A DNA stretch of 64,000 nt from Yuukianura sp. NJ FZ-2021 (Eukaryota), in NCBI GenBank assembly GCA_046563655.1, contig CM102289.1, forward strand, positions 7,378,001 through 7,442,000, in the 5' to 3' direction. Both the position numbers and the translations under genes were made by a program. Under the pieces are notes generated by a model. It did no database searches, was not told where the DNA came from, and saw nothing but the letters and a program-made list of their open reading frames with translations. Of this stretch, positions 1 through 64,000 are shown one piece after another (within the stretch, counting starts at the first letter, position 1; the number at the start of each line of letters is the position of its first letter).

Positions 1-1173
1 GTAGTCTGGTTTGCCCTCCAGCTCTTTTTTCAAAATTTCGAAAACAACTTTCGTCAATATACACTTCATAACCAAACTAGAGCGCTGCTTGCGTTCTAAA
101 CGCCTCCAGGCATAAACTTTGTTGTCTAAAATAGAAATCCTTATTTACAAATTTTGAGTTGTAACGAAACACGACACAAGTTGAATGGAGCCCTTCAAAA
201 ACTTTTGGCGCTCCTATAGTCAAAACCTTGAAATTTTGAAAATCTAAGTCCTGACACTTTGATCTTCCAAAGTCTTTACAAATTAGGTTATTAAGGCTTA
301 GGCTCTGGAAGGGACTGAACGCAACTAATTTGACGTAGCTCATATGTCACAAGACTCGGAGATTTACACTGTGCGTGTGTTATGCTGAAGGGCCCTTGAC
401 ACGATGCTCAAGGGACGCACATATGGAGAGATGAGGTAGATGAAAGGAAGAGGAAATAGAATGAAGGTGAATCTGGGATAACGAACCCCCTTCGTAATTG
501 CATTTCACTTTCATCTTCTTCATTTTGGGCTTTCACTCCCTTAGTTCCCTTAGATCTTGTCCTTATATTCATCTTCCAACGAAAAGCGAGCCGAAGAAAA
601 GATGGCAAATCTAGGAAAGTTTGCGCTTCACAAAGAATCGGACTTGATTTAAATTATTGACATTTTGTATTAACAATTCAATTTCTTCGGTTCCGTGGTT
701 CCACGGCGTAGCTTTATATTTTCAAGTTAGGTTTTGCAAGCTTTTACAAGGTTTGAACGAGGCATTCAAGTTATTAGGTTTTCTCCAAATTTCAACCAGA
801 TTTTGCAATTTAACGCTAGGCTGTGTCTGTCGTTATGTTTCACCAAAATTGTTTCCAAAAAAAATGTCAATCAGCTTTAGTAAATTTCTGTTAAATTTTG
901 CGATTTTGCTTGAATTATGGATAGCATGAAGTCAAGTCAAGCATAACAAATTTCTGTCAACTTTTTTCAATTTTGGTTGGATTCTGTTTAGTATGAAGTG
1001 ATGCTTATCAAATTTGATGCGATGCTTAGATTATGAATAGCATGAACTCAGGCGTAACAAATTTTTGTAAAATTTCAGAATTTTGCTTATATACAGAATG
1101 TTAGCAAGTTTCAATTTTCCAAATTGCAAGTTAGTTTATGTTGAATTAATATGCATAAACTTATGTTTTTCAG

Positions 1174-4100
1174 ATGTCTAAAACATATGTCAACGTACAG
1201 TAGTTGTGTCATGGAAGGCTATGGAGTTCTACCCTCAGCTCCACGATCTCTCAGAGTGTCGAGTGTACAAGAAGACTTTGCCATTGTTCACTGGACTCCG
1301 CCTGCCAAGTTGGCAAGTTCTGTCAAGGGCTACAACATTCACTACCGCCCTCTGGCGACATACGAAGCCGAGTATCACGTCGTCGGGAATGTCCACTCTC
1401 CCTACATTCTTGAAAAATTGTACGACAATGCTGAGTATGAGGTAACAGAGACAAAAGATCTTAAGAAACTTTCTTCTTTCTTTTATAGAAATTATAAATT
1501 GAAGCCTCTGAGAAGCTTTTAGAAGATACTCCATTATTAAACCACCGAAAAAAAGTTTTTCTGGTGGTTCTTCACAAGTCACTTTCAGTTTTCTACTTTT
1601 GTTTTGGAAAAAAAGTTTTCTCGAAAAAGTTTTTTTCTTGCTTTTTGGTGCCCTGCTCAAACTTGAACAAACTGGAAGTTTAGACCCCAAAAAGCCACTT
1701 GACTTGTCGTTGTTCAAATTTTGTTGTTCTGTGTAGGTCTATGTGGAGGCTCTTAATGAACACGGTGCAAGCCAACCGTCGCAGCGTGTGGTTTTCCGGA
1801 CGGAGTCTATGCATCTTGCAACGGCTGAACTAGAAGCAGAGTCGACGAGCTACAATGAAACAGCCTGTTGTGAGAAAGTATGAAAATAGTACAACTTTAT
1901 TATGATGTACACTAAAAGTTAGGGACTACAAAGTTTCAACAACAAAAGGAACAATTAAGTCCATGCTTTCTCCACTTTCTTTGTTCTTTTTACGACAAAC
2001 AATGGAGAGGATGAACCACAAATGCGCGCGCAGTTTGTCTTTCTTTTGTAAACTTATTTGCTGACTAACGTTTAAAAATTAACGTGCTGAACAGAATACC
2101 AACGTAGTAAATTTTTGGCCATTCGAACTTAACTAAACTTTGTAATTTTTTGAAACTCTGTTACATTTCGTAACTTTTTTGTGACTTTTGAAAATTTCAG
2201 GCTGGATTGAGTGAACTCTGTATGCCACTATGTTCGTACGACGCTTCTATGAGCGACATTCGCGTTTTGGCACTCTCCTGCGCACCAGAATTTCATACGC
2301 TTCTGCGCTGTGCTGCCGGTGGACGTGACCATAGTCAATGTTGTGAAAGGCGTGGAGTTGGTGAAAGTTGCTTAGGAATTTGCAGTGCTCGACTTCCTGA
2401 CAGCCTCTTACAAATGACAGAAACTTGTCTTCCATACATTGGAAACATTGTTCAGTGTTTTGAAGAGGGTAAGTCATTTGTTTTGTAAGGTTTTTTAAAA
2501 ATGTTATATGCGTTTGCGCTTTTTCAGCAATTTCTGTTCAAAATATTTTTGAAATTGCTTCCTCCAATCAACGAACTCAAACAACGACCAAATGAGTTTG
2601 TCACTGTCAAGCTATTTTCTAATTTTTTTTTCAAAATGAAAAAAAAAGTTTCCATTGGAAGAACGAAAAAAAGTTCAATAACTTTCCCATCATTTACTTT
2701 CTCTTTTTTCCAGTTTACCACTTCCTCGGCGAAAAAAAAAAATCAAACGACGCTGTGAAAAAGCTTCACCGCCGCCACACTATTCATTTTTCTCATCATT
2801 TTCTTTCTTTTTTTCCGTCCAGCAGTTCAATTTGAAAACTAATAGCAGCACTAGCTTTTCGCAGCAAGCTAGAAACCTTAGAAGCGAAAAAGCACCAGCA
2901 GCAGCCTTCAATTTTCTCACCGTTTTCTTTCACTTATTTTCTGTTCACATGAAAAAGTGTTAGGAATGAGAGTCGATTTTCTAAAGCGATTTCCCTAGTG
3001 CTTCATTTTCTGTTAAATAATTTACGAAAAACGCTGAACGAATTCTGAAAATGACGTTTTTCAAGGTTGTGCACTTTCACACGCTCGCTTTTAGTTTTAA
3101 ACAAGGTTGAGCAATTTGGAATGTCGGAGGTTGTTCAATCCGGAGATACTTAAGCTTCTGCTGCTGCTTTTTTTAAACTTTTTCGAAAAAAGGAGTAGCG
3201 CTTTTTGCATCTTCAGGGTTTCAAGCTTACTCTAAAAAGTTAAAAACATTATTGATCTGTGCTTGTTTTTGTGTTTAGGAACGGAGCTTCTTCCAGGACC
3301 TGTGAGAGAGTTTCATGCCAATTTGATAACAGATAACTCAATTGCTCTCTCCTGGGAAGCTCCAATTGAATCCAATGTGAGTCACTACGAAGTTTTCTAC
3401 CAATTGGCTGATGCATCACTTGGAAGAGATTCCACAAACCAACTTTTCTCAGTAAGGCAGCTTTTTTTAAACTTTTTCTAAATTCCCGCCTTTTCAGAGT
3501 CCATTTTGAACCTGTAATGATCAAATTTTGTGTGTCCCTCAGGTGAATGCTTCCGAACAAGCCGTCGAAGTGACAAACTTGACAACTAATTCCACTTACC
3601 TCTTCTCCGTTGTAGCAGTCAATGGACATGGCAGTTCCGTACCATCAGCTCTAATCCAAGTCACAATTTCAAGGAACCGTAAGATGGAACTGTCAATTAG
3701 TTTTAAAAGTTTAGTTTCCCGGGTAAATGACCTCCGACATTTTCCGTTTTTTAAAGAGTTCAACGGAACGCGGATTCCTGGAGTCGTTTCGGCTCCGCAC
3801 AGCATTGTTCTGGGGAGTCACACGGCTACTTGGCTCCAAATTGTTTGGCAACCACCGCTCTTTGCTCATCCCACAGACAACATTACGTACAAGTAAGTAA
3901 ACAAAAAGTTATTGAGGAACTAACGATTTATGGTCCAATTACTAAAGTTAGGTTTTTGGGAAGTAATAAGGATAAAGATGGCGTGTCTCATGGTAGTTAC
4001 TTCCTCTGTTTTTCTTTTCCAGTGTTTATCATCGGAGTATCCGAGACACCGTGTACGTGACCAATAAAACGAGCGTCACTTCAATAGCACTGGAGTCGCT

Positions 4101-6492
4101 GCGTCCCAATTCACAATACATTGTCTATGTTACGGCTGAAACGGAGAAGGGAGAGTCGTTGGCCTCTGAAACCCTGGTGGCTTGGACAGATCCAGCACAT
4201 TCACCCTATGTTGAAGTAAATATCTTGTTTCAAAATTTTGAGTTTCAAATTTCCGAGAAAAATTTGCATCATTTTTGTTTTTACTTTTAGGCTCCAAGAA
4301 TTCAGCCAGCAAATCTCTTAGTAGAGGGCAGCACCATGACAGTATTTTGTGTCGCTCTGGGTGATCCTACGCCAACTATTTCTCTTTACATCAATGGAAA
4401 ACTTTTGAAACAGTTGAAGAGTCGTCACTTGACAGAGGTTGTGCCCAACGTCAATCGAGAAATGGACATCGTGTCATGTCTAGCCGAAAATGGATATGGC
4501 GCTCCAATGCAAGCTTCCCGCCGAATTCAAATTTCACGTAAACCCAAAATTTAAAAAAAAATCGATTTCTTTTTAATTTAGAGAAAGTTTTACAACTTTT
4601 TATTTTTTGGGTGCAGATCCTCCAGTGGTGACTGGTGCTGATATAACACTAGGAGCAGTTGGAGACAAAACACTCCTGGAGTGTACTGTTGTGGCTCGTC
4701 CAGAGCCGACAGTTGCCTTTTGGCGTGGCGGGAAAGATGGATCTACTAAAGTGCCGATTGTGTCCGGTGGGAAGTACTCGATCCGCATGGAGGATCCAAA
4801 TCCCCTGGAGGATTCTAAGTACATCTACACACTCAAAGTGAGCGATTTGACAGAGGAAGATGGAGGAGACTACTTCTGTCAAGGGGACAATGCCCTGGGA
4901 GAGAGCACCAAGAAAATGATACTAAGGACGAGAGTAGTTCAGGTTACAATTTAGAAAAATTTGGCTTGTTTTAGAAAAAAAACGGTATTTAGTTTATAGC
5001 TTCTTTATAGCTTGTACTTAAAGGATTTTGATTTTTTGACAGAATGAAAGTTTGAACGTGTCCGCCTGTTGCATTCGAGAGAATGTGAGCCCGCAGTGTA
5101 TTGATGCCTGCAACATGTACCTTGATATTGACACTGTGATAGGTGAGTTATTGAAAACAGAATTTCAAAATTTTGAAGTTTACTAATTTTTGAAACACAA
5201 TTTTGGAATTGGTGGAACTTATTTTTAATAGTTTGTGTTATTAATTTTTGATTAGACAAACCGGAATGCCTCCCAGAATTTAATAAGTTGATGAAGTGTG
5301 CAGCAGGTAAAGTAGAATTTTAAATTAGCCTGCAAGCTTAAAATCAAATTTTGAGTAAGATTTTTTTAAAATTTTAATTTTTGAATGTAGATGGACGAGA
5401 TCACAGGCCATGCTGTGCTCAGAAATTTGTTCCGAAAATTTGTGCTGAGGCTTGTCATGGAATTCCAATTCAATTTGGAGCTGACGCATGTGCACTTAAA
5501 TTTACAAAGTCCATCCTCACCTGCTTTCATGAAAATCGAGGTACAGTGGTACAATAATACAACAATTTTTAAAAAAATGTTTCGAAATTTTTATTTTTTT
5601 TTCAAAATTTCAGAGTTGATTCCGGGACCACCAATCAATCTCCACTTCAAAATCATATCAGAAAATGAAGTTTTGGTGACCTGGGATCCACCAAGTAAAA
5701 ATCCAGACGCCGCCATTTTGTACAAGTAAGTATATTGACCTAATCACAACGGTTCAGACACATTTAAAAGTTGACCTTTGACCTCCACTTTACTTACAGG
5801 CTGTTTTGGAGACGTACAGGCGAAAAGCGTTCAGACAAGATCGACACGCCGCATACCTTTGCACATGTGCAGAACCTCAAGCCTGGCTGGACTTATGAAG
5901 CTGTCGTGAAAGCAGTGAGTTCTCATGGAAGTTCTGCGCTGAGCCCAAAACTTCCATTTACAACTGAACCAACGGAAGACAATACCATTGCATATGCCAG
6001 CACAGGTATGAAAAAATTTCGTTTATAAAATTTCGAAATTTTATATTTTATTTTTTCATCTTAGGTGGTGGAAATCCTGGTCTCAGCGTCGGTATAACGC
6101 TGTTAGTGCTGTTCCTCCTCACTGCTGCCGCAGGAGCAGTTTGGATTTTCAGAAAGAAACAATTCGGGCCAAAACCGCTTAGTTCTGTTGCATTTGAAAA
6201 TCCTTCCTACATCCGTGAACCAAACCCAGATGCCTTGATGAATGTAAGTTTTCAAAAAAATTCTAAAAATTTGAATTTTTGAAAATTTATTTTGTCTTTT
6301 TAGGGGAATGGCGACATTCAAAATGGGAATGGGGTAGTGCCTAGCGTCAGCAACGGGCTGTCTTCTCATGGGAATGGCTGGCAGTCAGAGTCCCTTCATG
6401 CAACACCGAGGCTAGAGACTGAAATAGCTCCGACACTTTACGAAGAACTCCGACTCGGATCCGAAGGTGCAGGATTTAGAAGACTGAAGTAA
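1174..6492 (+). CDS. Ig-like / fibronectin type III / Cys-rich DB-module single-pass membrane protein (IGDB-like); multi-exon, 5' end upstream of window
   Basis: Spliced exons encode FN3 repeats (PSAPRSL..VHWTPP, LPGPVREF..LSWEAP, LIPGPPINL..VTWDPP), DB modules (RCAAGGRDHSQCC, KCAADGRDHRPCC), two Ig domains (GGDYFCQGDN), a TM segment near 6080-6150 and a tail with FENPSY. TAA at 6490-6492. Confidence 0.88.
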
Positions 6493-7321
6493 AACTAAGG
6501 GAAAAAAATCTTCTGAAATCCAAATTTGTACGGAGAGGAACAAAGGTCATTTTTGGTTCAAAATTTAAATTCCAAAAACGAACATTTTTACCTCAACAGC
6601 AACTTCCTCTACAAACTGTGAACTCGAACGCATCTTAATTTTAGTATAAGAAAAAAAAACTAAACCACAAGTTTCATGAAAATGTGATCTTGGATTTTGC
6701 CCAAATATGAAAAAACACGTAAATATTTTAAGAACGAACACTACACGAGGGGTCGTACATATATGGGCAAGTGATATTGACTCTCAGCCATAATTCCATA
6801 GGATTTTGACGTATAAACGTAGGTACAAGTTATTGACGTCCCATTCCATAAAGTTAAAGTAACATTTTTAAGTTTTGTTGTGCTAATTAAGTTTTTTCTG
6901 TAAAGAGTCAAATACACGAAAAGCAGGCTTTTGTGTTCTTTTGAATTTTTTTGAATAATCTTTTCAAAAATTTTAGAAAGTAAACTCTTCTTCTTTCCTC
7001 TTGAAAGCTAATTTGTTAAGAAAAGTTTTCAAAAAGTGGTTAATTTTTTCTCATTTGTTTTAATTTCAATTGAAGATGTTTAAGTTTCTCTACTACACAA
7101 ATATTTTGTTTGAATGTGAAGGTACATTTCATTTTAAGTGGAAGATACAATAAATTAATAAAAAGCAATATTGACGTGTTGTAAAAATAATAAAGTTAGG
7201 GTTTAAAATTTTGAAAATCAGTCAAATTTAGGCTATTTGGATCTCGACTTTTGCTGCCATGCGTAGAACAGAGTAGTATACATGTGCAATAGCTACGGTT
7301 GGTGGACTATGGTTTCAAAAT

Positions 7322-8934
7322 CTACAATTTACTAATGAGATGCCCAACTCTGTTACACCTTGTCTGCGCCACTCCGTTGCCCAACTGCATCGTAGTACGC
7401 TGATCCTGGAAGAGTTCCTTGAGGAACTTGTTGAGGAACACCCCCTGGGGGTCAATTTTGTTTCGGAGGTCAATGAACTTGTGCCATTTTGGTAGTAGAC
7501 TTGGAAAGTCATAGAGGTCTCTGGAGAAGAACTTTCCATAGTGTGGAATAGCACCGAATTCGGATAGAATTGCTTCAACTTCTTTTAGAATTTCGTAACT
7601 TTCTTTTTTAGCAGAATAGTCTTGTTCAGAGAGGTACACGAGAAATCCAATGTAAACTACTCGTTTAGAATAAGATGGGCTGAGCCATGCACTGGAGCAA
7701 CCGGTAGCTCTTAGAATAAATGGATAATGCAGTTCACGATGAGATTCGGCAACATAGGCACGCAGACGCTCCAGAGCTGCGGGTAGTTTCTCGACTGGAA
7801 TTGCCACTTCGCAGTTGATTTGTGGTGCTGGAACGCCTTTACACCACAGTTGGTACATGTTTCCAATGGAACTTTCGAGAGACCGGAACCTCGTGACGGT
7901 TCGGAACCTTGCGTTGTGTTCGTTAAATGGATCCGGTTCGGTTTCGGACGAACCGGAATCGGATGATGTTGATGTGATCTCGCCGTGACCTTTGGTGTCT
8001 TCATCCATTTTCTCAACAAGGTGATCAATCGTTTGAAGAAAAGCGGCATCTTTACATGAAGTGGTTGATGTCGTGGCGGTAATGTTCGAACCGTTTTGAA
8101 TGTATCGGTCACAGTCTTGCTGAGAGGCGGCAAAAGAACGCCACACTTGAACCTGAAATGTTATAAAAAAAAAAGAGAAATTTTGAGTAAAAATTTTCGG
8201 ATTTCTGAAAAACTTTGGAATTTTTTTTTTTTTTTTTTTTGCAAAAATTAACTTACGTGATCAGTATGTGGGAACCACCATGCTTTGCAATGTGCCGAAG
8301 TCTCATTCCACTTTAAATAATTTTCATACAGATCGTCATAAGTCGTCACAGCTTTGACCAACTTGTAAGTCCTTGCCGGTTCAGTCTCCAGAGTAATCAA
8401 GGTCAGGATTCCTAAACATCCAAGATGCAATCTAAGAGCATCAAACATATCCGAATTGTCATCTTCTCTTGAGTAATCATGTGCAGTAGCATCCGCCAGA
8501 ACAACCCGGATCTTCAGCACACTATCATACAGTCCTCCATTTCGAAAGCCTTGTCCATGCGTCCCAGTGGCAATTGCTCCAGCTACTGTTTGCGTCAGCA
8601 GAACTCCTGCGCATGCCGTAAGTTGTCTCCCACGTTTAAGTAGAACGTCTGAAACTTCTTGAAGTGTCGTAGCTGCTCCAAAAGTGGCTTCATTTTGGCT
8701 TAGGCCAACAAGTCCTGTGAAGGCCGACAGATCTAGTAGAATGTCGCCATCGACTGAATTGGGAGCTAACGTGTCTACAGCGCCAATTCCAAGACATGAC
8801 ATGCCTGACCCCTTAACCTTGACTTTTTGATGGGGCCTTCGACGACGGAGAACCTCTATCAGTTCGTATTCATTGTTGGGCTTCACTAGCTGATCCTTCT
8901 CGCACAATTTGACAGTCCTTGCCCAATTGTACAT
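7322..8934 (-). CDS. FAD-linked aldonolactone oxidase family protein (GULO/ALO-like), 2 exons (8934-8257, 8152-7322), 502 aa, ends in SKL
   Basis: N-terminal NWART, FAD_binding_4-type motifs KVKGSGMS and QTVAGAIATGTHG, LHLGCLGIL, C-terminal PHYGK and IDPQGVFLN. A phase-0 GT-AG intron at 8153-8256 joins ..HTDH|VQVWRS.. in frame. Confidence 0.88.
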
Positions 8935-11255
8935 TTTGTGTCACGGTTGGCTCCAGGAACAAAAGAATGAATGACCAATTATGTCCGAATCGTTCTATTC
9001 TCAGGTACTACTGAAAAGCTGTAAAAAGAAAAAGTGTCATTGTATTGTCAAGTTAAGTACACAAACACATGACTGTGCGAATTATAATCTGCCTGAGCAG
9101 AACTATATAAAAAAAAAATAGAAGGTGACATCATAATCAACTCGTCTTATTGCAATCTACAAAGGAAATGTCAATATGAGAGTGGTCACGTAGGCACCGC
9201 TATTTCGAAACCACAATCGCTAAGAAATTTCCAGACGCTTTAAAAGCTCATAAAAATTTAATTAACTTATCAATAACGGAACTGCTGCGGTTATCTATTT
9301 GAAACTGCGATGTTGCAATCTTAACAAGTTTTACTTTATCACTTTATACATTTTAGTCTCTTAATTGCACGAAAGAGGAAGACATTTAAGTGCACTTTGA
9401 CCTATACGATTAAATTACGTTCAAATCGTTCCGCAGAGTAAATGAATGAACTGATTTTTTTTTTGTAAATTTGAAGTGGTTTACAGTTTAGAACACGTTC
9501 ACCAAAGTATTAAGTTTTAAAAAGAGTGTAGGCGTGTATGACGCGTTCAACGGATAAAGTGAAAGTGACGTGAAATCTACCGAAATTACAAAAGATTACC
9601 GTTCCACCCACTAACATTCCGGAGAAAGTTCCTTACATTTCAATTCATAGTACAATTTTAATCAAAAAATTCTTGACATTTGGAATACCTCGCGTACCGC
9701 AGTTTTATTGGATTTCCTTCCTCCGGGTTTCAGAAGTTTGGACAATAGAAAGAATAATGGAAACCAACTTCAATGTCTTTCAGAAACCGATTTTGAAATT
9801 TGAAAATTCAATGGTTCACAATTTCACTGTACATAGTGTTGGTTTCAAAAAAAAAACTAGAGAAAATTGAGTCGGACGGAACTGATTAGTGATAAAAGAA
9901 GACGACAGACACTACAGACCAAGGCGATCTCTTGTACTGAACTAAACTCTTTGTTCTTGACTTGTCTTATTCAAAAATGAGTTTCTGTCTTCACGTATTG
10001 AACTTTTGAACTTAAAGTATTAAACGCTTAACAAAAGTGTGAACTCATGTGCAGAAAGGTCAGGACGATAAAGACACTATTAAGACATTAGGTTGCTAAA
10101 TTCAGAAACACGTACTCCTGACACTTCAAATTTTCTGAAACTTAAGTTGAAATGTATTACTACACAAAGGATTGGTCATGAACATGACCTCCATTGTTCT
10201 ATCTAATCTTGCAGTAGACGCACTTTATCTTCAACCGCACAACCAATTACAAATCGTTTCATAGAACTTCAATTCACTTAAAAAGAGGGAAATCTCCCTT
10301 ACGCGCACACGCAGGCGTAGAAAAAACCAAGGACACCGGAAATCCTTGGAGGATTACCCGGTCGATTTCTATAGCCAAAGAAAATTTTTCAAAATTTAGT
10401 CTCAAAATATATGAGTGTTGTCTCACGTTTTAGACTGAAAAATGTAACAATTTTGAAAAAAAGAAAAGTATAAGATTAATGTAAACCAATAGGAAAAGCG
10501 TGACAATGCTTTGGAAATGTGCAAAAAAAATTGTTTCCAAAAACAACTATCCTAAAATATGAAATAAAATATGAAAATCTGATAGTTATTTAATAGAGTT
10601 AACGGAACTTACCACGTGCTTGCCTTGATGAAAATTAAAGTTCGTGGAGGATTTTAGTTACTCATTAGTTACATTTTATCACAATCGTCTTGAATGTTAT
10701 CATATCGTAGTCAGTTGATACAACGGTTAGGGCCAGTCATTGTCACGAGGTCACCGTTACAATTTTCAAATCGAGCCTGAAAATCTTGGAACTTGAATCA
10801 GGTCGAGACGATGCCAGAATTGGAACTGATGACATTTCTGCAGAACTGAAATATTCCAAACCACGAGGCAGCTGAAAGAATTCGGGTCTCCCGACTTCCT
10901 TCGGTGAGAACTCCAAAAAGCAATGTCAGCGCAGATCATGTACTGATCGTGTGGTTAAGTTTTATAACGCAAGCATTAAACAGTAAGATTAAAACACTAC
11001 CAACCTCAATTTACTTTAATCATAACGTGATCTGAATTACTTTTTCAAATGCTAAAAAGTTGAGATCATTTATTAGTTTTTATCACGATTCAGAAATTTA
11101 AGTTACATACTGGTTTTCAAATGGGAGGCAACTAAGTAAGTCAGTCACAATTAATGGAAGTGCACTAGTCCAAGTCTTCCAAATATTTCAGAAATTGCAA
11201 ATTAGATGTAACCCGTCCCTTAAAATGTTTTGGTGCAAAATAAGCGTGCTTTGAC

Positions 11256-14200
11256 TTATTTCAAATTTAAAGTGCACAAAATAGCGTAGGCTCTGCGCTG
11301 TTCCTGAGAATTTGTATCGAAAAGATGTACATAATTTTTTCCAAATGCAATTAGTCGCGTGGGTAAACGAGCTGAAATTTCGGAATTTGCTGCCGTTTCA
11401 TCTTCAGTGTCGATGTTCTGCTCATTTAACAGTGACTGTCCTGGAGATGCTTGCGAGTACACACAAAATGATCGGACGTCTTTTGAAAACGGATGGAAAG
11501 TGGAAATGTGATGAAGTTTCAGTGTTAACAAAACGATGAATCCAGTATTTGTGCCGACAAAGACAAATTCGTCCGTAGAGTGAAGAGCAGTCAAGTGCAG
11601 GGTTTTGCACATCATGGGATCTGGACCTTCACAATTATTCAGCAGTTTTTGTATATCCGCTGATGCAGTAATTTCTCGTTTGTCTCCATTCCAGCAATAA
11701 ATTACGCTTCCTGAAAGCAAACCAAAATTATAGTTAACAAAACCGTCATGAGGAAGTTCGTTTTGACAAAGTGCTGACCTGGAAAAAGATAAGAAAACAG
11801 GAATTCCTTCTTCGGATGTGTGTTGAGAAGTAAAACTTGAGCGTCACAATCGCTGCTGCCTTCATCTGCTAGATCATGTGATATTGTTTCCTGTCCGACA
11901 ACTTGGGCTCCAAGCAGAGAGAATATGCGCATGACGCCACTGTTTTCACCAGTCCAAATCTCGGCTTCATTTGAGCCTTCCCAACTCCTTGGAACAAGGG
12001 AATGTAAAGTCGATGCTTGTCCAAGTTCTGTCACCAAGTCACCAGTTTCTCCATTCACCAAGAAAAGTCTAGAAAATTTAGTAAGAAATATAATTTAGTA
12101 GTATCCAAGTATTTAACTTTACGACTGGAATGCTACGGATGCTCGCTGGGGCTTCGCCTTTCCCGAGAAAAAAAAATGAAAAAACAAAAATTCTCTACGC
12201 TCTACGGAATGCGAAATTTTTAAAATTATATCAAACTTTCAAAAACAAAAAAAAATTTTTTTTTGCTCATTCCACGCTTTATAATACTGAGTGAGTTTTA
12301 ATTGGGCTTGGGACAAAAAGTGAACAACAGTCGCGGACTTACACCTTCTCATTAGTATATGTTAATACGATAGATAGATTTTAGTTTTTAGTTTTACCTT
12401 CCACTTGAAAAAGCAACTGCAACCAATGCTCCAACTGCTTGAATCGAAATACATGCACCAAGACTTTGTCCAATGATCGACTTCAGTTCAAGTTCTCTAC
12501 TGATTCGTTCTCCTTCCAACTGAAAAATGAGAATGTTCGAAGAAATGTCGCCCATCCAAACTTGATTTCGCACCCGCGCCATTGCAGTGACAGCTCCAGG
12601 AATGAATGCAAATGCTTCACAACTTGCAAAACCCTCTTCCCGGACTTGGAGTGAGTAAATTGTTCCGGTGGAGCAACTAACCCACAATTCGTCATCCAAT
12701 CCCAAGGAAGTAACTACGTTCAGTTCCCAAGTTTCAGGTGGAGTGCCAACGCTTACTACGTCTCGTAATAAGACAAATTCGGGAGAGGAAGCGATTCGGA
12801 GAATTTTAGCTGCTGTGGGTCTATCTTTGGGAAGATTTTGCCAGCAGGCTACCATCAAATCCAGCATGTACATTGGATAACGCTCTGGTTTGACCATAGC
12901 TGGTCTCACACCTTCCAGAATGCTCTCTTTTATATTTTCGCATCCATCGTAAGGTTGCTTCAGACTCAGAATTTGGAAAATAACCATTCCGAGCGAAAAT
13001 GTATCCACCTGAAATTCAAAAAAAAATTATTTCATCCTTTTCAGAATTTTTTCGTTCACAAAGTTGTAGCTTTTCCAAACAAAAATTGAACGAACTTACG
13101 AGTTCAGTATATTCCTCTTCCCCGTTAAACCGTATAACTTCTGGTGCGATGAATCCTTCAGTTCCTCCGAATCCTTTATTTCCGGTCGGCAGAGCACTTC
13201 GACTAATGCCTATGATAATAAAAAAAAATTTAAACTCAGCAAAAATGAATTTCAAATAAAAAAAATGAACTACCGTAATCAGCAAGCTTCAGTTCTGTTT
13301 TGTAATCATATTTGGAAAACGGAGCTGGAAAAGCCCACACCAGAACATTCTCAGCTTTTAAATCTCTGTACAAGATTTTATGTCCATGAAGATACTCCAA
13401 AGCCTTCGCAACTTGAATTATACTCTGCTGCACTGTTGGTGGGGAAACGAAATCTCCAGATCGAGCATAATCCGCCAAAATAGTGTCAAGGGCTCCCCTT
13501 GGAGCTCGTGGCATAACAATCGAAAGTGATGTTTGTAGAAGACCAAGAAGTGGAACAATGTTTGGATGACTGACCCAGTAGAGCACTCGGATTTCACCTC
13601 GAGAAGCCAAGTATGCTCTACATGCCGACTGTGTTGGGGAACGACACCATTTTGTTTTGGCGGCTTTATAAGCAGACTGAGCTTCTTCATTTGCATCTCC
13701 AGGATCAATTGGATGAAAAGATTTGATAGCAACGTCCATCGTTCCCTTTAACGTTCCGCCAAAAACGAATCCAAAGGCACCACGTCCTAAAAATAAAAAA
13801 AAATTCAAAATCAGTATTAATTTAAAAAAAAACAGTTGCTAATTTTTTGAAATTTCATTCTTTACCCAATAACTGCTTCCTCTGAAGTTCATCTGAGTTG
13901 AGTAAATATCTTTTGGGGAGATCGTAAAACAGAATATCTGGAGCAACGCTGGAGAGATGAATTTCTCCATGTTTAGGACATTTCACAATTCTGAACTCTG
14001 AAGTTTGAGCTTCCAGAATAATATTTTCAATTGTCCAAGCATAGAAGTTTCTAGTCATAAATCCTAGATTTCTTGTTTCAGGACCCAGAAAAAAGTTTAA
14101 TCCAGCCGATTGTCCATGACCTCCAAATCTTGGAGTTTCAAAGGCAAGTCCAGTACGCAAACGTAGATTGCCAGGTCCAACTTCTGCATCAGCTTCATTT

Positions 14201-17200
14201 GTACTCAACGGACTGTGCCCTACTCCGGAATCGCTGGACATGCTCTTGGTCTTGCTGGAATTACTGGTTGACGGACCTTTTTCATTTGTCGGGAGACTAA
14301 AACAAGCTGGACATGGGCAGATCCTGGTGACAAGATACTTTCCTTCACTGGTGTGGACAAACCGAGTACCAATAGAGGGATACCAGTCTTCTAGTAAATT
14401 GTCAACTGCCTCCACACCAAGCGTCAACAATTTGGTCACACTTTCTATAGATGGGTTCAAAACTGAAGCTGGTTCTTCAGTTACGGTTTCCAAAGACAAG
14501 GAAAGACACTAAATTTTTTGAAAAAAAAAATATTAACAGTCTGTACAAAACTACCACTTTTTTGTTTAAAATTCTAACTCACGGGCAAATGGATTTCAAG
14601 AAGCCCGGCTTCATTCAAATCCACAGCATCCCAACACGTCTCTTCTTGGCGCCCACCACCAGCGCTCTCATCTGTTGAGTCCGCCAAATCACCTTCGTCG
14701 TCCCTTCGAAGCATAAACGTATGTGGTTTATCACTTCCAGTTACTTCTCTGATTCGAATCAACGTCAGCTCGCCATATTTCAGCTCCAGTCCAGTTTGCC
14801 AACAGAGCCACTCTGCAGGTTGGTCCAGTAATGCTACCATTGACGACGTAACTTCAGTTGGAGGAGGTAGAGTGAAGTAATGCCGCAGAATTTCAATCAC
14901 TCGATCATCGGATACTGGAAAATTCAATACAGTAAAAATGCCTCTTCAAGGTCATCTTCTACTACTTCATCAAAGTAAACTTACAAATTCGACTCATCAA
15001 CCGTGGCCAAAATCCTGATGGAAAGTAAGACAGCATAAGGAAGCGCGTAATCGCTCCCAATTCTTTCCGTTCTGGCCGCCAAACGGGTGGCTCCACTTTC
15101 GCTTCTTCGGAGCACGGCTCTCTTTGGTCCAATTTTTGACTTTCACGCCACTCACGACTTTGTTGCAACATCCAGGCTCTGGACCGCAGTGATACTTTCA
15201 CTCTTACTTCATTTTGTCCCATTTTCATCTGCAAACATAAAAAATATGAATTCATTCCAAAGCACTGCAAGTATGTCAAAAAATTTATATCTTGATGCTT
15301 ACCTGTTCCGGTGTTGGAAGAAGCGATGGAATGAGTAGGTTCACACCGTCATAAGGAATTGCCAACTCAAATTTTGAAAGTAAATCCAAAATGTAATCTT
15401 GAGTAGCCTTGGAACGTCCCTTGAACAAAAATGCTAAATCTTGTATCCTCATTGAACCGCCTTGACAGAATGGATTGATTCCTCGAATTGTGACGACATT
15501 CGCAAGAACGTCACAGAGCCATTGCGGGTCCAGGAAATACAATTCTCCAAAGTGCAGAAGAATTCCGTTTTCATGAAGGAATGTACAAGCCTACAGTTAA
15601 AAAGTGTTCAAAATTCATGAAAATATGGAAGTAAACTAAAAGAGCAAACCTGAGCAATTTCAGCATCATCGCGAAATTTAAGTCCATAATTTGTATCTAA
15701 CCACATAGAAGCCTGCGCCTTAAACTCCTCTTCCGTTAATACTGGATCTTGACCTCTTGACTTTCTTTCACTGGCCAAAAAAGTTACAATTTCTTCCAAA
15801 TGGATATACTTTGACGGTACGTGTTGCTCCAACAAAAACTTTCCATTTGAAGTTTTCAGTGTCACAGCAGCATCATAAATGACGGTACTCAAATTCTTGA
15901 TATTATACTTCGTTCGACACGAAATTTCCAGCGAAGTCAATACTCTTGGAAGTCCACGCTTTTCTGGATCCGAAACACAAATGAACTTCTCCCGAATCTT
16001 TTGTTCCAGGTAATCCAAGTATCCCGGTGGAAATTTTTCACTGACGAGATCATAGTGAGTTCCAACAATTATAACTGGAAAAAACATTAGAAATATTAGA
16101 ATCTCCAAGCATTTTTGGCTCTATTGTGATTACCTGGAGAGTTAGGAGCACGACCTTGAATGTTGACTAGCCATGCGTGGACTTCTCGCAGTCCCTTCTC
16201 ACCATCACAGATATTCCAAAGTAGTAAATACAGACTTCGTTTTGATAGAAAATAGGAATGTGTAGCATAATACTCCTTTTGACCTCCAAAATCCCACGTT
16301 CGAAACGTAACTGGACCACGGTTTCCTTTTTCCAAAGTTAAGCATCCAATGTCAACACCAACAGTGGACATAAGTTTGCCACCTTTGGAAGGTGTGTTGC
16401 CCATGCGTTTTGTCCAAGTATCCGACCCCTTGCCGGTTCCCTCCTGACGGAGAAGATTCAATAAACTAGTTTTTCCGATTCCATGGACTCCAACTGTCAT
16501 TAGCTTCATCCTGGCATAAGGTCTGGCATCTTCCAGGACACCTTAGACAAGAAATTGAGTCAAGTTAAACAATTTTTCGAAATTTTATATTGATTTCAAA
16601 ATCGGTGTTTTACTTTTCAAGTATCCCATAACATCTATAGTTTTTGATCCTTTGCGTTCAACAAGTGATTTGAGTGGTTCTTGTAGTTTACATCCTTGCA
16701 AATTCAGGTTCCAAATACGCGAAAGCAGTCCAATTTGCGGTGGAAGTTCTCCCAAATCTTTGTTTCCAGAAAGATTTAGCACCGAAAGCAGAGTTAATGA
16801 AGATATCCGGGGACTCAGTTCACTTAATTTGTTCTTAGATAAATCCAAAGTTGTGAGATTTGGAAACCAAACGAATGGTTTCCGACCTTCTATGGCCATA
16901 AGTTGATCATCAAATGATATTTCCAGAGAAGTTAGAGCATTTCCACTGAGTATTATAGTTTTTAGATTATCCAGTCTACGAAAGCGATTCCGGTGGGGAC
17001 ACAATACAGTTGGATCAACACAGCAGCTTGGTCCATTCGATTCGGAACATGAAAACCATGAACGAATTTTATTTTGACTCAAGTCGAGGTGACGGAGCGA
17101 TGCTGGATAGTCGCCAATTGAGCCCATTTCCTTTAAACTAGAAAAACAAATCGTTTAAAACTTTGGACTAACCAAAAAAATTACATCGAATTCCAGTTTA

Positions 17201-20058
17201 CCTGTTGAATGCCATGCTTAACCTTTGGATTCTATTGGCCCAACACGCCAACGCTGCTGGAACTTTAGTAAAAGAATTGTGACTAAGATTTAGCGATTGA
17301 ATTGAATTTCCTTGTGTTTCGGCTTTCAATTGTTCTTCATCAGCTTCTTCCCCAATAGTCACACTGGTTCGCCACATCGCTTCATGGCTAACAGAATCAC
17401 AGCTTCTACGGCTTCTAGAACTTGATCTTCTTCTTTTCTGAATTTGTTTTTCAGAATCAGTTGAATGCCTGTTAGAACTCTGTGACTCTTCAGTTTGAGG
17501 TCCCTGAGGAAGATCAGCGATTAGATTCAGCGATACATTCAGATCTTGAAGTTTCGGGGCAAGCCACATCGTGGACGGAAGTGAATCGAATTTGTTGTTA
17601 CTTAGATTAATTGTAACAAGGGAAGGAAAGTTAGTAAACAAAGCTGCCGGACATTCATCGATCCTGTTTTCTTGCATAAGAAGTTCTTGGAGACGGACCA
17701 ACAGTGGTCCACGCGACGGTAGAGTAATCTTGGTTATTTTGTTTCCGCTGAGATTGAGATATACGAGACTTGACAACTTAAAGATGCAAGATGGAATGGA
17801 GTCGAGTTGGTTGTTTGATAAGTCAAGGCGAGTAATAGCCTGCAAACCCATAGTTTCACCTCTGCCGGGTGCCAGTCGAAGTTTCGGATTCAGTTTAACA
17901 CCAGCAGAAACGAGCCATGTTTCTGAAACTTTAGTTAGCCTCTGCGCATGCCAGTTGACATTTACTGGAACTTTTGGTAGGAGTGATGTGGCCAGTAACT
18001 TCTTTCCAGTTCCCTCACGCATGTTCTGTTGTATCTCCTCAGTATGTAAAATTCCTTCAGCATCGGCATAAGCTTTCAAAGTTAAAAGCTTCCCGAGAAT
18101 TACATCGTCCCGGGACGATATTGATAGAGCAATGGAATCTTCATCCCGAGCTCCATGTTTCAGCAGAAGGTCAATCATACCGAGATCTCTATTTTTACAA
18201 GCCTCTGCCAGTGCACTGGACTCGTGCCTAAAAAAAGTTATCTCGGTAATCAAGTCAACACAATGCTAAGAGTAAGTTATGCATTACCTTGTTTCTGCTT
18301 TTGGATCACCCGTGGTTATGATGTATGTTGAAGTAGGCGCAAGAATGGGCAGATTTGGATCGGCCCCGGCTGATAACAGTGAAGTGGCAATTCCATGATG
18401 ACGAGCTTTGACAGCCAAGTGAAGAGCAGTTTGATATTCTTCACAATACAAGTTCACGTTGACTGGACAAATGAGATCTTTCCTGGGTTGAGTTGCGGTT
18501 GTTGGAGCCATTGAAAATGAAAGTCGCTTAATTATTCCTTGAATTCCTTCTGAGACTTTTCCTTTGGTGGGACTCGTAGCTTCATGAACGATGGCTCCTT
18601 TCTTGGAAACTCTGAATTTGAGTAAGATGTCAACCAGACGAGGATTGGCCATTTGACATGCAATGTAAAGACATGTCTGATCTGATACGTCCTTCTGATT
18701 GATGTCAAAAACCATTTCATATTCATCGTCAGCTGCATCATACCTGAAAAACAGAGAGTAAATTGTTTGAAAACAATTAATCCATAATGGAAATGGACAA
18801 TTTTCGACAGTTACTTGAATGTCGTAAGGAGGTCAGTTGGATAATTGAAATTCAGCAACAGATCCAAAACCGCCGTGTGGCCATGTATACAACAGACATG
18901 TATAGGCAACCATTTCTCAACTGTTTGGGATTTTGCCAATGCTGGAAATTTCTGTAACATGACATCATACTTAACAACATCACTGCCCAGAAATTTTGGA
19001 AGTTGTAACTTACTTCTAAAAGCTTGCTGACAACAGTTCGATGACCATGGTAAGAGGCAATATACATTGGGGAGTATTTTGTAACGGGGTGAATTCTGCC
19101 ATCGCTCCCATTTTCCAATAAAATGTCAACCAATTCCAAATTCCCTGATTCGCAAGCTCTGAAAGACAAGTAGTACCATGAAATTTTTCTATTTTAGCTT
19201 GTTTATTAAAATATTACATAAACAGAAGAGATTGAGTTCCATGTGGTGTTTTGTTGAGCAATTCCTTTCGATCTGAAGGTGAAATAGGTCGTAGCAGATT
19301 AGTCAAAGTCTTGACATCTCCTCTCGTAACAACTTCCCGGAGACTGGTATGAAGATCTTCACGAGCCACTTCTTTATCCTTGGTAAATTCTATTAGAAAA
19401 TTGTAAGTTTCCATGTGTCCTCCTCGCAAGGCCAAATCTGCTGCAGTCAGAGCTCTGCCTTCCAAGGATGACACATCAGCGCCAGCTTGAACTAGCCTCT
19501 TGACGTTGGATAAAAATCCGAATTCTGCAGTTGTGTGAAGTGGTGTTTTAAAATTATCTTGTCCGCCACTGACTGCGTTTGGATTTGCTGCAAATAAAAA
19601 AAAGATCACACTAATACTGCAAAAAAATCCATGCGAAATAGTAGCTGTATCCAACCTCCATGTTTTAGCAAAACTTCCAAACATCTTGAGTCATGCGTTG
19701 TCGCTGCTGCCTTTGAACACCAAAAATGTTAACAATTGACCCTCACTAATCAGCGAATAACACATGACACTATGCGTTATATCTATGTTCAACTTACATG
19801 TAGGGCCGTACGACCCCATGAATCCTGGCTTTCAATTTCACTTCCTAGGTCACCTCGAAGAAGGTCAATCAGTAACTCGGCGTTGTCCCATAAAGAAGCC
19901 TACGAAACAACAAATTTTAGCCATCTTCGTTAAACATCATCCAACACCATTGATATAAAAATTCAACTAATCAATTTAATTTTCCAAATTCGAGGTTAAG
20001 TTCAATTCACCTGATGCAAAAGATGACCAGGAAAATCTCCATCTTCGGCTTCGCTCAT
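11256..20058 (-). CDS. Lrrk: Leucine-rich repeat kinase (ROCO family: ANK-LRR-ROC-COR-kinase-WD40-like), multi-exon
   Basis: Ankyrin repeats (~18290-19900), LRRs (16610-18230), ROC GTPase motifs GVHGIGKTSL, WDFGGQ and GTHYD, COR (YFLDPQWLCDVL), kinase GRGAFG, YRDLKAENVL, LADYG|ISR and GTEGFIAPE. Start MSEAEDGDFPG at 20058. Confidence 0.95.
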
Positions 20059-20553
20059 TCCTCAGTTTTGAATCGGAGATTTTGCACTTTTATTGCAAAA
20101 ATTAAACAACGTTTTCAAGGTTGGCCAACATTTAACTAATTTACAGGTGGAATTCGACTAAAATTGAACTAAAATTAACGCCTGAATTTTCACAAATTTG
20201 GTTAGTATTTGCAGAATGCAGTTTAATTTACAGCTGCAAAACACAGACATCGTCCAATCAGAATTTCGCATGATTATGTAGCAACAGCTGTTTCATGTTT
20301 TAGCATTATCCCATTCCATATATGGGCAGTGCATTTATCATAGCGTTAATGTTAAATTGAGTAACAGAAAATAGAATAAATATTTAAAACAAATAACTGT
20401 TTCTGTTAATTATTAAACTCAAACTAAACTTCAGACTAAAGTTCTTGGCTTTATCACAAAGTGACTCTAATTCATGGTATGCCCATATCTGCTTAAATAC
20501 ACTATTGTCATTGCACCTAAAATATGCTAAAAATTGTCTAGACTATAAGCAGC

Positions 20554-20627
20554 GCCCGATTAACTCAGTCGGTTAGAGTGTCGTGCTAATAACGCGAAAG
20601 TCGCAGGTTCGACCCCTGCATCGGGCA
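20554..20627 (+). tRNA. tRNA-Ile-AAT: tRNA-Ile (anticodon AAT), copy 1
   Basis: Cloverleaf: acceptor GCCCGAT/ATCGGGC, D-stem ACTC/GAGT, anticodon arm TCGTG-CTAATAA-CGCGA, T-arm GCAGG-TTCGACC-CCTGC; followed by a T-run. Confidence 0.96.
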
Positions 20628-20715
20628 AATTTTTTTTTCTGGACACATTATTTTGACAAAAATAAATCCACTTCATCTCATTACCACAATCTTTAATTAG
20701 CCACTCAAGCAAATT

Positions 20716-20789
20716 GCCCGATTAACTCAGTCGGTTAGAGTGTCGTGCTAATAACGCGAAAGTCGCAGGTTCGACCCCTGCATTGGGCA
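20716..20789 (+). tRNA. tRNA-Ile-AAT: tRNA-Ile (anticodon AAT), copy 2
   Basis: Identical to copy 1 except one C>T in the 3' acceptor strand (G-U pair); T-run follows. Confidence 0.96.
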
Positions 20790-20834
20790 TAATTTTTTAC
20801 TTTAATTTTTCCTATAAATATTATAAAGTTTTCT

Positions 20835-21680
20835 TTAGCTAAAAATAGTTTTAAAGTAATCTAAAATTTCTGTTTGGCTGGCGTTACAAGTCTCGTATTC
20901 ATCTGCACATGAAAACCTACTTGAATTCCGATTTTCCAATCCTGATCGAAACGCCGCCATATAAAGATCCGTAAAGTAAAATTTTGAAAATGGATCTAAC
21001 GATAAGTGTTGTGTTTTATTTTGAAATCCACTGTTAGGCCAGTACGTTGACTTCGATCCCAACAATTTTGTACCCGGAGGAGTGCCTGGGTCAAATGTCA
21101 TTGACCTGCCAAATTTCGGTACGAATTTGTAAGAAGTATTAGTTGAAGCGAAGTAGCCAACTTCGCAAAGGCTTCGTAGACCACATTGCTGGTTGTCCAA
21201 ATTCAAGAAAACCTAAAATTTTTGAACAATGAAAAAATAATTTGAACTTTGCGGGAAAAATACTGTACATTAAATTTAAAATTTCACTCATACCCGTAGT
21301 ATCGAATCATAAATTTTCATGGCGTCTCCGTCTTGAACAGAATCAAAAGATCGTGCTGATCTTTTCCTTCTTCCGGCCTTATAGTCTCCCATGAATATTT
21401 TGTTGAGGTCAACTGGCAGGACTTCGAGGTATCGTAAAATCAAAATCTAAAACAAAGTCACATTACACAACTAAAATTATTTTAACACTTATTTTCTTTA
21501 ACATAACGTAATATAATTAATATTACTTTCCAGTACCTGGAAGATTGCCATCATCAGAAATATTGTTTCAAATGGTGTCAGATGAACGTAAGCAGAGTCA
21601 CCACCGCTCACCATCACCGTAGTTGCAATCTGTCCATCAACGCTTAAAATTTTCGAAAATAAAAAGATGACGAAAAGCAT
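20835..21680 (-). CDS. DM4/DM12-like putative secreted or membrane protein, 3 exons (21680-21537, 21446-21294, 21212-20835)
   Basis: Phase-0 GT-AG introns keep the frame. Signal-like N-terminus, hydrophobic segment, RRKRS furin-like site, CGLRSLCE and C-terminal C...Y..C pattern. Confidence 0.62.
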
Positions 21681-22360
21681 TTTTCCTAAAATTAGTTTCG
21701 AAAAAACTGACAAAAACTGGAAATAACAAAGCGGATACTTTTTTGTTGATGCACTTGGAATTACTACTTCGGTGTTAACATTGAATCAAAATTGTAACAG
21801 TACTTTTCATTTCCTATGCCAATTGTTAATCATCTCAACGTGTGAATTGATGTGCTAAAATCGATGAACTATTTTCTATCTTTAGGATTTGCTCCATTTA
21901 GCATTTTGGCATTTCATGTCCTCTCCGTCTTAAATGGAGTGTTGACATTTATTGGCAGCGTTATGCTATTTGCTATTAGATTTTTTTAATTGATCAGTCG
22001 GAATAAACTTTGGATTTTTTTCATCTAAATTTTCAACATGGGAGGAGAGGTATGACCTTAAAGTTGTTTGAACACAAAAACTAAGAATTCGGAAAAGACG
22101 AATTGGATGAGACATTCTAAAAATAGGAGAAAAGCTCGATCTGCAAATGGGACGTAGCCCAACACTTCAGTATTGTTTAGTACACCGTGTGCCAACTTTT
22201 TGTGAAAGCTGGAAATAAATTTTGGATCCAATTCACCTTATGTTTTATTCGTAAACATTTGATCTACATTGTGTTTGATTTTCGGTTTTAATGCATCATG
22301 AATTAAACTATTGGTGCTTGAATTTCGTTGTTGAGCGCAATATTGGAAGTATTGGCACTG

Positions 22361-25300
22361 ATGAAAGGTGTTGTGTGCTACTTGTTCCTTCAATGTATCT
22401 CCATCATTCCAGTAGGGGTCATAGGTCAACGGTACTACAACACTCTGGCACCACAATTGTCACAACTCAAAATCGGTATTCACAATCTCTTTAATTCTAT
22501 GAAGATTTCAAAGGTTTTTTTTTTTGATTTTGCTCTAATATTATTTGTGTTGCAATGTTTGTTGTAAAATTTTACGTTGTTTACATCTTTAATAGGTGGC
22601 ATAATTGATAGCGGTGACACCGAAAGTGAAGTAATTTTGAAACAAGCTGTAGAACACATTAATCGTGATTCATCAATTTTACCGAACCATCACCTTACCG
22701 TTGTAGCGGAATCCTTAAGTTCGGTGAATTCGTATAACACTGCGGCGAACAGTAAGTTACATCTTTTTCAATCACAATTTTCTGACATTTCGTAAAACTA
22801 ATTAAAAGCTTTTTTAACTTTCAAACTTTCCCGTAGTTTGTAATCTTCTTAAACAAGGCGTGGTAGGGATATTTGGACCAAGGGCGACAGAAGCCGCTAG
22901 TCATACACAAGCCCTTTGTGACCGATTTGACATACCGCATGTGGAAACAAGATGGGATTACCTCACTCGACAGGACAAATATACCATCAATTTATTTCCT
23001 CATCCAGATACATTGGCAGAAGTAATTCGCTGAAATACTTACAACTTTGATGTAAAGATAACGTTATATGATCCCGAAATTTTGGAAATTTATGTGACAG
23101 GCTTATACAAATTTGGTGAATTCTATGGAATGTGAATGGAAGCGTTTGGTAATCATGTATGACAGTAAAGAAAATTTACTCAATCTGCAAGGATTGCTCA
23201 AAGCTTCAACACCGACAAAGAGGGTTGTGTACATGAGACGTTTGGCCGCAGATGGAAACTACATGTTTGTACTCAGTCTAAACTTTAAAAGAAAGTTTTC
23301 TAAAAAAAATTTTAACCAAATTTTGTAAAATTTCAGACCACTTCTGAAGGCTCTTCAGCGAGACTATGATATCAAACGAATTATTATAGATTGTGATATA
23401 AACAAAGCATTGCAGGTACTGAAACAAGCCCAAGAAATTGGAATGATTCGATTCGACTACGAGTACATTTTAACAACGTTGGTAAGAAGTTCCGCAAACT
23501 TTGCACGAAATTTTTTTTTTATGAAAAACAAAATTTCAGGATTTACAACCCTGGGATTTGGAGGAATTCAAGAATGGTGACGCCAAAATCTGGTCTTTTC
23601 GTATGATCAATCCTGAGCAAGCAGAGGCAGTTGAAGTTTTTGGCGAACGAAATTCTTTGCACCACCATACAGATCAGTTTGGTTCTAATCGTCATGGTTT
23701 AACAGATACAGCTGAACCAAATCCGCGCGGAATTTCAGTAATTTGAATTCAAAGTGCATTTCCCAAACAAATATATTTCATGGCTACTTTTGGTATTACT
23801 AGACTTCCGAGGCTTTGGTGTACGACGCCGTGAAATTGTTTGCCAAAGCCCTTCATGAAAATGTTGACGGACTAAGGCAAATTGAACCTGTGACATGCGA
23901 CAACGACATGTCGTGGTCCGTAGGTTCCTCCATTATCAATTCCATGAGATCAATGGTAAAAAAAACTTTATATGTAAATGGCTATGAAAAACAGACATGG
24001 TAAAAATATTTTTTATTTCCGTCGAATTATTTAAATATTAAATATTTTTAAATATTTTTTACCCAAAAAAAAACCTGAAATATGTACCTAATTAATATTC
24101 AGGGCATGAGAAAATCAATATTTAGTTGGTGGTAAAATTGATGAAGTCATTGACTTCGTTAGCATTGCGGGTACAGGAACTAAATAGTTTTACCATGTCT
24201 GATAACAAATAAAATATAAACAGTTTTAACTTAAACTTGTTTTGTACAGAGCTCTTTCCAAGGGTTGACTGGAATTGTCCAATTTAATAATTCTGGATAT
24301 CGGACTGACATTATTTTGGAACTGATCGGACTTTCGAATGAGGAAAGTCATCGATTTTTGTTCCTTTAAAAAAAGTGTACAATTTTTCTAATAAAGTTTA
24401 ATTTCGAATTTTGAAATTGAAACAGGGGTCGTACACAGTTGGTCTTTGGGAATATGCAAGACACTCAAACAGTAGATTCACACGGTATGTACCAGAAGTT
24501 AATAAAACTGTTCCGGAGACTGACCTCATGCCACTAGGCAACCGAACACTTACAGTTGTCGCCATCATGGTAAAATCAGTTTAAAAAATTTGTGTTAACA
24601 TTTGAAATCTGGCGCCTATTTTAAATTTAGAATCAGCCATTTTTGATGCTCGCGTTGTCCGAAACGGTTCTAGTTGGAAATGAGCGATTCAAAGGCTTTT
24701 CTGTGGATTTACTGAATCTGCTTCATCAGAAACTTGGGTTCAAATTCATCATAACGTTGGTTGAAGACGGCACTAACGATGGAATGGTTATAGCAGTACA
24801 AAACAAGGTAAGAATTTGTTTAGTTAACGCGAAATTTTTTCAAATCTTTTACGTAAATGATTTTTAAATTTCCTAGACAGCTGACTTGGCAATTGGAGAT
24901 CTAACGATTACGAAAGAGAGACAAAATGTTTTGGATTTTACGATGCCCGTAACTAGAGAGCTTCTAAAAAAATTTAATCAAAAGTTCTGTATTAAAATAA
25001 TCTTTGTATTTCTTTTGCAGTTCATGAATCTTGGAATTTCGATTCTTTTTACGCAGCCACAGGCCAAGCCACCAAATTTATTTTCGTTCATGTCACCATT
25101 TGCTTGGGAAGTTTGGATTTGTATGGTCGTTTCGTTCTTTGGTGTATCTCTTGTCCTGTTCACTGTTGGAAGGTATAACAGTGATTTGAATTAAATTAGT
25201 TTATTTTTAATTTAACTATTTTGTTTTAGATTTACACCTTATGAATGGGAAAATACTTTGCCGTGTATTCAAAATCCAGAAGAACTTCAAAATCAATTTA

Positions 25301-26725
25301 GTTTGGCCAACAGTTTCTGGTTTACGATTGGATCCATTATGCAACAAGGATCAGATTTAGCACCAAAGTAATTCATGATTTCTTCAGTTTGAACAAAAAC
25401 GAAACTTTGGAGATTTATTAAAAAAGATTTATAAAAAAAGAAACTTCAACGAAATATGTTGTATATTGACATAAATATTACGACATTCATGTTTTTATTA
25501 TGTAACAGATCCGTATCAACCCGAATGATTGCTGGTACATGGTGGTTCTTTGCCGTCATTATGGTCAATTCCTACACTGCAAATTTAGCAACATTTCTCA
25601 TCGTCCAAGAATTGGAGTACACTTTCAGCAAATTGGATGAACTCGTAAATCAAACTAAAATTGATTACGGTTGTGTTGCTGATGGGAGCACAATGAAATT
25701 TTTCAAAGTAAGTAACCCGAAGTTGTAAAAAAATTGTTTGCACAAAATCCTAATTTTTGTTTCAGTTTGCTAACGACACTGATAGTAACACGAAACAAAA
25801 GATTTGGGAAAACATGGCAAAGAAAACTGACATTTCGTTAAAGTTGAACAACGACGAAGGAATTCAAGCAGTGAAAGCGAAACCTGGAAAATATGCTTTC
25901 TTTATGGAAAGCACTATCATTGAATACTACATGGAACGGATATGTGGACTCACGCAAGTCGGTGGATTACTTGACCACAAGGGATATGGAATTGCACTCC
26001 AAAAAAGTACACTCACTTTTAAAAAAAAAGTCAAAATGTGCACAAAAAAAATGCTGACAGTGCATTTTTTAATAGATTCAACATACTTGGACTTGTTCAA
26101 TGAACAGATTCTGCATTTGCAAGAAAGTGGTGAGCTAGATCGCTTGAAACGCAAGTGGTGGAAAGAAGAAGGAAAAGAAGACGCTGAAACTTGTTCAGTA
26201 AGTAGTAATCATTAAAAAATTTCAACATTTAGTACAAAAAACGGGAAAAAGTTATTTTAAGTAAAGGTTTTGTACTTTTTTTCTCTTTTTAAAGGCACCT
26301 AGTGTCAGCGATACATTTAATCCACTTGAACTATCCAACGTCGGAGGTAAGAAATTTTTCTGGCTCAAGTGTTAAAAACTTTTTTTTTTATTTATAGTGT
26401 TTTGATTTTCAAAATTTTAGGAGTTTTTGTCGTGCTGGTTGGTGGTTGCTTTGGAGCGGTCGCATTAACTTTGATAGAATTTTTACTACGATCACGGAAA
26501 AAAAAATCGGAAGGGGTACTATATTCAATTTTTTTGTCAACGAAACATTCTTAACGTAAGTTGAAGCATTTTACTTTTCAGGAGTCACTGTTTCATGAAA
26601 TCATCAAAGACCTTCACTTTGCACTTCAATGTCGTGGCAATGTGAAACCTGTGAAAAAGGATTCTGTGTCATCAGCAGTCGGCACCAGTCCTGAACCCTA
26701 TGATGACATCAAAACTTTAACTTGA
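22361..26725 (+). CDS. Ionotropic glutamate receptor, kainate/AMPA-like, with amino-terminal domain; multi-exon
   Basis: Signal peptide MKGVVCYL.., ATD (AIFGP-like GIFGP, IPHVETRWD), S1 AIGDLTITKER..DFTMP|FMNLGISILF, pore loop WFTIGSIMQQGSD, M3 SYTANLATFL, S2 GSTMKFF, FFMEST and YGIA, M4 NVG|GVFVVL. TGA at 26723-26725. Confidence 0.94.
23992..24201. mobile_element. MITE (210 bp) in an iGluR intron
   Basis: 20-bp terminal inverted repeats CAGACATGGTAAAAATATTT and AAATAGTTTTACCATGTCTG (1 mismatch). Flanks ATGAAAAA and ATAACAAA resemble a decayed 8-bp target-site duplication. Confidence 0.75.
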
Positions 26726-26798
26726 TCTACCAAAACACAGTTTTTGAATAAATTTCAAACAAGGCTATTTATAAGCCGCTACATTTTTATTTTTTTTT

Positions 26799-28357
26799 TC
26801 ATACACTCGGAAAAGTAACTAGTAAATTGATAATGTTTGTGACAATGAACGCGTGGATCAGAACAGGGAAAGTACTTGTAGTAATATAGAAATAGTGTCC
26901 TACATCAAATTTTAAAGGTCGATTTGACCTGATGACACACTTGCCGAAATTCAATTCTGAAGGATTTGTTTGTCTTGAATTTAACCAACACAACTTGGAG
27001 TCCAAAATTGAATTTTCCGTAATTCGAGCACAACGATCAACACACCCATACAAAGTAAAAATTAAAAAAAGTGCAATTATTGCAGTAGTGACAAGCAGAG
27101 CCATGCTTGGAATGCGGTCATGAAGACGAATATACGAAAATACAGTGACGATGACCAACAAACTGCCAAGTGGAATGACATGAGGTAGAATCCTTTCCAC
27201 CAAGGCCATATACAAAGTGTGATGAACTTGTTGAGCTCTGTACAATTGTTGTACCATGTCAAGCAACTCTCTAGGCTCCGTTTTGGGGCATCTTTAATAT
27301 AGTTATTACAGTAAATTAAAAAATACTTTCATTAAAAAACAGCGCAAGTTTGAACTTACGTCGCCAGTTTAGTCATATTTCTTTGAAATTCGGTGGTTAT
27401 ATAAACGTGAAAAAGCATCATATAAATGAATGCCAGTGCTATTATCCAGTTTGCCACAAATAGAATTCCCAATACGCAGAACAAAGAAATTGTGATCCAA
27501 ATATTTCCAGTATTGATATATCTGAGTCCAGCGAAGTTACAATGTACTGCGTATATGCCAGCTGGCATACCCAATACGAAAGCCACTGCGGCAGACAAAA
27601 ACGTCAACCTCGTCATGAACTGCATTCGTATATCTTCATTTCCAGTTTTGTTTGCAGTACGAATTTGCTCTAGTAATATTATAAGAAACACATGTATAAC
27701 CAACACAAGTATTATACATATTATTAAGAATATATAGTATAATATACGTAGTGTACATAATAACATTCGTACACATGTAACACATGTAGTAGCTTTGGAT
27801 ACGAGTATGCATAAAGTATGAAGTATGATTTATAACTTTCAGAGTCAAACTATACTTCCTGCATACTTATATCTAAATATCTAAACAACTAATTTGATTT
27901 TTATGCATTTTATACTTGCTGTTTTGTTGTATTTTTTTTAATATTTCTATTTTCATTATATGTAAGTGTCTTTTTTATTCTCAAATCTATGCTTACCTCC
28001 AACTTTATTGAAATATAGCAACCCGTTGTAATGTACTGGAAAAACTATGCGTGCGATTAAGAGGGTCATATATATAGGAGATGCAGTTTGTAGAGTCAAT
28101 CCAATGAGAACTACCACTGTAACATCTGATACATTCGTAGTTGGATCTGTAATGCAACCTACTACTAAAAACCCAAAAACAAATAATTGAATGCCAACAA
28201 TCATAAAAATTCTGACTAGACTTTTAAATATGTCAAAGTTGTGGAATTGGGGACACAAAAGTTTAGTTTCTGAGTCCCAATAGAAGGGAATAATTCCATA
28301 CAAGTTACCAATTTTGACGCACCAGACTAATGGTTCAAAGGATTTTTGAGACAGCAT
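26799..28357 (-). CDS. 7TM chemoreceptor-like protein (GR/OR superfamily), copy 1; exons 28357-27997, 27669-27360, 27291-26799; 387 aa
   Basis: In-frame splicing, multiple hydrophobic segments, N-terminal G..PF.W motif, C-terminal RPLKFDVGHYFYITTSTF...NIINLL resembling the TM7 region of arthropod chemoreceptors. Confidence 0.72.
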
Positions 28358-28749
28358 GTTCTCACACTTTTTTTTCTAAAATTTAGCGTAATTTTTTTTG
28401 TTTCGGTCCCCAGTTTGCCACTACTCGCTTTCCGAGCAAAGTAGAGCAAACGTTTCTTATCCAGAAAGCTCCTTAATTGGTCAAGGTTAATCAGTTCTTC
28501 CCTTACCATGTTGATTAATATAAATTTTAGACAACAGCGTTAGATTAAGACCGCCTATTGAAAACAGCGTTAAAACATCTTAACTTTGAAACACCTTAGG
28601 ATCGTTAGTTTGTTCTATGCATTCCAGTAGCAAACAAAAAAGATGCTGAAATATTAGTTGTGGCTTTCGAAGACTTCGTTCCTAGATATGTTTTGAAATT
28701 TTAAAAGACTTCGACGATTAAAAAAAAAACGAATCTCTTTTTGAAAACC

Positions 28750-28916
28750 ACGTACCTTGTGAAGCAATGTTATTAGCTAAAAATTTCAATGAATGCCCTC
28801 AAATCATCAAAGACAAATTTGCACTTTTCGTGGAAATTTGAATCCGATGAGGAAAACAAAAAAATTCAATCGGCGTCGGTTCTGAACCTTTTGATGACCT
28901 CAAAAGTTCAACTTGA
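28750..28916 (+). pseudogene. Decayed duplicate of the iGluR terminal exon
   Basis: aaatcatcaaagac..tttgcactt..tgaacc..tgatgac.tcaaaa..aacttga aligns by eye to 26598-26725 at an offset of ~2.2 kb, with indels. Confidence 0.8.
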
Positions 28917-28985
28917 ACCACCAAAACACAAATTTTAAATAAAATTGTGTGAAGGTTAATTCCAAGCTGTCACATTTTTATTATT

Positions 28986-30574
28986 TCAAACACTCGAAAA
29001 AGTAACTAGTAGATTGACAATGTTTGTGACAATGAAGGCATGAATAAGCACGGGGAAAGTGGTTTTGGTAAGATAGAAATAGTGTCCTACATCAAATTTA
29101 AGAGGTCGATTTGACCTGATGACACACTTTCCGAAATTTAATTCCGTAGGATCCCTTTGTCTTGAATTTAGCCAACCAAGTTTGGAATCCAAAATTGAAT
29201 TTTCCGTAATTCGAGCACCACCAACAGTACACCCATACAAAACCAAAATTGAAAAAAGTGCAATTATTGCAGAGACAATCAGAACCATGTTAGGGATGCG
29301 ATCTTGAAGACGAATGTGTAAAAATACAGTGACGATGACCAACAAACTATCGAATGGGATAATGAGAGGTAGCATCCTTTCCATCAATGCCATGTACACA
29401 CTGTGATGAACTTGTTGAACTCTGTAAAGTTGTTGTACCATGTCCAGGATCTTCCTGGGTTCCGTTTTGGTGAACCTGAAGTATAAAAATTATATTTATT
29501 TAACAAAATTAGTAAATAATGGCTTTGGTTTAAATTTTTTACTAAAATGAACACTTACGCTGCTAATTGCTTCAACTTTTTTTGAAACGCAGCGGTTACG
29601 TAGACATGAAAAAGTATTATGTACACAAATACCAGCACAACTATCCAGTTTGCCACAATTAAACTTCCTAGTAAGCAGAACAACGACATTGTGATCCAAA
29701 TATTTCCTGTGTTGAGGTATCTGAGTCCATCGAAGTTGCAATGTACTCCGTAAATACCAGCAGGTAAATCCACTACCACAGCTACTACGGCAGACCAAAA
29801 CGTCAATCTCGTCATAAATTGCATTCGCTTATCGTCATTCTCACTTTTCTTTTCAGTGTAAATATGATCTAGTAATTAAAAGGAAACATGTATAACATAA
29901 CTGTTATTAAATGTATAAGGTATATATACATTTCATTTCATTATTAAGTAGCGAAGCTACTTTATGCATCGACCTTGTCTGTCTGTCTGTCTGTCTGGCA
30001 GGCCGGCCGGCCGCCGGCAGCAATTATCTCGGAAACGGCTCAACATTTCCGGGATCTGTTTTCACTATTGAACACCGGAGGTCGGGCGGATGCTCACTAT
30101 TGAATATTATCCCGGTGGGTCAACTCCTTCCGGGTCAAAGGTCAAGTGTTTCGCTACTTTCGTATACTCCAGGTTACGACCGGATTTATTCCAACCTCTA
30201 ACTCGCTTACCTCCAACCTCGTTCAGGTAGAGCAACCCGTTGTAATGTACTGGAAAAATTGTGCGTACAATCATAGTGGTTATAAAGATATGAGATGACG
30301 CTTGAACAAGCAATCCAATGAGAACTACCATTGTAGCATCTGATACATTTGCAATTGGATCTGTAATGTAACCTAGCACTAAAAACCCAAAGACCAATAA
30401 CTCTATGCCAACAATAACAGAAATTCTGACACAAATTTTAAATTTGTCAAAGTTGTTCAATTGAGGACACAGCAGTTGTCTTGTGTCTGAATCCCAATAG
30501 AACGGAATAATTCCATACAAGTTGCCAATTTTGACACACCAGAGAAATGGATCAAGCGAGTCCTGCGACAACAT
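28986..30574 (-). CDS. 7TM chemoreceptor-like protein (GR/OR superfamily), copy 2; exons 30574-30211, 29868-29559, 29475-28986; 387 aa
   Basis: Clear paralogue of 26799-28357 with the same intron positions and phases and an intact frame. Confidence 0.72.
29941..30190 (+). mobile_element. Non-autonomous Helentron-associated (HINE / DINE-1-like) element in intron 1 of chemoreceptor copy 2
   Basis: Subterminal inverted repeats AAGTAGCGAA (29946-29955) and TTCGCTACTT (30150-30159), 5' hairpin AAGTAGC-GAA-GCTACTT, (GTCT)n microsatellite followed by ATCTCGGAAACGGCT, 3' stem-loop TCC(A)GGT-TACG-ACCGGA, T-rich ends. Absent from the paralogous intron. Confidence 0.8.
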
Positions 30575-30845
30575 GTTATTTTGAAAGTGCAACTTTTTTG
30601 AAAGTCGTCTCTCAGTGTTTGCCTAAACTCCGTTTGCGGACTGGTTTCGAAATGCTGAAAGACCTTGACAGTTGATACTCAATCGGATAAAATATCAAAC
30701 GGAGAAGTTTTTTTAAACCCTGCAACTTGTGTAGCAATGGCTTTGACTTTTCAATGCATTTTTTAATAACGTTCGTCCTTTTGAATACTTTTTGTCATTT
30801 GTTCGAGGAAAATTCCAATGTTAATTATTTGTAAATTTTTAAGTT

Positions 30846-33800
30846 TTATGAGAAGGAGACGGGGCGATAAATGGATTGTCCATAAGAAAATCCTCGTGGA
30901 GCAGTATTGTAATTCCCAAATCCAACTGTTCGGCCTCTCAATGGCAAATTTTGGGTAGGAACTGCTGACGTTGTATAACCTTGAAAAACAACAAAATTAT
31001 TCCCCGAATTTTAATTCTGTGAAATTGTAAGCGATTTAATGTTTTCTGTTTACTTTCCCATGCTGGAGGTACAGAGGGAATGGGACCAGGATTATAATCC
31101 ATTGAACTGAAAATCAAAATTCGACATTTTTGAAACAACGATATTTTAATTAATGTAAATTAATAAATTAATATACTACGATATATGAAAAATATACTTA
31201 CAAGGGTGATTCCAACAGTTTCCGCTCAGCAGCTTCCACCACCGTATGAATAATTTGTGGCGGTTTGCACTCTTCGAATGCTGTTTCAACGGAGCCTGTT
31301 TCCAGTGCTGCTTCCCATGGAGACTTAATTAGGCGTACTTTGGGCTGGATGAATCGCTCCTAAAAAGGCAAGGTCAAAAGGTCATGTGATTTAGACAGGT
31401 CAGGTGAGGTCAACGCTTACTTGAATTTGATTGAGCTTCTGCGCATGTTCCTGACGTGTTCGATCAATGAAAGAAGGTGCAGGTAAGTTTGTCGTAGGCT
31501 TAGGACTTGGGGGTGGCGCGGATTGTGCGCTGTAGCGACTTCCAGTATTTCTTCCCCCAATGACGTCACTTGGAAACATTGTTTTACGAACACTAGTTTC
31601 ATCCACGATCCAATCCTCAGACTTCTTTACTCTTTTGGCAAATAGCTGAGCACCTAAAGCCATCAGAAACAAAATAACTAAAATTGGAAGAATTCTAACA
31701 TCTTGGATTCATCTAGTTCAAAAAGGGCAGGCAAATCGAAAAATGCATTTTAATAATGCAAATTTTCACCTTTTCCAGAAGGTTTGTGAAGGTCACGCAC
31801 GAGGTCATGACAAATTTCTGGTGACATTGTGCCACAGTACGGTTCAGATCCATTCCTCTGCAGCGTTTCCAAATCCAAAACTTGACCAAATGGATTCATT
31901 ACCAGTTTCATATTTACAGGTTTCGACAAAAACGAGTCCTGTTCAAAAAATTTGTCAAAAATGTTTGCAATGTTACAAAAATTTTGAAATTTTTTGAATT
32001 TTTTGTGTATTGTTTACAGTTACCAGTAAGACCTTGTCGCCATTTCTTTCTGTCGAAGATTCTTCTTCTCCACCGGTAAAAGTACCTTCTGGACCTAAAG
32101 ATTTGAACAAAACATCAAAGAAAAATTATGTCAAACGAGAATTACTATTGAAATTTTAAAAAATCCTGGGAAATTTTGAAAAACCAAGCCAAGTTTATTT
32201 ATATCCTGAACAAATTTTGAGTTTTAAGACATTTTAAAAAGTCTCATTAGAAATAAATGTGTAATTCAAGATTCTTCTCAAGATGAAATAGTAGACGCTT
32301 GGAGCCTGAAAAAATGTTTTTCTTCTAATGATAAAGACATTGTCTTCATCAAAGATACGCCCATTAAGTCTAGCTTTTCAAAATCCAGATGCTTTGTTCT
32401 GCGTTTCTATTGTCATGAACTGGAATTTTAAAATTGAAATTTAGAACACAAAAACATTCTCTAGACGCCAGTCTCTCCTGAGTCAAAATCTTGACACAAA
32501 AAATGTAATTGCCCTTTTAAAAAAAAGCCAGATGAAAAACTTGGCACGATTTTTTAAAAAATCCCAGCAGAACACCCTGCTTCTGTTTAAAAAAAAACAC
32601 ACAAAGGTCAAATTCAAGATGCTTTGTTTTAAAAACAGAAAACTTACTTTCATGGACCCATTTGATAGATTTTTGTTTCCGTTTGACATACATTGACTGC
32701 CCTTTGGATTTTTGATTTTGTGGTTCTGTTAAAGATTTTGAAATTTCCCGGGCTTTGATTACTTGCTCTTCCATTGTAGGATGGGAAGATGGATTGTAGA
32801 AACTAGATGAGCCAAACATTCTAGAACTTGTAGTTGGCAGTTGTTGTGGATTTAATGGGGGTGCTACTGCGCAGTTGACAAAAAAAAATTACACAAAAGT
32901 AGAGTAAATATTTTTATAATTGCAAAAAAATGTGCAAAGTTGCCAAAAAATCAAACACGTTTCGGAATCTATTCAAGCTTTAACAAAAGCCGTTCAACCG
33001 TGTTAAAAATCTGGAGCTCATTTTGGCAAATCTTATATTCAGTGATTAATTTTCACATGCTAACTTTTCAAAAAATGTATGAAATTTTTCTCTTTAAAAA
33101 ATGTTTGAATTGTTTTCTTACTTTCTTGTGGTTTTGAATGATCCAAACCAAAGTTGACATTCGGAAAGAGCACACGATCCAAATCTGATTCTCTTGCAAA
33201 AGCACTTCCAGTTCCAGATGAGCACCAATTTCCTTGATCTGTCTGTTATAATTTTCAAAAAACGAAATTTTTTGAAATGTCAACTTTTTTTCAACACACC
33301 ACACATGCGTAACAAGGAGGGCGGTAATCGCCTATGACAAAATGGCGGTACAAGAGCAAGTTCCCCGATTTCAAATTGACCGCAACTTTTTAAAGCACAC
33401 ACCCACTCGCCTGTCTAGCCTCAACTTTCTGACTGCAAAAAAGTTTAAACAGAAGACGCATGTCAAGAAATTTTTCTTCCAAAGTAAAAAAAAAAGTAGA
33501 ACAAAGTCTAAAATTGCATGCCAGAAGCCAGGAGTTTCAATTGCAAAAAAGTTTTAGATTCTAGATAGTTTTTTTTTGTTACAAATGTTTTCGTAGCGTC
33601 CGGTAAGCTTTGCCAAAAACCGAACACGAAAAAATAGCAAAACAGATCAGCAAGAGCAGCATCTTCTTGAGCGGTTTTGCCATTTTGGACAGATGCTTTT
33701 TGTTTAAAAAAATTAGCAAGGAAAACTTTTCAAATGTCGCAGATGATAGATTGAATGTATTTCAAAATTATTGCCAAAATAGCCACTAGCATGTTTTTTC

Positions 33801-36800
33801 GAATTCGAATTCTAAAAATTTTGGCAAGTCTAGCAGATCGCACAAGATGTTCAGTTGACCCTTGCGTTTTCAGTTCAGCTTCAAAATAGTTACTACCCAA
33901 AAACAAAAAAAAAATCAAAAAAATCTTGGCTCTCTGAAAAAAAATTTTAGTCAACATTAGTAAAAAAAATTTACACTTTCAAAATTTTTAATTTGTTTTT
34001 TCACTTTTACTACTTCAGTGGCGTCGGTTTCTGCTCTATTTCGAGCAAAGCAAAAATTTAAAGTCTCAAAAATTTAAATTGTTTTTGCTAATAACCTTTA
34101 GGTTTTGGTGCGTGTGAGCTCCTAAATCGTTAAGATTAGCTTCTTGCTGACATATTGAACAGACGAAAATGCAAAGATGCAATGGATGTCTAATCCACCT
34201 GACTCTACATATACTTCCAAGCATCTCAGCATCCAGATCGTGTACAGATTCCGGGCCCGCCTCCTTCATACGCCAGTTTAAACTTTGCAATCGGTTTTCG
34301 TGATCTTTAGGGTTAGACGCAGTAACCGAAACGATTTAAAAAAGAAGGATTTTGTCTAACCCAGCTTGTGACAAGGGCTTTGTGTTTTGCGTGTGCAGGC
34401 ATTTACCAATTTGACATCAGTCAATGTCAGTACGACTGAACACAAAAATTAAAGGGGCTTCTTGTTTGAAAAAAAAAAAACGTTGTTCAGAACAAAGTCT
34501 CTTTAAAGCTAAATAGCCTGAGCTCTGACAAATACCGAAAATCTAAATGTGATTTTTTTACTTCTTCTTACTAATGGTTTTCTTTTATGATCGGGAGGGC
34601 AGAGATCCATAGTTTTTTGGCTCAAAAAATCAGGAAGAGAAATCTTTTCTAAAGTTTTTTTTTGAAAATGTTTAGCACTTCGTCGAACACTTCAATTTCA
34701 AACAATCTGTAAAATTTATGGTAAGGGATTATTTGAAATGGCACAAAACGGTTGTTAAACGTGGATTACGCAAAAGGCTTTAGATACAAAAAACACGTTG
34801 TAAAAGTTAGTGCTATGACAAATGCGTAACATTTACCAGTATCACAGTTGGGCGTTTTAGTGTTTTGCTGTAGTCAGGCTGTTCAAATGCAGTAGGGGTG
34901 ATGATACCCGAGGGTCTTGTTAGAAAATATGATGGTGACATGGTCGTCGGCGGTTGGTGGGCTGGCGACATTGTTGGCAACGGCCGCTGATACGGTGACA
35001 TTGTCGGCAGAGATTGGTGATATGGTGACATTGTCGGCAGCGATTGGTGATATGGTGACATTGTCGGCTGCGGTTGGTGATATGGTGAAGGTTGAAACGC
35101 TGGAGACAACAGGAGGTCTTTGCCTACCGGAAGTGGATCTCTGTCCTGCGTCATCCAAAGACTTTGCATCATGTAGTCTTGCGTAGGTGGCAGTGGTGGC
35201 GCAATGGGAATTGAAAACAGATTGGGTTGCGCAGGTTCACAAATTGGCGGCTACACACAAACATTTAAACGATCAAAGCAACATTTAATGACACATTTTT
35301 GCTAAATACAAAAAAAAAGCATAAACAAGAGTGACATTTGCATGTACTGCTGTTTTACTATATACAAATATTTTGAAAACTTCCAAAGGTCATTGACCCC
35401 AGGAGTTACTCTTAAAAAATTGGGTGGGCACCACTTTAGTGTAAACAAACCGAAGGTGAATGACCTTCAGCGTTTATGGTAATGGGCATTGACATTTAAG
35501 CAACATTTAAACAAAGGTCAACGACTATGAAGCTTTTACGAAACAAAATTGAGCAAAGGTCATTGACCTCTCAATAATGAAAAAAAAATTATCTTAAAAA
35601 TTTAGAATTTTTTAAAAGTTCTAAAATTTACCTGGCTTGCCGTCGACTTGAGCAGCGTTTGCTCAGTTCTCTGCTTGACGAAGTCTTCAAACGCTGTTCT
35701 CGCACCAGACGTCGCTGGTAATCTTCCTGGTGCTGGTTGAAATGCAGTAGTACTGGTTGAGCTATACGAGTCAGATGTAGTTGAAAATAGTGTGCTGGAA
35801 GTACTGATGTTAGCGTTAGATGAAGGGGCGTACATATCTGTAGCCACTACTTTGTCAATTTCACTAATGATTTCATTTAGAACGGTTTTGATATTTTCTT
35901 GCTTGATTTCTCCCGATTTTCCATCAGATGCAGTTTCAACTCCGGCGGACTTTTCAGAAATTTCAGATTTATCAATCGTTTCGGCTTTAGTTTCAGTAGG
36001 TTGAGTAGCTTCTGGATGATTTTGCTGCGGTTTGTTTTCAATTCCACTTTCGTTTCCGTTTTCCAAAACAGACTCAGCCATTTTTTCGGGATCAGGTTCA
36101 AATTTATATTGTTCTTCAGCTTCTGGTTCAGTTCGTTTTTCAACATTTTGTATTTCACCTTCATGTTTTCCTGCCGAATCTTGGCTTTCGGTAAATTCCG
36201 TGCGTTGCTTGTTTGTTTCTTCTGTCTGCGGGATCTCGTGAATGACAGTTGCGCTTTCAGCGTTTTGTATGTCTTCTGTTTTGATTGGTTCGGATTTGTT
36301 TTCGATTTCGTCACTGTCTGCTATATTGTCGTCGCTTAGTACCGGCAAGAGAATTTGTGTCAATTGCTCCTCCTCCTCGGCTGCAACTTGCGGTTTCTGT
36401 ACATTCGTGGCCTGATCACCAGTTTTTTCAGTTTCATTGACAGCAGAACCGACGTTTTGCGGTACTTCAGGGACAGATTGGTGTCCATTTTGAAAATTTT
36501 GAACTTCCTTGGGTTGCTCAGTGGTTTTGAGCACGTCTTGAAAAGTTTCGACAAGCGATCGCAGCGATTCAAAAACCGTCACCTAAAAAATGTTCAACTT
36601 TGCTTCAACAAGAAAACGAATTTTTAAAACTTCAAATTTCAAGAAACCAATTTTGGAATTTTCCGAACTTTCAAGGTTTGAAATGCAAACAAAATCAAGG
36701 CAGCGGAAATTATTTTCAAATATTTTTGTCAGAACTGACACTCACCTCTGCCGTTCCAATGCTAACGGATGATTCAGATTTCTGGACTGGAGGTTGAACC

Positions 36801-37695
36801 TCTAAAATTCCAGACTCGTTTTTTTGTAAATCAGTAGAATTTGATTGCTCATTTTCAAAACTTTCACCGTTGGCAACTACTGGTGTTGGATCTTCCATTT
36901 TTTGAAAACTTTCAAATCCACTTTCTCCCTTTGTTAAATTGAAGTCTACTGAGACTTCAGACGAAAGCAGAAGCCATGTCTCCTAAATCTTTTCCGTTGA
37001 CATAACTTTTGTTTCGTGTTTTTGTTTAGAATGAAGAAGATGTTCTAAGCGATCTCGGGATTCATGTTGCAGAATGAACTAGTTTGTGAAAGTGAAACCG
37101 GAATTGAGAGATCCAGACTCGAAATCTTCCGCATTAATCCATTTTAGAATCCAGACCCAAGAGTTGGTTATGCGTCTCTGTACTACTATTCTACAGCTAC
37201 TAAAAACCGAAACTAAAATGAATCCTATTTTTAAACATTTTCATCCGTGTCAACTGCCCCTACTTTTCTCTCTCCCTTTCAAAAACATCCTTTGGTTCTA
37301 GTTTTTTTCTGCTAGTAACTAGAATTTTTTTCTAAAAGAAAAAAAATTCGGGGCTTGTTTATTTGTGTGCAGATTTTTTTTGGCTCATTCTCCGTAACGC
37401 TAATTCCACTTCCCTGCAATTACTCGCTAACGCTTTTTTCCGTCTGGCTGCTGCTGTTGGCTTTTGGAGCTGGAAAAAGCTTGAGGTCGATGATAGTTTT
37501 TGTTTGCCAAGAAAGCTCCAAACTTTGAATAATTAACGTTCATTTCCTATAACATTACCACCATGGTTTATTTTTCTAAGCTGCTTTTTACTAATGATTA
37601 TGGTAGTGAAAAAGTTTAAACAGAAAATTTTGAACTTTAATAACAAAATAGTAAAAACTTACACGGTTGAGCACAAGCCGCGGCGGGGTATTCAT
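30846..37695 (-). CDS. Synaptopodin-2 / myozenin(calsarcin)-like putative Z-disc protein; multi-exon, 5' exons uncertain
   Basis: Motifs [52 protein letters not shown] and C-terminal NYNTAPRGF. Acidic low-complexity exon 36582-35632. Putative first exon [11 protein letters not shown]|gtaagt. TAA at 30846-30848. Confidence 0.7.
34931..35088 (-). repeat. Coding 30-bp tandem repeat (~5 units) encoding (SPYHQxLPTM)n
   Basis: Repeated tatggtgacattgtcggcag(c/a)gattggtga unit within exon 35250-34838. Confidence 0.9.
35387..35569. promoter_or_regulatory. Intronic cluster of IR1 (ecdysone-response-element-like) palindromes
   Basis: AGGTCAtTGACCC (35387-35399), AGGTGAaTGACCT (35454-35466), AGGTCA half-site (35515-35520), perfect AGGTCAtTGACCT (35557-35569). 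Function not shown. Confidence 0.45.
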
Positions 37696-38160
37696 GTTTT
37701 AGTTTTCTGAAAGAATTTCAAACCACAAATTTTGAGCCCTTAAAAAACAAAAAGAAAAACTTTCAAAAGACACAAAATTTTTAGGTTTTATTTTATTAGC
37801 TAATAAAATACTGCTCAAAAAAGCGAAACTAAGATTTAAGCTAAGGCAGATCTCGGACGTTTGCAGAATTCAAAATCTCTCAAACTTGTTTAAAGTAATG
37901 GACGTTTTGACAAATCTCACAACATTTTGTACATGCATATTTTTCTTTGTTCGGCAAAATATTTTTTTCAAAAAATGCTAAGCTACACAGTTGTTTAAGA
38001 AGAGAATACATTTCGGTTAATATCTCTGCACTAATACAGTAAATTGTAATAATAGCTCACTCTCAACCGTGTTGTGTTTGGTAATTTTCAATGCAAGCAA
38101 TTTCTAAACTTTTTCTAAGAATTCGTTAACTAATTTTTAATTTTGAACTTTGATAAAATT

Positions 38161-41100
38161 TTAGAACACTTTAATATTTCTCCTGTCTTCGAGAATGATC
38201 CCATCGTCAATTGTCAAAAGGCCCTGGAAAAAAATTGAAAGTTAAAATGTGAAATGGCCTTTGGTTTTGATAAAGTTCTAGAAAAATGTATATTATTTTT
38301 ACCATAAAGAAGAAGAAGAGTGCCACTGCAGAGAAAAAGTGCCAAACGTCATGATCGTCATAAAAATGTTTCCAGAATTTGGAGCATGGCTGATTGAGAG
38401 TTCGAGATTCAGCGGCAGTTGCTCTCCATTCGGTCAAATTGATGTTGAACTTTCTAAAAGCGCAAGTACAGAACAGGATGCCAACGGTCAAGTAAACAAC
38501 GGTTTGCAGAAAGTAGGGCGAAACTTTCTTCCATTTTGGTTTGGATCCAACGCCTTCCTTTGGACGAGTTTTCCAGTAAAATACCTTTGGACCACAACAA
38601 AAATTTAGCAATTCCTGCTTTTTGAAAAGAGGTTTTACAATTTTTGAAATTGGAAAAGTTCTTACTTTCCAAGCGATGTAAGAAATCAAAGACAAGACGA
38701 CATTGAAGATCAGTAGATTGAGTAAGTAGTGGGCAAAATCTTCAGTGATGGCCAAATGAATAGAAGCTGCTGTGTTGAGTATGAATAGAGCTCCGTACAA
38801 GATCTTTTTCATCAAGCGCACTTTCGGGTCACGGTGGACAATGACTCGCATTTCTTGCATCTGGAAATGACAAAATAAAATTCATGAAAGTTTTCGAATT
38901 TTCCCCAAATTCAAAAAATGTCAAACAAATTTTTAAACTCACTTTTAAACATGTTCCGGACAGTTTGACGCGAACTTTTTCTGGAGTGAGGACGAACAGC
39001 ACTCCTCTGTAGAATCCCAGCATCCATTTTCCTAGTTTTTAAGTGAAAGTTAAAAGCAAATTTTAAATTTTAAAAATTGTTTTAAAATCATTGCTAAATG
39101 CCAAAACCTTTTGAATCCTTGATTGTTCCGTGGTAGTAGAGTCCAATACAGTAAGTAGCTGTGAACAGAATGTGAAATCCGGCAAAAATGAGGCGTGCAA
39201 TAACGGCGTTCTGTTCGGTCCATCTGCTTTCGATTACATAAAACAAGGCTGACACAATTGTCAAGACGGTTAGCAGCAGGAACGCTTTGGTCCTGCCAAA
39301 ATTTCAAAATGTCACAAACTGAAAATCAACTATTCCAAAATTTGTTTTTCTCAAAATTTCAATTTTTCAAAATTTTACCCAGACGGACTGGCATGAAATC
39401 TCAACTGATGAATACTTGACAGTAATATGATGGCAATGACATACATGAAGGCCACATCTGAAAAAAAAATAAAAAATAGTTCAGAACACCAAAAAATGCG
39501 AATTTAAGTAGAGGACATCAAAAAATTCGATTGAGAATAGAAATTTAGCCAAAATTTTGGAACCTCGGCTTACCGAATTGAAAAGTGGAACTTGATGGAC
39601 AAAAATGGTAAGCCGAACTGAGGATGCCTTCCATGATGAGTGACATGCCCATGGCAATGTAAGCGCCAAATGGAATACAAAGTCCACGGTGAATGGCCCT
39701 GTATTCTTTGAGATTAAACAAAGTAGCAGATCTCCAGTAAACGATGATTATAAAAGTGAGACCAAAGACAATGTAGAGTAAATTGGAAATTAGGTGGTTG
39801 AAGTCACTCAAGTCCTCGACACGGATTCGACAAAGCTCATTGTAGTAACAGTGGTCAAAGTCACCAGTGTCAGACATACTCTGGAAATATTCAAAAACAT
39901 CAAAATTTTGAATTTTGTTTTTTTCAAAAGTGTTGACCTACCTTCCAATGGTAATAGAGAAACTGGTAGACCGGGATAATATAAAAAACTGAAACGTAGA
40001 GTGTCGCTGTGCAGTATCTCTGCGACTGTTTTCGACTGCCATAAGTGTCTGAATTTGCAACGATTCCATGATAGGTCAACTCTTCTTCCTCGTTCGACGT
40101 TTCCAATTGATTGTCGTTAGGAAGCATAGCCGTCACTGCTTCGGCAGTAACTTGTTCAATGTTTTGTTTGTACTCTCTCCTGAAATGAAAAACAATTTCA
40201 AAATTTCATACATTTTTTGAATAACAAAATTATGAGAACTACTTTAGTCGACGATCGCAAATACAAAAAACGATAAGCGTCAGTAGAAGGCAGGGGATGA
40301 AGACTCCTATAATTTGGATTCCAAACATCCAAGACAGGTCATAGTTCACGGTCTCCCGGATTTTTATTGTAATGAACTTTTCTCTATTCGGATTGCTCTG
40401 TAATCCCACAGCTTTGAAATCATCCGATTTTGCAGCGATTCTTCGACTTTTGCAGTGACTGTCATCCGAAAGTGGAATTATAATCACTGTAAATCCTTTG
40501 GGAAAGTCAATTTTCTGAAAAAAAATGAGATTAGATTCTGGAAAAATGAAATTTTTAATTTTTCAGTTAGATACTTACACGCAATCTTGTAACTGCTGCA
40601 CGAGTCATTCTTTTTAATTCGCTCGTTCTGGCAACATTTTCTTCAACGTCGTACACTGGACACTTAAACGACAAAAAAAATGCAAAATTCTAATTGTAGG
40701 TTTTAAAATTTCCAAATTTTGGTATTACAGTTGGATCGTCTATGGCAATTATTGTGCAAACGTCGGATCCCACTCCTTCAGATCTTGACAAAATTTCAAT
40801 CATGCGAATATCCGAAGCTGGGTCAAATTCAAACCTATAGTACGTCGTCGCCATCGGATTTACTGTCATGCTCCGCTCTTCTCCAATACTGAAAAAAAAA
40901 ATTTTAAATTCATCAAATTTTTAAAAATGAAACTTTTTTTTTTTCTGAAAGTCGAATTTATGCTTACTGCATTAGGAGTCCAGTTGACCTTTCAAGTATA
41001 AGTGAAAATGGAACGCCATTTTCACTGTACGTGTCCACGGAAACGATGACTGACGTTTCCTCTTTGTTCTGAATGCCAAGTTCATAGTTCGTTTTATGAA

Positions 41101-41816
41101 TGCAGAGCGTCCTTCTCGTAGAGTAATACCATTTTCTAAAAAAACCACAAAGTTAACGAGAAAGTTCAATTATTACTAAAGCACAAAATTAAATCTGTCC
41201 AATTTCGTCTAATTTTGGTTAATTACGTGCTGTTGTCGTAGTTCTCTACAAAAGTGTAGGGCAATTTAATCTGTGTGTTAGAATGCTGTTGCCGAATTGA
41301 AACCATCAGTGGACGCTGCCTTGACTCGGTATTAGTAGGATCCACTTCCACGCGCACGTCTAATCTCACGTCCTACATTTTTCCAAAATGAAAAAAGTAA
41401 ATCAATAGTTGGATCTTTGCCAAAAATACTTTTAGCAAATTGCAAAGAACGGAAATATTAACATATGGATTTGTAGGAGGCAAAAGACTTGTTTGCAAAA
41501 CTGAAAAACTTTGACTTTCTGACTTTTTGGCATAAAACTTCGACTTTTTTCGAAAAGGTCAAAAGGTCAAGGTTGAAGCAGTCTAAAAGTTAACTGAAGC
41601 ATAACTTTTCTTTCTTACCATGATTTCCTTGTCACTCAACTCGGAAAAATCCAACAAGAACATAAATGTACAAGGATTGTCGGCAGTATTGATGAAATTA
41701 TAAGTAGTGTTGACTTCTGAAACGTGAATTTCTCCTTTGTCTAAACATCTTTCCTGACATGAAATTCCGTAAAAACAAAGGACAACGCCCAAAATAGCAA
41801 CCTGTAAGAACGACAT
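38161..41816 (-). CDS. SID-1 transmembrane family protein (SID-1-like / SIDT / ChUP), multi-exon
   Basis: Signal peptide, extracellular Cys domain, GDFDHCYYNELC, DFNHLISN, EGILSSAYHFCPSSSTFQF|D, TAAESRTLNQPC, DDHDVWHFFSA, C-terminus LLTIDD..IKVF*. Confidence 0.93.
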
Positions 41817-42844
41817 CTTCACCAACACTTTTTAAAAAACGATGAGATTCGCTTAAAATACGCAACAAATTTAACAACTAACACTTGATGTCAACAAATA
41901 CTAGACTTTGGATGGTGATGTTGCGGATTCTTGCCAAACCTAATTGTAAAAATTTCATTGTACTAATTCGCAAACTAGATATGAAGTACAGAAATTAAAA
42001 TCCCATGGGATGATGTTGATGTTTGTGAAGAAGGACAAAAACTGTGCTAGTCTGCACAAATAGCAGATCGGACTAAAGATTTGCAAAAACTTTTGGCATA
42101 AAGCAACAACGCAGGTCCCTACTACTATTTTCTTTTTTGCGAAGGTGTGGAACGCAAAGGACTGTCTAGTTAGTCTAGCAATACCCTGGTATGCAACTTT
42201 TTAGCATAGATTTTCCTTTAATGTTTTGGAAGATGCGTGTACACGATGAGATGCGAATGATGTGAAGGTGTTTTGGCATCATTTCATAACAAAAGGTCAG
42301 CCGAAATATTTTTCTGCGTCTTGTTATATCATCTGCAAAAAAGCGAACCAGTTTTGAGATCATTTGAAATTTGGATTTAACATGTGAATTAGACGCGAAA
42401 GTAAAAAAAAATACATAGCTACAACACCTATGTTTTGTGAATTATGAAAATTTTTCTCAGCATTTATTCAATGTATAGCACGTTTGTTTTTGGAAAAGAA
42501 AAAGTTGAAGGGTTTATGAACGTGTTGAGTGAGAAAATGTAAAATTAGATCATAGAATTCGATTAGAACGTAAAATTGCAATTGTATTACGATTTCGCAA
42601 TTAATTTAGCATTAAACATATTGTGATAGGGTAGTTATACATATTAAGTCTTATAGTTTACGTTTAAAATAGACTCGTATTCGGCAGTTGCTACTTGTAT
42701 GCTATCACTGCTTATGGATTAATTTAGTACTCCAGGATTAATCCCACCATTGATTGACGATGACAATAAATGATAAGTTAATGTAGAGAGTGCATTTAGC
42801 TTGAATTTTTGACGATTGAAGTTATTGATGTGATTAATTGTTGC

Positions 42845-43632
42845 TTATTCTAACACGTAGATGAAAGTGGGGATTTCGAGATGCACCAGTTCTTCCTTAA
42901 TAATTTCGCTAATTCTGTCCCAGTTGCCGCGACTAAGACCAGCTCCAATTCTTGGCATGTGAACAGTCGCATCCATCTCCAAGGCTTTTGTTGCTACTTT
43001 CCTGAGTGCGATCCGTAAGCCAGCGTACTTGATCGGAGGGTCCCCGCTTCTGTTCGGAGCTGTTTGGCCAATCATATTTGCTACTGTTATGTCTTCCGTG
43101 ACAGATACGAATTGAACTAGCCCCAGGTCGATTGGTGTTGGAAGGGTCCGGTACTGCTCTTCAGGAAGGTGCCATCGTTTGGACAAGGCGAGAACGAACC
43201 CCCTCCCCCAACCACCGGCAGTATTACATATATGAGCAATGATTTTCTTGCCAGTGCCAATTGGGGTGGTTGCGTCTCCTTCGACGTATTGGAGAACATG
43301 CGGCAGAGACGAAACGTGACTGGATCCACTGAAAAAATAGAACATCAATGAATCATACTATTTCATATCAATGATGACGGGAATACCACATATGCTGAAT
43401 CTAAGTGCGTGTGCAGTTACCTTGAATTAGTACTGAAGTGCTCCGCCTCCGAATCTGAGGAAGATCTGTCTGACGGAGTTCTCAAACTCCTGCTTCTGCC
43501 GCTGACCTTTGACCTTGACGATGTTATGGCAAGACGGGAGTTCTGTTTTGAAGTCAGCCTAGTCTTGGCTTTGGTGACTCTACCACTGATTGTTGATGAA
43601 GTTAGGGCCTTCTTATTATGTTTGCTATCCAT
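42845..43632 (-). CDS. Macrodomain ADP-ribosyl hydrolase-like protein (bacterial SCO6735/Poa1p-like type) with a basic Ser/Arg/Lys-rich N-terminal exon; exons 43632-43421, 43328-42845; 231 aa
   Basis: YVEGDAT, IIAHICNTAGGWGRGFVLALSKRW, VANMIGQ, VHMPRIGAGLSRGNW. A phase-2 GT-AG intron at 43329-43420 joins the exons in frame. Confidence 0.87.
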
Positions 43633-44606
43633 GATGAAAGATGAGATCTGGTAATTGAAGAACAGCTGTTTATGAAAATTATTCAATTAGTGTTTAGGTA
43701 GTAATTTAAGTACATTTAACCAAATGAAAATTTGTTTTCAAATGTTTATCTAAAACACACCAGCTGTACCTCTGCACCGCCCCGGTATACAAACCGACGC
43801 ATTTATGGACACGTATTGCAGAAAATGCATTAAATTTGTTTTGAAGAAAGCTGCTTCCTCCAAACGATGCAATTATTATTTTATTAATTAATTAATTATT
43901 ATTAATTAATTTATTAATTATCAAATTAGCTAATTTTAATTGAAAGTAGTTACAATTATAAATAAACTGGCATAGGTTGAAATCCACTTGAAATAATATT
44001 AAACCTTTTACAGGTCTAAAGATGAAAGCGTCTTTTTGCACAAATCGTGTAAAGTTTTGAACTTTTCAAAATTCTGGATTACCGTTATGAAAACGTTGCA
44101 CTAATCTATCACCAAAATGATTCACTATGTCAAAATACTGTTAGTTGACAACGCTTTTAGTCAACCATCCTAAATCCAAATAATCAAATATCGCTTATCA
44201 TACCTCAATACATCAATTCCAAAAACTCCATCATCCTCTTTACTTACTAAAACATTGAAAACATGATTCATTTTGAGAAGTCGTGTTTGCACAACATCAT
44301 TCGACTACTCTGTACGCTTTAAACAAGTCTAACCGAGACGAATTCCTATAGCCAGTAACCTTGGAACTCTGGCTAGTCTCCCTGCAGCATTACATAAAAT
44401 ACAGCAAAAAAGTGTACGATCATTAAAGTCCGTTTTGTGGTCTCTGATTCACTTAAAACTCACTAAAGTGTTTACGTTTTGGACTTTAAATCGGACGTTC
44501 TGGAGCGTGACGGCGGAAGGTGGTGAGAAAAACCCAACAATTTTTAGACTATTCAGCGTAAACTTATTTATTGTTCGTTTTTGAAGTTCATTGACAGCAA
44601 ATAATC

Positions 44607-46457
44607 ATGGTGGAACACAACGAATCGGAAGCGGTTGCACTGCAAGTGCAACAGCCGGGGTCACCGGCTCAGGAATCTACAACTTCCTGGCCAGCAACAA
44701 ATAGATTTGTAAGTAATTTCAGCAATTTTTCAAAAAAAAAACTGTAAATTGTAAGAAATTTGAAATTTCCAATTTTATTCGACTCCAATAATTGGAACCG
44801 TAATTATTACGGTCAAAACAAGATGGCCACGCCCTAAAAACTTGAAATCGATACGTTTTTTTTTTAAAATTACGATTAAACATTCTGTGGAGATCTTGAG
44901 ATGCTGACAAATTTTTAATTTTCTTAGTCTAAATATTTTTTGATTTGCAGAGAACAATCGTTCGCCAAAATTCGGAAAGAATTGGAACGATGGCAGAAGT
45001 GATTCTGCCAATGAACAAGCGTAGTGTCAAAGCACGCAAAAGCGAAGATATGCCGGACGGAGTTGAGTTTAGTATTATCCAAGGTCATTCTGGGGGAATG
45101 GATGAAGAAAAACAAGTGAAAGTTGAAGTACCTACCAAGAAATTTCCAATATTCATTGCTGCCATTTCGCTGATCCAGGTCTACACACAATACTTGACAC
45201 TGTATTCTAGATTTCTTAGTTTGCAAATTGCAATTGCAATTTATTTTTAAATTTCGCAGATCATGTTTTTCGTTCTTGGCGATGAATGGACTTGGCTCAT
45301 GTTTTGCTACGACCCATTCCGACGACACGAACTTTGGCGCTTTTTCTCGGACATGTTGGTGCATCGATCGTACGTTACTTTCTAAGTTTCAAATTTTTGG
45401 TTTACAAAGTAATCTCTAAATGACAGCATTCATGGCTTAAGCCATGGCAAATTTGCTTAAGCCAAAGCTTTGTCACTAATTATCTTAGTTTTATTATCTT
45501 ATGATATTATTTTGTTCTATAATTTGTTTTAGATTGTGGCATCTAATGTCCAATGTCATCTTCCAACTGATTCTTGGCCTGTTGCTGGAAATTGTTCATC
45601 ATTGGAAACGGATTGGCACAATTTATATGGCAGGTTAGCATGAAACAATCTAAGTTAACAAACACTAACATTGCCTAACCTTAAAGTATTATTCATAGAA
45701 CATCATGACCTAATTATAACATAACAGCATAAATAATAAAAGATAACATAGTATGAAAGCATAAATTGACTTTACTAAATTTTGCACAGGCGTTCTTGGA
45801 GGAGGACTGGCGGTGACGCTATTTGATCCTTTACGGTATTCGCTTGGAGCTTCTGCCGGAGTATACGGACTTCTATTGGCTCATCTTGCCACCATCATTT
45901 TAAACTGGGACCAAATGGATTGCAAATTTTGCCGCCTTTTTTCACTATTGTTTTATATCATTGTCATTGACATTGGAAGTACACTGTACGTCAACTTATA
46001 TCTCAAAATCGATTCTCGGGTAAGTGCATTCTTACAAAGAAAATTACTGAAATTTTACAATGCCCAAAGAGAATTTATGTTATTGAAGGTGAGTCATGCT
46101 GGACATGTTGGAGGAGCCATAGCTGGATTCATTGCGGCAGTGTTCGTGCTAAGAAATTTTGAAAAACTAGCTTGGGAAAAGCAATTTCAAAAGATACTGG
46201 CTGTAATTAGTATCGTCTTGTTCGTGATTGTTGTAATCGTCAACGTAGCATTTCCAAGCCTGTACCAGCGTTCTGTATTTAATTTTCACTACGTTGAAAC
46301 TTTCGTTTACTACGTCATCAAAACAGTTTATGGTACTCCGGAATGGGAATCAATCGAACCAGTTTGCATGGAAGATCCTGAATGTGCTGCATTTGTGAAG
46401 GCTGAATTACAAAATACGACACAAACTTCAACTACGGAGTCACAATTGATGTTCTAA
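44607..46457 (+). CDS. Rhomboid intramembrane serine protease, multi-exon
   Basis: ELWRFFSDMLVH, WHLMSN, catalytic GASAG and SHAGHVGGAIAG; short GT-AG introns; TAA at 46455-46457. Confidence 0.92.
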
Positions 46458-46848
46458 ACCTTCCAATTTCTGTTTCGATTCCAAGGTTTGCTATCTTTCT
46501 CAAATTTTTACAAACTGTTAAATGCGTGCTCAAAAATACTGTAAACTTGCCTTTTAAAAGTACAACTATGTTATACTGAAAATATTGTGGACGAAGTATA
46601 CGCTAAAGATATATTAAGGATTGTTACAGTTTGTTATTTACATTTGACTATGGGTTATACTTGTTCAAAAATAAATTTTGACAAATACTGTTTTAGAAGA
46701 GCTAGAGACTTTTCCAGTAATTTTTCTCATTTGCTATTCGTTTTTGGTGTCATTTAGAGGTCAATGAATGATAACTTTAATGGAGATTTAAGTATTTCAA
46801 GTATTTTCTTAGTTGAGTCTCTAGTTGTGTTTTGGACCTCGCGAAACA

Positions 46849-47638
46849 ATGGATGCCACAATTGTACTCAGGTATGCCCATAAATTTTGACAATTTTTTT
46901 GTTATTGAAATTTTTTGCGTATACGTATTTGTAACATTGAATTCAGATTTATAAGTATCCTGGCGCTGATTTTCCTTGTGAAAGTTGACGGTGACTTGAA
47001 CGACATTATTTCAACGCCGTATGAAGCCGACTCGAAATTCGCGACGAATATCAGTTCATCTGATGCGCTAAACGATGATGACCTTCGTGCCAGAGAGGTT
47101 GAAAATTCCTGTAAAAATGCCAGGATAAAACGAAATCAAACTGCAACGGTGAGTTAAGGAAAAAACGACTGGAATTACCTTTGGATTAAAGTTTTCAATT
47201 AGTTCATTATAATTTAGGTTCATCTAAAGAATTTTTTTTGTTTTAATTGTAATATTTGCTTCAAAGTGTGTTAGTGCTGGATCGAAATGTCATCAAAAGA
47301 AGGGAGAATCTTGTTGCAGCGCAGTTTGTGGTACGCAAAAATCACATGGCTATGGAATAAATTTTTTAATTAGTTGCATTTCAGTTTGATTTAAAAAAAG
47401 AATCTTGAAAAATTGATTTTCTTCAGTTCCCGAATCAGAAAAAGGAAGCGCAGCAAATCGAAAGTTTTCCTGTTCTTGCCAACTGAGTAAAAAGAGGGAC
47501 CGATGCAACGTTGACGCTGATTGCGACATCTCCGACTGTAGCGATCGACGGAAAAATGCTTGTTGCGACGCTTCAATTTTTGGAACAAAACGTTGCAAAT
47601 GTTCGCGTGATAAATGTTCACAGATTCTCCTGGATTAA
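46849..47638 (+). CDS. Small secreted Cys-rich (knottin/toxin-like) precursor; exons 46849-46871, 46947-47148, 47267-47330, 47427-47638; 166 aa
   Basis: All three introns are GT-AG and phase-compatible. Signal peptide MDATIVLRFISILALIFLVKVDG, acidic pro-region, RIKR site, then a 15-Cys region. Confidence 0.8.
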
Positions 47639-48070
47639 TCTTTCGATTAACTCAACTCTTACCTCATTTTTTTGAGTTTGTAGAACTTGGTCATTCATCT
47701 AATCCTTTCAAAAGTAAAATCTCAAAGGAATTAATAAATTACAATTAATTGAAGTAATTAATTTACTAACTTTTATATGCTAAATTTATTTAAAGTTAAC
47801 AGTTGGGTTGAATAAATTCCGTCTTCATAAGCATGTATGTACATAGCGTTTTCCGAAACGGCGGTAAAATTTAAACTACAGATGAGTTGTCAATCGGCAA
47901 AAATTTCAGTTTTTTTTCTTGAAAAACAGATCACATCAACACTGCAGTGCTCGTGTGATTGTGATTTTAATTGGAAATTAAATAGTTGGTGAGTCAGGTG
48001 TATGATAAGAAAGTATAGTGCAACAATCGGTAAGAGAAGTCCGTGTCACTGATCGACTCACTGCTACAAT

Positions 48071-51000
48071 ATGGTAAGAGCAAGCGCATTACTTGATTGG
48101 CCAATTGGCTGTCAACTTATGTTTATCGGAGTTTGAAAAGTGTGAAATCCTGATTGCCTCTACAGGCATGACCTAATTAATGTTAATTGATTAATATATT
48201 GTACATTGTTTTCATGTAGCCACTTAAGTTGGAGGTCAAGAGGAAGTTGACAGCAAGATCTGATCGGGTAAAATGTGTTGATTTGCATCCCGCAGAACCA
48301 TGGATGCTCGTGGCGCTGTACAATGGAAATGTTCATGTCTGGAATTACGAGAATCAGACACTCATCAAAACATTTGAGGCGAGCATAACGATTTTTTGAC
48401 ATGACGTCTCATTTTTAATTTTTACATGCATGCGTTCAACCTGTCGTTTCCAATTCTAGATTTGTGATCTCCCTGTACGAGCTGCAAAGTTTGTTGCGAG
48501 GAAGAATTGGGTCGTTACTGGATCAGATGATGTTACCGTCCGTGTCTTCAATTACAATACGCTTGAACGTGTCCATTCGTTTGAAGCGCATTCAGACTAC
48601 ATCCGTTGTATTGTTGTTCACCCCACACAACCATATTTACTTACCAGCAGCGGTAATAACAAACAATGGTATTAGTTATTTATAATTTCAATTCTAATGT
48701 TAACTTTGAATTTACACAGATGACATGTCAATCAAGCTTTGGAATTGGGAGAAATCTTGGTCGTGTCAGCAAGTCTTTGAAGGGCACACACACTACGTGA
48801 TGCAAATTGTCATCAATCCGAAAGACAACAACACCTTTGCTTCTGCTTCACTTGACCGGACCGTTAAAGTTTGGCAACTCGGGTCACAGGCTCCTAACTT
48901 TACACTGGATGGGCATGAGAAAGGTGTCAACTGTGTGGACTACTACCATGGCGGGGAGAAGCCATATTTGATTTCCGGGGCTGATGACCATGTTGTCAAA
49001 ATATGGGACTATCAAAACAAAACTTGTGTTCAAACCCTGGACGGACATGCTTCAAACGTTTCTGCTGTGGCATTCCATCCCGAACTTCCAATCATCTTGA
49101 CCGGATCGGAAGACGGGACTGTTCGTCTGTGGCATGCCAATACGTACAGGCTTGAGTCAACTTTGAACTATGGTCTAGAGCGTGTATGGTCAATTTGTTG
49201 CCTGAAAGGTTCCAACAATGTTGGTATTGGCTATGATGAAGGAAGCATTATGATCAAGGTCAGATTCTTTGCCATCATTTTGTCGACTAACATGTAGAAA
49301 ATAGTATCTTATGCTGAGCTATTCTAATTGAAACAGGCCGGTCGAGAAGAACCTGCTGTGTCAATGGATTCAAGCGGAAAGATCATTTGGGCGAAGCACT
49401 CCGAAGTTCAGCAAGCCAATCTCAAAGCTTTACCGGATGACGCTGAAATCAAGGACGGAGAGCGTCTACCTTTGACTGTGAAAGACATGGGCAATTGTGA
49501 AATTTATCCACAAACGATTGCGCATAATCCAAATGGAAGGTAAAAGTTTCATTGATCACTCAAATTGGTGCTTAGTAGTACATTCTTACATACTTTTTAG
49601 ATTTGTCGTGGCATGCGGAGACGGAGAATACATCATCTACACTGCCATGGCTTTACGAAACAAAGCGTTCGGTCCCGCCCAAGAATTCGTGTGGGCACAA
49701 GATTCTTCAGAGTATGCCATACGCGAAAATTCATCTTCCGTCAAACTGTTCAAGAATTTCAAGGAAAAGCGCGTCTTCAAACCGGAATTTGGAGCTGAAG
49801 GTTTGTTTACTCTCTGAAAAAAAAAGTTCCATCTCTCAAAATCACTCTACCATAAATATACATTGTCATTACAGGAATATTCGGAGGATACTTCTTGGGA
49901 GTAAAATCCGTATCGGGCCTTGCTTTTTACGATTGGGAGACACAGGAATTGATTCGTCGTATTGAGATCACTCCAGTAGCAGTTTATTGGTCCGATAATG
50001 GAGAGTTGCTCTGCATTGCCACGGAAGACAGTTACTTTATATTGAAGTACAACGAGGCTGCCGTCACTGCTGCACGAGAATCCAAGGAAGGAGTGTCTGA
50101 AGACGGATACGACGATGCATTTGACGTTGTTCATGAAAACCAAGAGGTTGTCAAAACTGGAACTTGGGTGGGCGACTGTTTCATTTACACAAACAGCGCC
50201 AACCGTCTCAATTATCATGTTGGTGGAGAAATCGTTACCGTGTCACATCTGGATAGGTGAAGCAACTATTTTCAAAAACCAAGCAAATATAAGACAATTT
50301 TGCAACAATTTACCAATTTTGATTTTGATTTCAGAACAATGTATCTTCTTGGTTACATTCCTAAGGACAATCGCTTGTACTTGACCGATAAAGAACTGAA
50401 CGTCGTTTCCTATTCTCTTCTTGTATCTGTCTTGGAATACCAAACTGCAGTCATGCGAGGTGACTTTGAGACTGCGGACAAGGTGCTGCCAACTATTCCC
50501 AAGGATCAACGTACCAGAGTAGCACATTTTCTGGAAAAACAGGTTGGTGAAACTTGTAAAACATTCGAACTCGAATTTCAGAATGAATGTTATGCTTACA
50601 ATTAGTTTTTGGTGCTATTTTTAAATAGGGCTTCAAGCAGCAAGCCTTAGCAGTCTCATCTGACCCCGAACATCGTTTCGATCTGGCTCTTCAACTTGGA
50701 AATCTGAAAGTTGCTTATGAAATTGCCACTGAGACAGAACATGAGCAAAAGTGGAAGCAAATTGCAGAATTGGCACTGTCGCAATGCAAATTTGATTTAG
50801 CACAAGAAGCACTTCACAAGGCAGAGGACTTGGGAGGACTTTTGCTTCTGGCTTCGTGTGCAGGTACTTAGATGTTCTCTTGAATTTGAAAATGCTCGGT
50901 TTTAAAAATTTTAATTTTTCAAGGAAACGGTGACATGGTGCAAAAGGTGGCCGAGTCAGCAGAACGAACCGAGAAAAACAATATTTCATTTACGTCTTAC

Positions 51001-51914
51001 TTTTTGCTGGGGAAACTTGAGAAGTGTCTTGAGATTCTCGTGAGTACTGACCGTCTACCAGAGGCTGCCTTCTTCGCTCGAACACACCTTCCAAGTCATG
51101 TTCCAAGAATCGTGTCTCTCTGGAAGGATTCGCTGGGAAAAATTAGTGAGAAAGCGGCTCAGAGCTTAGCTGATCCAATACAATATGAAAACTTGTTTCC
51201 GGACTATGCAGTATCTGTTGCTGCCGAAGAATATGTGAAAACTCAGAGGCAACAAAGAATTCCTGCTCGAGCCTTTCCGAAGCTTCCGGTACGTTGTTTC
51301 AATTTACCTAGTTCGGTTTCTGCTCAACTAATTTAGCAAAAACAAAGGTGTGGGTTGTTTTCAGCCACTCAGTGAAAGAAATGTGGTTGAGGAAATGAAG
51401 GCTGGAGTCAAAATTCAATCATTCCCGAGCAGCTCAGGAACCGTAGCATCCTCTCCGTCGTCAACCCAAGTTCCGGTAGTGACATCACCAAAAGCATCAC
51501 CGCTAGTTGCTGCACCTCCACCGAAAGTTGCAGTACCTCCATCACAACGTAACCCATCGCCCCCGACTCCTCAGCCTGCTCCTGTTCAACCAGTTGCAGT
51601 GGCCAATCTGCATGAGGATCGTGATGATGGAGATGGATTGAGAACTGGTGCCGCGCCAGCACCAAGTCAACAGCAACAACCTGAGTATAACCTGGAACTG
51701 GATGATGATTTCCTGGATCCCGATTTGGATTTGGATCTTGATGGAATTAACTTAGATGACGAAGGAATGGTAAACAACTTTTAACACTTCATTTTAGATA
51801 TGCACGCTTGCAATTTAAAAAAAATAAATCGTAATATATCTACTACAATTTCAACTCCAATCACTTCTTTTTTTTCAGAACTTCGACGATGAAGACTTGC
51901 TGGAAGACGATTAG
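48071..51914 (+). CDS. COPB2: Coatomer subunit beta' (beta'-COP), multi-exon
   Basis: [27 protein letters not shown]40 repeats ([24 protein letters not shown]), [21 protein letters not shown], acidic tail. TAG at 51912-51914. Confidence 0.97.
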
Positions 51915-53292
51915 GAAAGAAGCTTGAGTTTACTAAGCTTAATTTATTAACAATCCAATCCACCATCAGCCAGAAGAACTTCTTTACGTTTTAGTAAAAT
52001 CCTTCTCTACAAATGGCAAATATTTGTTTCAAACATTTCAGTTGTTTCCTTCCCTGAATAAATTCAAACCAGGTTAAAATCGTATGCTGAGCCAAGCCAG
52101 TTTATCCTTATCACGAAAGACAAAATGAAATTAATAACACAGAAGCTATTTATACGCCAAGATTTATTTGTCGAGAATAAACTGAAAGGACACACTACTA
52201 GTTGCTAAGAAATAATTAAAACGTGCCTTACGTCCAGTAAGCCTTAAAAATTTAAGCTAAATCTAACTTACTTACGATTATTCATTAAGAAGCTGCTGAA
52301 TCGTTTCACATTCCGCCATTTTTCGTTTCTAAGTTACAGATTCAAACAAAATCAATCCAAATCACGAATTCTTTCTTCTGAAAATGAAACAACCATTTTT
52401 TCGCACAACCTACTGTAAGGTAATTTCATACTGATCATTCTACAATCCTATTAAATGTATGTAAAAATATAAAAGTTAAAGTTGCTAAAACTCAAAGTAG
52501 AACATAAATCAATATTCGTTAAGCAAATGTTCCACAAGCGTTTTGCAACTGGAATTTAAGTAGATAATTAATACTTGGAATATAATGGTTAAATTACATA
52601 AGTAGAATTGATCATGCCAAGAAGCATTTTAACGTTTTACGTTTAAAATCAGTCGTTTTAGTTTCGCAGCAAGCTGATTAGTTTAAGAATTTCTTTTTAG
52701 AAAGCCAAAGTAAAATGAATTTTACAAATTCTAGCATTTTCTGGAGGTTAAATTACTCTAAGAAGCTGTTTTAATTAACTAATTTTATCATTTAAATGCT
52801 AAACACGCTGACAACATTTAGGGGAGGTGGGGACCTTATTCCCGTCTCTCGGATTCGGTATCGGTATTTACCGTCGAAAACTTCTCTTCTACTCCGTTAT
52901 CTGCTTGAGCATATGCACTAGTCTTCAATGAGCCATTTTTTGAATTAATTTTCCTAAACAGTTTAAAAACTTGCTTCCGTCTTCAACTTTTGGCAACTTT
53001 GACAACTAGACTGTTTAACTTTTAAGGTAAATTGAGACCTCACCTTTAACCTGCCTTTTCTATAATCCTAACCTGAGCCTCTTGAATCATTCCACGATTA
53101 GGTTAATCCCAAAATCAAGTCTGTTAAGGTACAGCTGACTTTCGTTTGGCTAATTTAAACATTGCACGTACTCCTTGTTAAAATCCATTTTCTCATTCAC
53201 TTGTCCTACAGCTGATGTGTTCACGCTCCAAGATTTTTGAAATACGATAGACAGGGATAACCATGTCAACGAGCGTTAGGTTAGCTTCTGTT

Positions 53293-56113
53293 TTAGTTGA
53301 GAAGCTCAACGTAGTTTGATGGGAAAAGTCCATAGACACCTTGTGGTCCCATGCCTTCCCACCACCCTTCGTCTACCGTTTCGATGTTAGTAATGATTTC
53401 TCCAGGATCAAAGTTGATTTCCGATTCATCAGCTGTAAATGAAGAAAAACACAACATTCGTATTATTAACGTTATAAAAACGTCGAATCACACTAGTTGA
53501 CTTACTTCTGGAGGTATTGGTTATTGGTACATAATCAATAATCATATATCATATATTAATTACCTGCTTGGTAATCATAAAGTGCTCGAGCACACAGTCC
53601 CATTTCCGGTTTGATGACAAAAGAAGTTCCAGTGGAAGCTGGAGTAGCAGAGTCGTCCTTTGGAGTCGGTGTAGCTGGAAGTGGAGACGGTGATTTTTTA
53701 ATCTCCCCAGACTGAACCGTCGTGTCTTCAAATTCATTGTTCAGTTTCGGTTTTTCTTTGTCAGCTTTGATAATTGGTGGAACTGGACTCTTGGATTCGA
53801 CAATTGGCGATAGGGCTGAGGGACCCTTGACTTCTATAGTTGGAGGGGGACTTGAGGGACTCTTGACCTTAGTCTCATCAGCAACTGTAGCTGGAACTGG
53901 TGATTTTGAAGAATCAAAGCTGTCAAATGCAGGACTCTCCGCTCCGTCACCTTTGGGTGAAGCTTGAACATGAAAATCTGTCAGTTCAAAGTTAGTGGTA
54001 ATGTGTTGTGGAATTGGTTCTGCTTGAAATTCAGCTTTTGCCGCAGTACTTGCAACTGTTACTGACGTAGGTTGTGCTGGAATTGAATTTTTAGAAGCAG
54101 ATGATTCTAGTGAAGAAAGCGAACTGCTACCGTTCCCGTTTTGATTCGACTTCATCAAGCCTTTTTCAGGCTCATCCGAGCTGTTTTTGTTTACTTTTTC
54201 TGCCAAGCGACTTGTGACTCCTCCCCCGATATGGAAAGGAAGATTATAAGCTTTCACGGCTGGTGGGGCAGATTTTGCTGGTGGCGCTGGTGCTGCTCCG
54301 GTGGGTGGCAAACCTGCGGGATGCTTTTTGATAATTGGTGGTGCTGATGCTGCTACTGACGAGGCCGGATGTGGCGTAGATGCATTTGCCGGTACTGTTG
54401 CTGCTGCTTTACTGAGCTCCACACGTTTAGCAGCTTGAGCTTTAGCTTGATTTTGACTCTCTTCTTGTAACGACTTGATTTCTTGAGCTGGATCTTTACG
54501 AACAATGTTCTGACTTGTATTAGAAACGATTCCACTCTCAAACATTGCCCGTCGTTTCATTACGCTGAGCTGCTCGCCTTCGGGAGGAGGACTTTTGCTG
54601 GAAGCTCGAATACCGCCATTCGTTGTGACTGCGTTGAATAGGAGTGGCCGTTCGTTTGGTGTAGCATCGAAACTTTTGATCCTTTGACGTACCAGATTCT
54701 CTGTATTCTTTCTCGGAACTGAAGCTTTAAGAACTGCTGCCTTCTCGGCTGTCACAAAAGTGTTTGAAAATGTTGGAGAAGTTGGTGGAGACGGTTCTCC
54801 AACGCTAGCAGTTGCTTCGCTGCTGGGTGTCGTTCCGTTGTTGAAGTCACCATTTGTTGAATGTGGGAGACTAACGGGAGGGGAAGGACTGGTCATTGGA
54901 GACGCTGACATGGCCTTCTCCATTTGCTCTTGTTCAAAATAGTCCTGGCTCTCTTTCCGCAGAAGTTTGACTTCGTTTTGATTGAATTTGGCAACTCGTT
55001 TCTTTTCAATTTTCTTACGGCTCTCTTCCTCTGCTTCTTCTTTTCGCCAAAATTCATCTTTGGCCTTTGCATTAATCTCTTCTTGTGGATTCAATTTCTT
55101 GTAAGGTGCTCCCTATTGATGAGAAGTAACCGATAATTAGCAACTCAACACAAGTTATAAACCAACGACAGAAGTTAGTGTACACGAACTTCCTGAGTAA
55201 CTAATTGATTAATTAATCCTTACCACAGGTTCCAACTTTTGGTCTAACTCCATACTTGACGAAGCACAGACACCTTCGGCCGACGTCGTTTTAGCTATTC
55301 CTTCGCGAATGATATCTGGATCCACGTCTTCGTCAGTTCGAGCGTTGATGGTGACATGAATCCCTTTGAAGAAGTGTTTCACAGTGTTCAAATGGTTTGC
55401 GCAAGTTCCCTTCCGAGCTAGTGGTGCTCCTTCTCCTTGCTAATATACGAAAGGCATTCAAAACTATCTCATTGTTCCATTCAGTTAGTCGAAGAATGTC
55501 AAATGCTGCAACTTACCCAATTGATTAGAGCAATTTTCTCTATATTCCTGTCCTTAATCTTTACTCGGCAAAGTCCATACATGATTCTTCCGCTGTTGAA
55601 GGTATCCACCATTTCTTCAATGCCCCCCGCTATACAAAACATAAAAAATCAATTTGTTAACATCCGTCAATCAATTAAAAATAACTATTTGGAGTCAAGT
55701 GCCAATTCCATGTCCACTTACTTCCTTTACTGACGAGTTTCAAGTCAAATGTCTGTCCATCGTATCCAAAGATTGCCCTGAAACACACATAAAATAAAAG
55801 TCATTCATTTCCCATCACATTGGTAACACTTCAATGAGGCTCATCAATTAAGTTGATTTTGTAACCTCGCAAGGTTAATGTGATTGTTAATGTTAACGGT
55901 AGCAAAAGCTAAACTGAAACCACAACTTTTTATTACCTATTCTTCAGTTTACTGACCTACTTTACAACAATAATCTTTACTCAATAATTGAAACCGGTTT
56001 AACAATGATTGAATAACTTACCAATCAATGGGATTCTTTGAGTCCATGACTTCTCTCCAGCCTTCAACGAGGTCATATTTGTACTTGTCCAAATTAATCG
56101 TGCTATTACTCAT
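53293..56113 (-). CDS. Abp1: Drebrin-like / actin-binding protein 1 (ADF-H domain, long P/S/T-rich linker, SH3)
   Basis: ADF-H ([39 protein letters not shown]), charged helix, SH3 [32 protein letters not shown]. Confidence 0.92.
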
Positions 56114-56750
56114 CTTGTTATTCTCTGTACTTTTCCTGTTAAAAACTGAACTGACGAACCGATTACTACTCTCTGAAATTCTGTATAAAATGTCTGCTCT
56201 GACTACTTTTTTGACGTCTTGATCCTGTTTCTTGCTACGGTTATTGAATTCCTCACAAGTTGAACCGTCAAATTATTTTTAGCTTTTCCCCTTTAACCCA
56301 ACGAACCGTGTGAAAGATTTCTATTTTTATTTATTTACTTTAAAATTTTATAGCTCTTTCACTTTATACTTCGTCTTGCAAAAGTCGAGTCCACTTTACT
56401 CACTTTACTTGTGTGGCAAGCTCGATACCTCGAATTACTGGTCTTGTTGTGTATGTGGGAGAGATTTCTAACGTTGTCCTGCATGTATGTCGTGTAGTAA
56501 ACTCCCCTACTTCTGCCTTCACCTCACCACACAATGATTTTTGATCTTAAAAGATAAGCGCAGGCGCAGGGCCTTACCCTGATCATCTTCTTATCATCAC
56601 TCACTCGGCTCATCTCTCTTTTGAACAATTGAAAATGACCGTAAACTAAAGTGGAACACTTGAAACTTTTCCCTTGATTCATAAACCACAAACAATGAGT
56701 TTAACCAAAATACGAAAGATATGATTAGTTTATTGATGTTTACGTGAAAA

Positions 56751-59008
56751 TCATTTGCTGCTACTTCCTCCTCCTCCAGCCCCTGGACGCTTCTTTCTGT
56801 CGCCTTTCTTCTTGGGACGTCGAACTCCTCCAGCGGAAGTTCCCTGTTCAGAAGCACTTCTTTGTGGGGCTGCTCCAGGTCGCGGGACATGCCGAGGCTT
56901 CTTCTTTTTCTGGACACGAGATCGGCTTGGTGCGGAAGCAACGGCTGAAGGAGGTCGATGATTTGCGGTGGAGGTTGACGGTCCAGGTTGTGGAGTTGGA
57001 ATGGTGGTGAATGATGTAAAGTCAGCGCTCCGTACTCTGTCGTGAAATTGTTTCACCACTAAAACCAAACAAAAGCAAACCTTTTTAATTAGTTTATAAA
57101 GTTTAATGAATGTTTATTCGCCTATTTAAAATACTTGGTTACCTGTTTCATTTTCACGGGAGTCCCAGAGGTACATTGGATTTTCTTTATGTTTTCCCCC
57201 AAGACAGAAAACGTAAGGCACGTCTGGACAGGAGTCGATGCAGTAAATCTCGCCAATATTGACTACTTTCTGAGCGACAAGTTTTTGCTGGTTATCCTTC
57301 AAGTCCCATACTAAAAACAACACAAAATAATATAAATTTAGTACTTGGGGAAAATCATCTTTTGTTGGCAGTACCTTTAACTGTTTCGTCAGTGGATACT
57401 GTGACAATGAAATCTGGACATTCCCTGTTACGAGCAAATCCGGTAAGCTCCTTCTCGTGTGCCTTCAAGTCCCACAGTGAAGAGGCGTTTCTAATATCGA
57501 CGCAATGGAGTGTTCCAGTGTTGGTACTAGCCTAAGATAAAAAGTAGAAGCATTAGAATACGGCTGGAATGCTATAGTTTGCTTCTGTTACTTCCGCATA
57601 CCAGAAATTGGTAGTGATCAAACGAACTCCATTCTACTCCTTCAATTTCCTTCTGAAAGGTCCAGCTCTTGAAAGAGCCGGGGCTTCGACAATCAAACAA
57701 TTTTACATTTCTGGAAGGAAAAAAACAAACAATGTCACACGTTAGCACTGTACGACGACACTGCATCAGTTACCCAACTAAGAATGTTCAATACCCCGAG
57801 CAGTCTCCCGTGAGCAAGTTTGTGCTCTCTTCACAATGAAAGTCAAGTGTTTGGACCTTGTTATCGAATGCATCCAATGTCAAAAAGCTTTCGGCATTAT
57901 TCAAATCCCACAGTCGAACGGTTTTATCCGCAGAAGAACTGCCTAAAACGTGCCTTCGGAACCAATTTTCAAAATAATTTTAGGACAGAAAAGAAATCGA
58001 CATAAAAACGTTTACCTATTCTTAGGATTCCAAGCGAGATCCATTATTGCATCCTTGTGACGTTTGCCTTTACCGCTCTTCTTGTTAGAAAGGCTCAATG
58101 TCGGTTCAAGCGACCCAGTCACAGTCAAATCCCAAAGGTCAATCTCATTTGAAATGTATCCAATCGCTGCTAATCTTGCAGATTCGGTTGGATTTTGACT
58201 ATTGAAATCCAAAAACTGAAGCGCCAGAGGAAAACTAGGAAGATAGATATCGTGCAAAAGGAAAAATTCCGCCTTGCCATGGTTGAATACTGTGCAAGAA
58301 AACATAATTCCAACAATTAGTTTACGGTAGCTTATCCCGTTCGATTCACGCGGCAGTCGTATCTTACCATAAGCTTCAAGCATTGACACATCATCGGTAA
58401 CGTGAGCCGCTAAAATGAGATTGTCATCTGGTTTGATACTGAATTCATCTTCTTCTGCATCAGTATCTTCACTGTCAGTTTCCGGCGGATTGTTCAGGAT
58501 GAGCGACTCAATCCCAAGGGGCTCTGGAGTGTCGTCTTCATCGTCATATGTATCAAGGTCGTACATATTCTCAACGTCATCATCGCTCTCCGATTCTTGA
58601 GACATCCTTCTCTCTCGGTCGGGACGACTTTCATATTCAGCTCTGCAAAGAGAAGAATGTGAGTAAAACCCGGAGCATCAGTTGTCAATTACAACGGAAA
58701 TAAATTCCTTCCGTATCTTCATGGCGATGTAGCGATGGATCATAAGTTAACTTACTCCTTTAGCTTCATTTCCTTGATGATTTTTTCAAGTTCTTCTCTC
58801 TTGTGCTTTACCTAGAAATACAAAAAGCAAAATTCGTAGTTAAATACATTAACTTTTTCAGAGGTCACACCACATCGGATTCGGATTTTGCAGTTAATTG
58901 GCATGTCAAACCTGGTTTACAATTTCATACCTTTTCAATGTGCTGCAGCGTACCAAAGCGTTGCACAAATTGAACGCGGCTGTACATGTTCATTTTTTCT
59001 TGAGCCAT
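56751..59008 (-). CDS. PWP1: Periodic tryptophan protein 1 homolog (WD40), multi-exon
   Basis: Acidic N-terminal region YDLDTYDDE, IKPDDNLIL, HDIYLPSFPL, IDLWDL..SLEP, HKDAIMDLAWN, SSSADKTVRLWD; basic C-terminal tail. Confidence 0.9.
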
Positions 59009-59849
59009 CTCGTCAACTAATCAACTACCAGAACCCTTAATCCTAAACCTAAAAATTAACTAATTAATAATAATAATTGTAAATGCACTAATTGCTTAAG
59101 GCAGCCTCTTCCGGTTCGGTCTCTTCCACGTGTTTTATTTAGTAAAATGTAACTCCTTTTGTTTTGTTTTTTTTCACAATTTTTTTGGTATCCAATTTGA
59201 ATCTCGTCATTCCCGCGGACGCCAGTACACCTCTTACAACTATGAATTTTATTGTCGTGAACTTTTCAAATTACAGTATTGTGCCAACTGCCAACATTGC
59301 AATTTACTTAATAAAATTTGTATCTTACTTTTTATAGTCATTATGTGTTATACCAATTACTTTCTGTATCTTTAAAAAATTGCACAGAATGAAGTATTAC
59401 TAATATTAATTTCAGATGAAGCCTGTCAAATTTTTGTTATTTAAAATATGCTTTGTACAATTTGTTCAAATCAGTACTTTCTATTTTTAAAAAGAACAAG
59501 GCTAGGGCTTTGTCAATTTGCATAAGTTCTTGCTGGCTTACTCTAAATTGCAATTTTTTTTCATAACTTCTTTTTGTAAGACGAATGTATGAAGAAAAGA
59601 ATCAAAAGAGGATATTTGGTGAAGATCCGAGTGGGATTTACTCTTCTTTTTTTTTGCTTTCTCCTTTCACTCATCAGATTGAAAACGGAGTTCTTTTATT
59701 CAGTCGGCTTCGGGATGCCGGTTAGGAAAGACGCACTTTCTTCGCTCCTTGGTTTTGAACAATAATGGTCCACAAGTTCTGAAATTTTTGTTTATTTTAT
59801 AGTGAACTTTAAACCTCAGTCAATATTTTGCGGTGAAATTGTAGTGGCC

Positions 59850-62800
59850 ATGTTCAAATCGACTAGTTTTGGAATTCCCATCCTGACTAAAACTTGTATG
59901 ATTTTATTGTTAGTGAAGTTTGAAGTAGAAACAGCGGGAGTGAGAGACAAGTTGACCACAAATTTACACTCTGTCGCCACCAGCACCAATGTTCCCACAG
60001 TCGTAACTTCGCCAAGTCAACGACACCTTGAACAGGACAATAATGGCACCCATAGCGGAGCTAGTATAAGTCGAAGTGGTTTTGACATTTCAAATTTCAC
60101 GCGTGAAAGTGAAGCGGAACATTTTAAAAATTTTACTGTTACAAGAACTACCGTAGATTCAGAAAGTGAACCAAATGGTGGATTTGCAGTATTGACGCAA
60201 CTTGTGATACATTTGGCACAATGTAGAGCAAACTGCTTAGACAAGGTGTGTTTGAAATAAAATTCAAAATTTGTATTTTGTACAAAAAAAATCATAAACT
60301 AATTTTTAATTGATTTGATTTACATTAGTTTGGTGGTGGAGAAAGTCCCGAAAGTCTTGAAGTTTTGCTAAAATCAAAACCGGCATCACCAGTTTCCACC
60401 GTAAGAAGGAATTTCAAAAACTATTTCGACAGAATACTCTGCATCATTCTCTTTTCACGAAAAATCTAATTAAACAAACTTCTTAATTGACTTAATTTTC
60501 GAATTTAGTTCAAGTAGTCCTCCAATAATTGTTTTCGTTTCTGTTCTGAAAAAGTTTGATTTCATTTTTAGACAAATTAAAATTGGATTTACCATCCCCA
60601 GTCCCAAATTTTATGTCAAATTTTTATACCAACCAAGAGCACGCGTCGTCGTTTTTAATTAGCAGGCACATTTGTTTGTTAATTATTACATAAAATGTTA
60701 ATAACTTGCTATTAATTGCAGCTCTAAGCCTTTCATTTGGGATTTTCAGCATGTGCACGGCTGTTATGTTTTCATAAAACTTTTTTTTTGTAGAAAGATT
60801 CAAAAAATGATTAATTCTCTTCTATACTAAAAATAGTAGCTAAAACTCCAAAAACGGAAGCACTAATCCTGAACATACTTCCTGAAATTTCTGATGCAAA
60901 AAAATTTCCTGTTTCCGATTTTACCTAATCTCATCTTCAAAGCGTCTTTTTTCATTTCAAAACTAAAACCCATGAAATACAACTCGCAAATCCAAGACTA
61001 ATAATGTTTTTAGTTGTAAGAGTAAAAATAAAATTTTAATTATGACATTTTTTGATATCAAATTTTGTTTTGGATTGAAATTTTCCAGTGCTGGAACACA
61101 TGTCAACTTTTGGAAGAGGGAGATAGGGTCCATGACAGACGTAATTCGACACCCCAAAACATTACAATCTGCTCCTCACAAGAAAGCGGAGCTTGCGTAA
61201 GTAAAAAAAAACATAAACTTTTTTGTTTCAAATTCAACATCAATAAGCTTTAGTAAACTTCCGAGCTCAAAAATCATTCCGATCAAAAAATCAAAAATTT
61301 TCAGAAAATCATTTTTCCGAAACCAACGTCAGTTAGGAAATTCTGATTTTCGAAACTTTTTCCAGATAGTTCCTTAATTTATTTTACGAATTATTTTTTT
61401 GTCCAACGGAACCAGAAATCCGCACATTAAAACACAGGACGAGTGATTTGCCGAAAAGCCCACAGTAGTACTAGCTGTGACTGGTTTTTAGAAAAGTTGG
61501 AGCACCCCACGGGGGTTTGAATAAGCTTTGTCCATGGCGTTGGCGCGCATTAAATTGAATTACTTTTTCGGCTACAGTCGCTCCATGATCCTATTTGTCA
61601 AGCTTCGATGTAGGTAGAGTACTAACCATGGCTTCGTGTTTAGTAGCTTGTACTTTCAGCAGCTTCCTAGCTGCTTTACTACGACTTAATCCTTACAGCC
61701 ACAACCACCGTCCTTACCACCGCCGCGGTCTCCAAGAAAATTGGAGATCCTGCGGACAAGAGAAAGGGAGCGTGTGAAAGGGCCCAAAGTTTTTGGTGGA
61801 TTAGTGCGTTATTTTATAAGGCCCTATCCTAGCTTTTACTCAGAAAAAACGATGGTAACAAAATAAATCCCAGTATTTTTTCGTCGGTTCTAATGACGGT
61901 GTTAATGAAGATTAGATTCGGAAGCGTGAAGAAAATGATGGAGAAAAAACGAGGGAAAAAGCCGACGGACGTCAAACTGAAATTTCTAATTTTCGGCTTT
62001 ATTGCCCTTTCCACAGTTTTCCAAATTTTCGCCGCTTTTGCCATCAATCACTTCATAGCGTTCAATTTTTTGACGCCAAAAGGCACAACAGTTAAATAGT
62101 ACCGCAGTTTTCCAAATTTTGTTCTAAAAACACAGGATCCAGTAAAATCGTCAGTTGTAAACTTTAAAAAACCGAATTGTTTGTTTTAAACTTAAAAAAA
62201 ACTTAAAGCTAGAAGCAAGCTAAACTCTATTTTTACTTCAAGCTGTCGACTTTTAAAAAATGGCGGGTTTGGAAAATCTTAATGATAAATTTTGAGATAA
62301 TTTTCAAGAATTTAAAGTTTAGAGTTATTAGAAGTAATGGAATAATTTTAGAGTATAGCATAGCTGTAGTATTTTGTTAAAAATGTTAAGCGTCACGCTT
62401 TCCGGCTTTACTAAAAAACGGTTCTTGGAAAGGACCAAAAAGGAGGCGTGTGTTGGCGGAAATGTTGGGATTAGAAAAAGAAAAACGCGAAGTTTTGAAG
62501 TTTTAAAGCTTAAAAGAACGAGAATCTTTTTGAAATAAGTTTTTCGTTTTGTGGGAGCCTGTGCGTGTTGACTTTAAAAAGTTGAGAAAAAAAAAAGAAA
62601 TATTTATGTCAAGATGGTGCTGAGTCAGGAAAGCACGAAAAGACTTAAATTGGAGACAATTGTCACCTTTGAGTAAAATTAATGAGGCAACATAACACTG
62701 CCGAAGCAAAATACAAAATAAAGCCGCTTTTTCCAAAATGGTTTCTTCATAATCGTTTCTCCCATCCGATTAGTCCACACGAAGGAAAAGGAAACGGAAG

Positions 62801-63650
62801 AATCAACGTCTTTTTGCAAAAGTGTTGAATTCCAAAATAATCGTCTCCAAATCTTTAGCTTTTGTAGCTCACATTTCTTTTATTTGGTTCAAAATAGTTG
62901 ATTGGATGCCAAGAAGCTTGTGAGTTCCATCTTCATCAACCAGAAAATACTGAACAAGATGCCAGCAATAGTCAAATGTTGCCTCCCATCGCTCTACCGG
63001 TTGAACCTCTTCTTAAAATTTTCACAAATTTGAATCCCCCGCTTCTTAAATGGCCGAACTCCTCCGCGCGTCATCACGTGGTCTACTCTGTTATCAAATA
63101 CGACCATTCTTCTTGGATTCCCGTTGGAGAACAGACGATTTTAAACCAAATGTCAATTGATCTGGACTCATCTCACACTGGCCAAAGGTCAAAGGTCATT
63201 GACCTGAGGTCAAAGGTCACAGACCTCAGAGTGCTAGCTGTCACCGCCCAGGGACTGACTCATGTTTACTCAACTGCTGGAGGGAACTTTGAAACAAGAC
63301 GCGGGAGACAGCAAGAAGAAGATGATCCTTGGCACTTTCGGTTATCTTCTCTTGTACATCAAAAGTTTTTGGTTGTTACAGAAGTCAGGTGGGAATTTCC
63401 GCGGGAACTTCAAAATTTTCAAACTTATGGCGGAGAGCGTAGAAATGACACCCTGGAGCAACCGAGAGATCGAAGTACCAATGCAACTGAAGATCTTCGT
63501 AGCCATGACGACAAAGACGACGACATGCGGCGACATACACTGTTCCTATTGACTTGGGAAGTTTATGGGGGATTGGTTCGCGGTCACTTGGTGACTGAAA
63601 CCAATGTCGTCACAATCAGCCTTTGGCCAGAAACGAGCTACAGTTTACAG
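59850..63650 (+). CDS. Secreted or membrane protein with Cys-rich N-domain and FN3-like region (fend/anosmin-like); 3' end beyond window
   Basis: Signal-like N-terminus; phase-0 exons 59850-60245, 60329-60400, 61070-61196, 62899-63650 giving AQCRANCL..CWNTC..C..C|LIGCQEAC, then LTWEV..ISLWPETSYSLQ. Family assignment is tentative. Confidence 0.6.
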
Positions 63651-64000
63651 GTAAACCATACAGTTCTGTCATACACAGGGTTTGTGGACCACCGTTTAAA
63701 AATTTTTTGGCACTTTTGGAGAAATAGTTACGAAATTGGCGCATTGTGGTCACGGTTGACAAATTTGACGACAAGAAAAGTTGAAGTACGGAATAAAGAG
63801 GTAGAGACACACTTAGCTTCTTTTGTGAAAGCCGGAAACATAATCGAATTTTCTCCTTTCCGTTTTTTCATTTTTATTTCCGTACGTACAAAAAAAGAAA
63901 GTTGGATTGAGTTATAATCCAAATCCACCTAGCCATCTCCTTCTCTTTTTCTTTTCACCACCTTTCTTTTATATTTGGAAAAAGTATGCTTTAGAAAGCT

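Follow-up and report, generated by a model that had tools for sequence, protein, structure and literature searches.

Introduction

Bacterial alditol oxidases (AldO), which act on xylitol or sorbitol, are soluble enzymes that form H2O2. In plant GalDH, an Arg/Lys pair holds the 2-alkoxide of the substrate (residue roles here and below follow passages of PMC11099136), and a C-terminal HWAK motif is given as diagnostic of true GULO in passages of PMC6582580. The parts of PMC11505616 cited here describe non-covalently bound FAD in the protozoan enzymes, the loss of flavin binding upon a Trp-to-Gly change in the HWXK motif of the Trypanosoma cruzi GAL oxidase, and the targeting of the trypanosomal ALO to glycosomes by a C-terminal SHL. 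Springtails (Collembola) contain foreign genes of which ca. 30 % are common to Folsomia candida and Orchesella cincta, according to passages of PMC5490193; those named in the literature passages include beta-lactam genes and an alternative oxidase.

We found no springtail literature on arabinono-lactone-type enzymes, and the literature joining gulonolactone oxidase with Collembola concerns regucalcin and DHCR24, not a springtail oxidase. In the parts of the F. candida genome paper that were covered, the word “lactone” does not occur in the main text and has no match in two supplement files. We also weighed the “GL4, Collembola-only” lineage of PMC11377030 as a possible prior report and rejected it, because section 8 of that paper identifies it with DHCR24 homologues.

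Here we describe an oxidase gene found in a 64-kb window of a springtail genome (the window being the whole stretch of DNA analysed, to which all coordinates refer). Our preferred reading, with a probability of roughly 0.65, is that the springtail received the gene by horizontal transfer from a chytrid-like donor and that it is now a host gene, which would encode a peroxisome-directed oxidase with non-covalent FAD that probably uses O2.

Gene structure and splicing

The oxidase gene is intact and lies on the minus strand. Exon 1 (8257..8934, minus strand) starts with the ATG at 8934-8932 and, as read by translation, contributes 226 codons, from Met1 to His226, which cover the FAD-binding domain and the first part of the ALO domain; its start aligns with the first residue of the relatives P0003-P0007. 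Exon 2 (7322..8152, minus strand) contributes 276 codons plus a TAG stop, encoding a variable insert, the ALO core and a C-terminal tail. The open frame spans 1509 nt over the two exons and the predicted spliced product has 502 aa. The single intron (8153..8256, minus strand) is of the spliceosomal type, with 104 nt, the ends GTAAGT...TTTCAG, 18 % GC and A/T runs. If it is retained, the frame stops two codons past exon 1 (...HTDHVS and stop), and the spliced junction (HTDH/VQVW) gives a gap-free alignment with the full-length relatives. The exon/intron reading, the Pfam matches and the junction alignment thus bear out the 502-aa flavoprotein with one spliceosomal intron that had been proposed from the DNA letters. 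In a pattern scan of the 422 nt past the stop, the only polyadenylation-like hexamer was an ATTAAA (7059..7064, minus strand), a weak match by consensus only that is situated 257 nt past the stop.

Genomic neighbourhood

The oxidase is convergent with a gene of several exons (1145..5729, plus strand) carrying Pfam fn3 and Ig/I-set domains on ORFs 1145-1522, 3510-3896 and 4577-4954. Upstream, ca. 2.3 kb from the oxidase ATG and on the same strand, is the 3′ end of a gene with the architecture of LRRK (11256..19690, minus strand), with Ank, LRR, Roc GTPase and kinase domains identified by Pfam on ORFs 12394 to 19690. The Pfam results on both sides confirm the earlier description of the flanking genes as ordinary animal genes. 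Other animal-type genes in the window are those for SID-1, a rhomboid and COPB2, and the best named matches of a COPB2 exon are from springtails (O. cincta, 91 %; O. dallaii, 90 %; Allacma fusca, 89 %).

The window contains no N. The oxidase has a GC content of 0.462 and a GC3 of 0.427, within the ranges of its neighbours (0.37-0.47 and 0.29-0.50, respectively), and its RSCU correlation with them is 0.69, the native ORFs giving 0.37-0.73. The composition profile shows no step around the gene. There was no sign of a transposon or of a target-site duplication, the flanking repeats being A/T-rich chance matches only. Public contigs from four runs, belonging to two studies, cover all 30 bins of positions 3000-14000; a piece from the second study, whose run is labelled as another organism, bridges the coding end of the oxidase into its 3′ flank (6992-7438). 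None of the pieces listed, which are short Logan contigs, runs from the oxidase into a neighbouring gene. Many of the contig joints on the low side resemble repeat or allele artefacts.

Domains and active-site residues

The FAD_binding_4 domain (8479..8892, minus strand; residues 15-152) was identified by Pfam with an E-value of 1.2e-16 and 61.1 bits (gathering score 26.4), and it contains GSGMS (with Met45), Gly110 and ATGTHGQG. It is followed by an ALO domain split by the intron (7415..8397, minus strand; residue 180 to residue 472), which Pfam matches in exon 1 residues 180-225 (E 4.2e-06, 27.1 bits) and in exon 2 residues 88-246 (E 5.5e-35, 121.7 bits; gathering score 23.1 in both cases). 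Both domains are therefore above their gathering scores and in the order found in the aldonolactone/alditol oxidoreductase branch of the VAO fold. The first 87 residues of exon 2 (7892..8152, minus strand) form a variable segment, partly rich in Ser, Thr and acidic residues, that falls outside the Pfam ALO profile match and corresponds in the alignment to inserts of differing length among the relatives. The ALO landmarks are HYPFILR (Arg374), YIGFLVYL (Gly395) and PHYGK (residues 429-433, with Lys433), and the protein fits the signature HYPFI[LF]R ... PHxGK of its subfamily. It also keeps the 47 of 47 columns that are invariant in 21 eukaryotic relatives. The sequence-only reading had singled out the motifs THGQG and GVPAPQINCEVAIP as unlike vertebrate-type GULO and as resembling a proteobacterial/oomycete subfamily. 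Both are present, the former inside ATGTHGQG at residue 122 and the latter at residue 332, and the dissimilarity to GULO stands; the affinity is not supported as proposed.

A structural model was obtained for P0003, a relative with 73 % identity, rather than for the window protein. It has a pLDDT of 82.6 and a pTM of 0.85 and predicts a two-domain VAO fold, with a pLDDT below 50 in the loop that matches the variable segment (283-298). Foldseek searches with this model retrieved GalDH with a TM of 0.75 and alditol oxidases with TM values of 0.67-0.80.

Met45 aligns with the His of GSGHS in alditol oxidase (2vfr) and with the Leu of GSGLS in GalDH (8qmy/8qnc), so the His forming the 8-alpha-N1-histidyl FAD link of GULO/ALO is absent from the springtail protein. 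At the gatekeeper position, Gly110 is matched to the Gly of the A113G variant of GalDH, as is the case with the family profile; when wild-type GalDH is used, HMMER introduces a gap of one residue and places Ala109 opposite Ala113, so that the assignment hinges on this gap. Alditol oxidase shows an Ala at this position in the ungapped reading of the alignment and, as its name implies, is an oxidase in spite of it. In the profile alignment, Arg374 and Lys433 correspond to Arg388 and Lys456 of GalDH, and Gly395 aligns with Gly413 of the same enzyme. The Glu of the Glu-x-Arg motif (Glu386 in GalDH, which has E-Q-R; E-I-R in alditol oxidase) is replaced by Ile372, a position read by offset because the printed profile alignment begins one residue before the Arg. 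The counterparts of PHYGK in the alignment are eHWaK in GalDH and PHWGK in alditol oxidase, and the region of the GalDH gating-loop residues could not be aligned with the springtail protein by the profile.

Phylogenetic relationships

The closest relative found was P0003, with 73 % identity. The nearest named relatives are two chytrids of the order Rhizophydiales, Gorgonomyces (49 % identity) and Boothiomyces (44 %). Among the best 120 of 239 longer proteins and three near-length proteins retrieved with exon 1 as the query, the named matches are from chytrids, one blastoclad and bacteria, and there is no named animal. The matches listed likewise include no oxidase from O. cincta, O. dallaii or A. 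fusca, although the COPB2 proteins of these three springtails are present in the collections. This lack of animal relatives is weak evidence as regards close kin, because numerous springtail genomes lack annotation and are missing from protein collections. Subfamily members further out are gamma-proteobacterial (Rosenbergiella) and actinobacterial. No oomycete appeared among the named members looked up and, with chytrids as the nearest named relatives, the proteobacterial/oomycete affinity is not supported in the form proposed. A metagenome scan with the family alignment found at least 80 loci, with a best segment identity of no more than 46 % among the matches listed, and a search of the ESM Atlas with P0003 brought up large bacterial clusters, all carrying the name D-arabinono-1,4-lactone oxidase, and nothing else.

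Profile scores separate the protein from the curated families. The cut-off of TIGR01678 (“sugar 1,4-lactone oxidase”, 396.8) was not reached by exon 1 (95.5 bits), exon 2 (55.4) or P0003 (161.9), nor was that of TIGR01679 (bacterial FAD-linked oxidoreductase, 292.25) by the two exons (83.3 and 76.8 bits), the 31 subfamily members tested on this last profile scoring at most 216.5 bits. In the comparison with GalDH, exon 1 gave 36 bits with TIGR01676, whose cut-off is 458.

A maximum likelihood (ML) tree was built with 58 sequences, whose reference sequences are representatives without names, assigned to their class solely by HMM score; four of the six outgroup sequences are above the TIGR01678 cut-off and two just below it (384.7 and 389.3 bits), and the six form a separate group. 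The springtail oxidase and P0003 grouped together with support of 100/99, within a clade of nine sequences (clade A, 100/100) that contains Gorgonomyces and Boothiomyces. Clade A is inside a fungal/protist clade of 26 sequences (97/91) and this, in turn, inside a subfamily of 40 sequences (100/99) that is apart from those exceeding the TIGR01678 or TIGR01679 cut-offs. The protein is thus not within GULO/ALO and, as judged by the named and annotated sequences, is nested among non-animal ones with strong support, in line with the foreign origin that had been suspected. An AU test rejected the grouping of the other 24 eukaryotic sequences together without the springtail pair (delta lnL 118.3, p 8e-11), the group having been picked after inspection of the tree. 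The pair formed by the oxidase and P0003 is sister to the seven other clade A sequences, not nested in them; since only two of these seven are named, they indicate the donor only broadly. By summed ML branch lengths, the path from the springtail oxidase to Gorgonomyces (1.11) is shorter than that between Gorgonomyces and Boothiomyces (ca. 1.50), two chytrids of the same order, which does not fit the animal-fungus split. The stem below the springtail oxidase and P0003 measures 0.27, compared to 0.68 for the stem of clade A.

Judged by its sequence, the springtail protein is not a GULO or an ALO. The low TIGR01678 score, Met45, the presence of HYGK and the separate clade all uphold the earlier view that it is unlike vertebrate GULO. 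The best explanation is that it belongs to an apparently uncharacterised subfamily of the VAO fold, which would be sister to, and outside of, the GULO/ALO and bacterial “FAD-linked oxidoreductase” groups. We know of no characterised member of this chytrid/protist/bacterial ALO-like subfamily.

The C-terminal tail

Past the end of the domain (...FLNKFLKELF) there is an extension of 28 residues (7325..7408, minus strand) ending in HLISKL; a tail of ca. 27 aa had been noticed before. The SKL codons (7333-7325) directly precede the stop TAG (7324-7322), and SKL is therefore the very C-terminal end of the predicted protein. SKL is the canonical PTS1 tripeptide, and the PTS1 pattern was taken as a C-terminal [SAC][KRH][LM]. 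P0003 has a shorter extension that ends in CKL, so that both members of the pair carry PTS1-like ends. These were also found in 6 of the 17 sequences of the sister eukaryotic clade, in none of the seven other relatives in clade A and in none of the 14 bacterial sequences. Since several eukaryotic members of the subfamily have such ends, the tag did not necessarily arise in springtails; its emergence as a domestication step after transfer, as initially envisaged, is thus not required. P0003 retains an identical start and the PTS1-like CKL, which suggests constraint on the tail. The recurrence of these ends would suggest that zoosporic fungi and protists conserve a peroxisomal oxidase reaction as yet undescribed, and the springtail gene would make this reaction accessible to study in an animal.

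Origin of the gene

Horizontal acquisition, as the sequence-only reading had proposed, is the best reading of these results, supported by the non-animal relatives, the tree, the canonical intron and the host-like composition. The donor would have been a fungus resembling chytrids, or else a close but unsampled relation of the chytrid lineage and, after the transfer, the gene would have gained host composition and a spliceosomal intron in the springtail nucleus. The same relatives could instead reflect vertical descent of an ancient opisthokont ALO-domain paralogue that survives in some chytrids and a single springtail lineage, almost all other animals having lost it. The position of the springtail pair as sister to seven clade A sequences, and not among the named chytrids, is compatible with this, and an identity of ca. 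49-50 % to chytrid proteins is not in itself too high for an old orthologue; also, the fungal members are split in two clades, indicating that old paralogy exists in the family, and unannotated animal genomes are poorly covered by protein searches. Nevertheless, vertical descent would need very many independent losses, given that no named animal, including three annotated springtails, is among the matches listed, and it is at odds with both a path to Gorgonomyces shorter than that between two chytrids of one order and the short stem of the springtail pair relative to that of clade A. We thus regard it as improbable.

The fungi that springtails carry in gut and cuticle raise the question of whether microbial DNA in the sample, from a chytrid or another organism, was wrongly joined to springtail sequence, the more so as no listed contig piece links the oxidase to a neighbouring gene and the best-covering DNA runs may be the very sample behind the window assembly. 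However, the window is free of gaps and has animal genes within 2-3 kb on both sides, and the GC, GC3 and codon usage of the oxidase are like those of its neighbours. Additionally, a run from a second study covers the region, with one piece extending beyond the end of the coding sequence into the 3′ flank, and even the nearest named fungal protein has an identity of just 49 %, which excludes a fresh contaminant from a known fungus. An assembly artefact is, in consequence, very improbable indeed. The insertion might also be real and the gene silent or decaying, with a fortuitous SKL, as the weak ATTAAA past the stop would allow. This is quite improbable in view of the intact frame over two exons with a canonical intron, the complete conservation of the family-invariant columns and the likely constraint on the tail suggested by P0003. 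Moreover, the full amelioration of its composition argues for a long residence, during which an unconstrained frame is unlikely to have remained open. Horizontal acquisition of what would now be a host gene remains the preferred reading.

Proposed reaction and possible role in ascorbate synthesis

In the enzyme encoded by the acquired gene, FAD would be held without a covalent bond, given that Met45 stands in place of the His that links the flavin. The secondary alcohol of a sugar lactone or a polyol would be deprotonated and held by Arg374 and Lys433, with hydride passing to flavin N5, and the reduced flavin would then be re-oxidised by O2 with release of H2O2, as the probable location of Gly110 at the gatekeeper position leads us to expect. 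The C-terminal SKL would be recognised by the PTS1 receptor and the folded protein imported into peroxisomes, whose catalase can dispose of the peroxide. As for the substrate, a polyol or another sugar fits equally well as a lactone, because alditol oxidases share the Arg/Lys pair and the fold.

The subfamily belongs among the enzymes that finish vitamin C synthesis, and hexapods are reported to be without GULO; some hexapods make ascorbate by a route that is an open question, for which the springtail enzyme provides a specific candidate amenable to expression and assay. A role in ascorbate synthesis is possible and weakly supported. The protein could be an aldonolactone oxidase proper, supplying once more the final step towards ascorbate, or an erythroascorbate-type compound, in a hexapod lacking GULO, which is reported absent from Pancrustacea in passages of PMC6582580 and in section 8 of PMC11377030. 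The conserved Arg/Lys pair that holds the substrate in GalDH, the Gly probably at the oxidase position and the correspondence of Gly395 to GalDH Gly413 (residue roles from passages of PMC11099136) are consistent with this, as would be the predicted structural proximity of the P0003 model to GalDH and the precedent of a trypanosomal ALO sent to glycosomes by SHL (PMC11505616, in the parts cited). Conversely, the springtail oxidase is outside both curated lactone-oxidase groups, has Ile in the place of Glu386 and HYGK instead of HWXK, and cannot be aligned with GalDH in the gating-loop region; nor is any characterised member of its subfamily known to us. On balance, we consider this role unlikely. 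The same holds for a bolder scenario in which the springtail lineage reversed the ancient pancrustacean loss of GULO by means of a horizontally transferred chytrid aldonolactone-type oxidase, with an H2O2-producing last step of an ascorbate- or erythroascorbate-like synthesis taking place in peroxisomes; doubtful as it is, if true it would mean that a hexapod has regained a vitamin pathway through a fungal gene, in a compartment comparable to the glycosomes of trypanosomes.

Comparison with known systems

The trypanosomatid arabinono/galactonolactone oxidases also combine an ALO-domain enzyme with a C-terminal PTS1 (SHL) and a peroxisome-type organelle; they differ in their HWXK motif and are reported within the aldonolactone oxidoreductase family proper (PMC11505616, in the parts cited). 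As the tree contained no trypanosomatid sequence, this comparison is offered as a functional analogy only.

Animal GULO and fungal ALO (TIGR01678) share with the springtail oxidase the arrangement of FAD_binding_4 and ALO domains, probably the gatekeeper Gly, and the Arg/Lys pair, but they have the His for covalent FAD and HWAK or HWGK where the springtail protein has Met and HYGK; GULO also has an Asn in the place of Gly395. Plant GalDH (8QMY/8QNB/8QNC/8QNR, 7SML), with ca. 20 % identity, is the best structural match to the P0003 model. It resembles the springtail protein in having a residue other than His at the site of covalent flavin attachment (Leu, and Met45 in the springtail), equivalents of Arg374 and Lys433, and a Gly at position 413. 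In contrast, GalDH has an Ala as gatekeeper, where the probable springtail Gly would predict an oxidase and not a dehydrogenase, as well as Glu386 and HWAK instead of Ile372 and HYGK, and is mitochondrial, whereas the springtail oxidase has a PTS1 end.

The similarity to bacterial AldO (2VFR, 8OT8) is comparable to that to GalDH by profile score (129 bits), with the Arg and the Lys of HWGK at common positions and the TM values to the P0003 model given above, and alditol oxidase is the only solved family matched by exon 2 alone. The differences are the covalent His (GSGHS), the Glu in E-I-R and the Trp in HWGK, together with the bacterial origin of AldO and its lack of a targeting signal and of the variable insert.

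With respect to the horizontally acquired genes known from Collembola, the cited passages of PMC5490193 name no chytrid-like source, and chytrids as nearest named relatives would thus be a source new to these passages of the springtail literature. In other respects, a foreign gene of fungal type that is linked to native genes and has an intron and host composition follows what those passages describe for springtail genomes and, because many such foreign genes are already known, one more is unsurprising in kind.

Structure of the oxidase gene and its product

Translation of the window sequence places a two-exon oxidase gene at 7322-8934 on the minus strand, with exon 1 (8934..8257, 226 codons, beginning MYNWARTVKL) separated from exon 2 (8152..7322, 276 codons plus TAG) by an intron of 104 nt (8256..8153, GTAAGT...TTTCAG, 18% GC). 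Reading through the intron leads to a stop two codons on in the same frame, and the joined exons would encode a product of 502 aa (hereafter WIN) with the C-terminus RVGHLISKL. The junction (..WWFPxTDH/VQVW..) is gap-free in alignment with full-length relatives, and this alignment is the one line of support for the predicted splice. Pfam identifies FAD_binding_4 (E 1.2e-16) and the ALO domain (E 4.2e-06 for the exon 1 part and 5.5e-35 for exon 2), and WIN retains all 47 columns that are invariant across 21 eukaryotic relatives. A tail of 28 residues, the last three being SKL, follows the conserved end ..FLNKFLKELF. The translation, the Pfam domains and the alignment thus bear out the sequence-only reading, which had described a GULO/ALO-family flavoprotein of 502 aa, one intron and an SKL tail.

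A probable resident gene of a springtail genome

The oxidase gene is very probably a resident of the genome and not a contaminant. It is flanked on either side by animal-type genes, a fn3/Ig gene (1145-5729, plus strand) and a gene with the ankyrin, LRR, Roc and kinase architecture of LRRK (11256-19690, minus strand), and further animal-type genes (SID-1, rhomboid and COPB2) lie farther along the window, which contains no N and has 37.8% GC. Since the best named matches of a COPB2 exon are from springtails (Orchesella cincta, 91%; O. dallaii, 90%; Allacma fusca, 89%; 83-88% for other arthropods), the host is a collembolan distinct from these three species. The GC content and GC3 of the oxidase CDS (0.462 and 0.427) lie within the ranges of 20 neighbouring ORF stretches (0.37-0.48 and 0.29-0.50), and its RSCU correlation with the pooled neighbours (0.69) lies within that of native ORFs with the rest (0.37-0.73). 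The composition profile has no step, and a search for flanking repeats found none suggestive of a mobile element.

Two studies contribute five public runs that contain the stretch, all of DNA and none of RNA, and contigs of four runs cover 30/30 bins across window positions 3000-14000. In the second study, whose label gives another organism, a contig piece covers 6992-7438 with eight differing letters and crosses the stop codon into the flank; among the contig pieces listed over 3000-14000, none extends from the oxidase gene into a neighbouring gene. The public contigs differ from this region by many single-base changes and small indels, with several alternative short contigs per place, a pattern compatible with highly heterozygous samples or with samples that mix individuals.

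Relatives and phylogeny

Among the best 120 of 239 matches of exon 1 to longer proteins, the first was P0003, a JGI protein of 483 aa whose identity is 77% in exon 1 and 72.7% across 476 residues once the exons are joined. The next were proteins with 49-54% identity, together with the chytrid Gorgonomyces haynaldii, for which exon 1 gave 50% and the full spliced product 49%; Sorochytrium followed, along with proteins from actinobacteria and other bacteria. A search of near-length proteins, aimed at exon-sized fragments from intron-bearing relatives, gave just three matches, all at or below 56%. Neither O. cincta, O. dallaii nor A. fusca, all present in the collection, appeared among those 120 or these three. 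An exhaustive profile search over 1.84 billion representatives (E 0.001 or better) returned 11,206 matches, with about 45 full-length or fragmentary representatives above ca. 280 bits as a single stretch; the next tier were bacterial proteins matching in two stretches, each below 240 bits. The part of the relatives that could be named includes chytrids (Gorgonomyces, Boothiomyces, Clydaea, Lobulomyces, Phlyctochytrium, Geranomyces, Rhizophlyctis), the blastoclad Sorochytrium, the amoebozoan Endostelium, the heterolobosean Pharyngomonas and bacteria (Rosenbergiella/Tatumella and a Streptomyces), and no animals.

A maximum likelihood tree (458 columns, LG+C20+F+G4 by PMSF) was built with 58 of about 270 proteins, omitting fragments shorter than ca. 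400 aa and most bacterial representatives, and rooted on six rows, four passing the TIGR01678 cut-off and two just below it (384.7 and 389.3 bits). WIN pairs with P0003 (support 100/99) in a nine-row clade with Gorgonomyces, Boothiomyces and five other proteins (100/100), which joins a 17-row clade of other chytrids, Sorochytrium, Endostelium, Pharyngomonas and further rows (97/91); bacterial rows of the Rosenbergiella, Streptomyces and Raineyella type complete a subfamily of 40 rows (100/99), apart from the TIGR01679 and TIGR01678 rows. Forcing together the other 24 eukaryotic rows without WIN and P0003, a group defined after inspection of the tree, cost 118.3 log-likelihood units (p-AU 8e-11). 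The summed branch lengths from WIN to Gorgonomyces amount to 1.11 substitutions per column, versus ca. 1.50 between Gorgonomyces and Boothiomyces, which belong to different families of Rhizophydiales; unless rates differ greatly, the divergence of WIN from the chytrid sequences is therefore no older than that between these two, which fits a transfer and not the animal-fungus split. The main thrust of the earlier proposal (a foreign gene with an intron and a PTS1 end) is upheld, the proteobacterial or oomycete affinity that it proposed was wrong, and its peroxisomal routing and any ascorbate-like pathway are candidate readings. In the literature searched, no paper reported this gene family from springtails. 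Springtail genomes are already well documented as recipients of horizontal transfer (PMC5490193), so the oxidase gene would add to a known pattern.

The NCBIfam scores of WIN are far under the cut-offs for TIGR01678 (sugar 1,4-lactone oxidase; 95.5 bits for exon 1 and 55.4 for exon 2, cut-off 396.8), TIGR01679 (bacterial FAD-linked oxidoreductase; 83.3 and 76.8, cut-off 292.25) and TIGR01676 (plant L-galactono-1,4-lactone dehydrogenase, GalDH; 36.3 and no score, cut-off 458), and its identification as L-gulonolactone oxidase (GULO), D-arabinono-1,4-lactone oxidase, GalDH or a member of the curated bacterial group was rejected. None of the 31 subfamily members tested scored above 216.5 bits with TIGR01679 or above 161.9 with TIGR01678; the same profile search also returned representatives that exceed one or other of these two cut-offs.

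PTS1-like C-termini

SKL is a canonical PTS1 tripeptide. Defining a PTS1-like end as [SAC][KRH][LM], it occurs in WIN and in P0003 (CKL, on a shorter extension), in none of the other seven rows of their nine-row clade, which end at the domain boundary, in 6 of the 17 rows of the sister eukaryotic clade (AKL, AHL, SRL in two near-identical chytrids, SKL, and ARL in Geranomyces) and in none of 14 bacterial rows. The tag thus recurs as a trait of eukaryotic members, being carried by chytrid, blastoclad and other eukaryotic proteins (P0009, P0010, P0130/P0271, P0135 and P0141), and would suit an H2O2-forming enzyme. It may already have been present in the transferred gene or have been acquired later, and its recurrence suggests a putative, undescribed peroxisomal oxidase in zoosporic fungi.

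Other features in the window

A macrodomain-like open frame of 170 aa (42845-43357, minus strand) had no Pfam matches. Among solved structures it is closest to stand-alone macrodomain proteins of bacteria (2fg1, 1.7e-44; 2afc, 2.3e-44; 5e3b, 5.8e-39), with far weaker matches to eukaryotic macro domains (CHD1L, 1e-11; OARD1, ca. 3e-3), and its GC3 (0.485) is exceeded among the tabulated ORFs only by COPB2_a (0.495); the window may thus contain another gene of foreign type. Two adjacent ORF sets (26799-28375 and 28986-30622, minus strand) have closely alike, multi-pass membrane-like sequences, sharing for example ..SNRPLKFDVGHYFY..TFPVLIHAFIVTNI..; they look like a tandem duplicate, matched no Pfam family above threshold and could be a lineage-specific chemoreceptor-like pair. 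A low-complexity frame of 518 aa rich in Pro, Ser and Ala (53556-55112, minus strand) also had no Pfam matches, and its C-terminus (..ALYDYQAGN) resembles, by eye, the beginning of an SH3-type motif.

Likely chemistry and comparison with known oxidases

The chemistry was read from alignments to solved structures and from the available portions of PMC11099136, PMC6582580 and PMC11505616. Met45 (GSGMS) occupies the site of the flavinylated His of alditol oxidase (GSGHS) and of a Leu in GalDH (GSGLS); FAD should therefore be non-covalent in WIN, because Met45 replaces the covalently flavinylated His. Gly110 (C-A-G-V), a Gly of the family, aligns with that of the oxygen-reactive GalDH variant A113G. 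Against wild-type GalDH, HMMER inserts a gap of one residue that pairs Ala109 with Ala113, so that WIN is likely, but not certain, to be an oxidase. Arg374 (HYPFILR) and Lys433 (PHYGK) align with GalDH Arg388 and Lys456, a pair that PMC11099136 describes as keeping the substrate 2-alkoxide in place while a hydride passes to N5. The HWXK motif reads HYGK in WIN and PH[YVLFWNM]GK in the wider subfamily, with PHWGK in 13/14 bacterial rows and PHLGK in 1/14. The predicted model of P0003 (pLDDT 82.6, pTM 0.85) had its best match in GalDH (TM 0.75), ahead of alditol oxidases (0.67-0.80) and, after these, DprE1. Judging from these aligned residues and the match of the P0003 model, WIN has the predicted catalytic core needed to oxidise a secondary alcohol of sugar type, in a substrate pocket unlike that of any characterised relative. 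Gly395 of WIN corresponds to GalDH Gly413, a position occupied by Asn in GULO, and GalDH Glu386 is, by offset, replaced by Ile372.

Follow-up and report, generated by a model that had tools for sequence, protein, structure and literature searches.

Does the genome of an animal here carry a macrodomain of bacterial type, and if so, how did the gene come to be there and what could its product do? The question is raised by a reverse-strand locus in the window (the whole 64-kb stretch of DNA that was analysed, which is without N and has a GC content of 0.38), read in the original prediction as a macrodomain contained in one exon and joined through an intron to a separate basic exon upstream. The proposed gene is made up as follows.

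43421..43632, reverse strand: coding part of the putative exon 1 (212 nt; ATG at 43632-43630; 70 codons plus 2 bases)

43329..43420, reverse strand: proposed intron (92 bases; GT..AG, GTAACT...TTTTTTCAG; phase 2, splitting a Ser codon as AG/T)

43343..43345, reverse strand: in-frame ATG within the proposed intron, the start of a possible single-exon product MFYFFSGSS...

42845..43328, reverse strand: exon 2 (484 nt; the rest of the CDS including the TAA stop at 42847-42845), with the complete macrodomain

42854..43294, reverse strand: core of the macrodomain as aligned to 2fg1 by phmmer (exon-2 product, 12-158; full protein, 83-229)

Joined in frame at the GT..AG boundaries, exons 1 and 2 give a product of 231 amino acids that ends 2 residues past the macrodomain. 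If exon 1 is ended one or two bases short (43422 or 43423) the frame runs into stops, and if it is ended a whole codon short (43424) the frame stays open but the intron then does not start with GT. The acceptor in front of the macrodomain, a T-run followed by CAG, is of textbook form. GC content is higher in exons 2 and 1 (0.50 and 0.46) than in the intron (0.35) or the flanks (0.33). The stop-to-stop open frame that holds the domain (42845-43357) has one Met upstream of it, and neither AATAAA nor ATTAAA occurs as a poly(A) signal within 350 bases downstream of the stop. The description of the two exons on which the question was based is borne out: strands and helices of the structural model presented below lie at residues 13-158 of the 160-residue exon-2 product, so that the whole macrodomain sits in one exon, and the separate upstream exon of about 70 K/R/S-rich residues is found as a leader of 70 amino acids with 15 K+R, 27 S+T, and a pI of 11.6.

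The type of macrodomain was assessed on sequence and on predicted structure. Against PDB sequences, the exon-2 product matches 2fg1 (BT1257) with E = 1.4e-44 (155 bits) and 5e3b, a macrodomain from Streptomyces coelicolor, with E = 7.1e-39, compared with E = 8.9e-12 (49 bits) for CHD1L and about 3e-3 (21 bits) for OARD1/TARG1. An AlphaFold2 model of the domain, built from 80 aligned sequences, has a mean pLDDT of 91.5 and shows a macrodomain fold with six strands and four helices. Foldseek returned 227 PDB matches for this model at E <= 0.001, and every match listed is a macrodomain-type protein; 2fg1 ranks first (TM = 0.89, 51% identity), followed by 2afc, 5e3b (0.81), ALC1 (0.78), TARG1 (0.73), and DarG (0.71). 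By the sequence scores and this ranking of the predicted model, the domain is of the BT1257/SCO6735 type and not of the ALC1 or TARG1 type. Every motif quoted in the original prediction is present in the exon-2 translation, and its assignment to the stand-alone bacterial, SCO6735-like type agrees with the distance between 2fg1 and CHD1L in E-value and between 2fg1 and ALC1 in TM score. A grouping with ALC1, TARG1, or DarG was also considered and was rejected on the sequence and Foldseek scores. A Pfam search of the protein returned no family at E <= 1, Macro (PF01661) included; the Macro model is insensitive to the BT1257/SCO6735 subclass, since three of the four relatives with a match to it score below its 22-bit cut-off (18.0, 18.2, and 20.7 bits) and one, P0260, just above (23.8 bits). 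The NCBIfam DarG model gives the protein 11.9 bits against a cut-off of 250.

The residue numbering of SCO6735 used in PMC9411070 was mapped through the PDB-sequence alignment onto the exon-2 product, which places the following elements.

43223..43225, reverse strand: N35 in exon-2 numbering and N106 in the full protein, corresponding to Asn27 of SCO6735; Asn in all 133 rows examined

43064..43066, reverse strand: Q88 (Q159 of the full protein), equivalent to SCO6735 Gln85 and located where TARG1 and DarG have the catalytic Lys; Gln in 133 of 133 rows

42926..42946, reverse strand: phosphate-binding loop G-A-G-L-S-R-G (G128-G134), placed by alignment

Gly126 and Gly128 of SCO6735 are both kept, as G128 and G130, Val25 corresponds to I33, and Lys34 to R42, so that a basic residue is retained. 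Judged from this alignment, the residues needed for SCO6735 activity are retained in the window protein (the roles of Asn27, Gln85, Gly126, Gly128, and Lys34 are those given in PMC9411070). The loops around the site deviate more. The phosphate-binding loop reads LSRG vs LAGG in 120 of the 129 rows outside the first clade set; all four rows of that set have L[SG]RG, and an Arg at this position occurs in a single one of the 129 others. Loop 1 is 3-5 residues shorter than in BT1257 and SCO6735. In the mobile loop there are 9 residues, compared with 10 in SCO6735, 11 in BT1257, 10-11 in most relatives, and 7 in the other clade members. In PMC9411070 this loop, which exceeds its TARG1/DarG counterpart by five residues, is treated as the subclass hallmark and linked to efficient DNA handling, and the K89E variant of SCO6735 is described there as having lost or lowered activity on DNA and raised activity on protein. 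The hallmark, a long mobile loop with Lys89 and Lys93/94, is lost here in part and not completely: Asn and Gly take the places of Lys89 and Lys93, and one Arg lies close by. The altered mobile loop and the added Arg may point to a shift in substrate preference, or even in activity.

Relatives were sought at several depths. A word-indexed protein search returned 408 proteins at E <= 1e-5; the best 120 of these 408 are headed by P0003 (65% identity), P0004 (58%), and the 229-residue P0007 (53%), the remainder lying at 46-59%. Within those best 120 of 408, the few named organisms are all bacterial and no protein carries an animal name, in a collection that includes three named springtail proteomes and in which about one quarter of the entries are named. 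Among prokaryotes taken at one genome per species there are at least 595 relatives from many phyla, with identities of up to 55%, and 130 viral contigs of IMG/VR hold relatives as well. An exhaustive search of 1.84 billion representatives gave 4116 proteins at E <= 1e-3, of which 109 reach E <= 1e-30. The search for longer, fused proteins (485 candidates) produced two matches, a 501-residue bacterial-looking fusion without a Pfam family in its N-terminal part and one weak match; CHD1L was not returned by this search.

The window gene is not a lone case. The trees place it in a eukaryote-style clade of varied architecture, for which a 79-row tree gives eight rows: the window protein, the two macrodomains of contig L001, P0007, P0251, P0285, P0306, and P0312, the seven others coming from metagenome or assembly records. 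Support for these eight rows is SH-aLRT 92 in the quick tree and 98/94 (ultrafast bootstrap/SH-aLRT) in the careful one, and a quick tree from which both loops and the LSRG columns had been removed (138 columns) gives SH-aLRT 96. A four-row core of the window protein, the L001 copies, and P0007 had been supported at 98, 99, and 100/99 in earlier trees. As P0251, P0285, P0306, and P0312 were chosen from 149 new representatives by their short loops, a selection that is circular for the loops themselves, their membership was tested on trees. The first tree left out L018, L019, and L022, in which the domain lies inside long ORFs, and L023, a partial match, and the later trees are of chosen subsets. 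Identity among clade members is 53-65%, with the invariant core kept.

The best match in sequence, P0003, lies on L001, a 1661-base metagenome contig that holds two macrodomain exons in tandem.

255-800 of L001: exon A (546 bases; without a stop and without an in-frame Met preceding the domain; GTAATT donor at its end)

between exons A and B of L001: intron of 151 bases

952-1423 of L001: exon B (ends in a stop)

Both exons have a T-rich CAG acceptor, phase 2, and a split AG/T serine codon, all as in the window, and the joined frame is open across both macrodomains. Lacking both an in-frame Met ahead of the domain and a stop behind it, exon A could be expressed only by splicing. The two copies agree at 128 of 148 residues (398 of 444 bases), with a dN/dS of 0.30-0.40 by three methods. 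P0007 has a 75-residue leader rich in K/R/S/D (pI 10.8) in one ORF with its macrodomain. From the open frame, the position and phase of the L001 introns, and this contiguous leader of P0007, we infer that exon 1 is spliced onto the macrodomain in the window gene.

The remaining members differ in what is joined to the domain. P0285 and P0312 are short stand-alone forms, and P0251 has a C-terminal extension of 145 residues that resembles a G-patch weakly (E = 0.0096; 16.3 bits against a cut-off of 22). P0306 (568 residues) combines a match to Arc/Ty3-type capsid at residues 150-297 (E = 1.3e-8), one to retroviral nucleocapsid knuckles at residues 361-388 (E = 1.4e-5; Pfam zf-CCHC, 7.5e-5), and a C-terminal macrodomain, which makes it a fusion of a Ty3-type Gag with zinc knuckle and a macrodomain.

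The surroundings of the gene in the window are those of an animal chromosome.

13236-18265: LRR and protein kinase (Pfam domains in open frames)

38207..39937, reverse strand: SID-1 family dsRNA-channel exons (Pfam PF13965, E = 7e-22 and 1e-30, in two separate open frames)

45765..46457, forward strand: Rhomboid exon (Pfam PF01694, E = 4e-12)

48710-50260: WD40 and COPA/B propeller, coatomer beta' (Pfam domains in open frames)

All of these genes are divided into exons. The macrodomain gene lies 2.9 kb from the SID-1 exons and 2.1 kb from the Rhomboid exon, and its own flanks are AT-rich non-coding DNA as elsewhere in the window. The coatomer exon is 91% identical to Orchesella cincta, 90% to O. 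dallaii, and 89% to Allacma fusca, with the other arthropods listed at 83-87%, which suggests that the host genome is springtail-like.

With its relatives prokaryotic or from phages, horizontal acquisition from such a source is the best reading of the locus and is well supported by the comparisons made here: the nearest relatives are non-metazoan, the gene is linked to native genes, and it carries an intron. The transfer from a bacterium to an animal that had been proposed thus stands as far as the transfer goes, given prokaryotic and phage relatives in an animal context, but the donor was perhaps a phage or phage-like. In the 133-row quick tree the clade falls inside a 23-row group (SH-aLRT 89), in which 13 rows are viral contigs and 6 are unnamed sequences; all 38 named bacteria fall outside it. 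A short loop 1 of 6-8 residues is found in 17 of 19 rows of this group, compared with 1 of the 52 remaining rows that are bacterial or unnamed. The viral contigs resemble phages, with RIIB, endonuclease VII, and large-terminase families near the gene and PHROG matches on 5 of the 18 and 5 of the 11 neighbouring proteins tested. The careful trees give a different phage-rich sister (P0075, L105, L126, and L141; support of 58/43 and 77/61). A phage or phage-like donor rather than a bacterium may be suggested from these trees and contigs, and no specific donor is named because the quick and careful trees differ in the sister and support for the sister in the careful trees is low.

Two other origins have to be weighed against horizontal acquisition, and we regard both as very improbable. 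An old, vertically inherited eukaryotic macrodomain, that is, a divergent relative of ALC1 or TARG1, would account for the membership in the same broad ALC1/TARG1-like class, but the protein scores 155 bits with BT1257 and only 49 and 21 bits with CHD1L and OARD1, every tree places the clade within prokaryotic and phage sequences, and the best 120 of 408 matches hold nothing animal-named from a collection in which springtails are represented. Bacterial or phage contamination, or a mis-assembly by which the gene lies outside the animal genome, would fit the fact that its closest named relatives are all prokaryotic. Against it stand the N-free assembly of the 64 kb with SID-1 and Rhomboid exons close by, the GT..AG intron, the window-like flanks, and an identity of merely 50-55% to any prokaryotic or phage sequence found.

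The leader gives the main hint as to where the protein might act. No Pfam family was found in it, and its low-complexity composition suggests that it is disordered. Part of it can be read by eye as a possible nuclear signal.

43558..43614, reverse strand: leader residues 7-25 (KK, 12 residues, KAKTR), a putative signal that agrees with the classical bipartite nuclear-localisation pattern

The leader has no significant similarity to the leader of P0007 (E = 21) or to P0306 (E = 0.41). Its most likely role would be to bring the protein to the nucleus or to nucleic acid, and targets of that kind are suggested by the basic leaders in the window protein and P0007 together with the nucleic-acid-binding partner in P0306. 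The original prediction further proposed a role in repair or as an antidote to microbial ADP-ribosylating toxins, which we treat as conjecture.

As to activity, SCO6735 is reported to hydrolyse protein ADP-ribosylation as well as the thymine-ADP-ribose made by DarT on ssDNA and to rescue E. coli from DarT (PMC9411070), and to hydrolyse uracil-ADP-ribose on RNA (PMC13036486). In PMC11833690 it is reported to be inactive on 2'-OH ADP-ribosylation of RNA, and for phosphate ends the accounts within that paper differ, the results having it inactive on 5'-phospho-ADP-ribosylated RNA and DNA and the discussion active on RNA phosphate ends. Since the SCO6735 active site is kept, the window protein would most likely be a mono-ADP-ribosyl hydrolase that uses the water-mediated route put forward for SCO6735, Gln standing where TARG1 and DarG have their lysine. 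It would probably remove ADP-ribose from thymine in ssDNA or uracil in RNA and might also act on acidic protein residues. The gene would have been acquired long ago from a prokaryotic or phage source and, after the transfer, would have gained a spliceosomal intron and an upstream exon with the basic, Ser-rich leader. We regard the gene as real and as probably functional. On balance we lean towards the reading as a whole, in which a real springtail-like gene, an old prokaryotic or phage acquisition with a gained intron and leader and an intact core, would be spliced and expressed as a hydrolase whose predicted activity, substrate, and localisation amount to a nucleic-acid or nuclear role.

Three parts of this reading have alternatives. 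The domain could be a reader of ADP-ribose, like the ALC1 macrodomain, or could have shifted to protein substrates, and would then not be a nucleic-acid hydrolase; we consider this unlikely. Both lysines are gone from the shortened mobile loop, Arg replaces Gly in the phosphate-binding loop of the window, L001, and P0007 proteins, and K89E in SCO6735 is reported to have lost DNA activity and to have acted better on protein (PMC9411070), but the equivalents of Asn27, Gln85, and Gly128 are kept, with Lys34 as Arg, and the joining of P0306 to a Gag nucleocapsid zinc knuckle, a nucleic-acid-binding element, points to nucleic acid. Nor is it likely that exon 1 lies outside the gene, the leader being a chance open frame and the product starting in a single exon from the ATG at 43345-43343. 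Such a start is available as the in-frame Met before the domain within 42845-43357, and the leaders of the window protein and P0007 cannot be aligned; the acceptor is nevertheless a textbook one whose position and phase are conserved in both L001 exons, L001 exon A could be expressed only via splicing, the GC content of exon 1 is coding-like (0.46 vs 0.33-0.35 around it), and in P0007 a leader of similar composition shares one ORF with the domain. It seems improbable to us that horizontal transfer left a silent relic here, with an insertion that looks intact but is not expressed. The missing canonical poly(A) signal in the 350 bases downstream would agree with it, as would Folsomia candida, where RNA support is reported for 466 of 809 foreign genes only (PMC5490193). 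However, the ORF is intact with a conserved active site, the clade is deeply diverged (53-65% identity) and yet keeps its invariant core, dN/dS between the L001 copies is 0.30-0.40, and an intron and an exon have been gained.

Beyond the preferred reading of a retained hydrolase, a wider scenario can be drawn for the clade, which we put forward tentatively and consider rather unlikely. A thymine/uracil de-ADP-ribosylase of phages or bacteria might have entered an ancestor among springtails or soil micro-eukaryotes once and then radiated as a module that was joined repeatedly to nucleic-acid-directed parts, namely a basic leader, a second copy, a Ty3-type Gag with zinc knuckle, and a G-patch-like tail. 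Its function within the host could be to counteract toxins of soil microbes that ADP-ribosylate bases, and the Gag fusion could serve a retroelement against host ADP-ribosylation, as macrodomains serve RNA viruses. The reversal of base ADP-ribosylation on DNA and RNA is a young field, so far studied in bacteria, phages, and human TARG1, and an animal that keeps an additional bacterial-type enzyme of the most DNA-efficient subclass would offer a natural test of whether base ADP-ribosylation plays a part in animal-microbe conflict, the value of which is raised by the altered loops and the nuclear-looking leader. The fusions, above all that of a retroelement Gag with a macrodomain, hint at a use of the module in genome conflict within eukaryotes as well. 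To the springtail foreign-gene catalogue, dominated by carbohydrate enzymes, the gene adds a non-metabolic one.

Horizontal transfer into springtails is itself already known. For Folsomia candida, PMC5490193 reports 809 foreign genes, mostly carbohydrate-active enzymes, and the window gene resembles these in being a prokaryote-type gene with an intact ORF that is linked to native genes. Terms for macrodomains or ADP-ribose are absent from the text and three supplementary files of that paper, and in the literature searched we found no report of a BT1257/SCO6735-type macrodomain in an animal and no published case of such a transfer for this macrodomain family.

TARG1/OARD1, which is reported to reverse thymine- and uracil-linked ADP-ribosylation (PMC13036486), and ALC1/CHD1L belong to the same macrodomain class, with a weak sequence relation to the window protein (E = 3e-3 and 9e-12, respectively). 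Unlike TARG1, the window protein has Gln at the position of the catalytic Lys84 and in this respect lacks the Lys84/Asp125 dyad, judged on the Lys position; unlike ALC1/CHD1L, it has no Snf2 helicase and consists of only 231 residues with a low-complexity leader. DarG of the DarTG2 system, whose family removes thymine-linked ADP-ribose on DNA, has the same fold (TM = 0.71 to 5m3e). In contrast to DarG, the window protein has Gln in place of the catalytic Lys80 and is without a DarT-binding domain, and its gene has SID-1 and Rhomboid neighbours and no DarT neighbour. AdfM, described in PMC13309987 as a phage-borne, stand-alone anti-DarT macrodomain that counters DarT2, is carried by phages as are the nearest relatives of the clade, which sit on large-phage contigs. 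The closest known systems are BT1257 of Bacteroides thetaiotaomicron (2fg1 and 2afc) and SCO6735 (5e3b), with about 51% and 43% identity across the domain. With these the window protein shares the Gln at the TARG1/DarG catalytic Lys position, the Asn, the two loop Gly residues, and a basic residue at Lys34; it departs from them in its loop 1, shorter by 3-5 residues, in a mobile loop shorter by 1-2 residues and without both lysines, and in the Arg for Gly, as well as in belonging to an animal genome and in having an intron and a 70-residue basic leader.

Directly 5' of the start codon of the window macrodomain gene, the minus strand at window:43633-43660 reads TTCTTCAATTACCAG, which by its sequence looks like an additional splice acceptor, so that another exon, untranslated or coding, may exist farther upstream. 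Two other features of the window are listed here.

window:7322-8940 (-), gulonolactone-oxidase-like gene, with FAD_binding_4 and D-arabinono-1,4-lactone oxidase (ALO) domains
window:26799-30622 (-), two alike, adjacent sets of open frames for multi-pass membrane-like proteins

The two sets of frames at window:26799-30622 look like a tandem gene pair, and no Pfam family was found for either of the two frames tested there.

A tandem pair of macrodomain exons, sharing 85% DNA identity, is found on the metagenome contig L001 (L001:255-1423); both copies belong to the same clade as the window macrodomain. The two exons are separated by a 151-base GT..AG intron of the same phase as the window intron, and splicing yields an open frame for one protein with two macrodomains, the N-terminal end of which is missing from the contig. 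The protein P0247 (316 aa) also carries two macrodomains in tandem, here of the long-loop (bacterial-like) type, with the Asn and Gln equivalents missing from copy 2; its duplication is independent of that in L001.

On L105, a 282-kb phage-like contig, the macrodomain gene is followed ~940 bases downstream by one for nicotinate phosphoribosyltransferase (Pfam E 6e-44), with one further ORF between the two (L105:3986-6661). This proximity hints that NAD salvage by the phage and the removal of ADP-ribose are connected.

Two metagenome proteins of the window macrodomain's clade carry additional regions. P0251 (294 aa, encoded on a 1479-base contig) has a C-terminal extension of 145 aa, which matches G-patch weakly (16.3 bits, under the cut-off) and, after that match, has a segment rich in Cys and His. 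In P0306 (568 aa, encoded on a 3644-base contig) the macrodomain is fused to the capsid region of a Ty3/Arc-type Gag and to a nucleocapsid knuckle of the CCHC type; the protein is possibly the product of a retroelement with a macrodomain of its own, as is the case for some RNA viruses.
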